From the NCBI GenBank assembly GCA_021827945.1, contig JAKATW010000141.1, positions 1 through 45,957 on the forward strand: a stretch of DNA of 45,957 nucleotides, in the 5' to 3' direction. The translations under genes and the position numbers were made by a program. The stretch comes from Thermoplasmata archaeon (GTDB lineage Archaea > Thermoplasmatota > Thermoplasmata > Thermoplasmatales > GCA-001856825). The notes below the pieces were generated by a model. It saw nothing but the letters and a program-made list of their open reading frames with translations. It was not told the DNA's origin and searched no databases. Positions 1 to 45,957 of this stretch are shown in pieces. Numbering within the stretch: position 1 is the stretch's first letter; each line of letters opens with the position of its first letter.

Positions 1-1125
1 GATCTCCAGAGTTCCCGGGAAACCAGCCAGAGAGAGAAGCAGGATTGCGAAAGAGATAGCAAACGCTGGATTCCTCTTCCACATTCCTGAGAAGTTCTCG
101 ATGTCATAGTTACCCATGCTATCCATTGCAAGGAAGGAGCCAGCCTTCATGAATCCATATGCGAGCGCATACATGAAGAGGCTTATCACTGCAAGGTTGA
201 TCGCTCCGGTCCCCGCCACGAGGAAGACCACCGAAAGATATCCTGCCTGTGCGATCGAAGAATAGGCCAGCATCCTCTTTACGTTGTTTTGAGATATGGC
301 CACAACGTTTCCGAAAGTCATTGTGAGGATCGCGATAATTGCGAATATTATCTTGAGGTAGTTGAAGAAGAGGGGTGAGGTGAAGAGTACGTTGAAGAGT
401 ACTATGAGCGTCATGATCTTTGAACTAGTGCTCAGGTATGAGGAGACGGGGTTGGAAGTTCCAGTATAGGTATCTATGGCCCACCCATGTAGGGGGAATA
501 TTGCAAGCTTGAAGCCGAACCCAAATACCAGGAGCCCCATCGCAAGGAAGTAGATGCTGTGGAAGGTGGGGACAGCCGCCAGTGATAGGCTTCCCGTCGA
601 TATGTAGTAGAGCGAGATTCCGAAGATTATGAGCCCCGTTGAGAAGGCTCCTATGACGAAGTACTTGATTGCAGCTTCGAGCTCACTGTCGGATTTTCCA
701 TAGGCCGCGAGGATGTAAGTCGGGATTGACACTCCCTCGAATGCGACAAATATGAAGAGAAGGTTGTACGATGTAATGGCAAGAAGCATGAATCCCAGAG
801 ATACAAGAAAGATGAAGACCATCAATCCAGGCTTCCTGTTAAGAGGAGTCTTGGCCATCCCTATCAGGGATAGAATTCCGGGTACAAGTATCGCTATAAA
901 GAACAATTTTGAGAATCCAGATATGTAGACGGAACTGCCTGCGATCGACACTCCGTTATAGCTCTGCAGGAGTGTCAGAACGAGGGATGCAGCTGCAAAT
1001 ACAGCTCCCAGAGTCACCATCACGGATCTCTTCTCGGTGACCAGGCTGGCAAACAATACAGCGAACGCTCCGATGAACAGAATAAACACGTTCCAGAGGT
1101 AGTCATAGGTCCCAAATGTTATCAT
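1..1125 (-). CDS. nuoN: Complex I-like subunit N (3' end runs off the window)
   Basis: Not in the ORF track. ATG at 1125 overlaps the nuoM stop; manual translation gives MITFGTYDYLWNVFILF..., FVAFEGVSIPTY, FGFKLAIFPLHGWAIDTYTG, KRMLAYSSIAQAGY and LSLAGFPG, all NuoN antiporter-module motifs; position after nuoM. Confidence 0.93.
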   Translation of the reverse strand, partial: MITFGTYDYLWNVFILFIGAFAVLFASLVTEKRSVMVTLGAVFAAASLVLTLLQSYNGVSIAGSSVYISGFSKLFFIAILVPGILSLIGMAKTPLNRKPGLMVFIFLVSLGFMLLAITSYNLLFIFVAFEGVSIPTYILAAYGKSDSELEAAIKYFVIGAFSTGLIIFGISLYYISTGSLSLAAVPTFHSIYFLAMGLLVFGFGFKLAIFPLHGWAIDTYTGTSNPVSSYLSTSSKIMTLIVLFNVLFTSPLFFNYLKIIFAIIAILTMTFGNVVAISQNNVKRMLAYSSIAQAGYLSVVFLVAGTGAINLAVISLFMYALAYGFMKAGSFLAMDSMGNYDIENFSGMWKRNPAFAISFAILLLSLAGFPGTLEI

Positions 1126-2576
1126 CAGTGTATCCCTCCCAGGAATGGCATAAGGTAAATGTTGAATGTGTGGAATAACAGTGCAGGATAGATACCAAGT
1201 AGGAATATAATTGCAAGAGGTAGAATAGCGACTAGGAGATCCTCTTTCTTCGCTTTTATGTCCCCAAGGAATTCATTGTAAGGGCCGAATATCGTCCTCT
1301 GCAGAGCAAACACGTGGTAAGATGCAGTCAGAACGACTCCTATCAGTACGAATATCAGATAATATTTCAGGACTGCATAGCTTCCAAGGAGTATGGATAT
1401 CTCCCCTACAAATCCTGAGAAACCTGGTATTGCAACAGAAGCGAGGAACGCAGTCAGGATGAAGAACGAGAGGACGGGTAGCTTTCTTGCAAGTCCACCG
1501 AGGGATGGTATCTGCCTGGTCCCTGTTGCCTTCTCCAGTGTATCTACGAGAGCAAAAACCATCGCTATGATTATTCCGTGAGATATGAGCTGGAATACGG
1601 CTCCGTAGTAGAGTAACTGGGACGCTAGCGGATTCGATCCATTGAGGTAAAGGAAGCCTCCCACGGCTATCGTTATGAACGACATATGGCCGATGCTCGC
1701 GTAACTCATCATTCGTTTGAGGTCCTTCTGATAGAGTGCGACCAGGGCGGAGTAGATCAGTGAGAATACTCCCAGGGCCATCAGTGCAATCGGAACTGCA
1801 GTACTTCCCGCAAAAGAAGATGCCATGAATATCGGTGAGAATATGACAAGCAGTCCAAAGGCACCCATCTTTGAGAGGAGTGCCGATATGAACACGGTAC
1901 CTTCGGAAGGAGCCTCAACGTAAGCATCAGGTAACCAGGAGTGGAGCGGTATAGTTGGAAGTTTTATCAGGAATGCGAAGAGGAAGCCGAATATTATGAA
2001 CGATTGGTAGGCCATAGGAATGGCGTTGATGCCAGAAATCAGAGTGGCCATGGAGAAATTGGATGCACCTTCAGTGAAGTACATCGTGAATATCGCAAGG
2101 AGCATGAAGACCGAACCAACGTGGGTGTAGATGAAGAACTTCATTGCTGCATAGTTCTTGTTACTTCCTCCCCAGATCCCTATCGCGAAAAATGAGGGGA
2201 TGAGTACCATTTCCCAGAATATGTAGAACAGTATGAAGTCACGCGTAGTGAATATACCTATTAGGGAAAACAACAGGAACTGGAGCAGGACAAAGAAACC
2301 TGGTGAGCTTGAGTACCTGAGTGATACAAATACCCCGATGAAGGATATGAGTATCAAGAGTACAGAACTCACGAAGTTAAGCTGGAATGAAAGAGTCAGT
2401 ATTGACAGAGACCCATAATCGAAGTTGGTCAACGTCATGTTGTTCAGGACGACGAACATGAAGACCAGGGCGGAAAAAAGCACGGTCAGATATCTTGCAA
2501 TCTTGCCCCTAGCAATTATCGACGCTACAATGACGAGCGTTAGAATCAAGAACAGGTAGCTCAGTTGGAATGTCAA
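1125..2576 (-). CDS. nuoM: Complex I-like subunit M
   Basis: FYIFWE, KLPTIPLHSWLPDAYVEAP, LSKMG, PGFSGFVGE; multi-TM; operon order L-M-N. Confidence 0.95.
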   Translation of the reverse strand: MTFQLSYLFLILTLVIVASIIARGKIARYLTVLFSALVFMFVVLNNMTLTNFDYGSLSILTLSFQLNFVSSVLLILISFIGVFVSLRYSSSPGFFVLLQFLLFSLIGIFTTRDFILFYIFWEMVLIPSFFAIGIWGGSNKNYAAMKFFIYTHVGSVFMLLAIFTMYFTEGASNFSMATLISGINAIPMAYQSFIIFGFLFAFLIKLPTIPLHSWLPDAYVEAPSEGTVFISALLSKMGAFGLLVIFSPIFMASSFAGSTAVPIALMALGVFSLIYSALVALYQKDLKRMMSYASIGHMSFITIAVGGFLYLNGSNPLASQLLYYGAVFQLISHGIIIAMVFALVDTLEKATGTRQIPSLGGLARKLPVLSFFILTAFLASVAIPGFSGFVGEISILLGSYAVLKYYLIFVLIGVVLTASYHVFALQRTIFGPYNEFLGDIKAKKEDLLVAILPLAIIFLLGIYPALLFHTFNIYLMPFLGGIH

Positions 2577-4444
2577 TGTATCACCCCCGCCAGTATGAAG
2601 ATCCTGAGAAGGATCAAGGCCAGAATCAGGCCTATCAATACGATGAGCGCGTACTGCCTTGCTAGACCAGTCTGAATCTTCCTGAGGACCTTTCCAGAGT
2701 TCTGGAACAGACTTCCAGAAACGTTTACCAGTCCACCGATCGCTCTTCGCTCAAAACCATCGGATACTGCTGACAGCCCGATGATTCCTCTCTCTGCGAT
2801 CACGTTCGTGAAGAACACATCGATGAAGAACTTGTTCTTTACAAGCAGATAGAAGTCCTTCGCCCCGTTTGTTACGGTCGAAGGTATAGTCGAACTCCTT
2901 CCCCAGGCATAGTATGCCGTCCCCATGCCAGCAAGCATCAGGACGACAGGAATCAGGTCAAGTGTCGTGAGAGGAGCGATTCCGAAGGCGAGTGTGACCG
3001 GGTTTCCCTCGACGAAGCTGTAGAACCCTCTCTGGAATATTCCAAAAATTATGCTGAACGCTGCGAGTACCAGAATGGGAATGAGCATTATCCACTTGGA
3101 CTCATGAGCATGTTCTGCTGCATTGCTCCTGGGTTTCCCCAGAGCGACTTTGAAGAACATCCTGAATGCATACAATGCTGTCAGGAAACCGCCGATCGCG
3201 AGAAGAGCCCACGCGAAAATAGATACACCATAGCTTGCAGTTATAATGCTATCCTTGCTGAAGAACCCGGCAAGACCCGGGAATCCGGAGAGAGCGAGTG
3301 CGCCGAAAAACATGGCAGTTACCGTTATGGGCATCTTCTTCCATAGACCACCCATCTTGTTGATGTCCCTCACATTCATTACTGCGTGGAGGATCGATCC
3401 GGCCGTAAGGAAAAGGAGGGCCTTGAAAAATGCGTGTGCTTCCAGTTGGTATATAGATAGGCCTATACTGGTTGCCCCCAGACCAAGTCCCAGGGCAGCC
3501 ACCATGTATCCTACCTGACCTATCGTGGAATATGCCAGTATCCTCTTGATATCATTGACCACCAGTCCTATCAGTCCCGAGAGGATTATTGTCACTATAC
3601 CAACATAAAGCACTACTGTCAGGGATGTTGGCGTGAAAATGGAGTAGGTCCTTGCTATCAAGTATACACCAGCGGTCACCATCGTAGCAGCATGGATGAG
3701 CGCTGAGACTGTAGTGGCTCCCTCCATCGCATCCGGTATCCAGACATGCAGCGGGAACTGTGCACTCTTTCCTATAGCTCCTCCGAACAGGAGGAGGGAA
3801 ACAATTGTCTTCTGCCAGACGAGATGAATCGAACTCAGACCGGTGACGGACAGAGCTCCACCAGAGGAGTAAAGTATTGCCGCTCCGATCCCCGCTATGA
3901 AGAAGACGTCTCCGACTCTGGTTACGATAAACGCCTTCTTTGCTGCCGAGGCAGCGTTCGGTTTATAGTACCAGAATCCTATGAGCAGGTAAGAACACAG
4001 ACCGACAAGTTCCCAGAAGATGAAGAGCATTATCAGGGAGGATGAGAGAACCAGCCCGAGCATTGATGATGTGAAGAGGACCATTTCACCGAAGAAGACG
4101 TGTCTGTTGGGGTCCTCCTTCATGTATCCCACAGAAAAGAGAATTATCAGGAATCCAACAAAGGAGACCATTAGGGCCATTATCATAGACAGGTTATCGG
4201 CATAGATTCCCAGAGGGATTATCGCAGGGAGTGAGGGTAGCCAATTAAAGCTGTACTGGATAACAGTGCCGTTGACTGTATAGGTGAAGAAGAGAAAGAG
4301 CGTGATGAGGAATGAGATGAATATCAGTGCTGAACCGAGATACATGGAGTAGTTTTTCTTGATATATCCAATTCCTATGACGAACGGAAACCCGATCAGA
4401 GGAAGTCCAAATATTAGGAAGGTCAGAATAATAGATAGATCCAT
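2573..4444 (-). CDS. nuoL: Complex I-like subunit L
   Basis: WELVGLCSYLLIGFW, GKSAQFPLHVWIPDAMEG, HAATMVTAG, HAFFKALLF, C-terminal QTG...Y helix. Confidence 0.96.
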   Translation of the reverse strand: MDLSIILTFLIFGLPLIGFPFVIGIGYIKKNYSMYLGSALIFISFLITLFLFFTYTVNGTVIQYSFNWLPSLPAIIPLGIYADNLSMIMALMVSFVGFLIILFSVGYMKEDPNRHVFFGEMVLFTSSMLGLVLSSSLIMLFIFWELVGLCSYLLIGFWYYKPNAASAAKKAFIVTRVGDVFFIAGIGAAILYSSGGALSVTGLSSIHLVWQKTIVSLLLFGGAIGKSAQFPLHVWIPDAMEGATTVSALIHAATMVTAGVYLIARTYSIFTPTSLTVVLYVGIVTIILSGLIGLVVNDIKRILAYSTIGQVGYMVAALGLGLGATSIGLSIYQLEAHAFFKALLFLTAGSILHAVMNVRDINKMGGLWKKMPITVTAMFFGALALSGFPGLAGFFSKDSIITASYGVSIFAWALLAIGGFLTALYAFRMFFKVALGKPRSNAAEHAHESKWIMLIPILVLAAFSIIFGIFQRGFYSFVEGNPVTLAFGIAPLTTLDLIPVVLMLAGMGTAYYAWGRSSTIPSTVTNGAKDFYLLVKNKFFIDVFFTNVIAERGIIGLSAVSDGFERRAIGGLVNVSGSLFQNSGKVLRKIQTGLARQYALIVLIGLILALILLRIFILAGVIH

Positions 4445-4445
4445 T

Positions 4446-4775
4446 TTACCACCTCAACAATTTTAGGACATCAAGTCCTGCAGATCCCTTCTTCCGGAAC
4501 ACCGAGACAAATAGGGCCATGGCGACGACAGTCTCGGCAGCCGCAATGACCAGCACGAATAGGGTCATATCTGCTCCACCAGGGTTGCCGTAGTAACTAG
4601 AAGCGCCGATGAAATTGATTAGTCCAGCGTTTATCATGATCTCAACGGATATCAGTGCCTTTACGATAGTCCTTGAACTCAGGAATGAGTATATCCCGAT
4701 TGCGAGTATTGCCATAGATAGGAATTCAACCGCCCCCACATTCATAGGAGCTGAAATGATGCTTGAGAGATTCAT
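4446..4775 (-). CDS. nuoK: Complex I-like subunit K
   Basis: Three TM helices, SVEIMIN and AAAETVV glutamates; lies between J and L. Confidence 0.92.
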   Translation of the reverse strand: MNLSSIISAPMNVGAVEFLSMAILAIGIYSFLSSRTIVKALISVEIMINAGLINFIGASSYYGNPGGADMTLFVLVIAAAETVVAMALFVSVFRKKGSAGLDVLKLLRW

Positions 4776-5002
4776 TTGTTCTCACCCCTCTCACCCAGAT
4801 ACATTGCGCCAAGCATGGCAGCGACGAGAAGGAAAGTGACGATTTCGAATGGAAGGAGGTAGGTGGTGAACAATGACTGGGTTATTCCTGTCGCTCCGGT
4901 ATTGATGGGTATTATCCCTTGCGGGTACGCTCCAAGCTGTATGAAGGTGATCATAATTATGAAGAGGAGGACAGAGAGCACGATCGCAAACTTATTCCGC
5001 AT
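4772..5002 (-). CDS. nuoJ2: Complex I-like subunit J, C-terminal half (J2)
   Basis: LFTTYLLPFEIVTFLLVAAMLGA is the NuoJ C-terminal motif; split J is known in archaea. Confidence 0.88.
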   Translation of the reverse strand: MRNKFAIVLSVLLFIIMITFIQLGAYPQGIIPINTGATGITQSLFTTYLLPFEIVTFLLVAAMLGAMYLGERGENK

Positions 5003-5234
5003 CCTGATACCTCCTAGAAAGCATGACGGACGTCAGGATCAGCGTGATTATTGCACCTGCATATACCAGAATCTGAATAGCGGAAATGAAGAAATTCTCA
5101 AGGTAGAAGAAAATGCTAGCTACATCCACTACCAGGAACGTCAGCCACAGCGTAGAGTGCAGTAGATTCTTGCTTGAGGCGGCCAACAGAGCAGCGACGA
5201 TTGCCGCTATAGAAAGGATGTAAAAGATTATCAT
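4992..5234 (-). CDS. nuoJ1: Complex I-like subunit J, N-terminal half (J1)
   Basis: NLLHSTLWL and AIQILVYAGAI are NuoJ N-terminal motifs. Confidence 0.9.
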   Translation of the reverse strand: MIIFYILSIAAIVAALLAASSKNLLHSTLWLTFLVVDVASIFFYLENFFISAIQILVYAGAIITLILTSVMLSRRYQDAE

Positions 5235-5704
5235 TCTCTCCCCTCCCCCCAGAGTTCCACTTCTTTCTTTCCCAGTTGTTCGGGGGTGTATCTGGTGTTC
5301 TTTCTGATGAAATGTACTTCTTCCACTTCTGGTTCCAGCGTTATGGCCCCTGTGGGGCAGATCTCCTCGCAGAGGTTGCAGTGTATGCAGGTCGAGACAT
5401 CGACGCTAGGATATATCTCCCTCTTGTTAGGATACTTCTTTTCGTATTCCTGCTTCTTTTCGTGGTGGAAGTCGACCATCCTTATGGTGCCATTCGGGCA
5501 GATCTGTTCGCACAGTGTACAGCCAATGCAGGTATCAACGTTCAGAAAGACCCTTCCAGTTGTTCTCGATGGGTATTCAAGCTTATCCTCCGGTACCTGT
5601 CTCGTCACCTTCGGTTTGAAGCTCTCCATGAAGACAGTCCAGACTCCCTTGGCAATTCCAGCAATCCCCTGTATGGGCCCCGGAATCTTTTCATCGTCTG
5701 TCAT
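5231..5704 (-). CDS. nuoI: Complex I-like subunit I, 2x[4Fe-4S]
   Basis: CIGCTLCEQICP and CIHCNLCEEICP; lies between H and J. Confidence 0.94.
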   Translation of the reverse strand: MTDDEKIPGPIQGIAGIAKGVWTVFMESFKPKVTRQVPEDKLEYPSRTTGRVFLNVDTCIGCTLCEQICPNGTIRMVDFHHEKKQEYEKKYPNKREIYPSVDVSTCIHCNLCEEICPTGAITLEPEVEEVHFIRKNTRYTPEQLGKKEVELWGEGRE

Positions 5705-6784
5705 CTAGAACAACCCCCCGAAAAAGAGAGCGATGCATGCGCTTATCAGCAAGTTTATGACGCTCAGCGGTAGAAGGTACTTCCATCCCATCTGCAGCAG
5801 GTGGTCAATTCTGACTCTTCCGAGCGAAATCCAGATCAGAAGGAAAATGAAAATGAATACAGCCCCCTTGACTATGAGCCATATCGTGCCTGGGAAGATC
5901 GGTCCTTCCCATCCCCCGAGGTAGACAACGGCAACAACGAAGGCGGACAGGGCCATAAATCCAAAATTTCCCATGTAGAATATTCCATATCGCATTCCGC
6001 TGTACTCGGTTGAGAAACCGCTAACCAACTCGCTACCGCTCTCCGGTAGGTCGAAAGGAGGTATTGATTGCCTTCCAATCATCGCCAGGAAGAATACTAT
6101 GAATCCCAGAATCTCCGGGACTATGAAAGGAATGAATCTCTGAGCGGTCACAATGTCATTTGCGCTGTAGCTGCCTGCGAGTATGATCACAGAGATGAGT
6201 GATATCAGCATTGGGACTTCGAAGCCCATGTCCTGAGCAGCAGACCTCAATGCCCCAAAGAGTGAAAACTTGTTGTGAGATGCAAGACCTCCTATAATCT
6301 CTCCAACGGGGGCAATGGTCATGAATGCAATGAGGAAGAGGATGGTGTAGTTGAAATTGACCACCATTAGATTGAGAATGGAAACATTACCGAAGGGGAT
6401 CAGTATGAAGCCGAGAATGACTGGAGTGAATACAAGATAGGGAGCGACCCTATAGGCAGTTCTGTCTGCGGCCGTGGGAATGATGTCCTGCTTCTGAATG
6501 AGTTTGAACACATCCGCAATAAGCTGCAAAGTTCCCCACAACCCGACCCTGTTCGGTCCTATCCTATTCTGGGCATCCGCCATGTACTTCCTGAAGACAT
6601 AGATAATAATTATGACGGCTACCATGGAAAGTGCGAAAACGAGCACCACCTCCACGACAGCGACTATGAAGTACGCGATCCATAGGCCGATGGGATATCC
6701 CGCGAATGTGAAGGGAACGAAATTGATGTGGAGGAATTTCACAATCCCGTAGAGGATGCTCATTAGAAAGAAGAACAGGTTCAT
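5705..6784 (-). CDS. nuoH: Complex I-like subunit H
   Basis: QNRIGPNRVG, QLIADVFKL, PFDLPESGSELVSGFSTEYSG, RVRIDHLL..GWK. Confidence 0.96.
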   Translation of the reverse strand: MNLFFFLMSILYGIVKFLHINFVPFTFAGYPIGLWIAYFIVAVVEVVLVFALSMVAVIIIIYVFRKYMADAQNRIGPNRVGLWGTLQLIADVFKLIQKQDIIPTAADRTAYRVAPYLVFTPVILGFILIPFGNVSILNLMVVNFNYTILFLIAFMTIAPVGEIIGGLASHNKFSLFGALRSAAQDMGFEVPMLISLISVIILAGSYSANDIVTAQRFIPFIVPEILGFIVFFLAMIGRQSIPPFDLPESGSELVSGFSTEYSGMRYGIFYMGNFGFMALSAFVVAVVYLGGWEGPIFPGTIWLIVKGAVFIFIFLLIWISLGRVRIDHLLQMGWKYLLPLSVINLLISACIALFFGGLF

Positions 6785-7887
6785 CTATCCACCTCACCAA
6801 AAACAGGGTCCATAGAGCTGACTGAGGCAGTCAGATCCGCTATCTTGTATCCCTTCAGCATGGTGGGTATCGAGGACAGGTTCGCGAAACTGGGACTCCT
6901 TATCCTGACTCTGTAGGGAATAGATGAGCCGTCACCTATCAGGTGGATTGCGAACTCCCCCTTGGGGGATTCCGTCGGTACGTACGACTCCCCTGTCGTC
7001 TTCAACCTCACGAGCATCGGCTTGGAGTATTTCTTGTTGTAGAATTCCCCTTGGGGTAATTTTTCGAGGACCTGCTTCACTATGCTTGCACTCTGCCTCA
7101 TCTCTTCAATTCTGACGAGGAATCTTGCATAGACGTCCCCCTCCGTTCTGGAAGGAATGTCGAAGTTCACCTTATCGTAGAAGAGGTACGGTGAATTCTT
7201 CCTCACGTCTCGCTTGATACCCGAGGCTCTCTGCATTGGTCCTGTGACACCATAGGAGAGTACATCATCTGCCGTCAGTTTTCCAACCCCCCTGGTCCTG
7301 CTGACGTAGATATAGCTCTTACCAAGTAACGACTGAATCTCCTCGAGCTTTGTCACGAAATCATCCGTCCATTCCTTGATCATTTCGATCGCCTTGGGTG
7401 TAACGTCGGAATATACTCCCCCTATGGCGAAATAATTGTACAGTAACCTGCTTCCTGTTATTTCATCAAAAATTCTCAGTATTCTTTCCCTCTCCCTGAA
7501 GCAGTAGAAAAAGGGGGTGAGCATTCCCATGTCCAGTCCGTGTGTTCCGAGCCAGATAAGATGAGATGCTTCCCTGTTCAACTCTACCATTAACATTCGG
7601 ATCCACTGTGCCCTCTCCGGGACCTGGGCGTCCATCAGGTTCTCGACAGCCAGTACGTACCCGAGCTCCATGTTGAGAGCTGCCACGTAGTCCAGCCTAT
7701 CGATGTATATCATTCCCTTCGGATACGCTCCCATCTCAGCTAGCTTCTCTGCATTCCTGTGGAGATAGCCAATTACAGGTTGTGCATCGACTATGATCTC
7801 GCCATCAAGTTTGACCTTGATTCTCAGCACACCGTGGGTTGATGGGTGTTGGGGCCCGAAATTGACCTCTATTACCTTGTCCTCCAT
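6781..7887 (-). CDS. nuoD: Complex I-like subunit D
   Basis: NFGPQHPSTHGVLR, GYLHR, RLDY, ESPKGE, DPVFGEVDR. Start re-called to ATG 7887 (MEDKVIEV), just after the nuoC stop and with GGAGGG upstream; ORF track starts at 7935. Confidence 0.96.
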   Translation of the reverse strand: MEDKVIEVNFGPQHPSTHGVLRIKVKLDGEIIVDAQPVIGYLHRNAEKLAEMGAYPKGMIYIDRLDYVAALNMELGYVLAVENLMDAQVPERAQWIRMLMVELNREASHLIWLGTHGLDMGMLTPFFYCFRERERILRIFDEITGSRLLYNYFAIGGVYSDVTPKAIEMIKEWTDDFVTKLEEIQSLLGKSYIYVSRTRGVGKLTADDVLSYGVTGPMQRASGIKRDVRKNSPYLFYDKVNFDIPSRTEGDVYARFLVRIEEMRQSASIVKQVLEKLPQGEFYNKKYSKPMLVRLKTTGESYVPTESPKGEFAIHLIGDGSSIPYRVRIRSPSFANLSSIPTMLKGYKIADLTASVSSMDPVFGEVDR

Positions 7888-7888
7888 C

Positions 7889-8344
7889 TCAGTATCCCTC
7901 CGTCTTATCGTAAGAAACTCTGTCCTCTCCATCATCGGAAAGATTTACGAACTGTTTCTTGTCCATTGGATAGTCCTTTCTCAGAGGGTGACCGATCCAT
8001 CCCTCAGCGAGGAGGATCCTCTTCAGATTAGGATGGTTCTTGAACTTGACTCCTACCAGATCCCACGTTTCCCTTTCGTGCCAGTCGGCTCCCTTCCAGA
8101 GTGACGTCACGGAATCGACTTCCTCGTTTGTCTTTGTCTTTACTATGAGACGTGCATTGTTCCCGGATGAAAGGAGGTGATATAGCACCTCGAGGTGATC
8201 CTTGTAGTCCACCCCTGTGATCATCAGCAGGGTATCGAACCCCTCCCCTTTCTTCTCTGTCAGGAAAGGGAGAATGTTTTCTTTTGAGACGTAAACGACC
8301 TTTATCCCATTCTTGGTTGTCGTCTCAGCTTCTATGGGGATCAA
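7889..8344 (-). CDS. nuoC: Complex I-like subunit C
   Basis: [34 protein letters not shown]. Confidence 0.95.
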
Positions 8345-8799
8345 TGTTTCACCTTACCTTCGACTATCCTGTCCTGGAGCATCTTGAGCGCTTGAATCAG
8401 TGCTTCTGGCCTAGGTGGGCATCCGTAGACGTAAACATCAACTGGTACGACCTGGTCCACGCCGTCAACCACTGAATAGCCTCTAACGTAAGGGCCACCG
8501 GCAGACGCACAGGCTCCCATCGAAATGACGAATTTCGGGAATGCCATTTGATCATAGAGTCTTCTGATTCTCGGGGCCATCTTCTTTGTAACAGTCCCAG
8601 ACACTATCATCAGATCGGAATGTCTGGGGGAGTCCCTGAATATATCCGAGCCAAATCTCGCCCAGTCATAATCTGAACCCATTGCGCTCATCATCTCGAT
8701 AGCACAGCATGCGAGTCCGAATGTGAATGGCCAGAGAGATTTCCCGGTTCCCCACCTGAGTGCCTCATCCAGTGAGGTGACGAGAATATTATCCGACAC
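8341..8799 (-). CDS. nuoB: Complex I-like subunit B (N2 cluster)
   Basis: [28 protein letters not shown]. Confidence 0.97.
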
Positions 8800-9160
8800 T
8801 TGACCACCTCATGTATCCTTTCTTAGATGCATAGAACAGTCCGCCAAGCATGATTGCTATGAACAGAATGACATCCAGGAATATTCCAGTCCCAAGAATC
8901 TTGACAGAACCAGCCCATGGGAGTAGGAGAATGAAATCGACGTCGAAGATCACGAATGCCATTATGAAGAAGAAGTACTGCAAAGGCAAAGGAGACTGAA
9001 AATCGCCAACTGTGACCTCTCCGCATTCGTAGCTGTCGTGCGTGTATCTTCCGTACGACTTTGGGGAAAAGTGATGTGCCGTTCCGAGCAGTATTGCTAT
9101 AATTATAGGTACTATAACGACTGCCAGAGCAAGGGCAGCCAATTCAGGGGTCATGCTCAT
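8789..9160 (-). CDS. nuoA: Complex I-like subunit A
   Basis: YECGE and FVIFDVD..LLLPWA; first gene of the operon. Confidence 0.95.
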
Positions 9161-9180
9161 CCTTCCTTTAGTGATTTATC

Positions 9181-9190
9181 AAATTTATAA
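9181..9190 (-). promoter_or_regulatory. Putative TATA box of the nuo operon
   Basis: AAATTTATAA on + (TTATAAATTT on -), about 25 bp upstream of the nuoA ATG. Confidence 0.55.
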
Positions 9191-9221
9191 TTTGTTTTGT
9201 CTGTACTTGAAGTTTGGAACA

Positions 9222-10025
9222 TCACGATACACCCAAAGCAGATTTTCTTTCGGGGCCCCTTGTTGCGCCCTTCTGTTGGTACTTCACGAAAATGTTCGTC
9301 GTCATCACCTTCCGTAGCAGCTGGATTGCGAGGGCAGGATCTACTCCCTTGGGACAGACCTCCGAACATGCACCAGAGAAGTGACACCTCCAGACGCCAT
9401 GCTTTGAGTCGACCACGTTGAGCCTCTCCTCGAAGCCCAAATCCCTGTTATCAACTATGTATCTGAAACTCTGAGCAAGGGCCTGAGGGCCAAGGTACAG
9501 CTCGTCAGATGCGCTAGTAGGACAGGCTGATAGGCAAAGTCCGCAGAGTATGCAGTCTGTGAACATTGCGTATTTCTCACGCTGATCGGGTGTCTGAAGG
9601 AACTCGCTCTTGGGCTCCTCCTCTTCCCTCACAATGAAGGGTTTCACGCTCTGATGATTGTTGAATAATTTGGAGAGTTCTGGTACGAGGTCCTTTACGA
9701 TCCCGTAATTGCCCATCGGATCGACCTTTATGAGATCCTTGCCCAGTTCGAGTATTTGGGTCTGGCAAGCAAGTTTTTCCTTTCCGTTTATTATCATACC
9801 GCACGATCCGCATATCCCCATCCTGCAGGAATATCTGGCCGAAAGAGAGTGGTCTAAGTGCTCCTTGATGTAGAGGATTCCGTCGAGTATTGTCATCCCC
9901 TTCTGAACCGGGACCTTGTATTCCTCATACTTCGGAATTTCTTTCTTTTCCGGGTCGTATCTTCTGACCCTGAATGTCACGGTTTTGACGACCTCTCCAA
10001 ATCCTTTGAGTACTAGAGTTTCCAT
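9222..10025 (-). CDS. sdhB: Succinate dehydrogenase iron-sulfur subunit (conventional complex)
   Basis: CRMGICGSC...C [2Fe-2S], CILCGLCLSACP [4Fe-4S], CHFSGACSEVCP [3Fe-4S]. Confidence 0.95.
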   Translation of the reverse strand: METLVLKGFGEVVKTVTFRVRRYDPEKKEIPKYEEYKVPVQKGMTILDGILYIKEHLDHSLSARYSCRMGICGSCGMIINGKEKLACQTQILELGKDLIKVDPMGNYGIVKDLVPELSKLFNNHQSVKPFIVREEEEPKSEFLQTPDQREKYAMFTDCILCGLCLSACPTSASDELYLGPQALAQSFRYIVDNRDLGFEERLNVVDSKHGVWRCHFSGACSEVCPKGVDPALAIQLLRKVMTTNIFVKYQQKGATRGPERKSALGVS

Positions 10026-10026
10026 A

Positions 10027-10428
10027 TCACAGACCTCCGGCGAGTGAGACTACAACTGTCCTCGAGCCCCAAATGAAGACCACGAGTGCCACCACGAGGA
10101 GCGCATAAGTGATTATCTTCTCTGCCCTTCCTCCAGGAATGAGCTCAGAGAGTATCACCCTGAATCCGTTGAACACGTGATAGACCAGGAATGTCAAGAG
10201 CAACTCGAAGACCGATCCCCATATCAGGGAAGAGTAGACTGCCTTTACCCAAGTATAGTACAACGTTCCGCCTACAAGGACGTGTGTGGCATTAGCACCG
10301 TTATAGATGTAGAGTATCTTTTCAGGGCTTGGAGAAAGGACACTGATAAGGAGGAAGTGGAATGATCCAAAGACAAGGACCAGTATTCCCGTCAGGTACT
10401 GCAGGAACATGATCTGCGACTCTCTCAA
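10027..10428 (-). CDS. sdhD: Succinate dehydrogenase small membrane anchor
   Basis: Three TM helices; QYLTG...FH and YHVFNGFR are candidate heme-b histidines. Confidence 0.85.
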   Translation of the reverse strand: MRESQIMFLQYLTGILVLVFGSFHFLLISVLSPSPEKILYIYNGANATHVLVGGTLYYTWVKAVYSSLIWGSVFELLLTFLVYHVFNGFRVILSELIPGGRAEKIITYALLVVALVVFIWGSRTVVVSLAGGL

Positions 10429-10877
10429 ACGATCACCCCCGTAAAGATGAAAATTACACCAATTGCGCTTATCAGTATCATGAAAATCCCGAGTACGATC
10501 TTGAGGAGGTTGTTCAGTCCCCTCAACGACTTAGCCTTGTAAGGAAATTCTGGCCTGTAGGGCTTTGGAAGCATAAGGCCGTTCTCCACTATGGTGAGTC
10601 TTATTCCATTGAGGGCGTGGTAAACAGCCACAATCAGGATCAGCGAAAGTATGAACGGACCATAGTGCGCTCCAAACGGGTAATCAAGGTCGACCATTAT
10701 CTTGTCCCAGGTAACCTGACCGTTTAGAATGTTAGAGGTCTCCCACACGTGGGCTATAAGGTAGAGGCCCAGAGCAATCCCAGTCAATCTGTGGAGTGCG
10801 AACATCCATCTGTCCGTGCCGTACTTGAATGGGTTGAACCATGAAATCCATCCCTTTTTGTTTTCAATTGTCATCAT
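10425..10877 (-). CDS. sdhC: Succinate dehydrogenase cytochrome b subunit
   Basis: LHRLTG...YLIAH and YHALNGIR motifs; three TM helices; GAGGTGA ribosome-binding site. Confidence 0.9.
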   Translation of the reverse strand: MMTIENKKGWISWFNPFKYGTDRWMFALHRLTGIALGLYLIAHVWETSNILNGQVTWDKIMVDLDYPFGAHYGPFILSLILIVAVYHALNGIRLTIVENGLMLPKPYRPEFPYKAKSLRGLNNLLKIVLGIFMILISAIGVIFIFTGVIV

Positions 10878-10883
10878 ATCACC

Positions 10884-12599
10884 TCAGTATACCCTCGGTT
10901 CTGGTTTCCATTTGGTGAGCGTGACCGGACGGTAAGTAATCTGCAGTGCACCATCTACCCTCTGTGCAATCGTGTGTTTCAGGTAATTATCATCATCCCT
11001 CTTCGGGAAGTCAGTCCTGAAGTGGGACCCCCTACTTTCCTTTCTCTGAAGCGCACTGTAGACGACGACCTCGGCGAGTTCTACGAGGTTCTTCATTTCG
11101 AGGGATGTGATTAGGTTTTGATTGTAGACGTTTCCTTTCTCCGATATGGAGATCTTCTTGCTCTTTTCAATGAGGCCTCTTATTTTACTCAGCCCTTCAG
11201 TGAGATCCTTTTCGTTTCGGAATACGTAAGCGTCCTTGTCCATAGTAGTCCAGAGCTCTCTCTTTATTTCGTATGGATCGTTGTCTCCCTTATCTCTGTA
11301 GGCATCTGCTACAAAGTTTTCCGCAAACGATCTCTCCCCCTCTGAAAGGTCTATTGAACCGCTGCCTGAGAGAAGCCACTTTGCAGAGTCATCGCCAGCC
11401 ATCTTTCCGAAAACGACGCACTCGCTTGTGGAGTTAGCCCCGAGTCTGTTAGATCCATGAACTGAATAGCAAGCTGTCTCCCCGGCTGCCCATAGCCCAG
11501 TAACTCCAGTGAAACCGGTTCGGCTCACATCGATTCCACCCATCGTGTAGTGTGCTGAAGGCCTAACTGGAAGAGGAGAATCGACTGGGTCTATCCCGAC
11601 ATAGTGATTCCCAATATCCCTTACCTGCGAGAGTTTCTCCTTTATCTTTTCTGTACCTATCGGAGAGAAATCAAGGAGAAGGTAGTCGAGCCCATTCGGA
11701 CCCTTGAATCCCTTTCCCTCAAGGATCTCTGTCATCATGCTCCTGGAAACTATGTCCCTCGGTGCGAGATCCTTCTTTGTGGGGGCATATCTTTCCATGA
11801 ATCTTTCTCCCTTTGCATTCCTGAGTATTCCTCCATCCCCCCTCACGCCCTCTGTGATAAGTATTCCAGAGGGTACAAGTCCGGTTGGATGGAACTGGAC
11901 AAATTCGATGTCCTTGAGCTTTATTCCTCTTCGGAGAGCAATTGCCAGACCGTCACCGGTAACAAGGTGTGAATATGTAGTGTAACCGTAGAGCCTCCCA
12001 AGACCCCCAGTCGCAATTATACCAGCCCTTGCCTTGAATATCCTGACCTGTCCGGTTGGAATGTCAAAGGCCATGACTCCCTTGAACCTGTTGTTCTCGA
12101 TTATGACATCGTAGACGAACTGTTCATGAAACTTGTCAATATTTCCGTACTTTAGCAAGGTGTCATACAGAGCGTGCACTTCGTAGAATCCCGTTTTGTC
12201 TGAGGCGAAGGTAGCCCTCGGAAATGAGTGTCCTCCGAAGGGCCTCTGTGCGACCCTTCCGTCTTCCCTTCTCGCCCACGGAACCCCCCAGTGCTCAAGC
12301 TCAAGGATGTCGACAGGGCACTGTCTCACGAAGAATTCCACAATATCCTGGTCGCCCAAGTAGTCTGATCCCTTGATCGTGTCATAGGCGTGAAGATCAA
12401 AAGAATCACCCTCGTCCGTGTAGAGGACTGCAGCAGATCCACCCTCTGCAGAAATTGAATGGGGTCGCATCAGCTGATTCTTTGCAATGATTGCAATCCG
12501 CAACTTGTCCTTTCCAACTCTAGCAGCTTCGATTGCAGCTCTAAGACCTGCAAGACCGGAACCGACTATAACTAAATCGTAATCAAAGATTTCGACCAA
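10884..12599 (-). CDS. sdhA: Succinate dehydrogenase flavoprotein subunit (conventional complex)
   Basis: GSGLAG, PHSISAEGG (covalent-FAD His), QFHPTG, EGVRGDGG, LAPRD, HYTMGG, HGSNRLGANS, ESRGSH. Start re-called to TTG 12599 (GGAG upstream); ORF track starts at 12629. Confidence 0.95.
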   Translation of the reverse strand: MVEIFDYDLVIVGSGLAGLRAAIEAARVGKDKLRIAIIAKNQLMRPHSISAEGGSAAVLYTDEGDSFDLHAYDTIKGSDYLGDQDIVEFFVRQCPVDILELEHWGVPWARREDGRVAQRPFGGHSFPRATFASDKTGFYEVHALYDTLLKYGNIDKFHEQFVYDVIIENNRFKGVMAFDIPTGQVRIFKARAGIIATGGLGRLYGYTTYSHLVTGDGLAIALRRGIKLKDIEFVQFHPTGLVPSGILITEGVRGDGGILRNAKGERFMERYAPTKKDLAPRDIVSRSMMTEILEGKGFKGPNGLDYLLLDFSPIGTEKIKEKLSQVRDIGNHYVGIDPVDSPLPVRPSAHYTMGGIDVSRTGFTGVTGLWAAGETACYSVHGSNRLGANSTSECVVFGKMAGDDSAKWLLSGSGSIDLSEGERSFAENFVADAYRDKGDNDPYEIKRELWTTMDKDAYVFRNEKDLTEGLSKIRGLIEKSKKISISEKGNVYNQNLITSLEMKNLVELAEVVVYSALQRKESRGSHFRTDFPKRDDDNYLKHTIAQRVDGALQITYRPVTLTKWKPEPRVY

Positions 12600-12700
12600 A
12601 TAGATCTCCAGTGAGAAAGTGCATGACAATATAAAAATTCTCAGTTTTGCTATCTAAATTAAATTTAGTCCACTTAAACTGTATTTTAATGGAATAAAGA

Positions 12701-12728
12701 GTCAAATTCTCATCGACTGAAATTTGAC
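12701..12728. terminator. Inverted repeat/hairpin after the type F sdh operon
   Basis: GTCAAATT(C)TCA-TCGAC-TGA-AATTTGAC, 2 bp beyond the stop of the 56-aa ORF; terminator or operator. Confidence 0.45.
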
Positions 12729-12730
12729 AT

Positions 12731-12901
12731 CTAGGTTGCAAGGATTGAGAATGCGAACACCAGGAACCCGATTATAACCATTGTTTCTGCACTGGTCTTC
12801 CCAAGATCGATGAGCTTGTAGAGTACTCCAGCTGTCTCCATCAGGAGTATTCCGAGGAAGAAGAGAGGGTACCTGAACCTGGAAGGAAGTATTTTTGACA
12901 T
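12731..12901 (-). CDS. Small two-TM membrane protein (56 aa), last gene of the type F sdh operon
   Basis: Not in the ORF track. MSKILPSRFRYPLFFLGILLMETAGVLYKLIDLGKTSAETMVIIGFLVFAFSILAT*; the ATG is separated by 3 bp from the anchor gene stop; two hydrophobic segments. Confidence 0.7.
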   Translation of the reverse strand: MSKILPSRFRYPLFFLGILLMETAGVLYKLIDLGKTSAETMVIIGFLVFAFSILAT

Positions 12902-12904
12902 GGA

Positions 12905-13624
12905 TCACAACCCCATGTGAATTAGCAAAATGTTGGGCACAATTCCTGCAATCATTCCCCTTATGAACAGGTCAACAAAGACGAACATTATCAGGCTTGT
13001 CCATGCGATCGCCTCGTGATGGCCGTTCAGTCTGGACTGGAACCTGTAGATTGAATTCTTCTTGTCCCGGTTGACGGGGCAGTTCACACAATCCTTGTAC
13101 CCACCGATAAGGTGCCTTACGGAATGGCAGGAGAAAGTATAGAATGTGACAGCCAGTGCGTTTATGGTCAGAATGACAGTACCCAAACTCACGGTAATTG
13201 CTCCAGTGTAGACGATGGAATGGTATATGTCGTAGTAGAAGAAGGGGAGTATGCCCCATGCAGTATACATGAAATATCTATGGATATTTTCGACCCTGAA
13301 GAAACCTGTCTCTCCGCTATAACCCCTACTCTTCGTATCCAGGCGGACATCCGTTGCACAGCTGTTGGGGTGCTTGAAGAGGTGTCTGTGGTAGTCCTTC
13401 CTGTATGCATAGCAGGTCAACCTGAAGAGAACAACGAGGGGGAGTATGAGCACGGTGGGGGTGTAGAATGGATCCGTCAGCCCATCGTAGACGGGTACCT
13501 TGTAAAGGATGATGAGGATCGAGCCCAGTATAGATATGAAAACGAACGACCAGAACCTCCAGTTCGGTTCAAGGAATTCCGGCGGTATCAGGTGTTTCAG
13601 TGGAGTTTCGTTTGCAGCTCTCAT
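12905..13624 (-). CDS. Membrane anchor of a mycobacterial Sdh1-like (type F) succinate:quinone oxidoreductase
   Basis: FRLTCYAYRKDY, YSGET, NIHRYF, SCHSVRHLIGG and LNGHHEAIAW resemble the Rv0249c/Sdh1 anchor family; about five TM helices; ATGA overlap with the Fe-S gene. Confidence 0.82.
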   Translation of the reverse strand: MRAANETPLKHLIPPEFLEPNWRFWSFVFISILGSILIILYKVPVYDGLTDPFYTPTVLILPLVVLFRLTCYAYRKDYHRHLFKHPNSCATDVRLDTKSRGYSGETGFFRVENIHRYFMYTAWGILPFFYYDIYHSIVYTGAITVSLGTVILTINALAVTFYTFSCHSVRHLIGGYKDCVNCPVNRDKKNSIYRFQSRLNGHHEAIAWTSLIMFVFVDLFIRGMIAGIVPNILLIHMGL

Positions 13625-14370
13625 CTCTTTCCACCGCCTTTTCTCCTGGACCTCACAAAAATAGCTATCGGATCATACTCGGCATTGACTGCCCTCTCCT
13701 TCTCTGGAATTATGGCATTATCTGTAATGTGTATCTCCTCAGGACAGACCTCGGTGCAGCACTTGGTTATGTTGCAATAGCCGAGACCCGCGTCCTTGTT
13801 CATGAATTCCGATCTATCCAGAGCGTCCAGCGGGTGCATATCCAAGGAGGCTGCCTTCACCACGTGCCTTGGACCAAAGTAACCGGAATTGTGCTCCCTG
13901 ATAACGTGACATACGTCCTGGCAGAGGAAACACTCTATGCACTTCTTGAATTCCTTAGATCTCTCTATATCTACCTGTGAAATCTTCCATGGTTTTTCCA
14001 GCCCCTCCCTGGGAGTAAATTTTGGGATCTTCTTTAGGAGGTCCCAGTTCTGTGAAACGTCTGTAACGAGGTCCTTTATCAGGGGGTAGGCAGCGATAGG
14101 AGACACTTTTATCTTACCGTCCTTGAAAGAATCAACGCGAGTCTTGCACATCAGTGAGGGCCTGTGGTTTATCTCTGCCGAGCAAGAACCACACTTTCCA
14201 GCCATGCAGTTCCACCTCAGAGATAGACTCGGGTCGATGTGTCTCTCTATATACTTCATGGCATCCAGGACGACCATTCCCTCTTCCTTCGGGACTTCAT
14301 AGTCCACGAACCTTCCCTCCTTCTCAGATGAGGGATCGTATCTGTATACACTGACCTTGATGCTTTCCAT
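13621..14370 (-). CDS. sdhB: Succinate dehydrogenase/fumarate reductase Fe-S subunit, Sdh1-like
   Basis: WNCMAGKCGSCSAE, CIECFLCQDVCH and CNITKCCTEVCPE..ITDNAIIP.KER are Sdh1-type signatures. Start re-called to ATG 14370, overlapping the upstream stop. Confidence 0.9.
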   Translation of the reverse strand: MESIKVSVYRYDPSSEKEGRFVDYEVPKEEGMVVLDAMKYIERHIDPSLSLRWNCMAGKCGSCSAEINHRPSLMCKTRVDSFKDGKIKVSPIAAYPLIKDLVTDVSQNWDLLKKIPKFTPREGLEKPWKISQVDIERSKEFKKCIECFLCQDVCHVIREHNSGYFGPRHVVKAASLDMHPLDALDRSEFMNKDAGLGYCNITKCCTEVCPEEIHITDNAIIPEKERAVNAEYDPIAIFVRSRRKGGGKR

Positions 14371-16094
14371 CAGTATTCCTCCTCCCTTATGAGTTTCCTC
14401 AGATTGTCTGGGATTTTTGGAACTTCCCTCCATTCAAGTCTCATTCCTCTCTCTCCCTTCGTGTAGATGATGTTCTTCCTCATTGCTGGGTCCTTCTTCG
14501 GATAGTCACTTCTCGCGTGGGCTCCCCTGCTCTCCTTCCTCTCTATTGCTCCCCTTACGATTGCTTCTGCTGCGGTAAGCATTGAGGGGAGCTCAAGAAC
14601 CTGAAGTAACCCCTTGTTGTACTTCAGGCCACCATGAACTGCAGCTTTCTTTGACAGGTCCTTCAGCTCCTGAATCGTTTCTAGCGCTTTCCTGAGGTTC
14701 TCCTCATTTCGTATGATACCCACGTTTTCGCTCATGTTTTCCTCAAGTCTCGAAGCCAGGTCGTAAGGGTTCAGTCCGTCCCTTCCGACCAACGAGTTCA
14801 CCCTTTCTATCTCTGCCGAAATGGCAGCATCGTCTATTTTTCCCTGTGATATCTTTTTCGAGTACGATGAGGCCCCCTCTCCGCTTCTCTTTCCGAACAC
14901 CAGAATGTCGGCCAGGGAATTTCCTCCAAGTCTGTTCGCTCCGTGGAGACCGCTGGCCACCTCGCCCGATGCAAACAACCCTGGAATATTTGTAGCAGTA
15001 CTCTCCGGGTCTACCCTGATTCCACCCATCTGGTAGTGCACGGTGGGAGCCACCTCCATCTTTTCCTTTGTGATGTCAACGCCGGCGAAATCCATGTACT
15101 GCTTGTACATGCTCGGCAATTTTCTCTTGATGAAATCCGCACCCCTGTGGGTTATGTCTAGGTACACCCCCCCGTGTGCTGTACCTCTTCCGGCCATTAT
15201 CTCCGCGTAGTTAGCCCTGGCAACTATATCTCTTGCGTCAAGCTCCATCTTCTTGGGAGAGTATCGCGCCATGTATCTCTCTCCCTGCGCATTCAATAAT
15301 ATCCCTCCCTCTCCCCTGACGCCCTCTGTTACCAGCAGTCCCTTGACGCCAGGAGGAAAAACCATTCCAGTTGGATGGAACTGTATCATTTCCATATCCA
15401 TCAGTTCAGCCCCTGCCTCAAAAGCTAGTCCCAGTCCATCGCCGGTAGATTCCCAGGAATTGGAAGTGACCTTGTATATCCTACCACAACCTCCTGTAGA
15501 AACGATGACTGCCTTTGAACTGAAAACGTGAATATCTCCGGTATTCAACTTTATTCCAATTGCCCCGACTACCCTTTCCCCATCCTTGAGGAGTTTGGTG
15601 ACATAGAATTCATCGAAGAACTTTATGTCCCTGTGAAGAATCTGATCCTCAAGGGTCCTTATTATTTCCAGGCCGGTCCTGTCGCCGACATGACAGAGTC
15701 TCCTGTACGTATGAGCTCCAAACGCTCTCTGCATAATGGTACCTTCTGGAGTCCTGTCGAATAGCGCACCATATTCTTCAAGTTCCCTGACCCTTTCGGG
15801 CGCCTCCTTAGACAGTATCTCTGCCATCCTGAAGTTTGAGATGTAGACTCCCTCCTCCATGGTGTCAGCGAAATGGACCTCCCAGCTGTCCTTGGGGTCG
15901 ACGTTTGCTAGTGCGGCAGCGATTCCCCCTTCAGCCATAACGGTGTGCGCTTTGCCCAAGAGAGACTTGGATAGAACGGTGACGCTCGAACCAGAATCGA
16001 ACGCGGCTATGGCAGCTCTCATCCCAGCTCCTCCAGCCCCTATGATCAGAACATCGGTCTCGTGTTTAATGTATTGTGAACTCATAACACTCAT
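14370..16094 (-). CDS. sdhA: Succinate dehydrogenase/fumarate reductase flavoprotein, Sdh1-like
   Basis: GAGGAG, SLLGKAHTVMAEGG, QFHPTGMV, EGVRGEGG, RD, HYQMGG, HGANRLGGNSL, ESRGAH. Confidence 0.92.
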   Translation of the reverse strand: MSVMSSQYIKHETDVLIIGAGGAGMRAAIAAFDSGSSVTVLSKSLLGKAHTVMAEGGIAAALANVDPKDSWEVHFADTMEEGVYISNFRMAEILSKEAPERVRELEEYGALFDRTPEGTIMQRAFGAHTYRRLCHVGDRTGLEIIRTLEDQILHRDIKFFDEFYVTKLLKDGERVVGAIGIKLNTGDIHVFSSKAVIVSTGGCGRIYKVTSNSWESTGDGLGLAFEAGAELMDMEMIQFHPTGMVFPPGVKGLLVTEGVRGEGGILLNAQGERYMARYSPKKMELDARDIVARANYAEIMAGRGTAHGGVYLDITHRGADFIKRKLPSMYKQYMDFAGVDITKEKMEVAPTVHYQMGGIRVDPESTATNIPGLFASGEVASGLHGANRLGGNSLADILVFGKRSGEGASSYSKKISQGKIDDAAISAEIERVNSLVGRDGLNPYDLASRLEENMSENVGIIRNEENLRKALETIQELKDLSKKAAVHGGLKYNKGLLQVLELPSMLTAAEAIVRGAIERKESRGAHARSDYPKKDPAMRKNIIYTKGERGMRLEWREVPKIPDNLRKLIREEEY

Positions 16095-16199
16095 CAAATT
16101 TTACTTACTTTTGCTCAGTGTTTAAGGAGATATAAATTTTTAGAGGCATTAAGATTATTTCAACGTTCCTTATATCTTTAAAGCGGTACCCTCACCCCA

Positions 16200-17138
16200 C
16201 TAAATCGCGGAGAAATCTATCCTGTTGTTCTTCTTGTCCTTACTCAGTAGAACTATTCTTGAATCCTCTCTTTCTCCTCCAAAATCGTAGTTGATATACC
16301 CGTTCAACCTGAACGAGAAATCCCTGATCTCTCCGTGGGAGGGCATGTTGTTTATTGTCAGCCTGTTTCTGGAACCTCCGACGTGAACGTACCCCTTGTT
16401 CTCTATGAAATCTGGGTCCGCCTTCTTGTCTAGCTTGTAGTACTCTTCCACGTAGCCAAGATTGAAGTCCTTGACCAGAGTGTGCCTTATTACAGTCCTG
16501 GTATCAAGTGAGGGTAGGAGTTCAAGGGTCCGGTTCAACCGTTCCCACGAGTCTCTGTATATGGGATTGAGTATTTCGTTGAACAGCTTCCTGTTTGGCG
16601 CAGCGACCGTCACATAGAGCTGAGTTGGAAGTACTTTCAGTTTCTCTAGAGCTTCCGGTTGAGTCCCATTGGTCACGACGAACGTAGAAATGTGTCTGTT
16701 CTTCGCTTCCCTCAGGAGGTCGTCGAGCTTGCCGTAGAGGGTTGGCTCTCCTGTCAGAGATATGGCCATGTGTTTAGGTTGCTGGGCGTCCAACCACTTT
16801 TTCATGTTCGTTCTGGAATCCCCCTTGAATCCAGTAAGTAGCTGTCTCTGAGCCTGGATCGATCCCTCTAGAATTTCTTCTGCATCGTCTTCCTGTGGGA
16901 TCTTGGCTCCCTCCCATCCCTGAGATCTCCAACAAAAAGTACAGTTCTCAGAGCACCAATCTACTGAAGGGGTCATCTGGACGCACCTGTGGCTCTCAAT
17001 TCCGTAAAAAGTGTTTTTGTAGCACGGTCTGTTGTAATAGAGATCCTGCCTGACCCAGTGGCAAAGCTTTACGCCGGAATGGTTTCCGACTATCTTGTAC
17101 CCCTGCTTCTCTAGTGCTTTCTTCTTGACTTCATCCAT
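16200..17138 (-). CDS. taw1: Radical-SAM 4-demethylwyosine synthase Taw1/TYW1
   Basis: HSGVKLCHW, CYKNTFYGIESHRCVQMTP, CSENCTFCWR, SLTGEPTLY, KGYVHVGGS. Confidence 0.95.
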   Translation of the reverse strand: MDEVKKKALEKQGYKIVGNHSGVKLCHWVRQDLYYNRPCYKNTFYGIESHRCVQMTPSVDWCSENCTFCWRSQGWEGAKIPQEDDAEEILEGSIQAQRQLLTGFKGDSRTNMKKWLDAQQPKHMAISLTGEPTLYGKLDDLLREAKNRHISTFVVTNGTQPEALEKLKVLPTQLYVTVAAPNRKLFNEILNPIYRDSWERLNRTLELLPSLDTRTVIRHTLVKDFNLGYVEEYYKLDKKADPDFIENKGYVHVGGSRNRLTINNMPSHGEIRDFSFRLNGYINYDFGGEREDSRIVLLSKDKKNNRIDFSAI

Positions 17139-17853
17139 TCAGGTTGACACCCACTCCAGAGACTATGAATCCTGTATGATACAGAAATGACGTCTCCGGT
17201 CTCATCCCCATCGCGCTCAGCTTGATAGGAACATCGATGAGTTGATGAACACTTACTAAAAAATCCTTCTTTATCAGGAATCGCGAAAACCTCTCCGCCT
17301 GGGAGTAGGTTGGAAGGATGGATGCTATCTTCTTCGTTCCAGTCAGCCTGCAGTCCAGGAAGTTCCACGGTTCGGGGTTGTCTATGAATATGGTATCGAA
17401 TTCGTCGACTTGTGCCTCCTTCCCATCCCTGTTCCTCGCTTCAATAAGGCCTGACACTTCGAATCTCCTGATGTTCTTCTGAAAGAGTTGAAAGTTCTCT
17501 CCATCAAGCTCGTAGCTCACTATCTTTGTCTTGTATATCAGTGCAGCAAGAATTGAAAATCCTCCGACTCCTCCGCCTATCTCGAGCATTCTGGGACAGA
17601 ACGGCAAATCGAGTTCGAATCCTATCTGATTGACGTCCTTAGGCAGGACAATCTGTGGTCCACGCTCGATTGAAGCTGACACGTCACTCAGCGTCGAATT
17701 CCTGGTCTTGAATCTTCTCGATCCGATCTCCAGTTCCGCAGGAGATACTGAGAACTTGCCGGTATCTATGTTGCCCAAATCCCTTATGTATAGCAGCCCA
17801 GCCGTGTTGGAGAAGGAGTAGAGTTCTCTGTCGTTGTAAAGGGTAACAAGCAC
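17131..17853 (-). CDS. trmI: tRNA (adenine-N1)-methyltransferase, TrmI-like
   Basis: RGPQIVLPKD, LEIGGGVG SAM motif, DNPEPW, LPTYSQ, RPE...HTGF; divergent member. Confidence 0.82.
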   Translation of the reverse strand: MLVTLYNDRELYSFSNTAGLLYIRDLGNIDTGKFSVSPAELEIGSRRFKTRNSTLSDVSASIERGPQIVLPKDVNQIGFELDLPFCPRMLEIGGGVGGFSILAALIYKTKIVSYELDGENFQLFQKNIRRFEVSGLIEARNRDGKEAQVDEFDTIFIDNPEPWNFLDCRLTGTKKIASILPTYSQAERFSRFLIKKDFLVSVHQLIDVPIKLSAMGMRPETSFLYHTGFIVSGVGVNLNG

Positions 17854-17873
17854 AATTTGAGCAGAACAAAGAA

Positions 17874-17879
17874 TTTAAA
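17874..17879. promoter_or_regulatory. Symmetric TTTAAA TATA box between the divergent trmI and alaS genes
   Basis: Palindromic hexamer centred at 17876.5, the exact midpoint of the two GTG starts (17853 and 17900). Confidence 0.6.
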
Positions 17880-17899
17880 ATAGTTATTCTTCCACTCTT

Positions 17900-20482
17900 G
17901 TGTCTGAAAGGGAAGAGGTTATCGGGTACCTAAAGAATAATCGTTATGAAAAGAAAATCTGCATCAATTGCGGAAAGACATTCTGGACACTGGATGCGGA
18001 GAGGAAGACGTGCGGTGAGGTGCCTTGCGATCCTTACTCTTTCATCGGCAATCCTCCTACATCCAGGAAGTATTCACTGGAGGAGATGAGGGAGGAGTTC
18101 CTCTCGTTCTTTGAAAAACTGGGGCACAAGAGAGTCAAGCGCTATCCAATAGTTGCAAGGTGGAGGGAAGACGTCTACCTTGTCAATGCGAGCATATATG
18201 ACTTTCAACCCCACGTCACATCTGGCAAGGTACCACCACCCGGAAACCCGCTTGTGGTTTCACAACCATGTATCAGGACTGTCGACCTTGACAATGTTGG
18301 GAAGACCGGAAGACATCTTTCTGTATTCGAGATGGGTGGTGCGAAATCGTTCAATTTTCCTGGAAAGGAAATCTATTGGAAGGATAAGGCAATAGAGCTG
18401 GCCGTAAAGTTCCTCCAGCATCTTGGCGTGAAGAAAGAGGAGGTAGTCTTCAAGGAAAAACCATGGGCCGGGGGTGGCAATGCGGGCTCATCCGTTGAGG
18501 TGATGGTCAGGGGACTCGAGGTTGCAACACTTGTATTCATGGACATGGTTGAGACTCCCGACGGGGATGTAGAGATAGACGGTATTAGATATAGGAAAAT
18601 GGACAACAGGATAGTGGATACCGGATACGGCATTGAGAGATTCACCTGGTTGTCGCAGGGTACCGATACGGTCTACGAGGCGCTATACCCTCAAATGGTA
18701 TCCGACCTGATGAACGAGATTGACCTTGGGAGGCCAGACTTCCTGAGAGAATTCATAAATGCATATGCGAGCGAGGACGGATCTGAGGTCAAGTTCCTTG
18801 CTTCGCTGGGCGCGGATGAAAGAACTAGTCTTGACAGGTTATCGAATATATACATCCTTGCTGACCATAGCAGGGCAATAACAATACTCTTGTACGATGG
18901 TCTTGTGCCATCGAACTCAAAGGCGGGCTACGTCCTCAGGATGCTGATAAGAAGGGCGTTGCTTGCAAGGAAGCGATTGGGGATGGGGTCCGATCTGTGG
19001 GACCTGGTAGATCAGCAGAAGGAGAGATTCAGCGATATTCTAGACGTGAGGCTGGAGAGCTCTGCAAGGGAGATCGTGAAGCTCGAGATTGAGAGATTTG
19101 ATGATCTGCTGGCGAAAGGAGACAGTACGATCAAAAAGTATGCGAAGGGAGGAGCCATCAAGGCAGAAGATGTTCTACTTCTCTTTGAATCGAATGGACT
19201 CCCTATCGAATACGTCAGGGAGAGATGCGAGGCACTGGGCATAAAATTCCCGGAGAAGCTCGAGAAGTCGAAAGGATTCTCCAACACCAGGAGAGAGCCA
19301 AAGGAAAAGGAACACTTCCTCAAGGGAAAATATCCGGAGACTGTAAGGTCTTACTACGAGAACGAAAGGATTTTGGAATTCAACAGTAAAGTCGTGGGGG
19401 TCGAGGGGAAATCGGTCGTCCTTGAAAACACGTATTTCTATCCCGAGGGTGGCGGACAGCCTTCGGACCGTGGAGTCATCTTGTCCTCTGGAAAGAAGGC
19501 CACAGTTGAGGATGTGAGGATTGTTGATGGAACCATAGTTCACTTAGTAGATGATGCGGAAGGAATCGCAGTTGGAGATACGGTGCACGGGTTTGTTTCT
19601 ACGGACAGGAGGAGAAGGCTGATGCAGAATCACACGGCGACCCATATAATTTTATCCTCGATAAGGGACATACTTGGGCCACACATCTGGCAGGCTGGAG
19701 CCCAGAAGGACGAAAGGGTCAGCAGGTTGGACGTGACTCACTACAGGGACATCAGTCCCGAGGAGATATCGAAGATTGAAGAGAGGGCAAATGAGATAGT
19801 GAGAATGAACCTTCCCCTTCACAAGGAGTTCGTAAACAGGAACGATGCAGAGGCCAACTTTGGCTTCACACTATTTCAGGGAGGGATACCGGACGGGAAC
19901 AAACTCAGGCTCGTCGAAATTCCTGGGGTGGACGCAGAGGGGTGCGGTGGAACGCATCTTGACTATACCGGGGAAGTTGGATACATCAAGGTAGTCAAGG
20001 TTGAGAGGATCCAGGACGGAATAATCAGATTCAACTTCGCAGCAGGCAAGTCGGCAGTAGAATACTCGAACTCACAGAGCAACCAACTTCTCGAGATACG
20101 AGAGAAAATGGGGGACGACCCAGCAAAGGCATTCGAAGCGGTCAATCACAACCTGGAGGAAACGAAGAAGGCGATAGAGTCGGGTTTCGAATATTCGAAT
20201 GTAAAGTTCGGAAATAGAGAACTAAAGATCATGGAAGTGAACGAATCTATTGCAGAATCTATATCGAGGAGTCTCTCTGGTTCGTCAGGAGTGGTTGTCT
20301 CCAAGGAGAGGATAAGGGTAGCTTCCTCGTCACCCGACATATCAGCACTGGAGATCATGCACATCCTTGAGAAGAAGGGGTTTGTCAGAGGAGGGGGAAA
20401 TAGTACTTATGCACAAGGAAAAGTTTTAAAGGAAAATATCGGTCTTAAGGATATCGAAGAGGCGATTTTCAATCACAGCTGA
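17900..20482 (+). CDS. alaS: Alanyl-tRNA synthetase (archaeal type)
   Basis: CxxCG..FWT, ASIYDFQP, QPCIR, GRHL, DTGYGIER, ADHSR, editing domain NHTATH and CGGTH, C-Ala GGG...AQG. Confidence 0.97.
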   Translation: MSEREEVIGYLKNNRYEKKICINCGKTFWTLDAERKTCGEVPCDPYSFIGNPPTSRKYSLEEMREEFLSFFEKLGHKRVKRYPIVARWREDVYLVNASIYDFQPHVTSGKVPPPGNPLVVSQPCIRTVDLDNVGKTGRHLSVFEMGGAKSFNFPGKEIYWKDKAIELAVKFLQHLGVKKEEVVFKEKPWAGGGNAGSSVEVMVRGLEVATLVFMDMVETPDGDVEIDGIRYRKMDNRIVDTGYGIERFTWLSQGTDTVYEALYPQMVSDLMNEIDLGRPDFLREFINAYASEDGSEVKFLASLGADERTSLDRLSNIYILADHSRAITILLYDGLVPSNSKAGYVLRMLIRRALLARKRLGMGSDLWDLVDQQKERFSDILDVRLESSAREIVKLEIERFDDLLAKGDSTIKKYAKGGAIKAEDVLLLFESNGLPIEYVRERCEALGIKFPEKLEKSKGFSNTRREPKEKEHFLKGKYPETVRSYYENERILEFNSKVVGVEGKSVVLENTYFYPEGGGQPSDRGVILSSGKKATVEDVRIVDGTIVHLVDDAEGIAVGDTVHGFVSTDRRRRLMQNHTATHIILSSIRDILGPHIWQAGAQKDERVSRLDVTHYRDISPEEISKIEERANEIVRMNLPLHKEFVNRNDAEANFGFTLFQGGIPDGNKLRLVEIPGVDAEGCGGTHLDYTGEVGYIKVVKVERIQDGIIRFNFAAGKSAVEYSNSQSNQLLEIREKMGDDPAKAFEAVNHNLEETKKAIESGFEYSNVKFGNRELKIMEVNESIAESISRSLSGSSGVVVSKERIRVASSSPDISALEIMHILEKKGFVRGGGNSTYAQGKVLKENIGLKDIEEAIFNHS

Positions 20483-22202
20483 TGAGCTTGTAACGATCCG
20501 CTCTGCGGTAAGGAAGTATTTTGCCGTTACAGGCGAAGTCAAAGTCCAGGATGGAGTATACGAATTCCGCACACTGGTAGATCCAAATCTTGAGGGAGAC
20601 TTCAAGGAGCTTGTGGTAGACCTGAAGGCTATAGGCTACATCCCTGTGATAGGAAAAGGAAAGGAACCAGGCTCTGACTACGTAATCTCGGTAATAAAGA
20701 GGAGGGCTTCCCATCCCTTCGGAATATGGATAAATATCGTACTTCTGGTGGCCACAATCGCTTCAACAACCTACGTGGGAGAAATACTATATGCGGGTTA
20801 TTTCGGCACTAAATTCTCATGGTTCCTCTATTTTGACGGGTTCCTATATTTCTCGCTTCCACTCCTCATTATACTTGCATCGCATGAATTTGGCCATTAT
20901 TTTGTAGCCAGAAGGAACAGGGTCGCCGCATCTCTTCCTTTCTTTATCCCCGTTCCAATACCGCCTCTTGGCACAATGGGTGCATTCATTTCTCTCAGGG
21001 ACCCACTTCCTGACAGGAAGACGCTCATCAAGATAGGCGCCGCAGGTCCGCTTGTTGGGTTCGTTATGAGCATTGTGATCGGTGTGATAGGGGCTTACCT
21101 CGGGACAATTCAGAAACCTGTAGTGGTCACAAGCTCTCAGGTGACCACCCTGATTTCACTACCCCTGATATACAACATATTTCCAATGATCCAGATCCAC
21201 AACGTTCATCCAGTTGCATTTGCGGCATGGGTCGGATTCCTGGTGACTGCGATCAACCTGTTCCCAATTGGTCAGCTCGATGGAGGGCACGTCGCCAGGG
21301 GACTACTTGGCAAGAATGCAAAGTACTTCAGTTATGCATTCATTATAATCCTCGTAATTCTCGGGATATACTATGTTTCTTGGATATTGTTCGCCATAAT
21401 CATAGTAATCCTCGGACTCACGCACCCTCCCCCGCTGAACGATATCTCAAAGCCCGGAAAGAAGGAGATAATGGTAGGCATTGTTGCGATTGCACTGGTA
21501 GCGATATGTTTTTCCCCAGTTCCTTTTGCCGAGCACGTTTCTCCAAACCTCGCAACCTCCGAACTGACCGGAGGCAACTACTTTTCCATCTACGGTAATC
21601 CCGTATTCAACAACGACAGCATGGTCCTTACGGTCAATAACCTGAACAATTACACAATACCTTTGGGCGTGACCATCAAGACACCGTCAGGTCTGTCGGC
21701 GACTCCATCGTTCAACGAGACGATGTCGCCTCTTGAAAAGGAGAGTTACAATGTCACGGTCTGGCCATCGAATAATTCCTCCCTTGGATTCTACAGCTTC
21801 TCTATCATTGTTTCTGCCTCAACCTTGAAGAAGACTTTTGACAAGAATGTGACAGTGGTTTCGCTCGATCCCAATATAACGGTGAACAATCGGAATCCCT
21901 ACTACACGGACAAGACATCAATGAATCTAACGATAAGTAACAATGGGGCTCTCGCACTCCTAGACGTTCACAAATTCAATAGTTCCTCTGATTTCTATAT
22001 CAACGCAACCGCCGGGATAGGTACTTCTGGAAATGGGACATATCTTGAGATATCTCCCAACAGGGAAATCACCATTTCCGTGGTCTTTTTCAACCTGACA
22101 CAGGCGGCAGGTGTGGTTCTAGTAAACCAGAACAACCCCTGGCAGGCCGTGATCATATTCTACATCCCGTCCAATTCCCCTCAGTATAAACTGCTGTACT
22201 AG
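20472..22202 (+). CDS. Site-2 protease family (M50) membrane metalloprotease with a C-terminal extracellular domain
   Basis: HEFGH, GTMGAFI, AAGPLVG, NLFPIGQLDGGH, HPPPLND. The frame is open from 20430 but the first canonical start is GTG 20613, so the true start is uncertain (see findings). Confidence 0.9.
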   Translation: MTADELVTIRSAVRKYFAVTGEVKVQDGVYEFRTLVDPNLEGDFKELVVDLKAIGYIPVIGKGKEPGSDYVISVIKRRASHPFGIWINIVLLVATIASTTYVGEILYAGYFGTKFSWFLYFDGFLYFSLPLLIILASHEFGHYFVARRNRVAASLPFFIPVPIPPLGTMGAFISLRDPLPDRKTLIKIGAAGPLVGFVMSIVIGVIGAYLGTIQKPVVVTSSQVTTLISLPLIYNIFPMIQIHNVHPVAFAAWVGFLVTAINLFPIGQLDGGHVARGLLGKNAKYFSYAFIIILVILGIYYVSWILFAIIIVILGLTHPPPLNDISKPGKKEIMVGIVAIALVAICFSPVPFAEHVSPNLATSELTGGNYFSIYGNPVFNNDSMVLTVNNLNNYTIPLGVTIKTPSGLSATPSFNETMSPLEKESYNVTVWPSNNSSLGFYSFSIIVSASTLKKTFDKNVTVVSLDPNITVNNRNPYYTDKTSMNLTISNNGALALLDVHKFNSSSDFYINATAGIGTSGNGTYLEISPNREITISVVFFNLTQAAGVVLVNQNNPWQAVIIFYIPSNSPQYKLLY

Positions 22203-22271
22203 CCTGGATTCATCACCAGACATATACAGATGGCTACCTACCATTTTAATAGGAAGTGATATTTCACCAAT

Positions 22272-23708
22272 ATGGTCGATTATGACGTGATAGTTGCAGG
22301 CGCGGGAGTGTCAGGTGCCACAGCTGCAGCTATGGCAGGAAAGTTGGGAAAGAGGGTCCTGCTTATTGACAGAAACACTGCTCAAGAACCTGGGAAGAAG
22401 ACTGTATGGGGCTGGGTCTGTGGCGATGCAGTCGCGAAATCTCACATTATTTATGTTCAAAAAAATCTTGGGAACACATTCAGCGACCAGGTTCTGGGAC
22501 TGAAAGTTGATGGTGTTATTGCGCTCTCTCCAGACCTGGGCTACAAGCTACCATTTGACGGTGAGGGTTATAGCCTAGAAAGACCGCTCTTTGGCAAGGC
22601 ACTATTCGATGAGGCGATCAAGAACGGTGCGGAATTCAAGGGAAAGTTCAGCATAGAAGGACCGATCATCGAAAACAACGTGGTCAAGGGAGTCTTCGGA
22701 AAGAACGAGAAGGGAGAGGAAGAAAAGATCAGGGGGAAAATCACAATCGATGCTCTCGGAATAGCGTCTTTGCTCAGAAGGAAACTTCCAGAGAACCAGT
22801 ACATCGACAAGGAGATAGATTACGAAGACCTTGAGCTGACTGGAAGGTTCATCTACAAGACAGAAGAGCCCTTTGATGATCACAAGTACTACGATAAGAG
22901 AAACGCACTTATACACCTGAATCAGCAGATGGCTCCCGGAGGATATGGCTGGGTGTTCCCCAAAACGGATGGAAGAGTGAACGTTGGTCTGGGAGTACAG
23001 CACAGGAGCCTGGAGATCAGGAATAAGAAATTCGGCGCAACGGACAATCTGAAGTCACTCATAGAGAAGTACATCAAATGGAATCCAATCTTCAAGAAGT
23101 ACCATCTGGACAATTCTAGTAAGAATGGAGAAGGATACTGGAGTGTCAGCGTCCGGAGACAGATGGAGGGAATGGTCTACCCTGGATACATCGGGGCAGG
23201 CGACTCGATGGCATCGGCGAACCCACTGAGTGCTGGTGGAATTGGGCCCGCTCTTATTGGCGGTATACTGGCAGGTAAGGCTGCATCCACTGCGGTAGAA
23301 TCATCTGACGTCAGCCTAGAAGGGCTATGGGATTACAACGTGGATTATGTCAAGCAATATGGCAAGAGCATGGCCGGAATGGAAGTCTTCAGGATATTCC
23401 TGCAGTCGATGAACAATCAGGACATAGATTACGGGATGAAGAGTTTCATTACGTACGAAGAGGCAGTGGAGATTACCTATGGCAGAATCCCGGAGCTATC
23501 ACTGACGTCTAAGGTTGCTAAGCTTGTCAGGGGGGTGGGAGCGCTAAGGACTTTCAAGGATCTGGTCTGGACGACACAGAAGATGAAGGAGCTCAACGGG
23601 ATATACGCAAATTACCCCAATTCTCCAAAGGAATTTCCTCAGTTCAAGAAGACGGTCGTATCAATGATTGATGGAGCGAAGGCCAGGATGCCTTCGGGTC
23701 CGGTCTGA
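22272..23708 (+). CDS. Geranylgeranyl-reductase-family FAD-dependent oxidoreductase
   Basis: GAGVSG, K...CGDA, PGGYGWVFP, NVGLG, GDS...NPLSAGGI; substrate not determinable from sequence. Confidence 0.85.
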   Translation: MVDYDVIVAGAGVSGATAAAMAGKLGKRVLLIDRNTAQEPGKKTVWGWVCGDAVAKSHIIYVQKNLGNTFSDQVLGLKVDGVIALSPDLGYKLPFDGEGYSLERPLFGKALFDEAIKNGAEFKGKFSIEGPIIENNVVKGVFGKNEKGEEEKIRGKITIDALGIASLLRRKLPENQYIDKEIDYEDLELTGRFIYKTEEPFDDHKYYDKRNALIHLNQQMAPGGYGWVFPKTDGRVNVGLGVQHRSLEIRNKKFGATDNLKSLIEKYIKWNPIFKKYHLDNSSKNGEGYWSVSVRRQMEGMVYPGYIGAGDSMASANPLSAGGIGPALIGGILAGKAASTAVESSDVSLEGLWDYNVDYVKQYGKSMAGMEVFRIFLQSMNNQDIDYGMKSFITYEEAVEITYGRIPELSLTSKVAKLVRGVGALRTFKDLVWTTQKMKELNGIYANYPNSPKEFPQFKKTVVSMIDGAKARMPSGPV

Positions 23709-23732
23709 TGAGGGTAGCGAAGTAGATTGCCA

Positions 23733-24197
23733 TCAGACAGAGTGTTTTAGGACTTTTCCCTCATTTACCTTGGACCTGCAGTATTCATACAGCGCATCAT
23801 AAAGCGGGAACTGAAGTCTCATGTTGTCGAAATCGTCATGCGATATGAGTTGGAATCCTGTTGCTGCGGCTTCAAGCCCTGCAGATTCCGGAGGGGTATC
23901 TGGTATCGATGCGTCCGCGCCCCTCACTATCCTTGCCAGTTCCAGTAGCGCACTATCATTCAAGTGGTATTTCTTAATCACAGAATCAAAGGACACGAAT
24001 TCAGAATTACCCTCCCTGTAGTGAAAGAGTTCCGCTCCAGGGACATCGAATGGGATCGCCCCAGTCTCCTCGGCTTCTTTCAAGACCCTGTCCTTAGGGA
24101 CGAAAATGAACTCCGCCTGGGGGTCCACAAATCTCTTGATCAGCCATGGGCACGCGATCCTATCCACTCTTGCCTTTTCTCTCGTGATCCATTTCAT
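23733..24197 (-). CDS. ChrB-domain (chromate-resistance-associated) protein
   Basis: KWITRE...DRIACPWLIKRFVDP.AEF, GAIPFD, SFD, IVRGAD, ESAGLEA, LYDALY. Confidence 0.85.
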   Translation of the reverse strand: MKWITREKARVDRIACPWLIKRFVDPQAEFIFVPKDRVLKEAEETGAIPFDVPGAELFHYREGNSEFVSFDSVIKKYHLNDSALLELARIVRGADASIPDTPPESAGLEAAATGFQLISHDDFDNMRLQFPLYDALYEYCRSKVNEGKVLKHSV

Positions 24198-24369
24198 CGA
24201 AAACTAATGAAAAAATCTTATTTAAGGAGTCCCTAGTTTTGGTGCAAGAAACTCTTATCTCGTTTGCAATTTAACATCATTCATCCCGTTCTGAGAGTGC
24301 TGCACCTATCTGAATTGATAGCTTCTTTGACTATGAAACAGCTATAAAGTCCACATACATCTCCCGCCA

Positions 24370-25845
24370 ATGAATTCCAGTTTACCTGCTGCCCGCAGGG
24401 TAAATGAAAATCTGGTTCTCTCAGTCATAGTCATAGGGACAATGATGGCTTCAATAGACTCTACTATAGTGCTATTGGCCTTCCCTGCAATCACATCTGC
24501 TCTCCACTCAACAATATCAACGGTGATCTGGGTCATCCTCATTTATATGATAGTGACTGCAGTTTTCTCCACACAGTTCGGAAAGATAGGGGACTTATAT
24601 GGGAGAGCCCGGATGTTCAATCTTGGTTTTGCAATCTTCACTGTTTCTTCTTTCCTTTGCGGGATCGCTCCTACGGACGTCACGCTGATAGCTTTCAGAG
24701 CCGTACAGGCCATAGGAGGTGCCCTCATCTCATCGAATAGCGGAGCGATTATCGCCGACACCTTTCCAAGGAACGATATCGGAAGAGCATATGGGTTCAC
24801 CTCCATGAGCTGGAACATCGGAGCGTTGCTCGGAATACTGCTCGGTGGATTCATAACCACTTTCATAGGGTATCGATATATATTCTTCATCAACGTTCCT
24901 ATAGGGATAATAGCGACCATACTGGGTCTGAGGTACATAATCGACCAGAAGAAATTGAAGGACGTTCTCGACATTCCCGGGATGGCCCTTCTGGGAATTG
25001 CCATAGCACTCATATCTTATTCTGGGATAGACTATGCATCGGCCGGTTTCACGACATTTAACTTGATCCTACTTTCTGCGGGCATACTGGCGTCTATAAT
25101 TTTCATCCTGGTAGAAAGAAAGGTCAGGGCTCCGACAATAAATTTCCTAATGTTCAAGAACAAGATATTCAAGAATTCGCTACTGGCTTCACTCTTCCAG
25201 GGGTTGGGCTACATGGGAGTAACCTTCATGATCATAATGTACTTGCAGGGCGTCAGGGGTTTCTCACCTTATTACGCATCTCTCATACTTCTTCCCGCAT
25301 ACCTGGTCAGTGGGATCCTTGCACCATTCATGGGAAGACTCTCGGACAGGAAAGGGTCTATGGTCATAGCCACTTCCGGAATACTGATAATGATTGTGGG
25401 AGTTCTCATCTATATATTACTGCTGGGCACTAACTCGTCGGTCTACGTCGTCCTGATGGGCGCAGTAATAATGGGCCTGGGAGGAGCATTCTTCTGGCCA
25501 TCGAACCTGAGTGCAATCATGGCAAACGTGTCCCCGGAACTGAGGGGCGCGGCATCTGGGACAGCAAGGCTGATTGGAAGCGTCGGAATCATTGGGAGTT
25601 TCATTATCGCATTCGTTGCGGCTTCATCAGCAGTACCTAGATATTTGGCATTCGCAATATTTGCGGGGACCTCAAATGTTATAGGTGGAATCGAAAAGGA
25701 GTTCGTCAGTGGCATTCATTATTCGCTCATAGTACTGGTCGTCATGCTTGCGATATCAGGCATTTTCTCTATAACGAGGGGTGTTGAAAACAGGCACGAA
25801 CACGGGTATGAGAAGAAAGGCGAATCGGCAGGTCCATCAAAGTGA
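24370..25845 (+). CDS. MFS transporter, 14-TM drug:H+ antiporter-like
   Basis: D.TIV..A.P, GKIGDLYGR, RAVQAIGGA, IFFINVPIG, GRLSDRKG. Confidence 0.92.
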   Translation: MNSSLPAARRVNENLVLSVIVIGTMMASIDSTIVLLAFPAITSALHSTISTVIWVILIYMIVTAVFSTQFGKIGDLYGRARMFNLGFAIFTVSSFLCGIAPTDVTLIAFRAVQAIGGALISSNSGAIIADTFPRNDIGRAYGFTSMSWNIGALLGILLGGFITTFIGYRYIFFINVPIGIIATILGLRYIIDQKKLKDVLDIPGMALLGIAIALISYSGIDYASAGFTTFNLILLSAGILASIIFILVERKVRAPTINFLMFKNKIFKNSLLASLFQGLGYMGVTFMIIMYLQGVRGFSPYYASLILLPAYLVSGILAPFMGRLSDRKGSMVIATSGILIMIVGVLIYILLLGTNSSVYVVLMGAVIMGLGGAFFWPSNLSAIMANVSPELRGAASGTARLIGSVGIIGSFIIAFVAASSAVPRYLAFAIFAGTSNVIGGIEKEFVSGIHYSLIVLVVMLAISGIFSITRGVENRHEHGYEKKGESAGPSK

Positions 25846-25913
25846 ATTCTTTTCTACTCCACTTCTCAGAGTCTACCAAATCTACAGCAATTCTTTGGGA
25901 ATTATGATATAAG

Positions 25914-26816
25914 CTAGTGAACCACTACGAACAGCAGGTAGGATAGGAGAGTTCCGGCTATCACTCCGGTGTTGAGGAATGGAAGCCCCGGTGCAGGCTT
26001 CTTGACTTTACCGAGGACGAGGTACAACATTCCCACTACACCCCCAACGAGGGGGAGTATCAGGAAGGGGTAGAAGTGGCCGATCTTTAGTCCGTAGATG
26101 GCAGATGCAACTACCATTATTCCCGGGAATGCAATATCACCGAAGCCGAGCGCCATTGCGGTGTGCCCCGGTATTCCGTCTTCCGTTATCTCTATCTTCC
26201 CTACTTGTTTTGAGAAATCAGTCGGGAAGACGAAGAGCATAGGAAGATCCCTATCAATTGCTATTTTGGCCAGCCCGATCATGTGCTTGGTCTTGTAGAC
26301 TGAAATGTAGTCGTATATGGCGAATGCGGCGAGAAAGACTGCTGCTGCCCATATACCAAGGATAAGGCCCAATACGAAGGCCATCCCAGAGGTGAGAAAG
26401 AATCCCGCAATGTTCACCACGTACCACTTGTTGTTGAAGATAAGGGCAAGGATCATGATCGCGGGTGCAGCAAATATGATGACATAGTATTCCGCAGCAT
26501 TTCGGGCTATCACAAATCCCAGATAGCTCCATGTGTAGAAAACCATCAACCCTATGACTGCCACAAAGAGCCACTTGAGAAAGTTCATTCTGTATTTCCT
26601 TGCAAGTACTATGAGCAGAACAGAGAATACTATTGCAGCTACGAGGTAGTAAACCACATAGCCGAACCCTGAAGTAGGACTGCTGGCCGATATAGATGGC
26701 TCAACCTGTAGCGCAATATCTGCAAGATATACTGCGAAAATCGAAGACAGTATAAAAAGTGCAAGACTAGTCAGCTGTGCTGCGGGGAACTCCTTAACTT
26801 CTGCCTTTTCACTCAT
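25914..26816 (-). CDS. Presenilin/signal-peptide-peptidase-like intramembrane aspartyl protease (A22)
   Basis: YD (AIYDYISVYKTKHM), LGFGD and PGLPFL motifs; multi-TM. Confidence 0.92.
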   Translation of the reverse strand: MSEKAEVKEFPAAQLTSLALFILSSIFAVYLADIALQVEPSISASSPTSGFGYVVYYLVAAIVFSVLLIVLARKYRMNFLKWLFVAVIGLMVFYTWSYLGFVIARNAAEYYVIIFAAPAIMILALIFNNKWYVVNIAGFFLTSGMAFVLGLILGIWAAAVFLAAFAIYDYISVYKTKHMIGLAKIAIDRDLPMLFVFPTDFSKQVGKIEITEDGIPGHTAMALGFGDIAFPGIMVVASAIYGLKIGHFYPFLILPLVGGVVGMLYLVLGKVKKPAPGLPFLNTGVIAGTLLSYLLFVVVH

Positions 26817-27160
26817 ACCTCTCCTCAGATTTATTGAGGACTGTTATCGAGTTCACGATAAATGCTTTCCTCTCAACATTCATGGAAGTCTGATGAAGTG
26901 ACACAGAACTGCCATATGACAAAAGATTATTTCCGTCACAGTCACTAGAACCAGCAATGGCATTTATCCTATATAATCGATCGTGTGATTATTATTCATT
27001 GTGAAATCCAGTTGGATGTGAGCTAGGTAGAGAATGACCAGAATCAAATCCTAACTTCAAAGAGCTCTACTAAATCCCCTTAATTCCATAGAGATTTCAG
27101 TTGATCGAATCATCGAGTTCCAGATGCATTATACTAGGTACTGATAAATTAATAATAAAT

Positions 27161-27177
27161 TAAAAAAGAAAAAAAAT
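27161..27177 (-). terminator. Oligo-T archaeal terminator after the solute-binding protein gene
   Basis: A-run on + (T-run on -) directly after the stop at 27178. Confidence 0.6.
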
Positions 27178-30045
27178 TTAAGAATAGGACAGGTAGTCGT
27201 ACATCAGTACTCCGTCTCCGCCCACCATCACTCCATCCTGGTATGCTGTGACAGATGAAGGTGTCACGTGGGAATTTACCACCCAGAAGCCACCCACCTG
27301 GTATAGGTACACATAGAATGTCATGTTCACAAGCATTTCATTTTGCATATGGAAATATTTCAATGCGACGGTGGGGTCACCTGTAGTAGCTCCGGCCAAA
27401 TATTCACCGGCCATTGCAGTGAGGTTGTTGTACTGTTCCTTCATGCCAGCGAGACTGCTCACTGGATTCGACGTGTTGTTGAACCACGATGGGTAGAAAC
27501 CGCTTGCACCTGGGAAGAAGCTGACGCTGCTTGGATATGCCATTGGTCCCATGTAATCAGTTGGGTAGGGATAGTCCGGGCCCCAGTTCATCAGATATAT
27601 TGGTGCAGGATTCTGACCGGCAACCATCCAGCCCAGAAGGGTGGGGATAGACGTGGGAACAACCGGAGTCTGAATGCCAGGAATTATTTGAGCAAGATAT
27701 TGTCCCCAGGTAGTAGCTCCTTCCACATCAACTGGATCGGCTGTCCAGACAAAAACAGGAATATTGAGAACCGCTCCTTTGTAAAGTATGTTGCCGTTAG
27801 CTGCTACCGACAGGCCCTCCATGGAAAAGTATTGAGAATTCTCAAAAGATGTCCAATTCTTTTCTGCGCCAGTCATGTCGAATTGTGGCAAAGAGACTCC
27901 TGCCGATATAAGCGATTGGTTGCTCTGGTAGCCTAGCATACCGTTTGGTAACATGCCGGCATATCCCGTTCCAAATGTCGTGTTATAGACTTCGTTTCCG
28001 ATCTGCTGTGCCAGGTAGTAAGAGTAATCATAGGCGTCTGCGAATGCCCTCCTTACCTGTATACTGTCGAAGAACGTCTGGGGAACATTAGCAGTCGGAT
28101 AAGCTGCTGATAGCAGAGTCTCGTTTATCTGTACGTTGAAGTCGTAGTAATATATCGATATGGTTGGGAACGAATATACGTCTACAGTTCCAGATTTGCT
28201 GAGTCCCTGAATCTGGTACCATGCGCTAGATGGGAAGTCTTTGGCTACTTGGGCGTACCCGGACTTGAGCATCAGGTATTGGGTAGACTCCTGACCTATG
28301 TACTCTATGATGACCATCGGAATTTTTGCCTTCACAGCGAATCCGTTTCCTGGAGGATTATAGTTGGGGTTTGCAACCAGAACTGTTTCGGAAGCTGGTA
28401 CTGTATAGTCGATCATGTAAGGTCCTGAAGCCATCTCGTTGTTCACCAGGTACGAAATGTAGTCGCCCGCACTGGCGTGTGCCTGATAGGCCTCAAAGTC
28501 CGAAGCGTTCCATCCAATCCCCCCTCCATGTGTCTGCACCCAGGATGCCTCGGTAATGAAAGCTCCACTTGTATCCCCCAGCGTCTCAAAAACAAGGGAT
28601 GGTGCCATTGGTAGCTGGTAGTGTATCGTGATGTTGTTAGTCGCGTTGTTCCAAGTGATGTTTTGGGTTATGTTCCAGAAGGTGTTGGAAGAGTAGTAAT
28701 TACCTGGTAACATGTACTGGGCGTTTATCCAGCCCGGTGTTCCCGGAGCTCCATTATCATAGAGAAGAAGCCTGGTGAGCGAGAATGCCACATCCCATGC
28801 TGTTACCTTGTTCCCGTCTGCGAAAGTCGCGTTTGATCTGATATGAATTGTATAGTTCTCATATGGCTTTATTGTCACGTTATAGCTTCCACCATTATAT
28901 CCTGCTAACGTAGAGTTTACCTTTACGGTATAATTGGCCCAATTTGTATTGATCCCACCATTGGTAGTGGTAGGCATATATGCAGCTAAATAAGGGAAGA
29001 ACTCAGAAGAACTGCTGCCATTGTATCCGAACAGAGTAGCCATTGTATTGAACGAAATCTCGAGGCTGACTCCATCGTAAGTTACTGCAGGATCAAGGGT
29101 CTTGTATCCGCCCGTTTCGGCCTCTGCATTGACAAATGTCCCTACCCCACCAGTTGGTGCAGAAAATACCGACGCAGAACTGAACACCGGTATGTCCTGA
29201 TAGTATTCTGTATTGAAGATTCCACTGGCAGCGTTAACAGATCCTGAGGTTGAGTTCACTGCAGCGGTAAAAGTGGTCAGTTCAACCTGATAGTAGCCGG
29301 CTGATAGGGTCAGGTTATATAGTGCGTTTCCGGTGGAAAGTTCGTAGATTCCTGCTGATTCATTGAAATAATATGGAAGTGCAATCGTAGTCAGCACCGA
29401 ATCATTATGTGATACCGTCAAGGTCTGAGAAACGACCTGGTAGGTTGGATTTGCTGGTGGAGTGAAGTAAGCAAGAAGCAGTGATAGGGTAGTTCCAGGG
29501 GCATAAATCCAACTGTTGTTCACTATGGGTGAAGCGGAAGAGGACTCTAATGCTATATCTCCATAGGAATTAGTAGCCGGAAGGGCAGAAGACGACACAC
29601 TCACTCCGATAGGCAATAACTCTTTGTTGCTGGAATATGCATTACCTGTAAAATTCACCGTATAGTACAGGTAATAATTTCCCGGTGAATCGTAGATATG
29701 AGATACATTCAGGTAATCCGAACCAGAATAGGGAATCACCTGTGGTGATCCGTCTCCCCAGAACAGATTTGCGCTTGAGAACTTACCGTTAGTCTTTATT
29801 GAGAGGTTGTATGGTTTGTTGTACTGTGCAACTGCGCCCGAATTTGACGAAGTTATGCTTGCCGACGTCCCCACTGGCACCGTTGGAGTAGGATGATAGA
29901 AGGCTAGAACTCCGAAGGCTGCGATAATTACTACCAGAACGACAATTATCGCATACCACTTGGTGTTGCGAGATCCTTGTTTTTTAGGTAGCGTAGGTGT
30001 TGGAGGGGATGCGGGTTGTTGATTATCTTTTTGATTATCTGTCAT
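27178..30045 (-). CDS. Membrane-anchored family-5 ABC solute-binding protein with an N-terminal PKD-like domain
   Basis: N-terminal TM anchor, WGDGS...SHIYDSPG.Y (PKD), TLDPA..YD, FADG..VTAWDV.FS, SGPY, VRRAF..AYD, WGPDYPYP.DY; AGGAGG ribosome-binding site; many N-x-S/T sequons. Confidence 0.9.
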   Translation of the reverse strand: MTDNQKDNQQPASPPTPTLPKKQGSRNTKWYAIIVVLVVIIAAFGVLAFYHPTPTVPVGTSASITSSNSGAVAQYNKPYNLSIKTNGKFSSANLFWGDGSPQVIPYSGSDYLNVSHIYDSPGNYYLYYTVNFTGNAYSSNKELLPIGVSVSSSALPATNSYGDIALESSSASPIVNNSWIYAPGTTLSLLLAYFTPPANPTYQVVSQTLTVSHNDSVLTTIALPYYFNESAGIYELSTGNALYNLTLSAGYYQVELTTFTAAVNSTSGSVNAASGIFNTEYYQDIPVFSSASVFSAPTGGVGTFVNAEAETGGYKTLDPAVTYDGVSLEISFNTMATLFGYNGSSSSEFFPYLAAYMPTTTNGGINTNWANYTVKVNSTLAGYNGGSYNVTIKPYENYTIHIRSNATFADGNKVTAWDVAFSLTRLLLYDNGAPGTPGWINAQYMLPGNYYSSNTFWNITQNITWNNATNNITIHYQLPMAPSLVFETLGDTSGAFITEASWVQTHGGGIGWNASDFEAYQAHASAGDYISYLVNNEMASGPYMIDYTVPASETVLVANPNYNPPGNGFAVKAKIPMVIIEYIGQESTQYLMLKSGYAQVAKDFPSSAWYQIQGLSKSGTVDVYSFPTISIYYYDFNVQINETLLSAAYPTANVPQTFFDSIQVRRAFADAYDYSYYLAQQIGNEVYNTTFGTGYAGMLPNGMLGYQSNQSLISAGVSLPQFDMTGAEKNWTSFENSQYFSMEGLSVAANGNILYKGAVLNIPVFVWTADPVDVEGATTWGQYLAQIIPGIQTPVVPTSIPTLLGWMVAGQNPAPIYLMNWGPDYPYPTDYMGPMAYPSSVSFFPGASGFYPSWFNNTSNPVSSLAGMKEQYNNLTAMAGEYLAGATTGDPTVALKYFHMQNEMLVNMTFYVYLYQVGGFWVVNSHVTPSSVTAYQDGVMVGGDGVLMYDYLSYS

Positions 30046-30401
30046 TTAAAATTTCCTCCTATTCCAACTTCTTTAGACGAAGTACCTAGATAAGCCTTTT
30101 TATAAATGCAGCACTATTTTAGCAATTTATTTAACCTAATTAATCAAAATTAATTTTTTTAGGATATAGAGGATCACTTCACACATTTACGTGCGAATTT
30201 AATTCATCACCATCATCCAATCTAATTTACCGGAATTTTAGTTTGACCATAAACGTCACGAGTCATTTCATAGATATAACGTAAGGAGAAGGGAAAAAGG
30301 ACTTTCATTCCTGATATGTCAAAAGTAAAGTCTGTATTCGATTTCTATCGCACTTTCTATTTTATTCCATAAGAATTAATATCTTTTTTATATCGCAGGA
30401 A

Positions 30402-30830
30402 ATGGGCGCAAAGGTAGAATGGGTTGGGAATTACACTTTTCTGGTCTCAGGAGACTCAAGGCATTATACTATCCTAGATCACGCTGATAGTGTGGAATCC
30501 CAGAAGGGCAGTTCTCCGACCGAGCTTCTATTGGGGGCTATGTGTGGATGCAGTGCGATGGACGTTGTGTCTATCCTGAAAAAGAAAAGAGAAAATGTAG
30601 TGGGTCTCGAAGTGAGAGCGGATGCGAAGAGGGCACCTGAGTTTCCTAAGGTTTTTACAGAAGTCACGATGGAATATATAGTCCAAGGAGACGTGAGGAA
30701 GAAGAGTTTGGACAGTGCAATTTCACTGAGCCACAAGAAGTACTGTCACATATCAATCATGCTGGAGCGTTCCGGAGTTAAGTTCACTATCTCAAGTAAA
30801 ATCATCAAGGTCCCGTCTTCGACAAGTTGA
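30402..30830 (+). CDS. OsmC/Ohr-family protein (YhfA-like)
   Basis: G.SPTELLL.A.CGC.AMDV and KYC.IS conserved cysteines. Confidence 0.9.
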   Translation: MGAKVEWVGNYTFLVSGDSRHYTILDHADSVESQKGSSPTELLLGAMCGCSAMDVVSILKKKRENVVGLEVRADAKRAPEFPKVFTEVTMEYIVQGDVRKKSLDSAISLSHKKYCHISIMLERSGVKFTISSKIIKVPSSTS

Positions 30831-31050
30831 GTAATGATGTGTCCGGGAAAGAGCTGGTGAGTAGCTATTAAGCGACTTCCCAGCGTGTGCTTTCATGGAA
30901 AAGAATGAAGGGCGTGGTCTGTGACGAATATACTCAAGTGAAAGCCCTGTTTCTCAAGTCTTTAACCGCAAGATGTTGTATTTTTGTGAGGATTTTAAGT
31001 ACACAACCAATCGATGATAACATATTTATAGAAGTGCAAAATTAGGGAAA

Positions 31051-31533
31051 GTGCCAAATGTCTCCTATTACCGGTCTCTTAAGCAATCCCTATCAGAATG
31101 TTCCGATAGGGTGAAGGTGCTTGAAGAAGACATAGTCGAAAAGGAGAAGACCATAAGAGAAATGAAAGAACAGAATCTTAGATTCTCTGCAGATCTTGAG
31201 AACTTCCAGAAAAGAGTCGCAGAGGAATCTCTGAAGCTCTCAAACTATGCCTCTGAGAGGATCATAAAAGAGTTGTTGCCAGTACTAGACAGTCTGGACA
31301 ACGTGAAGGACGAGGGGACCCTCGCTTTAAGGAAGCAGATAGAGACTGTACTCTCGAAAGAAGGATTAGTGATAATAAACGACGACATGAAATTTGATCC
31401 AAACAGGCATGAGGCGATAGGACTGGAGGACGGTGGAGAGGTCAATACCATCAAAAAGGTGGTAAGGAAAGGATATGCAATCGGAGACAGAGTAATCAGG
31501 CCAGAGTTAGTAATTCTCAATAGAGGTGAATAA
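31051..31533 (+). CDS. grpE: Nucleotide exchange factor GrpE
   Basis: [33 protein letters not shown]; TTTATA about 26 bp upstream suggests a leaderless mRNA. Confidence 0.93.
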
Positions 31534-31534
31534 A

Positions 31535-33382
31535 ATGGAAAAAATATTAGGTATAGATCTAGGGACAAGCAATTCGCAAGCAGCCGTTATGATAGCGGGC
31601 AAACCTGTCGTTCTACCGAGTTCAGAGGGGACGACAATTGGAGGAAAGGCATTCCCGAGCTACGTTGCATTTACCAAGAGCGGAGAACTTTTGGTTGGAG
31701 AGCCTGCAAGAAGACAAGCACTGACGAACGCTGAGGGGACCATATACGCTTTCAAGAGGAGAATGGGCGAAGACTACAAGTTCAAGGTCAGAGGTAAGGA
31801 ATACTCTCCTCAGCAGGTATCAGCCTTCCTACTCCAGAAGATAAAGGACGATTCTGAAAAGTACCTGGGCGAGAAGATATCCAAGGCAGTCATAACTGTC
31901 CCAGCATATTTCAACGATAACCAGAGGCAAGCGACAAAGGATGCTGGTGCCATAGCCGGACTGGAAGTGGTCAGGATCATCAACGAACCCACGGCAGCCG
32001 CACTTGCATATGGCCTAGACAAGACTGAGGGAGAACACAGAATAATGGTTTTCGATCTCGGGGGTGGAACACTGGATGTCACCATAATGGAATTCAGCTC
32101 AGGCGTGTACGAGGTACTTTCAACGTCTGGAGACACTAAACTAGGTGGAACTGACATGGACGAGGCAGTGATCAACTACCTCGCATCAAAGTTCCAGCAA
32201 GAAAACGGGATAGATCTTAGGAAAGACAAGAATTCATACATCAGGCTCAAGGATGCGGCTGAAAAGGCAAAGATCGAGCTCTCAACATCGCTTTCTACAG
32301 AGATTAACCTTCCATACATTACAAGCGGCGCAGATGGCCCCAAGCACCTGCTGATCTCTATGACCAGGGCAGACCTTGAGAATCTTGTCAGGCCAACTAT
32401 CGACAGGGCAAAAAAACCAATTGAAGAAGCACTGAAGGGAGCAAAACTCACCTCTTCGGACATAAGCAAAGTGATACTGGTTGGAGGGCCAACCAGGATG
32501 CCTATCGTCAAGAAATTTGTAGAGGACATAATGGGCAAGAAAGTGGAGAGTGGTGTCGATCCGATGGAATGCGTGGCAATCGGGGCATCGATCCAGGGAG
32601 CTGTCTTAGCAGGAGAGGTGAAAGGAATAGTGTTGCTGGATGTCACTCCTCTCACTCTGAGCATTGAAACTCTAGGGGGGGTAGCCACTCCCTTGATTGC
32701 GGCGAACACAACGATCCCTACAAAGAAGTCACAAGTGTTCTCGACAGCTGCGGACAATCAGACTGCAGTAGAAATTGTCATAGTTCAGGGAGAAAGGCCG
32801 ATGGCGAGGGATAACACCTCTCTCGGAAGGTTCATGCTGGACGGGATTCCTCCCGCACCTAGAGGAATGCCACAGATTGAGGTGACGTTCGATATAGACT
32901 CGAACGGAATTCTTAATGTCGCCGCAAAAGACATGGCTACGAACAAGCAGCGTGGCATAACCATAACATCAAGCACAAAACTCAGCAAGGAAGAAATAAA
33001 CAGGATGAAAGAGGAAGCAAAGAAGTTTGAAGAGGAAGACAAGAAGAAGAAGGAAGAGATCGAGACGTTAAACAATGCCGAAACAATGGTATACACTACT
33101 GAAAAAACACTCAGTGATTATGGGGAGAAGATACCCCAGGATATCAAGGACAACATCAACGGCAAGCTGAAGGACCTTAAGGATGAGATACAGAAGAAGG
33201 ATATCTATTCCATAAAGGAGAAGATGGAAATACTGACGAAAGAGATACAGAAGATCGGAGAGTACATGTACAAGAACGTCAAATCCGATGAAAAACAGTC
33301 CACGCCGGAAGCCGAAACTTCTTCAAGCGCAAATCCTGGAGAGACTGAAATTCACGAAGATAAAGAAAATAAGGAACAATGA
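31535..33382 (+). CDS. dnaK: Hsp70 chaperone DnaK
   Basis: [41 protein letters not shown]; ATG 31535 follows GAGGTGA. Confidence 0.98.
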
Positions 33383-33395
33383 GCTCTTGATGTGA

Positions 33396-34499
33396 ATGGG
33401 TAAGGATTATTACGCTGTACTGGGAGTAGATAGAAAGGCGTCCAAGGACGATATTAAGAAGGCATACAGGGACCTAGCAAAGAAGTACCATCCAGATCTG
33501 AACCCCCAGAACAAGAAAGAGGCAGAGGAAAAATTCAAAGAGATCAGCGAAGCATATGAAATCCTCATGGATGATCAGAAGAGGGCACGTTTCGATCAGT
33601 ACGGGGAGGAAGGAGTAAAGTTCCAGGGAGGATTTGACTGGAATCAGTTCCACCACTACCAGGATATCCAGGATATATTCGGAGACCTGTTCTCCCAGTT
33701 CGGTTTTGGGGGTGGAGGATTTGGGAACCCGTTCGGTGGGTTCTCGGGTCAGCAGAGGGAACTGAGGGGACAAGACGTTTACGTAGAGATTCCCATAGAC
33801 ATAAGGCGGATAGCGAGGGGCGAAAAGATCGAGGTGTACTACTTCAGGGAAATGAAGTGTGAAGAGTGCAATGGGACTGGCTCGTCAACAAAGAAGCTCC
33901 TGACATGCCCCACGTGCAGGGGACGCGGATACGTGGAGAGATCCTCCAATCAGGGGTTCATTGTCTTCAGGACCACTGAAGTCTGCAGGACATGCAATGG
34001 AAGGGGAAAGGTTCCAGAAAAGGTATGCCACGTCTGTTCAGGATCCGGATATACCAGAAAAAAGGACAAGATAGACATTTCACCGCCTCCTGGCATCCAT
34101 GAAGAAGAGGTTTACATACTGAGGGATAAGGGGAACTACAGACCCGGTGGCTCCGGAGACTTGAGAATAAAGTTTGACATCGATTACATGGAATTCAGAA
34201 GAGATAATGACGACCTGGAGAAGGACATTCAGGTAGACTTTATAGACGCCATTATGGGTGGAAAAGTAAAGGTCCAACTGTTGAGGGGAGAGAGGGAGGT
34301 GGACATACCAGCAGGGACTCAACCAGAGGAGAGAATAGTCCTGAAGGGAGAAGGTATCCAGAGGAAGAGCGGCAGGGCTAACGCTGACATAGTACTGAAG
34401 GCAAAGATAGCTCTTCCGAAGAAGATATCAAAGAAGCAGCGGGAGCTGCTCGAACAGTTCAAGAATGAGAAAGGTTTCTTTTCGCAGTTTCACTTGTGA
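33396..34499 (+). CDS. dnaJ: Co-chaperone DnaJ
   Basis: J domain with HPD, G/F-rich region, four CxxCxGxG repeats. Confidence 0.97.
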
Positions 34500-35188
34500 A
34501 TGGAGAAGTACATTCTCTTGTTATTCTTTCCCTTATTTTCGATCTTGTAAATCTCTATTTCGCCAACCTCAGAAGTGTTCTTGACATGAGTTCCGCCATC
34601 TGGCTGGATATCGATATCACCTATCCTGACAACGCGGAGAGTATCGGTTGAAGGAAGGAGTCGTAGATCGACCTTCAGTGCACCTTCCATTCTCAAGATT
34701 TCATCTCTCTTCATCGAGAGAACTGTCACTTCTTGATTTTTTCTAAGCTCTTCGTTGACCCTCGTCTGCAGTGACTTGGAAATTTCACTGTTCCAGTCTT
34801 TGAAATTGAAGTCTATCCGTGAGTAGTCTTGGTTTATCTGGTTACCAGTTATCATTGCTCCAAACTCCTTCATTGCTATAGATGATACAACATGAATTGC
34901 GGTATGTTGTCTCATGAGCAGGTAGCGTCTTTCCCAGTCGATTTTCAGCTTGACCTTCTCTCCCACTGTCGGCTGGAAATCTGTCCTATGCACAATCTCG
35001 TCCAGCTTGGTCACTTCCGTCACCTCATATTTTCTAGTCCCTTCCATTGTTCCAAGGTCGGATGGCTGTCCTCCGGATGCGGCATAGAATATGGTTCTGT
35101 CCAGTATCACTCCATCTCGAATCTCAAACACCTCCGCATCCAGTTCTCTAAGATATGAATCCTCGAGATATAGTTGAATTGTTTTCAT
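34490..35188 (-). CDS. alaX: Free-standing alanyl-tRNA editing protein AlaX (AlaX-M type)
   Basis: [42 protein letters not shown]; start re-called to ATG 35188. Confidence 0.9.
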
Positions 35189-35214
35189 CGTCCCACTTCT
35201 GTTGAAGACATAGG

Positions 35215-35784
35215 TCACTTATCTATGTAAAACCAGTTATTTTCCTCGCTCGCAAAGTCTTCCCTCTCCTTCTTCGTGGTCTTTCTCAGTGCGAACTCAC
35301 AGAAATTGTCACCATCGGGTATTGCCTTGAGGTGTTGCAGCTTATAATTGGGATTGTAGGACATATATTTTGCAATATCGACGTAGCAGTACATCCTTCC
35401 AAGGTGATCCAGGCCTAGCTCCTTCCAAGTTTTCGCTAGCACGCACCCATAAGCGGCCTCTCTCTTTTCACCGTCTTTCTCAAATTCCTCAACCTTATCA
35501 TGCATACCGAATTCAGGCAATCCATAATATCTGCCCTTGTCAAAGTTCTCTGGTCTATTGGTGAGTCCCATCTTCTCGACCTCTTCCCTTGTCTTCTCTC
35601 CGATTTTCCTGCCATATTCCTTGATTGCCTTGGAAATCACCTCTTCGCCCTTCTTCTCTCCAAGCTCCCTCACCAGAGTCTCTGCATACGCAAGGTGAAG
35701 CAACGCGATCCTTCTGCTAGTTATCGCAATGTCCTCCTTTGCCCTCTCAATATCGACACTTCTATTTTTGTTCACATCAAACAC
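35215..35784 (-). CDS. ATC-hydrolase-family / V4R-like protein of unknown function
   Basis: Helical N-terminus (LVRELG...G...I..AI..YG...G), then C.LA..W...G...LG..YC.VD.A....YNP...L.H......GD..CEF, the pattern of the L-2-amino-thiazoline-4-carboxylate hydrolase family. Confidence 0.75.
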   Translation of the reverse strand: MFDVNKNRSVDIERAKEDIAITSRRIALLHLAYAETLVRELGEKKGEEVISKAIKEYGRKIGEKTREEVEKMGLTNRPENFDKGRYYGLPEFGMHDKVEEFEKDGEKREAAYGCVLAKTWKELGLDHLGRMYCYVDIAKYMSYNPNYKLQHLKAIPDGDNFCEFALRKTTKKEREDFASEENNWFYIDK

Positions 35785-35788
35785 ATCC

Positions 35789-36121
35789 TTATTCTGACTC
35801 TCCCTTTCTGAGATAGACTAGATCCTTTACTACTTTTAAATTCTTTACTGGTTCAACAACTAGATCAGTATCAACTTTCGTTTGACAGGCTAGTGATACC
35901 TTTCCGTTAACCGACACTGTACAATTGCTGCATATACCAATCTTGCAAGCGGTATGGCTATAATAAGAAATGGTACTGTCAAGGTTCTCATAGATATAAT
36001 CAAGAGCATCCAATACTGACATTCCTTCCTGTAGTGGTATTTGATAACTCTGGTAATTTGTCTTAGATCCGTGGGAATTTTCATTTCTGGCAATTTTAAT
36101 CGTAACCAATTTCTTTTCCAT
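35789..36121 (-). CDS. [2Fe-2S] ferredoxin corresponding to the SdhB N-terminal domain only
   Basis: GMSVLDALDYI.E.LD, CKIGICSNC...NG...LACQT, VVKDLV and then a stop; no 4Fe-4S/3Fe-4S domain; AGGTGA site before ATG 36121. Confidence 0.88.
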   Translation of the reverse strand: MEKKLVTIKIARNENSHGSKTNYQSYQIPLQEGMSVLDALDYIYENLDSTISYYSHTACKIGICSNCTVSVNGKVSLACQTKVDTDLVVEPVKNLKVVKDLVYLRKGESE

Positions 36122-36133
36122 TTTATTCACCTA

Positions 36134-37906
36134 TCAGTGTGCCCCTGGGGTGTCAGAGTGAGATTTCATCATCATCTTCATCATATCAAAATAGGGGAGT
36201 TTCCCTTCAGGTGGTCTTATACTGTCAAAATCCACAGACCTTGTTTCTGTCTTGAAACTATTCTTGTCCCTTTTGAATATGATCTCCTTTAACCAATTGT
36301 CATTGTCAGTGATTGGAATATCGGATCTATAATGAACTCCTCTGCTTTCTGTCCTTATCAAGGCTGCATTAGCAGATAATTCCAAGATGGTCAGTATATT
36401 CTCCAGCTCCAGAATTTCAATCAATTCCTTATTGTACTTGAGGGAAGAAACATCCTGTAGACAAGTGTGTCTATACTCTTCCTTCGCATTCTCTATGAAT
36501 TCTAGGTATTCTTCCAGTCCCTTTTCCGTCCTTATGGGTCCCAAATTACTGTATGTTTCCGTCTGAATTCGCTTCAAAAGACTAGATGGTTTATTCCCCC
36601 CCCTCCTAGAGAGAATACCATCGATTTTCTTCTCGAATTCCTGAATCTGATTTTGATCCAACTCCTTGAACTCTTTTCCATTTGCATAAGTAGCTGCACT
36701 TCCACCTGCAATTGCGCCTTCAACAAGCATTTCTGTGGTCGCAGCAACCACCCTATTTGCTCCAAAAATGCTCATGGTCGCTTCGCCTGCTGCAAAAAGT
36801 CCATTGAGAGTAGATGAGAATTTTTCATCGATAACAATTCCACCTTCAAAATACTCAGCAGATGGCCCAACCTCTACCCCGGAACCATGTACTAATTTAT
36901 CTTTCAGATTTGAAAAATCTGTGCCCTTGTATCTCCATTTCGGATAGATTTTCTCAACATTGGCGAATGCTTTCTCTTTTGAAACACCTTTCAGCGTGTA
37001 GAGGATGCTAGAGTGAGTAGTACCATTCCCATTGAGGATCTCTTGGTAAGTAGCAATAGATACGAAACTCTTGTTCCACTCCGTCGATGTTCCAATCTTT
37101 ACTACTTCTGGGTCATACGCGTCTAGAAACCTTTCATTTTTAGTATTAACAAGCTCTCCTCCCACCATGGAGTGAAGTATGTATGTGAAAATACTTCCAT
37201 TCCAGATAGGCGGCCAATGAGTAACGTTACAACAGAAAGTCACAAATTCCATATTTCCAAGAGAGGCTCCAGCTCTATAGGCTATTGCAAGACCATCGCC
37301 TGCAAGCTCACGTGAACCTGCATTGTATATGTAAGCTTTGTGCCAGCCCCCTGTTGCTATGACCACCGCCTTGGCCTTGAATATAATGAACTCTCCTGTC
37401 AGTACTCTTAGACCTATACCACCAGAAACTGTCCCCCTTGAAGTTAACAGTTCCAAGAACATGACATCGTTGATAAGCTTCACATTCAGCTCCTCGGCTT
37501 TCTTCAGCAGAGTGTGGGTGATGTTGAATCCTTCAGTGTCAATTGCGCGTTCCTCATCATAGTCCACTCTCATCCCCCAATCTATCAATTCCTCGACCAC
37601 CTTTGGTGCATCTTCTACATATCTCTTCACTAATTTCTGATTTCCTAAGAAGTAGCTCTGAGTTATAATATCGTTGAAGAATTTCTCCTTGTTGTCGGTT
37701 ACTACTCCCTTGAAACCTAGCTCGTTTAGACTCTTTCCGTCAAGAGTTAGGTCTGCTCCTGCCATAGGTGATGCCCCACATTTGGCGGCTTCTCCCTTAC
37801 TTATGAGGATAACCCTTGACCCATGATCTCCTGCTTCAATGGCTGCTCGTAAACCCGCACCTCCTCCTCCTACGACGAGGACATCAGCTTCAAGTGTGGA
37901 AGACAT
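36134..37906 (-). CDS. SdhA/FrdA/NadB-superfamily flavoprotein with a non-canonical active site
   Basis: GGGGAG, ATGG, GDG...AYRAGA..GNMEF, GLFAAGE, GANR and ESRGVHYR.D.P are retained; the covalent-FAD His and dicarboxylate motifs are altered (see findings). Confidence 0.9.
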   Translation of the reverse strand: MSSTLEADVLVVGGGGAGLRAAIEAGDHGSRVILISKGEAAKCGASPMAGADLTLDGKSLNELGFKGVVTDNKEKFFNDIITQSYFLGNQKLVKRYVEDAPKVVEELIDWGMRVDYDEERAIDTEGFNITHTLLKKAEELNVKLINDVMFLELLTSRGTVSGGIGLRVLTGEFIIFKAKAVVIATGGWHKAYIYNAGSRELAGDGLAIAYRAGASLGNMEFVTFCCNVTHWPPIWNGSIFTYILHSMVGGELVNTKNERFLDAYDPEVVKIGTSTEWNKSFVSIATYQEILNGNGTTHSSILYTLKGVSKEKAFANVEKIYPKWRYKGTDFSNLKDKLVHGSGVEVGPSAEYFEGGIVIDEKFSSTLNGLFAAGEATMSIFGANRVVAATTEMLVEGAIAGGSAATYANGKEFKELDQNQIQEFEKKIDGILSRRGGNKPSSLLKRIQTETYSNLGPIRTEKGLEEYLEFIENAKEEYRHTCLQDVSSLKYNKELIEILELENILTILELSANAALIRTESRGVHYRSDIPITDNDNWLKEIIFKRDKNSFKTETRSVDFDSIRPPEGKLPYFDMMKMMMKSHSDTPGAH

Positions 37907-37918
37907 TTTCAAGATTTA

Positions 37919-39340
37919 TCACTTTCCTGCCGACGCCTTCTCAATTTCTAAGGGTTTGTCCGTCAGTATCTTCTTTCTGTTTATATAAGTGAAGATTATT
38001 CCAAATACCACCCAGATAGGAATAACATAGTAGACTAGAGAAATCGGCCAAGCCAGACCTAGAACGGAATAATAGCCACCAATCAAGAAGAGTATCGATG
38101 ATATCGTAGGTACAATAATGTGTGGAAGAATCTTTAATTCAGTCAAACGCCTGTAGAGGAAAGCAAGAGTCTGATTGACTATTAGATGATACAGCCACCA
38201 GAGGACGGACAGGAAGGTTCCGAACAAAAGCCACGCGTAAAACGTTCCATCATTCATTCCATAGAAGTGTACAAAGACTATCAAAGATAAAACCGTCAAG
38301 ACAACGGTAAAGGTGAAAATTGTCAATACTGCGACATACGGACTTTTGTACTTCGGATGTACTCGAGACAGAGACTCCGGTAACACTCTATCTCTCGATA
38401 GGGAAAGGAATATTCTTGCAGTTTGTGAGCCATTAAAAACTGGCGCCATTATTTGAGCAATTTCAATGACGATGAACGAGACTAATAGTACACCGCCGCC
38501 CAAGTATTTCTCCGTGAAGTAAAATCCTGGTGAAAAATAGGAAAGCGCAGTACTTAGGGAGGAACCAGCAATTGAAACTACAGAGTAAACTTCAAGAATT
38601 TCAATTCCAATAATTATTACGGCAGCTGCAACAATAGCATTCTTTATAGTCCTGAACGGAGTTTTTGTTTCCTCTCCGAACATTACTATCCCACCGTAAC
38701 CAGAATAACTCATGAATCCACCAACTACTACTGCTGTGAAGAAACCAGAGAGACCCCCCCAGGAGTTTCCAATGTTGAAATATGATATATTGTTGTTAGG
38801 GCTTATCGCTATCAGGGCTATGCTAATTGCCCCAAAAATCGCAATTTCGAACATTGATATAATAATGGCTAGATTGCCGCCGACCGACACAGACCTGTAA
38901 CCAACAACCAGATAGAGTACCGGTCCTATTAATGATGCAAGAATGACCACGTAAAGTGGAAGAGAAATGTTGAAGAGTGCCATCAGGGCAGACCAAAGTA
39001 ACCAACCCCCCAATATGCTAGTAAATGGCATCGCGCTTGACATGTACAAGATCTGTAGGAATCCCACTGTTTTACTAAAGTATTTGTTTGGAACACTCCT
39101 TTCAACGAATTTGTAATAACCTCCAGGTGTTGCAACCTTCTTGCTGTAATAATAAACTGAGACTATAGCAGCAAGCAACATTATTCCCCCGATCAAGAAA
39201 GCCATTGGAGCAACTGGGCCGGAATAAGCCATTGCAGTTGACCCGGTGATTGCAAAAGCTGAAGCTGGGAACATAACAGCTACTGCCCAAAAAACCAGCT
39301 GCCAAAAAGACAGACCACTTCTATTAAGTTCATTGGTCAT
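37919..39340 (-). CDS. APC-superfamily amino acid/amine permease
   Basis: About 12 TM helices, GGYY.FV, SYSGYGG...GEETK.P, ARI...SRD.VLP...SRVHPKYKSPY; ATG 39340 lies about 23 bp from a TATA box. Confidence 0.9.
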   Translation of the reverse strand: MTNELNRSGLSFWQLVFWAVAVMFPASAFAITGSTAMAYSGPVAPMAFLIGGIMLLAAIVSVYYYSKKVATPGGYYKFVERSVPNKYFSKTVGFLQILYMSSAMPFTSILGGWLLWSALMALFNISLPLYVVILASLIGPVLYLVVGYRSVSVGGNLAIIISMFEIAIFGAISIALIAISPNNNISYFNIGNSWGGLSGFFTAVVVGGFMSYSGYGGIVMFGEETKTPFRTIKNAIVAAAVIIIGIEILEVYSVVSIAGSSLSTALSYFSPGFYFTEKYLGGGVLLVSFIVIEIAQIMAPVFNGSQTARIFLSLSRDRVLPESLSRVHPKYKSPYVAVLTIFTFTVVLTVLSLIVFVHFYGMNDGTFYAWLLFGTFLSVLWWLYHLIVNQTLAFLYRRLTELKILPHIIVPTISSILFLIGGYYSVLGLAWPISLVYYVIPIWVVFGIIFTYINRKKILTDKPLEIEKASAGK

Positions 39341-39377
39341 AGTATATATCAAACTGTCTTTATAATTAGTCTTATTT

Positions 39378-39391
39378 TCTTACATGTAAGA
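39378..39391. promoter_or_regulatory. Perfect 14-bp palindrome TCTTACATGTAAGA, candidate operator
   Basis: Self-complementary; just upstream of the minus-strand TATA (TTATAAAG, 39358-39365) of the permease operon. Confidence 0.6.
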
Positions 39392-39740
39392 TGGTGCACT
39401 TCAATATAATTGAACAAAAATGACGTGAGATACATCAGAATAATCTCAATTAAGTGCTTTCAAACTACCTGACAGCTCTAAGATTTGAAACATATGTCCA
39501 ATGAAACTGGTAGCGATTAAGTCTTCCAAAATACTCCTAGAACTCAGAAAGTGAACTTTATGTAAATATTTCGAATTTTGTGGTGGTCCGGTTCTACCAT
39601 TTTATTCCACTCTCCATCTAGAAATGATTTTAATTCGGAAAATGTTTTTAAGATTGGTGAAAATACTGAATGTTATTTATTCAAATAACCTCAATGCAGA
39701 AAATTTAACTATAAGTAATAGATCGATTACTGCGATCTAG

Positions 39741-40442
39741 ATGTTTTACCGACTCCATTTATTGATTGAGCATAGCGAAGACTGGTCAATGCTGTGCAAG
39801 GAATTTGATGTTTCTGCAAAACCTCTACTCTATTTCCTTGCTAATATTAATGGAAGTTACGTGCGCGCTGAACTTACCAAAATTAGTTGTAATCATGACG
39901 AGTGCAAGGATGGATATTATCTGGATCAATTTGTGTACAAAGTCAAGAAGAACAAAGAAGTCTATGGAGTAGTATATTTTAATAGAGAAGACAGACATTT
40001 CAATAAGATCAGGTACATCCTCACCCTCGAAGACTACAGTTCATCAATAAGAAAACTTATCAATGATCGCCTTGGATTTTTTATCTCGACTAAAGGACAT
40101 AAGAACCTCGAGGAATTCACAGTACTATTCCCATTCGGTCGCAGAACGGAATTTGAAGAGCTCAGAGATCAACTCGACGAGATGGGAACGGTACACCTAT
40201 TTGATGTCACAAAAGTGAGCGATACGGTACTTCCTACTTATCCCCGTCTGACTCAAAGGGAAACTGAAGTGATGCAAACAGCCTGGTCCAGTGGTTATTT
40301 CAATTATCCTAAGAATATCAACCTTGAGGAGATGGCAAGAGACATGAGCATTAAAAGATCTACCCTAGATTATCATTTGCGTGAAGGTGTTAAGAAGTCC
40401 ATACAATTTCTTATTGACACGGGAATGTATGAGTGGCAATAA
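39741..40442 (+). CDS. Bat/HTH-10-type archaeal transcription regulator
   Basis: C-terminal LTQRE.EV...A...GYF.YPK...LEE.A..M.I..STL.YHLR...KK; divergent from the permease operon. Confidence 0.9.
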   Translation: MFYRLHLLIEHSEDWSMLCKEFDVSAKPLLYFLANINGSYVRAELTKISCNHDECKDGYYLDQFVYKVKKNKEVYGVVYFNREDRHFNKIRYILTLEDYSSSIRKLINDRLGFFISTKGHKNLEEFTVLFPFGRRTEFEELRDQLDEMGTVHLFDVTKVSDTVLPTYPRLTQRETEVMQTAWSSGYFNYPKNINLEEMARDMSIKRSTLDYHLREGVKKSIQFLIDTGMYEWQ

Positions 40443-40488
40443 TTCTCAAATGATTTTTGATGAGAACTCAATCGAATGGCTCTCCAGT

Positions 40489-41385
40489 TCATAAACCAAT
40501 GAATGGGATTAGAATTGATAACAAGGCTATAATCACAAAAAAGATTCCGATGAATATGTTGGTTGAAACGAAGAGTTTCATGATGCGCTTATCTGGGTCC
40601 ACCAGAGCCCTAAGATAAGATGTCAATAGAGAGAGTCCCAGAAGCACATAGATCGCGAAGACCCCGATTCCCACGTAGAAGGTAAAATAAGACCTGAATT
40701 CGAACCCGGTCAGAATCGTGACAATTACTGCCAGCAATGCAATTGGGAAGAGTATCCGCATAGACTGTTTTGTCGTACGGTTCACGGGGAGCATCGGGAC
40801 AGACGCTGCTGCATAGTCCTCCCTGTATTTGATAGAGAGGGACCAGATGTGGAGAGGGGTCCATATAAATATTGTCAGGAACATCAAGAATGCGACTACA
40901 TTGTATGAAGATGTAAATGCATAGAAACCTGCAAGTAGAGGAGCTCCCCCTGAGTACGCTCCCAGTATAATGTTCCAGGAGGTTCTCTTTTTTGAAATTA
41001 GGGAATATATTATCACGTAGTCGAAAATGCCGCTTGCCATAAATGCGAAGGACCAGAAGGATCTAAAAATCGCCATGACGAGTGTTGCGGTAATAAGGAT
41101 AAGGCCACCATAGAGTGCTATACTTGGCTTCATCCTTCCTGATGGGAGTGCTCTGTTCATCGTTCTCTTCATCTTCTTGTCAATGGATAGATCGAAATAG
41201 TTAGATATCGACTCGGCCCCCATCAGTCCCAGTGCGATGTACACCGCCACATAGAGAAATCCAATCAGATCAAGACTCCTATGTATGCTGAGGGCGAACA
41301 CTTCACCAGCAATTCCTGTTATCAGGAGAAACACCCAGACTCGTGGTTTTGTCATGATTATGAAATCGCTGACGAAATTTCCCAT
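40489..41385 (-). CDS. ctaB: Protoheme IX farnesyltransferase (heme O synthase)
   Basis: TKPRV, D..ID..M.RT.NR.LPSG, KKRT..NI..G..SG, WTP.H.W.L...Y.EDY..A.VPMLP. Confidence 0.93.
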   Translation of the reverse strand: MGNFVSDFIIMTKPRVWVFLLITGIAGEVFALSIHRSLDLIGFLYVAVYIALGLMGAESISNYFDLSIDKKMKRTMNRALPSGRMKPSIALYGGLILITATLVMAIFRSFWSFAFMASGIFDYVIIYSLISKKRTSWNIILGAYSGGAPLLAGFYAFTSSYNVVAFLMFLTIFIWTPLHIWSLSIKYREDYAAASVPMLPVNRTTKQSMRILFPIALLAVIVTILTGFEFRSYFTFYVGIGVFAIYVLLGLSLLTSYLRALVDPDKRIMKLFVSTNIFIGIFFVIIALLSILIPFIGL

Positions 41386-41757
41386 TGAGAGGGTAGTATC
41401 GAACTCTATAAATTTATGCCGTCACAATACCGGCAAACGGTCATCGTTGAATTTGATATCCAAATGTCGAAAAAGTGATGCACTTTAGAGGAAATATGGT
41501 AATCAAAGTGAACTCTGGACCAAATAAACAGAGTCGTATTCATACCGTTGCTTTTGCTCTTACACAGTATTTTTCCCCGTAAGCCAAAGGCTATTTATAA
41601 TGACGTTAGATGCAGATGGGCTGTCCGTCAATGTGCACCGAGTTCATGAGGAAACGAAGCAGAGAACTATATTTCTCCTCGTGAAATGTCAGTAAACGAA
41701 TAACGAAAGAAGGAATAGACAACCTTTCGGTATATTCTGGGGTGCGTTAAGCGATTT

Positions 41758-41829
41758 GGGCTGGTAGATCAGTGGAAGATCGCCTCCTTGGCATGGAGGA
41801 GGCCCGGGGTTCAAATCCCCGCCAGTCCA
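41758..41829 (+). tRNA. tRNA-Ala(GGC)
   Basis: Cloverleaf: acceptor GGGCTGG/CCAGTCC with G3.U70, D stem GATC/GATC, anticodon arm CCTCC-TTGGCAT-GGAGG, T arm CGGGG-TTCAAAT-CCCCG, discriminator A; CCA not encoded; no intron. Confidence 0.97.
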
Positions 41830-42704
41830 TTGACAATGTCGTAGGATTTGGGGGATTTGAACATTTTATCCTCTTTGAATAGTTTCGGGTTTTGGTCGTG
41901 CATTCGTCTTATGGCCTCTGCTGAGTCCAGTTTTGTATAGATGGCTGTTGTATCGAGTCTCTCGTGGCCTAGCATTTGACTGATGGTTTGAAGGTCCATG
42001 TTTTCCATGACCAGTTTAACGGCATATGTGTGACGGCATCTATGCCACTTGAAGCCTTTAACTCCTGTTCTCTCCCGGATCCTCTTGGAAAGGTTCTCCA
42101 TGTAAGACGAGGTTATCTTTCCCTTCCTGGTTGTAAATACGTAATTCAAGTTCTGGTGATTCCTTAAGGGTAGCCATTTTCTTATGCTCTCAAATGTGAA
42201 GGAATCAAGGTAAACATCCCTATTCTCCTCGCCTTTCCCCCTCTCAACTGTCAAATAGTTCTCATGAATATCCTTGACTTTCAAGTTGGCGATCTCGCTT
42301 GCCCTCAATCCTGTGTTGAGTGCAAGGATAATCATCGTATGGTCCCTGTTGTCTTCCAGGGTTTCACCTTTCGATCTTTCAAGTAATAGCTTTACCTCAT
42401 TGGCATCGTACCTATTTATGGTGAATTTCTTTTTTGTTCCTGGAATATACTCAAAAGTATCCCATCCCCTGAATAGTATCCACCTGTTAAGGTACTTAAT
42501 ATATCCGTTGATCTTCTGCTTAGTGGCCCCCATTCTTCTCGCTTCCTTAAGAAACTCGTGGACACTCTCTCTATTTTCCAAGTCTATGGATTTGGAAAAG
42601 AAACGGATCTTCCTAACAGCATCTTCAATGGTTGAAGCAGAGAAGTTACGTCCATACATCCAGTCCTCGAATTCAATCAATTTATTCTCAATATTTTCGT
42701 TCAT
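41811..42704 (-). CDS. int: Tyrosine recombinase/integrase
   Basis: Catalytic residues R (TGLRASE), K (RGKG), HxxR (HRCRH), H (LGH) and Y (TTAIY). Confidence 0.95.
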   Translation of the reverse strand: MNENIENKLIEFEDWMYGRNFSASTIEDAVRKIRFFSKSIDLENRESVHEFLKEARRMGATKQKINGYIKYLNRWILFRGWDTFEYIPGTKKKFTINRYDANEVKLLLERSKGETLEDNRDHTMIILALNTGLRASEIANLKVKDIHENYLTVERGKGEENRDVYLDSFTFESIRKWLPLRNHQNLNYVFTTRKGKITSSYMENLSKRIRERTGVKGFKWHRCRHTYAVKLVMENMDLQTISQMLGHERLDTTAIYTKLDSAEAIRRMHDQNPKLFKEDKMFKSPKSYDIVNGLAGI

Positions 42705-42853
42705 AACTTAAATCCCCCATTCGTATCCAAATCAACCAAAGTCGTAATGCACAATCTGACGGCATGAGATCGATTTGCTGCTTTTCCCCTTTTAACGAGA
42801 TCATCTAGGAAGGAATTCTGTTCATCCGCTATAGAGATACTAATTTTTATCAT
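42701..42853 (-). CDS. Ribbon-helix-helix DNA-binding protein coupled to the integrase
   Basis: MIKISISI.DE...FLD.LV..G...NRSHAVR..I; ATGA overlap with int; ATG 42853 preferred over 42889. Confidence 0.85.
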   Translation of the reverse strand: MIKISISIADEQNSFLDDLVKRGKAANRSHAVRLCITTLVDLDTNGGFKL

Positions 42854-42855
42854 AC

Positions 42856-42925
42856 TACTTTCACCTACTTTAGTATACACTACTGGCATAAATAACTTCC
42901 TACTTTTCCTTACTTATACTTACTT
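42856..42925. repeat. TACTT direct repeats with 10-bp phasing between the divergent RHH genes
   Basis: TACTT at 42856, 42866, 42901, 42911, 42917 and 42921; TACTG at 42881. Confidence 0.65.
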
Positions 42926-42969
42926 TTAAGCAGAAAGACGCTTAAACCAATATTTCTTCCTCCTCCGTA

Positions 42970-43146
42970 ATGAAAATTAAAGTGTCTGTTTCGATTGATG
43001 AGGAGCTTTTAGAATGGGTTGAAGTGGAGGTAGATAAGAAAAGGTTTGCCTCTGTTTCACACGCTGTGAACTTTGCGTTGAATGGTTTAAAAAAAGAATC
43101 CGGTCTGGGTGGCGTCAAGCGGCAGACGAAAGAGAAAGATAAGTAA
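42970..43146 (+). CDS. Second ribbon-helix-helix protein (58 aa)
   Basis: Not in the ORF track. MKIKVSVSIDEELLEWVEVEVDKKRFASVSHAVNFALNGLKKESGLGGVKRQTKEKDK*. Confidence 0.85.
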   Translation: MKIKVSVSIDEELLEWVEVEVDKKRFASVSHAVNFALNGLKKESGLGGVKRQTKEKDK

Positions 43147-43147
43147 T

Positions 43148-43339
43148 ATGACTTCTCAAAATAAGTGTTTCTTGATCTCTCCTGCTGGAGAAAAGAGTTC
43201 AGCAACTAGAAATAGATTAGACGATCTCATGAATTACACCACAAGGCCCGTGATGGAAGGACTCGAAATTAAACTGGAAAGAGCCAGTAAACTGGCGGAG
43301 AGGGGGAAGAAGGAAGGTCGGTTAAGTGACTCAAATTAA
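43148..43339 (+). pseudogene. Short ORF resembling the N-terminus of nucleoside-2-deoxyribosyltransferase-like/TIR-like proteins; probable fragment
   Basis: MTSQNKCFLISPAGEKSSATRNRLDDLMNYTTRPVMEGLEIKLERASKLAERG resembles the recalled pattern CFVI.PIG...S..R.R.D......I.P.......V.RAD....PG; stops after 63 aa. Confidence 0.45.
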
Positions 43340-44090
43340 AATCGGAAATCAAATCAGCGAACTCAGCTGCCTCAATTCTAAAGTAGACAAATATGCTTGT
43401 TATGAAGTTACAAACGGCAACATTGACTTTGAGTATATTGACCTTGTCTGTGACTCGCAACATTTTGCAAGATTCAGCGTCGAAAAGACAGGAAGTGACG
43501 GAGATATTACCCTAAAAGTAGGGCAGGAACAGAAAGTCCTTTCGATCTTCGTGGACAATTATAGGGCGACCGTATTGTCATTTCGTTCGTTAGATCAAGA
43601 ACAGTTTTGGCAATTTATCGGATTTGTTTCTATTAAGCATGCATATGGTGCTGCTACAGCGATCAGAGTATTGATTGAAGATTTTTTGAAATTAAATTAC
43701 TTATCGCCAGGTATTATCAAATATCTAGGAAAGAGAAATTTAAAGAAACTATATATGAAGGTGGAAAAGGACAAGACTGATCTTGCTTCAGAAGCAGTTA
43801 TGATGATAACTGTTAAGAATCTGTTTTTAACACTGATGGGTATAGATCCAAAAAGTAATGGATTAAGGGGTCACATAAACGATACCTTAAAGAAATTTTA
43901 CAGGAGTAGAGCAACGAAAAATCGACGGTTTAAGAAAGAACAATGGGAGAAGCTTAAACTTGTCTACGACACGTCTTCGAAAATTATTCATGGTCAGCAA
44001 TACGATGCATATCAACTTTTTAATGAAGTTAATGGAATTTTTGAGATTTTTAAAGAGTATTCAGAGAAAGAAGGGAAGTGGACCCAATGA
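43326..44090 (+). CDS. Hypothetical protein with a C-terminal HEPN-like helical domain
   Basis: 254-aa ORF; C-terminal LKLVYDTSSKIIHG resembles the HEPN Y..RS.IVHG motif with Arg replaced by Ser. Confidence 0.55.
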   Translation: MTQIKIGNQISELSCLNSKVDKYACYEVTNGNIDFEYIDLVCDSQHFARFSVEKTGSDGDITLKVGQEQKVLSIFVDNYRATVLSFRSLDQEQFWQFIGFVSIKHAYGAATAIRVLIEDFLKLNYLSPGIIKYLGKRNLKKLYMKVEKDKTDLASEAVMMITVKNLFLTLMGIDPKSNGLRGHINDTLKKFYRSRATKNRRFKKEQWEKLKLVYDTSSKIIHGQQYDAYQLFNEVNGIFEIFKEYSEKEGKWTQ

Positions 44091-45892
44091 GTGATAAAGA
44101 ATCTGAAGAAGTTCTTCTGGATTCAATCTCGCTACAGGTAGCAGCTCAAGTTATAAAGCACATCTCTGCAGGACTCTATAGGAGCCCGGGCAGCTCCATA
44201 AAGGAACTAATTAGCAACTCCTTTGACGCGTGTGCAACAGAAGTGAATGTAGATTTCTATCTCGGAACATTTAAGTCTACTCAGTTTGAATTCGAGAAAA
44301 TTGTTATTAGAGATAATGGGGCTGGAATGACCCTCGACACTCTCTACGAAGTTTTTACTCACATTGGCAGTAGTGGAAAAGATAAGCCTTCGACATCAGA
44401 AAACCCAGATTGCAAATTGAGGCCGATCATTGGTAGAATGGGAATTGGTATGCTTTCTGTTGCATCTGCATGTACTGGATTCGTCGTTAGAACCAAGAAA
44501 AGAGGCGAACAAAAAGAGTATACAGCTAAGATATCGTTGTCATTTTTCAAAGATAGAATACAGAGATCAGAATCTATGGACAAATCTAAGTTAGGTAATG
44601 TTGAGCTTTATTCCAGAGATGTGAACAATGACGAAAGCTATACAGAAATAGAGATAAGTGAATTCACTCCTCCTTTTCTTGAGAACATAGTGCCCACTCT
44701 TAGCACTTCTTACTTATATAACTACATAAGAGGGAAAGAAAGCTACGAAGAATACTTTGAGCTCTTTGTATATAACGTTCAACAGCAAGGAAAGCTCGCA
44801 AACGTGGCAGTGATTGATAAGTTGATTGCAGATGTTGGCACCATGGCTCCGGTTGAATATTTACCAGACGGACCAGTAAGAAAAATCATAAAACTAAACG
44901 GAAAAGAGTATCAAATACCAGGGACGGACACAAAGGAGTACGATCAATTACGTAATAAACCAAAATCATTCAATTTTAATGTCATTGCTAATATCTACGT
45001 CAAAGGTCTTGACGGTAGATCAAGGCTAAGGAATTCTTTCAAAATATACAAACCGTTCATTTATCCCGTATTAGAAGATGTGACAGATTCGGTCGATTTC
45101 GAAGACCTTGATCCATATGTTTATTTACTTCCACCAAGAGATGACAAGGTCCTAAACGATGACGGTGTTTATGAAGAAACTTCAGTTAGAGGTTACTACT
45201 ACCACCAAAATAAGAGAATTCAACCAAGCGAATTTAGCGGGCTTCTGTATCGAGTATTCAACGTAGCGCTAGGCAATGAATTTGGAGACCCGATGAAGTT
45301 CTTTGTCGACGCCTATTTGGTATTTCAGCAATCGTTTGTTGAAGTTTACTTGGACAAAGGATTTCAACAAATCGTCAACCTGGATCGAGAAGGCCTGTTT
45401 GAAGGCAGTAACATGTACAGATACTTGCGAAACTACCTTGTTAACACAATCAGAGGGGACGCTCCACCAAAACCTGCCCCGTCAAAGCCCGAAACTTCAA
45501 AGGAGGAACAGGAAAAGCAATTTCAACAAGACCAAAATCAAACCTTTAAAGATAACAAAAGAGACGCGATAGTTCCAAAAGTGAAAAGAAGAAGGAGCAA
45601 TACAAGAAAAGCCAAGATAGAAAAGAGAAGTGAGCAGGTTGAACAGCGGCTACTTGATGATTTCGGTGCCCAAATTTTGACCAAGGAAAGAACCGATGAG
45701 GTTAAGGAAATGAGGGTAGAAATTGAAGGAGATGAGTTAATCGCTTATATTCCAAAATTCCAAAAGAGGAAAGAGCTTTGGGACCTTTTATGCATAGGCG
45801 TCATAGCGAATACGAGAGACGACAATAAAATAAAGGAAAAACTTGTAAAATTTATACTTGACCTATATGAAGAAGTAGAAGTTGGGAAGTGA
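44087..45892 (+). CDS. GHKL (MORC/Hsp90-like) ATPase
   Basis: LY.SP..SIKELISNSFDA, IRDNGAGM, F..IGSS.K, IGRMGIGMLS, later NLDREG; ATG 44087 overlaps the upstream stop (ATGA); ORF track starts at GTG 44078. Confidence 0.88.
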   Translation: MSDKESEEVLLDSISLQVAAQVIKHISAGLYRSPGSSIKELISNSFDACATEVNVDFYLGTFKSTQFEFEKIVIRDNGAGMTLDTLYEVFTHIGSSGKDKPSTSENPDCKLRPIIGRMGIGMLSVASACTGFVVRTKKRGEQKEYTAKISLSFFKDRIQRSESMDKSKLGNVELYSRDVNNDESYTEIEISEFTPPFLENIVPTLSTSYLYNYIRGKESYEEYFELFVYNVQQQGKLANVAVIDKLIADVGTMAPVEYLPDGPVRKIIKLNGKEYQIPGTDTKEYDQLRNKPKSFNFNVIANIYVKGLDGRSRLRNSFKIYKPFIYPVLEDVTDSVDFEDLDPYVYLLPPRDDKVLNDDGVYEETSVRGYYYHQNKRIQPSEFSGLLYRVFNVALGNEFGDPMKFFVDAYLVFQQSFVEVYLDKGFQQIVNLDREGLFEGSNMYRYLRNYLVNTIRGDAPPKPAPSKPETSKEEQEKQFQQDQNQTFKDNKRDAIVPKVKRRRSNTRKAKIEKRSEQVEQRLLDDFGAQILTKERTDEVKEMRVEIEGDELIAYIPKFQKRKELWDLLCIGVIANTRDDNKIKEKLVKFILDLYEEVEVGK

Positions 45893-45957
45893 GGTACTAC
45901 ATTATTCACATTGATAATTTAGAGTAAAGTTTGTGTTTGTCAGCAATATTCCTCATA

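What the first reader, a model, noticed from the sequence alone, without database searches (positions are those of the whole stretch)
35215..40442. Candidate undescribed catabolic system: permease + re-purposed SdhA-fold flavoprotein + mini-SdhB + ATC-hydrolase/V4R protein + HTH-10 regulator
Seen: four tightly spaced minus-strand genes (gaps of about 4-12 bp), a divergent Bat-type regulator, a palindromic site, no membrane anchor, and an AT-richer look than the main sdh operons. Known: APC permeases import amino acids and amines; the SdhA fold also underlies L-aspartate oxidase and other soluble oxidoreductases; the founding ATC hydrolase opens a thiazoline ring. Inference: an inducible pathway that imports an amino or imino acid, oxidises (or reduces) it with a soluble FAD/[2Fe-2S] enzyme, and either hydrolyses the product or uses the V4R-like protein as a third subunit. 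One testable guess is a cyclic imino acid such as thiazolidine-4-carboxylate or a proline analogue.
Basis: partly seen in the sequence, partly recalled or inferred. Interest (0 to 1): 0.88.

Follow-up and report, generated by a model that had tools for sequence, protein, structure and literature searches.

The report
Mobile island encoding uncharacterised three-part flavoenzyme
A 5.3-kb inserted gene block in an archaeon carries a transporter, a regulator and a widely conserved but unstudied three-protein flavin/iron-sulfur enzyme that looks like succinate dehydrogenase yet has lost its succinate-binding residues, so it probably oxidises some other imported amino-acid-like compound.

Summary
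Four tightly spaced minus-strand genes lie beside a divergent HTH_10 regulator: an APC permease, an SdhA-fold flavoprotein, a 113-aa [2Fe-2S]-only mini-SdhB and an ATC_hydrolase-family protein.

Synteny with four congeners shows these five genes are one 5.3-kb insertion (35189-40488) between alaXM and the haem O synthase gene. The flavoprotein, the ATC protein and the regulator have no orthologue in the 40 relatives searched.

The enzyme trio is not a local oddity:
- The flavoprotein sits next to a mini-SdhB in 74 of 80 genome loci and 23 of 28 metagenome loci, spanning many bacterial and archaeal phyla.
- An ATC_hydrolase-type gene is nearby in 64 of 80 and 22 of 28 loci.
- In 14 loci the mini-SdhB and the ATC domain are fused into one protein.

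The flavoprotein lacks the covalent-FAD histidine and three of the four succinate/fumarate/aspartate-site residues, and reaches no curated family cut-off. The ATC protein has a V4R-like fold and an invariant Cys3Asp site.

The substrate is unknown. Recurrent neighbours are proline-type peptidases, YxeP-like M20 amidohydrolases and cysteine-desulfidase-like genes. They give circumstantial support to a cyclic imino acid such as thiazolidine-4-carboxylate. I found no paper describing the system. I rate it a new variant of a known kind, of moderately high interest.

The parts
35189..40488 (.). Whole inserted block (accessory island) of five genes
   Evidence: In four congeners (L108-L111) dnaK-dnaJ-alaXM-haem O synthase are directly adjacent. 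In the window, 5300 bp lie between the alaXM start (35188) and the haem O synthase stop (40489). G+C is 40.9% against 45.7% in the left flank. No flanking repeats were seen. Single contigs of runs X9 and X10, from a study not marked as a possible source, bridge both junctions over 33653-41787 and 33833-41787.
37919..39352 (-). APC-superfamily permease (477 aa), first gene of the operon
   Evidence: Pfam AA_permease 49.4 bits and AA_permease_2 39.9 bits. NCBIfam TIGR00909 scores only 68 bits against a cut-off of 556.8. A close homologue (phmmer E 7e-165 and 6e-163) lies next to flavoprotein-miniSdhB-M24 in L067 and L072.
36134..37912 (-). Divergent SdhA-fold FAD flavoprotein (592 aa)
   Evidence: FAD_binding_2 plus Succ_DH_flav_C; under every NCBIfam cut-off. 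Alignment A1 shows the canonical motifs replaced and a family-specific C-terminal tail ending in an invariant His592. Best PDB profile match is a mycobacterial SdhA, 7d6v, at 286.8 bits.
35789..36130 (-). Mini-SdhB: the [2Fe-2S] N-domain alone (113 aa)
   Evidence: Fer2_3 86.6 bits and no Fer4 domain. Cys62, Cys67, Cys70 and Cys82 are invariant across 25 sequences, including the window's two full-length SdhBs.
35215..35784 (-). ATC_hydrolase-family / V4R-fold protein (189 aa) with a Cys3Asp site
   Evidence: PF14196 65 bits. Cys114, Cys133, Asp136 and Cys162 are invariant. AlphaFold model pLDDT 93.3. Best fold matches are the PoxR and DmpR phenol-sensor domains (Z 8.1 and 7.8), then Bet3, an MJ1460 V4R protein and H-NOX.
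39741..40442 (+). Divergent HTH_10 transcription regulator (233 aa) with an unassigned N-terminal domain
   Evidence: HTH_10 57.6 bits at residues 170-219 and nothing for residues 1-165. It lies inside the inserted block. The 40 relatives show only HTH_10-domain-level matches, at most 38% identity.
39353..39740 (.). Divergent intergenic (promoter/operator) region, 30.7% G+C, with three perfect 7-bp-arm inverted repeats
   Evidence: Repeats at 39378-39391 (TCTTACATGTAAGA), 39672-39689 and 39719-39739 (TAGATCG-N7-CGATCTA). 117 of 2000 shuffles give three or more.

Best explanation
The block 35189-40488 is a horizontally acquired catabolic island. It encodes three things.
- An uptake permease of the APC superfamily.
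- A divergently transcribed HTH_10 regulator.
- A soluble three-protein oxidoreductase that is conserved as a module across many anaerobic bacteria and archaea.

Proposed working:
1. The permease imports an amino-acid-like carboxylate.
2. The SdhA-fold flavoprotein dehydrogenates it at non-covalently bound FAD.
3. The electrons leave one at a time through the [2Fe-2S] cluster of the mini-SdhB to an acceptor not encoded in the block.
4. The ATC_hydrolase/V4R-fold protein binds the oxidised product or opens it hydrolytically. This protein is physically tied to the mini-SdhB and carries a Cys3Asp metal site, most likely zinc as in V4R sensor domains.

The substrate is not succinate, fumarate or L-aspartate. 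My preferred substrate class, at about 25-30%, is a cyclic imino acid of the proline/thioproline type. An example is thiazolidine-4-carboxylate, oxidised to a thiazoline and opened to N-formylcysteine.

Shown:
- the gene content, the insertion and its borders;
- conservation of the trio and the fusions;
- loss of the canonical active-site residues and retention of the four [2Fe-2S] cysteines;
- the V4R-like fold and the invariant Cys3Asp.

Inferred: complex formation, the direction of catalysis, the metal, the hydrolase role, the substrate, and regulation by the HTH_10 protein.
For: Insertion.
- dnaJ-alaXM-haem O synthase are contiguous in 4 of 4 congeners examined, and 5.3 kb are interposed in the window.
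- PF14196 is found in 1 of 41 genomes of the order, only the window's own.
- In the 40 relatives the flavoprotein's best matches are at most 35% identical and are the canonical SdhAs. The regulator has no orthologue there.

Module conservation.
- Mini-SdhB is present in 74 of 80 genome loci, directly downstream of the flavoprotein in 68. Four of the six misses have at most 106 bp of DNA left.
- An ATC_hydrolase-type ORF is present in 64 of 80 loci, within 1.5 kb in 56.
- In 28 metagenome loci at 40-61% identity, mini-SdhB is present in 23 and ATC in 22. The exact order flavoprotein > mini-SdhB > ATC is seen in 15.
- Mini-SdhB and ATC are fused in 13 of 80 plus 1 of 28 loci. Pfam confirms this for L033: Fer2_3 at residues 7-107 and ATC_hydrolase at 134-274.
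- The mini-SdhB stop and the ATC start overlap by 4 bp in L129, L131 and L133.

Active site, compared with the window's own two SdhAs.
- The covalent-FAD His becomes Cys or Ser.
- FHPTG becomes FCCNV.
- TEGxRGxGG becomes YILHxxVGG.
- RDIVSR becomes EWNKSF.
- HYxMGG becomes EYFEGG.
- Only the Arg of GANR is kept.
- Family-specific invariants include Trp190-His191, Glu278-Trp279-x-Lys281 and the terminal His592.

[2Fe-2S] site: all four cysteines are invariant.

ATC protein.
- Cys114, Cys133, Asp136 and Cys162 are invariant.
- The fold is nearest to the PoxR and DmpR sensor domains. DmpR holds Zn through Cys151, Glu172, Cys177 and Cys185 beside its ligand pocket (PMC7264223, passages read).
- Pfam ATC_hydrolase, V4R and HNOB were linked earlier through three shared conserved cysteines (PMC5847659, passages read).

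Substrate class, from recurrent neighbours among the 80 loci.
- Cysteine-desulfidase-like UPF0597/SDH_alpha genes in 21. Their only PDB relatives are L-cysteine desulfidase, 9fsl, E 1.6e-32.
- M20 amidohydrolases in 15. Among PDB relatives are ILR1-like 1xmb (E 2.1e-69) and B. subtilis YxeP 1ysj (E 2.1e-68).
- All 21 and all 15 of those loci also hold ATC.
- M24 creatinase/PepQ-like genes in 13.
- S15 X-Pro dipeptidyl peptidase in 3, directly upstream of the flavoprotein in L081 and L082.
- Amino-acid and peptide transporters of five kinds.

Known chemistry that fits: thioproline arises from formaldehyde plus cysteine, is freed from peptides by the M24 enzyme PepP, and is oxidised by PutA to 2,3-thiazoline-4-carboxylate, then hydrolysed to cysteine and formate (bioRxiv 10.1101/2020.03.19.981027, passages read).

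The genome shows no Pro_dh match (0 hits at 87% completeness).
Against: - No assay, structure or expression data exist for any member that I could find.
- The window's own block has neither an M20 gene nor a cysteine-desulfidase-like gene. PF03313 has 0 hits in this 87%-complete genome. The cysteine-releasing logic is therefore borrowed from bacterial relatives whose flavoproteins are about 47-50% identical.
- ATC is missing from 16 of 80 loci. These include the flavoprotein's nearest genome relatives, L067 and L072, where an M24 gene takes the third place. ATC is thus not an obligate subunit.
- The Cys3Asp site could bind an Fe-S cluster instead of zinc. I did not map it residue by residue onto the V4R zinc site.
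- Fold matches are moderate: Z 8.1, and the best Foldseek E-value is 6.7e-4 to Bet3.
- Most family members live in anaerobes, where the enzyme may run as a reductase.
- Neighbour counts come from related genomes and are not independent.
- Family names (PepQ, YxeP, CyuA) lie far below curated cut-offs, or get no NCBIfam hit at all.
Confidence: 0.6

Rival explanations
1. The module is a reductase, not a dehydrogenase. Low-potential electrons enter through the [2Fe-2S] mini-SdhB and FAD reduces an unsaturated or oxidised amino-acid derivative, as fumarate and urocanate reductases of the same fold do. The ATC/V4R protein holds the substrate.
For: Most homologues come from anaerobes: Thermodesulfobacteriota, Anaerolineae, Thermotogota, Bipolaricaulota, Bathyarchaeia and Sporomusa. 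In Thermotogota loci a molybdopterin oxidoreductase with Fer4 domains follows the ATC gene. A nitroreductase-family gene follows the mini-SdhB in Sporomusa, and ATC/nitroreductase fusion clusters exist.
Against: The window's host has haem O synthase, complex I genes and two succinate dehydrogenases, so it looks respiratory. Neighbours are catabolic hydrolases and uptake systems, not fermentation-type partners. No ferredoxin-reducing partner is conserved next to the module.
Confidence: 0.2
2. The ATC/V4R-like protein is neither a hydrolase nor an electron-transfer subunit. It is a ligand-binding accessory, acting as a substrate carrier, specificity factor or sensor that tunes the flavoprotein, as V4R domains sense small molecules in regulators.
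For: The best structural relatives are ligand-sensing or ligand-holding domains: PoxR, DmpR, MopR, Bet3 and H-NOX. With four protein ligands (Cys3Asp) the metal would be structural rather than catalytic. The domain also occurs fused to an unrelated flavoenzyme family, nitroreductase.
Against: The founding family member is reported as an enzyme that cleaves the thiazoline ring (cited in PMC5847659; I did not read the original paper). In some loci the third position is taken by a true hydrolase, M24, which suggests a hydrolytic step belongs there.
Confidence: 0.25
3. The Cys3Asp domain carries an Fe-S cluster and replaces the C-terminal [4Fe-4S]/[3Fe-4S] domain of SdhB as the next station of an electron wire.
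For: In the 14 fusions the ATC domain follows the Fer2_3 domain exactly where the SdhB cluster domain would be. Three Cys plus one Asp is a ligand set known for [4Fe-4S] clusters (recalled, not tested).
Against: The fold is V4R-like, and the homologous Cys/Glu/Cys/Cys site in DmpR binds zinc. The fusion linker is about 28 residues of low confidence, pLDDT under 50 for residues 102-129, which is not the tight packing of a wire.
Confidence: 0.12
4. It is simply a third succinate dehydrogenase/fumarate reductase, or an L-aspartate oxidase with a small Fe-S partner.
For: The Pfam domains and best PDB matches are SdhA and FrdA. The best NCBIfam names are TfrA and SdhA.
Against: All NCBIfam scores are far under the cut-offs: 291 against 718, 270.7 against 567.3, and nadB 170.9 against 452.75. 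The covalent-FAD His and three of the four substrate-site residues are replaced throughout the family. There is no anchor and no full SdhB. The genome already has two canonical operons.
Confidence: 0.03

Closest known systems
Complex II flavoprotein and iron-sulfur subunits (SdhA/FrdA with SdhB/FrdB)
   Same: Same two Pfam domains in the flavoprotein. The partner is the same [2Fe-2S] N-domain with all four cysteines. The gene order is flavoprotein then Fe-S protein.
   Different: No histidine for covalent FAD. Three of the four dicarboxylate-site residues and the proton-shuttle motifs are replaced. The Fe-S protein lacks the [4Fe-4S]/[3Fe-4S] domain. There is no membrane anchor. There is an extra conserved C-terminal tail and an extra V4R-like partner.
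L-aspartate oxidase NadB (SdhA fold used for C-N oxidation, soluble)
   Same: A soluble SdhA-fold enzyme without covalent FAD. It shows that the fold can oxidise an amino acid at the C-N bond (role recalled).
   Different: NadB works alone with no Fe-S partner. The TIGR00551 score is 170.9 against a cut-off of 452.75, and the substrate-site motifs differ.
Thiol:fumarate reductase TfrAB of methanogens (best NCBIfam names)
   Same: A soluble, anchor-less, archaeal SdhA/SdhB-type pair. It is the best-scoring curated model for both proteins.
   Different: Scores are 291 against 718 and 85.9 against 385. TfrB is a 488-position model with further cluster and CCG domains, of which only the first ~100 positions are matched.
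L-ATC hydrolase AtcB (founder of Pfam ATC_hydrolase)
   Same: The window protein passes the Pfam cut-off, 65 bits against 28.1. In relatives the gene is followed by M20 amidohydrolase and cysteine-desulfidase-like genes. That echoes the ATC to N-carbamoylcysteine to cysteine route (route recalled).
   Different: Here the protein is coupled, and sometimes fused, to a redox module. No NCBIfam model matches it. Activity on L-ATC is untested.
V4R-type sensor domains of PoxR, DmpR and MopR
   Same: The nearest solved folds, at Z 8.1 and 7.8. Both have a metal site of three Cys plus one acidic residue beside a ligand pocket.
   Different: Those are N-terminal sensor domains of sigma-54 activators that bind phenols. 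Sequence identity is 9-13%, and the order and spacing of the ligands differ.
PutA-dependent thioproline disposal in E. coli
   Same: A possible functional analogue: oxidation of thiazolidine-4-carboxylate to a thiazoline, then hydrolysis to cysteine and formate, with an M24 peptidase feeding it.
   Different: PutA belongs to the unrelated Pro_dh family and is not found in this genome. In E. coli no dedicated ring hydrolase or Fe-S subunit is involved.

Membership tests
SdhA/FrdA (succinate dehydrogenase / fumarate reductase flavoprotein) | FAD_binding_2 plus Succ_DH_flav_C domain architecture | tested here: met
   148.5 and 87.5 bits.
SdhA/FrdA (succinate dehydrogenase / fumarate reductase flavoprotein) | Histidine for 8-alpha-N3-histidyl FAD (role recalled) | tested here: not met
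   The column holding His in both of the window's canonical SdhAs holds Cys or Ser in all 18 family members.
SdhA/FrdA (succinate dehydrogenase / fumarate reductase flavoprotein) | Dicarboxylate-binding and catalytic His/Arg/His/Arg set with the TEGxRG proton path (roles recalled) | tested here: not met
   FHPTG, RDIVSR, HYxMGG and TEGxRG are all replaced. Only the Arg of GANR (Arg387) is kept.
SdhA/FrdA (succinate dehydrogenase / fumarate reductase flavoprotein) | Score over a curated NCBIfam cut-off | tested here: not met
   Best are TfrA 291 against 718 and TIGR01812 270.7 against 567.3.
L-aspartate oxidase NadB | Score over the TIGR00551 cut-off | tested here: not met
   170.9 against 452.75.
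SdhB/FrdB iron-sulfur subunit | N-terminal [2Fe-2S] domain with four Cys ligands | tested here: met
   Fer2_3 86.6 bits; Cys62, Cys67, Cys70 and Cys82 invariant.
SdhB/FrdB iron-sulfur subunit | C-terminal [4Fe-4S]/[3Fe-4S] ferredoxin-like domain | tested here: not met
   The protein ends at residue 113 and has no Fer4 hit. The window's canonical SdhBs have Fer4_8 and related hits.
Pfam ATC_hydrolase (PF14196) | Score over the gathering cut-off | tested here: met
   65 bits against 28.1, covering profile positions 7-143 of 145.
Pfam ATC_hydrolase (PF14196) | Hydrolysis of L-2-amino-thiazoline-4-carboxylate | not testable with these tools
   Needs an enzyme assay.
V4R / Bet3 / H-NOX fold group | Shared fold with solved members | tested here: inconclusive
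   VIA-align: PoxR Z 8.1 over 149 residues, DmpR 7.8, Bet3 7.0, MJ1460 V4R 5.8, H-NOX 5.2. Best Foldseek E-value 6.7e-4. Z about 8 is near the tool's stated background for models without a clear match.
V4R / Bet3 / H-NOX fold group | Zinc site of three Cys plus one carboxylate | tested here: inconclusive
   Cys114, Cys133, Asp136 and Cys162 are invariant, and DmpR uses Cys151, Glu172, Cys177 and Cys185. Structural equivalence of the residues was not mapped and the metal is unknown.
APC-superfamily amino-acid permease | Score over the Pfam cut-off across the full length | tested here: met
   AA_permease 49.4 bits against 24.6, residues 19-464. No NCBIfam subfamily cut-off is reached.
Bat-type (sensor domain plus HTH_10) regulator | C-terminal HTH_10 domain | tested here: met
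   57.6 bits against 23.1 at residues 170-219.
Bat-type (sensor domain plus HTH_10) regulator | Recognisable GAF/PAS-type sensor domain (feature recalled) | tested here: not met
   No Pfam or NCBIfam family matches residues 1-165.

The most novel reading that the evidence does not exclude
The flavoprotein / mini-SdhB / ATC-V4R trio is an unrecognised and widespread enzyme system. In it the succinate-dehydrogenase fold has been re-tooled to oxidise cyclic sulfur-containing imino acids, namely thiazolidine-4-carboxylates, the adducts of cysteine with formaldehyde and other aldehydes. A zinc V4R-type subunit opens the resulting thiazoline ring. In many bacteria an M20 deacylase and a cysteine desulfidase finish the route to pyruvate. 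The module travels as a cassette between bacteria and archaea, and some members use selenocysteine.
Probability: 0.2. Interest if true: 0.78.

Novelty: new variant of a known kind. Interest (0 to 1): 0.62.

Why it matters
If the module is what it appears to be, it adds a new branch to the SdhA/FrdA/NadB/AprA superfamily. That branch has its own active site, its own truncated Fe-S partner and a partner fold (V4R/ATC) not known to work with flavoenzymes.

It is common. At least 120 clusters at about 47% identity or more were listed, and that is the limit of the list. Another 108 loci were fetched here. All of them are annotated only as 'FAD-binding protein' or 'succinate dehydrogenase flavoprotein', so they are probably mis-counted as fumarate or succinate enzymes in metabolic reconstructions of sediment and subsurface anaerobes.

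A cultured carrier, Sporomusa acidovorans DSM 3132 (L038), makes the question directly testable. The recurrent link to cysteine-desulfidase-like and amidohydrolase genes suggests an unstudied route for sulfur amino-acid derivatives. The window itself gives a clean case of the module arriving as a five-gene block with its own transporter and regulator.

Tried and rejected
- Complex prediction of flavoprotein, mini-SdhB and ATC protein (alignments A2, A4, A3; partner = ATC) gave no verdict: score 0.00 in two runs, controls not run. I draw nothing from it.
- A model of a natural mini-SdhB~ATC fusion (L033, alignment A6) had pLDDT 72.9 and pTM 0.52, with a low-confidence linker at residues 102-129. 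It says nothing either way about how the domains pack.
- The sequence search of PDB with the ATC protein found no meaningful relative; the best hit was E 0.028 to an unrelated protein.
- Public runs: 14 DNA holders were listed and no RNA holder, so no statement on expression is possible. No contig in the four runs laid joined across the island, so no empty site was seen. Contigs cannot show absence.
- I looked for direct or inverted repeats at the island borders and found none convincing. No integrase or tRNA lies inside the block. The tRNA-Ala and integrase at 41757-42704 lie beyond the conserved haem O synthase gene, so I do not count them as part of it.
- The palindromes are only weakly above chance, and the 21-bp site occurs once in the window.
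- Literature searches that found no paper on this trio:
  - (ATC hydrolase / flavoprotein / 2Fe-2S);
  - (ATC hydrolase names and PF14196), 6 papers and none on this system; passages of three were read;
  - (SdhA-like, V4R, cysteine desulfidase);
  - (SdhB-like and similar terms), mostly Friedreich-ataxia noise;
  - (Pfam accessions).
- PMC13416013, on an anaerobic benzene flavoprotein, concerns a GlcD-type enzyme and is irrelevant.
- The library holds only open papers. Supplements are closed and may hold gene lists that mention these genes.
- Rejected: a third fumarate/succinate or aspartate enzyme (see rivals).
- Rejected: a housekeeping link to alaXM. It is adjacent only because of the insertion.
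- Rejected: the regulator as a conserved partner of the trio. It had no hit in the 80 plus 28 loci.
- S-(2-succino)cysteine as substrate was considered because of the YxeP-like M20 gene (pathway recalled). I keep it only as a panel candidate, since the succinate-site residues are gone and no acetyltransferase recurs nearby.

Full report
WHAT IS THERE. The coordinates given hold four co-oriented minus-strand genes and one divergent gene.

Pfam assigns them as follows:
- 37919-39352: AA_permease, 49.4 bits.
- 36134-37912: FAD_binding_2 (148.5 bits) plus Succ_DH_flav_C (87.5 bits).
- 35789-36130: Fer2_3 only (86.6 bits), 113 aa.
- 35215-35784: ATC_hydrolase, 65 bits against a cut-off of 28.1.
- 39741-40442 (+): HTH_10 at residues 170-219.

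The gaps between the four operon genes are 6, 3 and 4 bp. The same window also holds two canonical succinate dehydrogenase operons with full-length SdhB, and in one case two Sdh_cyt anchor genes. So this is a third, aberrant SdhA/SdhB-like pair without an anchor.

The block is 40.9% G+C, the sdh operons 48.6% and the left flank 45.7%. The 388-bp divergent intergenic region is 30.7% G+C. It contains three perfect inverted repeats with 7-bp arms, and 117 of 2000 shuffles do as well. The palindromes are the weakest part of it.

IT IS ONE INSERTED BLOCK. I searched relatives with AlaXM, took out the neighbourhoods from four congeners and mapped the window's proteins on them. In all four, dnaK/dnaJ, alaXM and the haem O synthase gene are directly adjacent.

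The junction alignment places the window's extra DNA between the alaXM start codon (ATG at 35188, not the GTG at 35218) and the haem O synthase stop at 40489. That is 5300 bp holding exactly the five genes of the finding, the regulator included.

Consistent with an acquisition:
- PF14196 is found in 1 of 41 genomes of the order, the window's own.
- The flavoprotein's best matches in the 40 relatives are at most 35% identical and are the canonical SdhAs.
- The regulator has only HTH_10-domain-level matches there.

I saw no terminal repeats, integrase or tRNA inside the block. Long single contigs of two runs, from a study not flagged as a possible source, bridge both junctions at about 99% identity. 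They show 64-65 differing letters over about 8 kb. The insertion is therefore a stable feature of a natural population; the listed holders are labelled mine drainage, mine tailings and sediment metagenomes.

THE ENZYME TRIO IS WIDELY CONSERVED. The flavoprotein has very many homologues of about 591 aa. The 120 best listed are 47-73% identical apart from the window's own entry. They are named only 'FAD-binding protein' or 'succinate dehydrogenase/fumarate reductase flavoprotein subunit', and come from Anaerolineae, Desulfatiglandales, Bathyarchaeia, Culexarchaeum, Nitrososphaerota and others.

A scan of one genome per species gave 116 relatives, of which 80 loci were kept. In these loci:
- A mini-SdhB is present in 74 of 80, directly downstream in 68. 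Four of the six misses have at most 106 bp of DNA left.
- An ATC_hydrolase-type ORF is present in 64 of 80, within 1.5 kb in 56.
- In 13 loci the mini-SdhB and the ATC domain are one polypeptide. Pfam confirms this for L033: Fer2_3 at residues 7-107 and ATC_hydrolase at 134-274.

A scan of metagenome contigs with the window protein alone gave 28 closer loci at 40-61% identity. Of these:
- 23 have the mini-SdhB and 22 an ATC gene.
- 15 have the exact order flavoprotein > mini-SdhB > ATC of the window's type, in several with 4-bp start/stop overlaps.
- One (L147) is a further fusion.

In one metagenome locus (L135) the trio and an MFS fragment lie between two inverted copies of a DDE transposase. 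That fits a mobile cassette.

THE FLAVOPROTEIN IS NOT A SUCCINATE, FUMARATE OR ASPARTATE ENZYME. No curated NCBIfam model is reached: TfrA 291 against 718, TIGR01812 270.7 against 567.3, nadB 170.9 against 452.75. The best solved relatives are SdhA and FrdA at profile scores of 287 bits or less.

I aligned 18 family members with the window's own two SdhAs. The motifs that carry the covalent-FAD histidine and the substrate and proton-transfer residues are replaced throughout the family (the roles of these motifs are recalled from the complex II literature):

| Canonical motif | In this family |
|---|---|
| covalent-FAD His | Cys or Ser |
| FHPTG | FCCNV |
| TEGxRGxGG | YILHxxVGG |
| RDIVSR | EWNKSF |
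| HYxMGG | EYFEGG |
| GANR | kept (Arg387) |

The family has its own invariant residues, among them Trp190-His191, Glu278-Trp279-x-Lys281, Glu353-Tyr354-Phe355 and Thr393-Glu394-Met395. It also has a conserved C-terminal extension that ends in an invariant histidine, His592. One retained arginine suggests that the substrate still has a carboxylate. That is an inference.

THE MINI-SdhB keeps all four [2Fe-2S] cysteines (Cys62, Cys67, Cys70, Cys82) and simply ends where the SdhB cluster domain would begin.

THE ATC PROTEIN.
- Across 67 sequences, Cys114, Asp136 and Cys162 are invariant. The cysteine at about position 133 is present in 66, split over two adjacent alignment columns.
- A cleaner 23-sequence alignment gives Gly42, Cys114, Gly124, Cys133, Asp136 and Cys162 as the only invariant columns.
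- The AlphaFold model is confident: pLDDT 93.3, pTM 0.86.
- Its nearest solved folds are the phenol-sensor domains of PoxR (Z 8.1, 149 residues) and DmpR (Z 7.8). Then come Bet3/TRAPPC3, the MJ1460 V4R protein and H-NOX domains. The scores are moderate.
- A published domain survey had already linked ATC_hydrolase, V4R and HNOB through three shared conserved cysteines (PMC5847659, passages).
- In DmpR the corresponding site binds zinc through Cys151, Glu172, Cys177 and Cys185, next to the ligand pocket (PMC7264223, passages).

I therefore read the protein as a V4R-like small-molecule-binding protein with a Cys3Asp metal site, most likely zinc. An Fe-S cluster is not excluded.

The fusions, the near-universal adjacency and the overlapping stop/start codons argue that it works in a complex with the mini-SdhB. 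Neither the complex prediction nor the fusion model gave any usable answer (see Tried and rejected).

WHAT THE NEIGHBOURS SAY. I clustered all ORFs within 5 kb in the 80 loci and annotated the recurrent clusters:

| Neighbour | Loci of 80 |
|---|---|
| UPF0597/SDH_alpha proteins | 21 |
| M20 amidohydrolases (two groups) | 15 |
| M24 creatinase/PepQ-like hydrolases | 13 |
| MarR regulators | 11 |
| GntR regulators | 11 |
| TetR regulators | 5 |
| S15 X-Pro dipeptidyl peptidase | 3 |
| Asp/Glu/hydantoin racemase | 3 |

Also recurrent are aminotransferases and uptake systems of five kinds (MFS, peptide ABC, branched-chain ABC, TRAP, APC).

Further detail on the first two rows:
- The only PDB relatives of the SDH_alpha proteins are L-cysteine desulfidase, 9fsl, E 1.6e-32. 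The Atlas names the cluster UPF0597. CyuA/YhaM is the cysteine desulfidase (abstracts of PMC12647591, PMC9040844 and PMC5423876).
- PDB relatives of the M20 proteins include ILR1-like 1xmb and B. subtilis YxeP 1ysj, at E about 2e-69 and 2e-68.
- The S15 peptidase lies directly before the flavoprotein in L081 and L082.

A recurrent Desulfobacterota operon reads MarR > flavoprotein > mini-SdhB~ATC > SDH_alpha-like > M20, for example in L016, L033, L034 and L036. The cultured Sporomusa acidovorans has MarR-ATC-MFS-flavoprotein-miniSdhB-nitroreductase-M20-SDH_alpha-like.

All 21 SDH_alpha-like and all 15 M20 loci also hold an ATC gene. Fisher's test gives p = 0.008 and 0.03, but the genomes are related, so these values overstate the case.

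Together these point to the catabolism of an amino-acid derivative. In many bacteria the route seems to end in an N-acyl amino acid and in cysteine or serine.

One route fits every part. Thioproline (thiazolidine-4-carboxylate) forms from formaldehyde and cysteine. The M24 peptidase PepP releases it from peptides. In E. coli PutA oxidises it to 2,3-thiazoline-4-carboxylate, which is hydrolysed to cysteine and formate (bioRxiv 10.1101/2020.03.19.981027, passages).

In the module, the steps would map as follows:
- the flavoprotein would do the oxidation;
- the ATC-type protein would do the ring opening, the reaction type of the family's founder;
- M20 would do the deformylation;
- the desulfidase would do the last step.

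The window's genome shows no Pro_dh match. It has six M20 genes elsewhere and no SDH_alpha match, at 87% completeness.

This is a coherent hypothesis built on family names. I give it 25-30%.

THE WINDOW'S OWN VERSION AND ITS KIN. In the maximum-likelihood tree of 83 family members plus the two SdhAs as outgroup, the window's protein sits in a well-supported clade of seven (SH-aLRT 99). Its partners there are three unnamed database proteins (P0002-P0004, 63-73% identical) and a Nitrososphaerota group (P0075, L067, L072).

L067 and L072 have flavoprotein > mini-SdhB > M24 hydrolase, followed by an APC permease very like the window's (E 7e-165 and 6e-163) and no ATC gene.

The window's genome also holds a second, paralogous system of that type, split over two contig ends. 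C64 has an APC permease divergent from a flavoprotein paralogue that is 52% identical over residues 5-206. C138 has a truncated mini-SdhB followed by an M24 hydrolase.

So the third gene alternates between an ATC-type protein and an M24 hydrolase, and some loci have both (L052, L066, L076). To me that suggests a hydrolytic step coupled to the oxidation. It also shows that ATC is not an obligate subunit.

ATC genes of the window's type accompany flavoproteins from many parts of the tree, including the deep Thermotogota/Bipolaricaulota and Bacillota branches. The fused form is confined to a crown group of mostly Thermodesulfobacteriota.

COMPARISON WITH WHAT IS KNOWN, AND NOVELTY.
- The system works like a soluble SdhAB-type dehydrogenase. 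It fails the membership tests for SdhA/FrdA, NadB, TfrAB and full SdhB.
- The third protein is a Pfam member of ATC_hydrolase. Its activity is untested.
- Five literature searches found no description of the trio. The library holds open-access papers only, and supplements were closed.
- I class it as a new variant of a known kind. The fold and electron-transfer logic are familiar. The active site, the truncated Fe-S partner, the V4R-type partner and the substrate are not.

VERDICT.
- Observation: confirmed.
- Interpretation: partly supported. The conservation test is passed, the flavoprotein is outside characterised clades, the third-subunit idea is strengthened by the fusions, and the substrate guess is plausible but unproven.
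- Confidence in the general mechanism: 0.6. Interest: 0.62.

Noticed in passing
G000:C64 (L094 2079-3692 minus, 3933-4583 plus) and G000:C138 (L116 2412-2663 minus, 1282-2496 minus): The same genome holds a second, paralogous system split over two contig ends. An APC permease lies divergent from a flavoprotein paralogue (52% identical over residues 5-206). On the other contig a truncated mini-SdhB (49% identical) is followed by an M24 creatinase/PepQ-like hydrolase instead of an ATC protein. That the two contigs join is my assumption.
   Followed up: partly
L038 7256-7258 (Sporomusa acidovorans DSM 3132 chromosome): The family's flavoprotein gene has an in-frame TGA at codon 86 and is otherwise intact. 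The aligned position is Cys in database protein P0108 (TQGCFLNNQ). This may be a selenocysteine/cysteine pair, so some members may be selenoproteins. I did not look for a SECIS element. The window's protein has Tyr there.
   Followed up: partly
window 41757-42704 and rightwards to 45957: tRNA-Ala(GGC) at 41757-41830 overlaps the 3' end of a Phage_integrase-family gene at 41811-42704 (minus). In public runs, contig depth jumps to hundreds or thousands over about 41758-41830 and many contigs break at 41829-41831. To the right lie AT-rich DNA (39.3% G+C) and a HATPase_c_3 protein (44078-45892). This looks like a separate integrated element at a tRNA gene, 1.3 kb from the island but separated from it by the conserved haem O synthase gene.
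   Followed up: partly
L135 251-1258 (plus) and its right end (minus): In one metagenome contig the flavoprotein / mini-SdhB / ATC trio and an MFS fragment lie between two inverted copies of a DDE_Tnp_1 transposase. The layout resembles a composite transposon.
   Followed up: no
L084, L087, L090 (Thermotogota loci), e.g. L087 3151-5649: Directly after the ATC gene comes an 832-aa molybdopterin oxidoreductase with a C-terminal Fer4 part. Its best NCBIfam match is PhsA at 320.6 bits, under the cut-off. It is a possible redox partner or second catalytic step in that lineage.
   Followed up: no
Atlas clusters; L038 9514-10395: ATC_hydrolase domains also occur fused to nitroreductase-family flavoproteins, in a 76-member cluster of about 466 aa. 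A nitroreductase-like gene follows the mini-SdhB in Sporomusa. The ATC/V4R domain seems to partner with more than one kind of flavoenzyme.
   Followed up: no
window 34691-34944 against 35189-40488: Among the differences listed between the window and contigs of runs X9 and X10, about 30 fall in some 250 bp of alaXM and only 7 in the 5.3-kb island. A further 35 differences were not shown, so no rates can be given. This hints at a recombined alaXM segment or a recently spread island.
   Followed up: no
window 12905-13624 (minus): The second canonical sdh operon (SdhA 14370-16097, SdhB 13621-14433) is followed by a 239-aa ORF with no Pfam family. It may be an unusual anchor or third subunit.
   Followed up: no

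Follow-up and report, generated by a model that had tools for sequence, protein, structure and literature searches.

The question raised by this locus is what reaction an SdhA-like flavoprotein could serve once most of the residues that define a succinate dehydrogenase have been replaced. The protein concerned, a FAD subunit of the SdhA/FrdA fold according to Pfam, AF2 and Foldseek, is encoded at 36134..37906(-) in the window (the whole stretch of 45,957 nucleotides of a Thermoplasmata archaeon contig that was analysed). Our reading, given a probability of about 0.6, makes it the FAD-bearing part of a soluble FAD/[2Fe-2S] oxidoreductase whose substrate would be a monocarboxylate taken up from outside, probably an amino or imino acid, and places its gene on a horizontally acquired cassette. 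Counted from the ATG at 37906, the protein is 590 aa long; this start is the likely one because the protein's database cluster (P0002) and its Protein Atlas record both begin there; the open reading frame extends to an upstream TTG at 37912 (36134-37912(-), 592 aa), and the residue numbers used below are counted from this TTG. In the Protein Atlas the protein falls into generic 'FAD-binding protein' clusters only. Its Pfam domains are FAD_binding_2 (148.5 bits) and Succ_DH_flav_C (87.5 bits), and its AF2 model (pLDDT 83.6, pTM 0.89) is matched best in Foldseek by 7d6v_A, the Sdh1 of M. smegmatis (TM 0.83), and by 5vpn_A, the FrdA of E. coli (TM 0.81). The gene has kept an open frame and complete FAD motifs: the residues of GxGxxG, ATGG and GLFAAGE are invariant in an alignment of the family with both true SdhAs of the window, to which the protein is 31-33% identical. 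The earlier note had called it the third SdhA paralogue, which is right for the window; the genome, however, contains more FAD_binding_2 genes, and these are of the short flavocytochrome-c type. The other full-length ones (L118 and L119) were considered as NadB candidates and rejected, being flavocytochrome-c-type as well. A search of proteins of 1037-2960 aa for longer, fused forms of the flavoprotein found none at E <= 1e-60 (weak evidence).

Active-site residues were mapped by HMMER alignment to 5vpn_A and by MAFFT, thus by sequence alignment only; the chain index of 5vpn_A equals the literature number plus 1, and the register was fixed by the E245Q residue of that entry. Conservation was counted over 216 family sequences, and the His segment was checked over 24 aligned members. 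All six motif changes quoted in the earlier note are present in the flavoprotein, and the corresponding canonical motifs are present in the other two SdhA genes (10884-12629(-) and 14370-16097(-)). The covalent-FAD His segment is replaced by CGASPMAGAD (residues 45-54; 37751..37780(-)), in which A53 takes the position of FrdA H44, and neither the query nor any of the 24 aligned members (24/24) has a His in the linkage segment. This motif starts a longer family-specific loop (GADLTLDG...), with D54 in 216/216 and D58 in 206/216 sequences, for which the AF2 model gives a pLDDT below 50. With the FAD motifs intact and the attachment His missing from the 24 aligned members, we infer straightforwardly, as the earlier note did, that the flavin would be held non-covalently.

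At the substrate site, QFHPTG with FrdA H232 gives way to TFCCNV (residues 225-230; 37223..37240(-)), H232 falling on N229 in the HMMER and on C227 in the MAFFT alignment. Here T225 (215/216) and N229 (201/216) are the steadier positions; the CC pair, which the earlier note had singled out together with two Glu, turned out to be variable (C227 191/216, C228 180/216, with A/I and P/A/N/S as the respective substitutes). The Thr-Glu position of the capping domain (FrdA T244-E245) is occupied by T243-Y244 (37181..37186(-)) in the segment TYILHSMVGG (residues 243-252), where Y244, present in 214/216, pairs with the E245Q residue of 5vpn_A in the HMMER alignment. The proton-shuttle Arg (FrdA R287) is gone, as had been claimed, but its site is not empty: in TEWNKS (residues 277-282; 37067..37084(-)) both HMMER and MAFFT align R287 with K281, a Lys invariant in 216/216 sequences, while E278 and W279, each found in 215/216, fall within a 5-residue insertion. 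FrdA H355 is replaced by E353 in AEYFEGG (residues 352-358; 36839..36859(-)). Two new Glu had been proposed, and the first is well borne out (E353 in 210/216, with His in the remaining 6); the second, at position 356 beyond F355 (215/216), is Glu in 112 and Asp in 102 of the 216. The carboxylate-binding Arg (FrdA R390) is kept as R387 (216/216) in FGANRVVAAT (residues 383-392; 36737..36766(-)), with F383 (215/216) in place of the preceding His. In sum, three of the four dicarboxylate His/Arg residues are lost together with the covalent-FAD His, and R387 alone is kept. Since the replacements are nearly fixed across the 216 family sequences, they are a family signature and not chance drift. A near-invariant His191 peculiar to the family (GGWHKA, 215/216), or else R524/H527/R529 of the ESRGxHxRxD motif common to the family and SdhA, are candidates for a His or Arg supplied from another position. 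The protein ends in a Met/His-rich, family-specific tail, PYFDMMKMMMKSHSDTPGAH (36137..36196(-)), which is missing in the two SdhAs of the window, is found in 60/77 flavoprotein frames from genome loci, and closes on a conserved His (H592, 201/216). A tie between this tail and the ATC-like partner described below was rejected, the tail being present in 51/64 frames with the partner and in 9/13 without it.

By curated models the protein falls outside SdhA/FrdA, TfrA, NadB and AprA. It stays under the cut-off on all 25 listed NCBIfam models, among them TIGR01812 (270.7 bits against a cut-off of 567.3), on which the two SdhA genes of the window, serving as control, both pass with 735.2 and 585.8 bits. 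The best-scoring model is NF004900 for TfrA (291 bits against 718), and the scores for NadB (TIGR00551, 170.9 against 452.75, with the His/Arg set replaced), AprA (NF005331, 106.6 against 557) and TIGR01813 (100 against 285) fall short likewise. With SdhA/FrdA of complex II, represented by E. coli FrdA in 1kf6 and 5vpn and by M. smegmatis Sdh1 in 7d6v, the flavoprotein shares both Pfam domains, the fold (TM 0.80-0.83), the FAD-binding motifs, the R390 equivalent and a partner homologous to the N-terminal [2Fe-2S] domain of SdhB. It differs from FrdA in lacking the covalent-FAD His and in having C/N, Y, K and E for H232, E245, R287 and H355, and from SdhA/FrdA generally in a capping region with 17 residues deleted and 5 inserted, in the Met/His-rich tail, in a partner without the 4Fe-4S/3Fe-4S domain, and in having no anchor; searches of the cassette with Pfam and NCBIfam found no Sdh_cyt, Fer4 or CCG protein and no membrane anchor. 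Domains and fold are thus those of SdhA/FrdA; score, His, residue set and partners are not. These results support the conclusion that the protein is neither succinate dehydrogenase nor fumarate reductase, as defining residues, cut-offs and subunit set all fail, and they agree with the warning in the earlier note that an automated 'succinate dehydrogenase' label would be wrong. Homologues in JGI are commonly labelled 'succinate dehydrogenase/fumarate reductase flavoprotein subunit', and such labels mislead.

That the protein might still be a succinate or fumarate enzyme, with the missing residues supplied from other positions of the fold, is very improbable in our view. The fold is indeed closest to Sdh1/FrdA, the best NCBIfam models are those of TfrA and SdhA/FrdA, and His191 and the shared ESRGxHxRxD motif exist; but five of the six defining residues are replaced by invariant ones, with three acids at the site of the second carboxylate, all curated cut-offs are failed while the two true SdhAs pass, the partner is without two of the three clusters and no anchor is present, and two complete sets of SDH genes are already at hand in the genome. 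We give even less credit to a degenerating, non-functional paralogue of the SdhA genes in the window: key catalytic residues are missing and the protein has little identity with the two SdhAs, yet the gene is no local duplicate, lying inside a cassette that congeners lack; its relatives in archaea and bacteria, 47-73% identical, conserve length and motifs; and both reading frame and FAD motifs have remained whole.

Immediately downstream lies the gene of a small iron-sulfur subunit of 113 aa (35789..36130(-)), which consists of the SdhB N-terminal [2Fe-2S] domain only. Pfam identifies Fer2_3 at residues 10-106 (86.6 bits), with a weak match to Fer2_4 (29.2 bits) and none to Fer4, and no 4Fe-4S or 3Fe-4S domain was found. 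The NCBIfam model dhsB covers it at profile positions 1-97 of 222 only; NF004898 for TfrB gives 85.9 bits against a cut-off of 385, at profile positions 2-96 of 488. Across 28 sequences its Cys ligands C62, C67, C70 and C82 do not vary. The pairing is a regular one: a 2Fe-2S domain is encoded within 3.5 kb of the flavoprotein gene in 74/80 genome loci and beside that gene in 23/28 metagenome loci, and of the six genome loci without it four are cut off no more than 109 nt past the flavoprotein gene.

Next to the 2Fe-2S gene follows that of an ATC_hydrolase-family protein of 189 aa (35215..35784(-)), assigned by Pfam PF14196 (65 bits against a gathering score of 28.1). Curated NCBIfam models gave no match, and a sequence search of the PDB returned nothing meaningful (best E 0.027). 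In 30 sequences C114, C133, D136, H151 and C162 are invariant. The AF2 model (pLDDT 94.6) was aligned by VIA-align over 117-156 residues with DmpR (Z 8.8), Bet3 (8.6), PoxR (7.8) and the V4R protein MJ1460 (5.5), Z values near 8 being borderline; Foldseek likewise points to Bet3, MopR and V4R, at E 1e-3 to 1e-1 and TM 0.41-0.50, with no match at E <= 0.001. Among the 28 metagenome loci 21 have an ATC-like gene, and the 2Fe-2S and ATC-like genes are mostly contiguous. In 61/80 genome loci an ATC-like domain is encoded within 3.5 kb of the flavoprotein gene, and in 13/80 it shares a single ORF with the 2Fe-2S domain; P0137 is a separate fusion of a 2Fe-2S domain with the ATC subtype of the window. 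The ATC_hydrolase-family protein is therefore probably a third component, and the gene fusions indirectly support a physical complex of the flavoprotein, 2Fe-2S and ATC-like proteins. As 15/80 loci have a 2Fe-2S gene but no ATC-like domain detected within 3.5 kb, this component is not universal. AtcB (L-2-amino-thiazoline-4-carboxylate hydrolase) shares PF14196, which does not imply ATC activity for the third gene; unlike AtcB, the latter is bound genetically to a redox enzyme and at times fused to the 2Fe-2S domain.

The position of the fused domain allows a different role for this protein. In the fusions (13/80 loci, and P0137) it follows the 2Fe-2S domain on the C-terminal side, in the place of the SdhB cluster domain, and its three invariant Cys, with the Asp and the His, could bind a cluster, so that it might be a metal or iron-sulfur electron-transfer subunit that replaces the C-terminal cluster domain of SdhB and conveys electrons from the [2Fe-2S] cluster to the final partner. 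We regard this as possible, though on balance doubtful: the predicted fold appears V4R/Bet3/phenol-sensor-like and not ferredoxin-like (borderline, best Z 8.8), the related phenol sensors bind structural zinc at a Cys-rich site, neither Fer4 nor any other iron-sulfur Pfam model matches, the protein is missing in 15/80 loci, and the namesake of the family is, by its Pfam description, a hydrolase.

The flavoprotein is a member of a conserved family, about 590 aa long, that occurs in bacteria as well as archaea and has near-invariant motifs of its own. The 119 nearest database clusters besides that of the gene itself (P0003-P0121) are 47-73% identical and 538-620 aa long. The query has the full motif set (GA[ST]xxAGAD, GGWHKA, TF(CC)N, Y244, TEWNK, AEYF[ED]GG and FGANR), whose key residues, the CC pair excepted, are each conserved in at least 210/216 sequences. 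At least five strain differences occur in the gene; among those listed three are synonymous and two conservative. Hosts of the homologues include strict anaerobes (Desulfobacterota, Anaerolineae, Sporomusa), and the subfamilies differ, much of the bacterial context combining Cys87 with a fused FeS-ATC protein and that of the window Tyr87 with a separate ATC protein. Selenocysteine was considered for the Sporomusa homologue, whose in-frame TGA falls at a column that holds Cys in 31/216 sequences; no hairpin was found 3' of this TGA (z = -0.66). Neighbouring clusters comprise, per 80 loci, SDH_alpha-type dehydratases (21), M24 proteins of the creatinase/prolidase type (13), M20 amidohydrolases (10+5), aminotransferases (4+4), and parts of LIV-type and Opp-type ABC systems (5-8 each). 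Metagenome loci add LIV ABC, TRAP, MFS, M20 and SDH_alpha genes and an APC permease with an S15 X-Pro peptidase, and in one genome locus (L039) M20, RidA and SDH_alpha genes stand beside the flavoprotein homologue. The neighbourhoods are heterogeneous and also contain many transporter types, CoA ligases, molybdopterin oxidoreductases and enolase-superfamily genes, so that no single pathway is implied. Full-text literature, with subscription journals outside the coverage, yielded nothing on this family or on the flavoprotein/2Fe-2S/ATC_hydrolase module; PMC13416013 concerns a PCMH-type flavoprotein unrelated to the SdhA-like family.

In the window the three enzyme genes are part of an inserted cassette of 5,228 bp (35215..40442), together with a permease and a regulator. 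The permease, an APC-superfamily protein of amino-acid type (477 aa; 37919..39352(-)), is the first gene of the operon, and its stop lies 12 nt ahead of the flavoprotein ATG. It matches AA_permease (49.4 bits) and AA_permease_2 (39.9 bits) in Pfam; NCBIfam matches are all weak and far under cut-off, a PDB search gave no hit, and the family gives no substrate. L049 and L052, two of the 80 genome loci, have a 55%-identical permease next to their flavoprotein genes. The divergent HTH_10 regulator (233 aa; 39741..40442(+); HTH_10 at residues 170-219 with 57.6 bits) lies inside the insert as well. The cassette is flanked by alaXM (34490-35218(-)) and a heme O synthase gene (40489-41385(-)); in 5/5 same-genus genomes examined, dnaJ, alaXM and heme O synthase abut without an insert. 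Its GC content is 0.409, against 0.475 for window positions 1-35214, and the flavoprotein was found in 1/41 relatives and 1/401 genomes of the phylum, the source genome in each case. Contigs of sequencing runs X9 and X10 cross both junctions. The five genes are best read as a horizontally acquired catabolic cassette. For the rest, the host genome has two complete SDH gene sets, complex I and heme O synthase. This cassette had escaped the earlier note, as had the invariant Lys, the 2Fe-2S-only and ATC_hydrolase-like partners and the breadth of the family.

As to the substrate, the earlier note had proposed a monocarboxylate bearing a cationic amine. We find this plausible, because one carboxylate Arg is kept, E278, E353 and E/D356 are conserved, and the context is of the amino-acid type. 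The co-transcribed APC permease would import a monocarboxylate, probably an amino or imino acid, which would most likely be oxidised at its C-N bond by NadB-like chemistry adapted to a single carboxylate. Electrons would pass from FAD to the [2Fe-2S] cluster and from there to a soluble acceptor, or arrive from a soluble donor, and the dedicated Cys3 protein of the ATC_hydrolase family may hydrolyse an imine or cyclic imine product or bind the substrate. Catalysis may run in the dehydrogenase or the reductase direction; many hosts are anaerobes. NadB (1chu, 2e5v) belongs to the same superfamily, is soluble and holds its FAD non-covalently; its reaction, oxidation of an amino acid at a C-N bond, makes it the closest mechanistic parallel to the favoured reading. 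Unlike the present system, it has retained the His/Arg dicarboxylate set and works without an iron-sulfur partner, and its matches to the flavoprotein rank under those of SdhA/FrdA, both with HMMER against the PDB and with Foldseek. The TfrAB of methanogens, archaeal, soluble and without a quinone anchor, provides the top NCBIfam model for both subunits, but the TfrB profile, with its 488 positions, extends far beyond the 2Fe-2S region, and the fumarate-binding residues are missing from the flavoprotein. In HcnABC and the heterotetrameric opine and D-hydroxyproline dehydrogenases, a C-N-oxidising flavoprotein passes its electrons to a [2Fe-2S] subunit of about 100 aa. They would resemble the present system in their way of working if the favoured reading is right; their flavoproteins, however, belong to the DAO or Pyr_redox type and not to the SdhA fold, and no homology is claimed.

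A nitrogen-free or heteroaromatic monocarboxylate is the main competitor as substrate. The enzyme would then be an enoate-type C=C reductase or dehydrogenase, into which the [2Fe-2S] protein feeds electrons, and would resemble the soluble urocanate, acrylate and methacrylate reductases of the complex II flavoprotein superfamily. The loss of the covalent His, the one carboxylate Arg and the basic proton-shuttle residue form the pattern expected for a one-carboxylate enoate, a non-covalent flavin favours reduction (as in FrdA and Fcc3), some loci have CoA ligases or molybdopterin oxidoreductases, and many hosts are strict anaerobes. Against this, the known soluble enoate enzymes are of the short flavocytochrome-c type without Succ_DH_flav_C, and the flavoprotein reaches only 100 bits on TIGR01813; the host in the window has an aerobic set (complex I, SDH, heme O synthase); the transporter of the cassette is of the amino-acid type; and three new invariant acidic residues would not suit an anionic or neutral substrate. 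All in all we judge an enoate enzyme unlikely. Oxidation of an amino or imino acid, our preferred reading, can also be given a far more specific form, which we offer as speculation with rather low odds: the substrate would be a cyclic imino acid like proline or thiazolidine-4-carboxylate, the SdhA-fold flavoprotein would oxidise its C-N bond without using oxygen, electrons would go to the lone [2Fe-2S] cluster, and a zinc ATC_hydrolase docked on the iron-sulfur subunit would open the ring of the cyclic imine or thiazoline. The product would feed acyl-amino-acid amidohydrolases, RidA and genes of the Ser/Cys dehydratase type, kinds of genes that stand beside bacterial homologues such as that of L039.

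The complex II flavoprotein superfamily is known as one fold with few chemistries, namely those of succinate/fumarate, aspartate and APS. Here a conserved clade of flavoproteins from bacteria and archaea has a rewired substrate site, has apparently given up covalent flavinylation as well as two of the three iron-sulfur clusters, and has recruited an ATC_hydrolase-family partner; the superfamily would thereby gain both a new chemistry and a new subunit architecture. If the specific scheme with a cyclic imino acid is right, the superfamily would have its first iron-sulfur-linked C-N dehydrogenase, and the ATC_hydrolase family its first physiological context. The cassette of five genes (regulator, transporter and three enzyme parts) offers a compact unit for heterologous expression and substrate discovery. 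Since homologues are labelled SDH/FRD in metagenomes, calls of the TCA cycle and of fumarate respiration are inflated, in uncultured archaea as well as in sulfate reducers.

The flavoprotein gene is a stop-free ORF on the minus strand (36134-37912) that translates into 592 residues from a TTG start, the numbering used here; the ATG at 37906, two codons in, is the likelier start, since the database copy (P0002) has 590 residues and the Atlas record likewise starts with this Met. The earlier note called it a third SdhA paralogue, which is accurate for the window, where two other succinate dehydrogenase gene sets are present: a complete sdhA-C-D-B set on the minus strand (sdhA, 10884-12629; sdhC, 10425-10877; sdhD, 10027-10428; sdhB, 9222-10025), and an sdhA/sdhB pair (14370-16097 and 13621-14433). 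Directly downstream of the latter pair lies a 239-residue ORF (12905-13624, minus strand) with neither a Pfam nor an NCBIfam match; it may encode a so far unrecognised subunit of this second SDH-like complex, either an anchor or an accessory one. Elsewhere the genome holds more FAD_binding_2 genes, which are shorter and of the flavocytochrome-c type.

The flavoprotein matches Pfam FAD_binding_2 (148.5 bits) and Succ_DH_flav_C (87.5 bits). Its score with TIGR01812, 270.7 bits, falls below the cut-off of 567.3 that the two canonical SdhAs of the window pass with 735.2 and 585.8 bits, and it is below the cut-off for all 25 listed models, TfrA, NadB, and AprA included. An AF2 model built with 24 homologues reached a pLDDT of 83.6 and a pTM of 0.89, except at residues 48-61, the longer loop present in place of the His segment, where the pLDDT is below 50. 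In a Foldseek search, the closest structures to this model were Mycobacterium smegmatis Sdh1 and Escherichia coli FrdA (TM 0.80-0.83), with NadB and AprA ranked below them. Family members and true SdhAs alike have invariant FAD-binding glycines and an invariant GLFAAGE motif. The protein has the SdhA fold with its FAD site intact, and the His of the covalent link is absent.

The six motif replacements by which the note had set this protein apart from the two SdhAs proved exact, both in a three-way alignment and in one of 26 sequences. A register independent of these alignments came from a HMMER alignment to E. coli FrdA (5vpn_A), in which each residue is indexed one above its literature number, as is clear from the pairing of the Q of its E245Q mutant with Y244 of our protein. 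The FrdA residues mapped in this way serve in the covalent link, carboxylate binding, and the proton shuttle. H44 corresponds to A53, in a segment devoid of any His; H232 to N229 (HMMER) or C227 (MAFFT); T244-E245 to T243-Y244; R287 to K281, on which HMMER and MAFFT agree; H355 to E353; and R390 to R387. As read from the alignments, the dicarboxylate site keeps a single carboxylate Arg and has an invariant Lys in place of the acid/base residue, together with new invariant acidic and aromatic residues.

These changes are shared by a broad family. Leaving out the gene's own cluster, the nearest 119 database clusters (47-73% identity, 538-620 residues) come from archaea (Culexarchaeia, Bathyarchaeia, Nitrososphaerota) and bacteria (Anaerolineae, Desulfatiglandales, and others); homologues are labelled as SDH/FRD flavoprotein by JGI, and mostly as 'FAD-binding protein' by NCBI. 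Scanning one genome per species for the motif pattern yielded 146 matches, of which 116 were relatives; 80 of these were kept as the genome loci. Our alignment of 216 sequences combined the query with proteins P0003-P0121 and with those loci whose coverage starts at or before model position 30 and reaches at least position 540 (74 of the 80 from genomes, 22 of the 28 from metagenomes); these sets may overlap. K281, R387, and D54 are invariant (216/216); E278, W279, F355, and H191 occur in 215, Y244 and W190 in 214, and E353 in 210, the remaining six having His; position 356 is Glu in 112 and Asp in 102. H191 is a candidate for a residue supplied from elsewhere in the fold. The Cys pair to which the note had drawn attention is not fixed (C227 in 191/216, C228 in 180/216). 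Conservation of this kind marks the changes as a family signature, not decay. A Met/His-rich C-terminal tail (36137-36196, minus strand; PY.[DE]MMK.MM..HSD.GG[HK]H), whose final residue is a conserved His, ends on His in 201 of the 216 sequences; true SdhAs lack it, as does a divergent subclade (17 of 77 frames), and it resembles a tail for binding metal or for plugging the active site. We found no link between this tail and the presence of the ATC-like gene. A literature search, with coverage of most subscription journals lacking, returned no published work on the flavoprotein family.

Directly downstream (35789-36130, minus strand) is a 113-residue protein consisting of the SdhB [2Fe-2S] N-domain alone (Fer2_3 match, no Fer4), whose four Cys ligands do not vary among 28 sequences. 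The second downstream gene (35215-35784, minus strand) encodes a 189-residue member of the Pfam ATC_hydrolase family. By HMM and six-frame analysis within 3.5 kb at the 80 genome loci, the 2Fe-2S domain was detected at 74 (four of the six others are contigs ending at most 109 nt past the flavoprotein gene) and the ATC-like domain at 61, while 15 loci have an iron-sulfur gene with no detectable ATC-like domain. The 28 metagenome loci include 23 with the 2Fe-2S gene and 21 with the ATC-like gene, usually contiguous and in the order flavoprotein-FeS-ATC. At 13 of the 80 genome loci the two domains lie within one ORF, and P0137, a Bathyarchaeia protein with 60% identity, is a separate fusion of the window's ATC subtype (PF14196 plus PF13085); this repeated independent fusion suggests that the ATC-like protein and the iron-sulfur subunit belong together physically. 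One Desulfobacterota locus (L009:4564-5601, plus strand) has, upstream of its flavoprotein gene, a 345-residue protein with two tandem ATC_hydrolase-like domains, one per subtype. No solved relative of the ATC-like protein was found by sequence. Its model (pLDDT 94.6) resembles, at a borderline but consistent level, the phenol-sensor domains of DmpR, PoxR, and MopR, Bet3/TRAPPC3, and a V4R protein: VIA-align gave Z scores of 8.8 (DmpR), 8.6 (Bet3), 7.8 (PoxR), and 5.5 (V4R), and Foldseek TM values of 0.41-0.50 with no match at E ≤ 0.001. The invariant C114, C133, D136, H151, and C162 look like a metal site, which would hold either zinc, as in the phenol sensors, or an iron-sulfur cluster.

The operon, which lies on the minus strand, runs from the permease gene (37919-39352) through the flavoprotein, FeS, and ATC-like genes to alaXM, with an HTH_10 regulator (39741-40442, plus strand) divergent from it. 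In five of five same-genus genomes examined, dnaJ, alaXM, and the heme O synthase gene are directly adjacent; in the window, a 5,228-bp insert (35215-40442) lies between alaXM and heme O synthase, with a GC fraction of 0.409 vs 0.475 at positions 1-35214. A search at E ≤ 1e-100 detected the flavoprotein in this genome alone, both within a set of 41 relatives and within 401 genomes sampled from the whole phylum, where none of the 261 high-quality genomes had a hit. A chimeric assembly is excluded here, because single contigs from two sequencing runs of another study span both junctions: one of 8,135 nt from X9 (33653-41385, 61 differences) and one of 7,955 nt from X10 (33833-41385, 60 differences). 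Among the differences listed, which leave out 23 others, the flavoprotein gene has three synonymous and two conservative ones (D to E, A to T), and both of those in the permease gene are synonymous. About 30 of those listed fall in a 250-nt stretch of alaXM (34691-34944) vs 7 in the adjacent 5.2-kb cassette. The cassette hence varies far less from strain to strain than its flank does, a pattern that recent spread or recombination would leave. Samples with cassette DNA are labelled as mine drainage, mine tailings, and sediment metagenomes. The trio looks mobile elsewhere too: in a metagenome locus (L092:251-7047) it lies, with an MFS transporter fragment, between two similar DDE_Tnp_1 transposase genes (335 residues each, opposite strands), an arrangement that suggests a composite transposon.

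The low-GC right end of the window (41811-45892; 0.36-0.42) carries a XerA-type tyrosine recombinase (41811-42704, minus strand), an unassigned 254-residue ORF (43326-44090, plus strand), and a 604-residue HATPase_c_3 protein (44078-45892, plus strand) that weakly matches restriction enzymes of the BbrUII/HgiDII type; this end may be an integrated element adjoining the cassette, and partial recombinase matches occur at the same place in two congeners. An unusually long SBP_bac_5 solute-binding protein of 955 residues (27178-30045, minus strand) has its domain confined to residues 397-839 and a large, unassigned extension at its N-terminus.

When ORFs from the 80 genome loci were clustered and cluster representatives named, the neighbours included SDH_alpha-type (serine/cysteine dehydratase-like) proteins (21 loci), M24 creatinase/prolidase-type proteins (13), MarR (12) and GntR (11) regulators, two clusters of M20 amidohydrolases (10 and 5), LIV-type binding proteins (8) and permeases (5), Opp-type binding proteins (7) and permeases (7 and 6), Amidohydro_2 (6), molybdopterin oxidoreductase (5), acyl-CoA ligase (5), two clusters of aminotransferases (4 each), and TRAP (4). 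Much of the bacterial signal comes from a subfamily (Cys87, fused FeS-ATC) other than that of the window, which has Tyr87 and a separate ATC-like gene. The Sporomusa acidovorans locus combines MarR, ATC-like, MFS, flavoprotein, FeS, nitroreductase-like, M20, RidA, and SDH_alpha genes. Archaeal-type metagenome loci add LIV ABC, TRAP, MFS, M20, SDH_alpha, an enolase-superfamily gene, an AstE-type deacylase, and an APC permease with an S15 X-Pro dipeptidyl peptidase. No single pathway recurs among these neighbourhoods; what they share is a set of functions for importing and trimming amino acids, peptides, or N-acyl amino acids. The homologue of S. acidovorans DSM 3132 (about 6001-7779, plus strand) has an in-frame TGA (L039:6256-6258) between DIVTQG and YLNNQ, at a column that is Cys in 31 of 216 sequences, including the nearest relative (L050), Phe, Tyr, or Trp in most others, and Tyr87 in the window. 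This TGA could encode selenocysteine, or it could reflect a nonsense mutation or an error in sequencing; no SECIS-like hairpin was found after it (z = -0.66).

No anchor gene accompanies the flavoprotein and its [2Fe-2S]-only partner, and the operon includes an amino-acid-type permease. We propose that a non-covalent, lower-potential FAD would pass electrons through the [2Fe-2S] cluster to a soluble partner. A one-carboxylate substrate would be gripped by R387, its cationic nitrogen bound by E353, E278, and E/D356; with K281 as base, hydride transfer to N5 would yield an imine in NadB-like chemistry, and the ATC-like protein would hydrolyse or bind this product. The flavoprotein is very probably not an SDH or FRD and belongs to a partnered, uncharacterised clade. 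An amino or imino acid as its substrate is a tentative assignment, to which we give rather less than even odds. For the combined reading, that of a partnered-clade member other than SDH/FRD that acts on an amino or imino acid, we estimate a probability of about 0.6.
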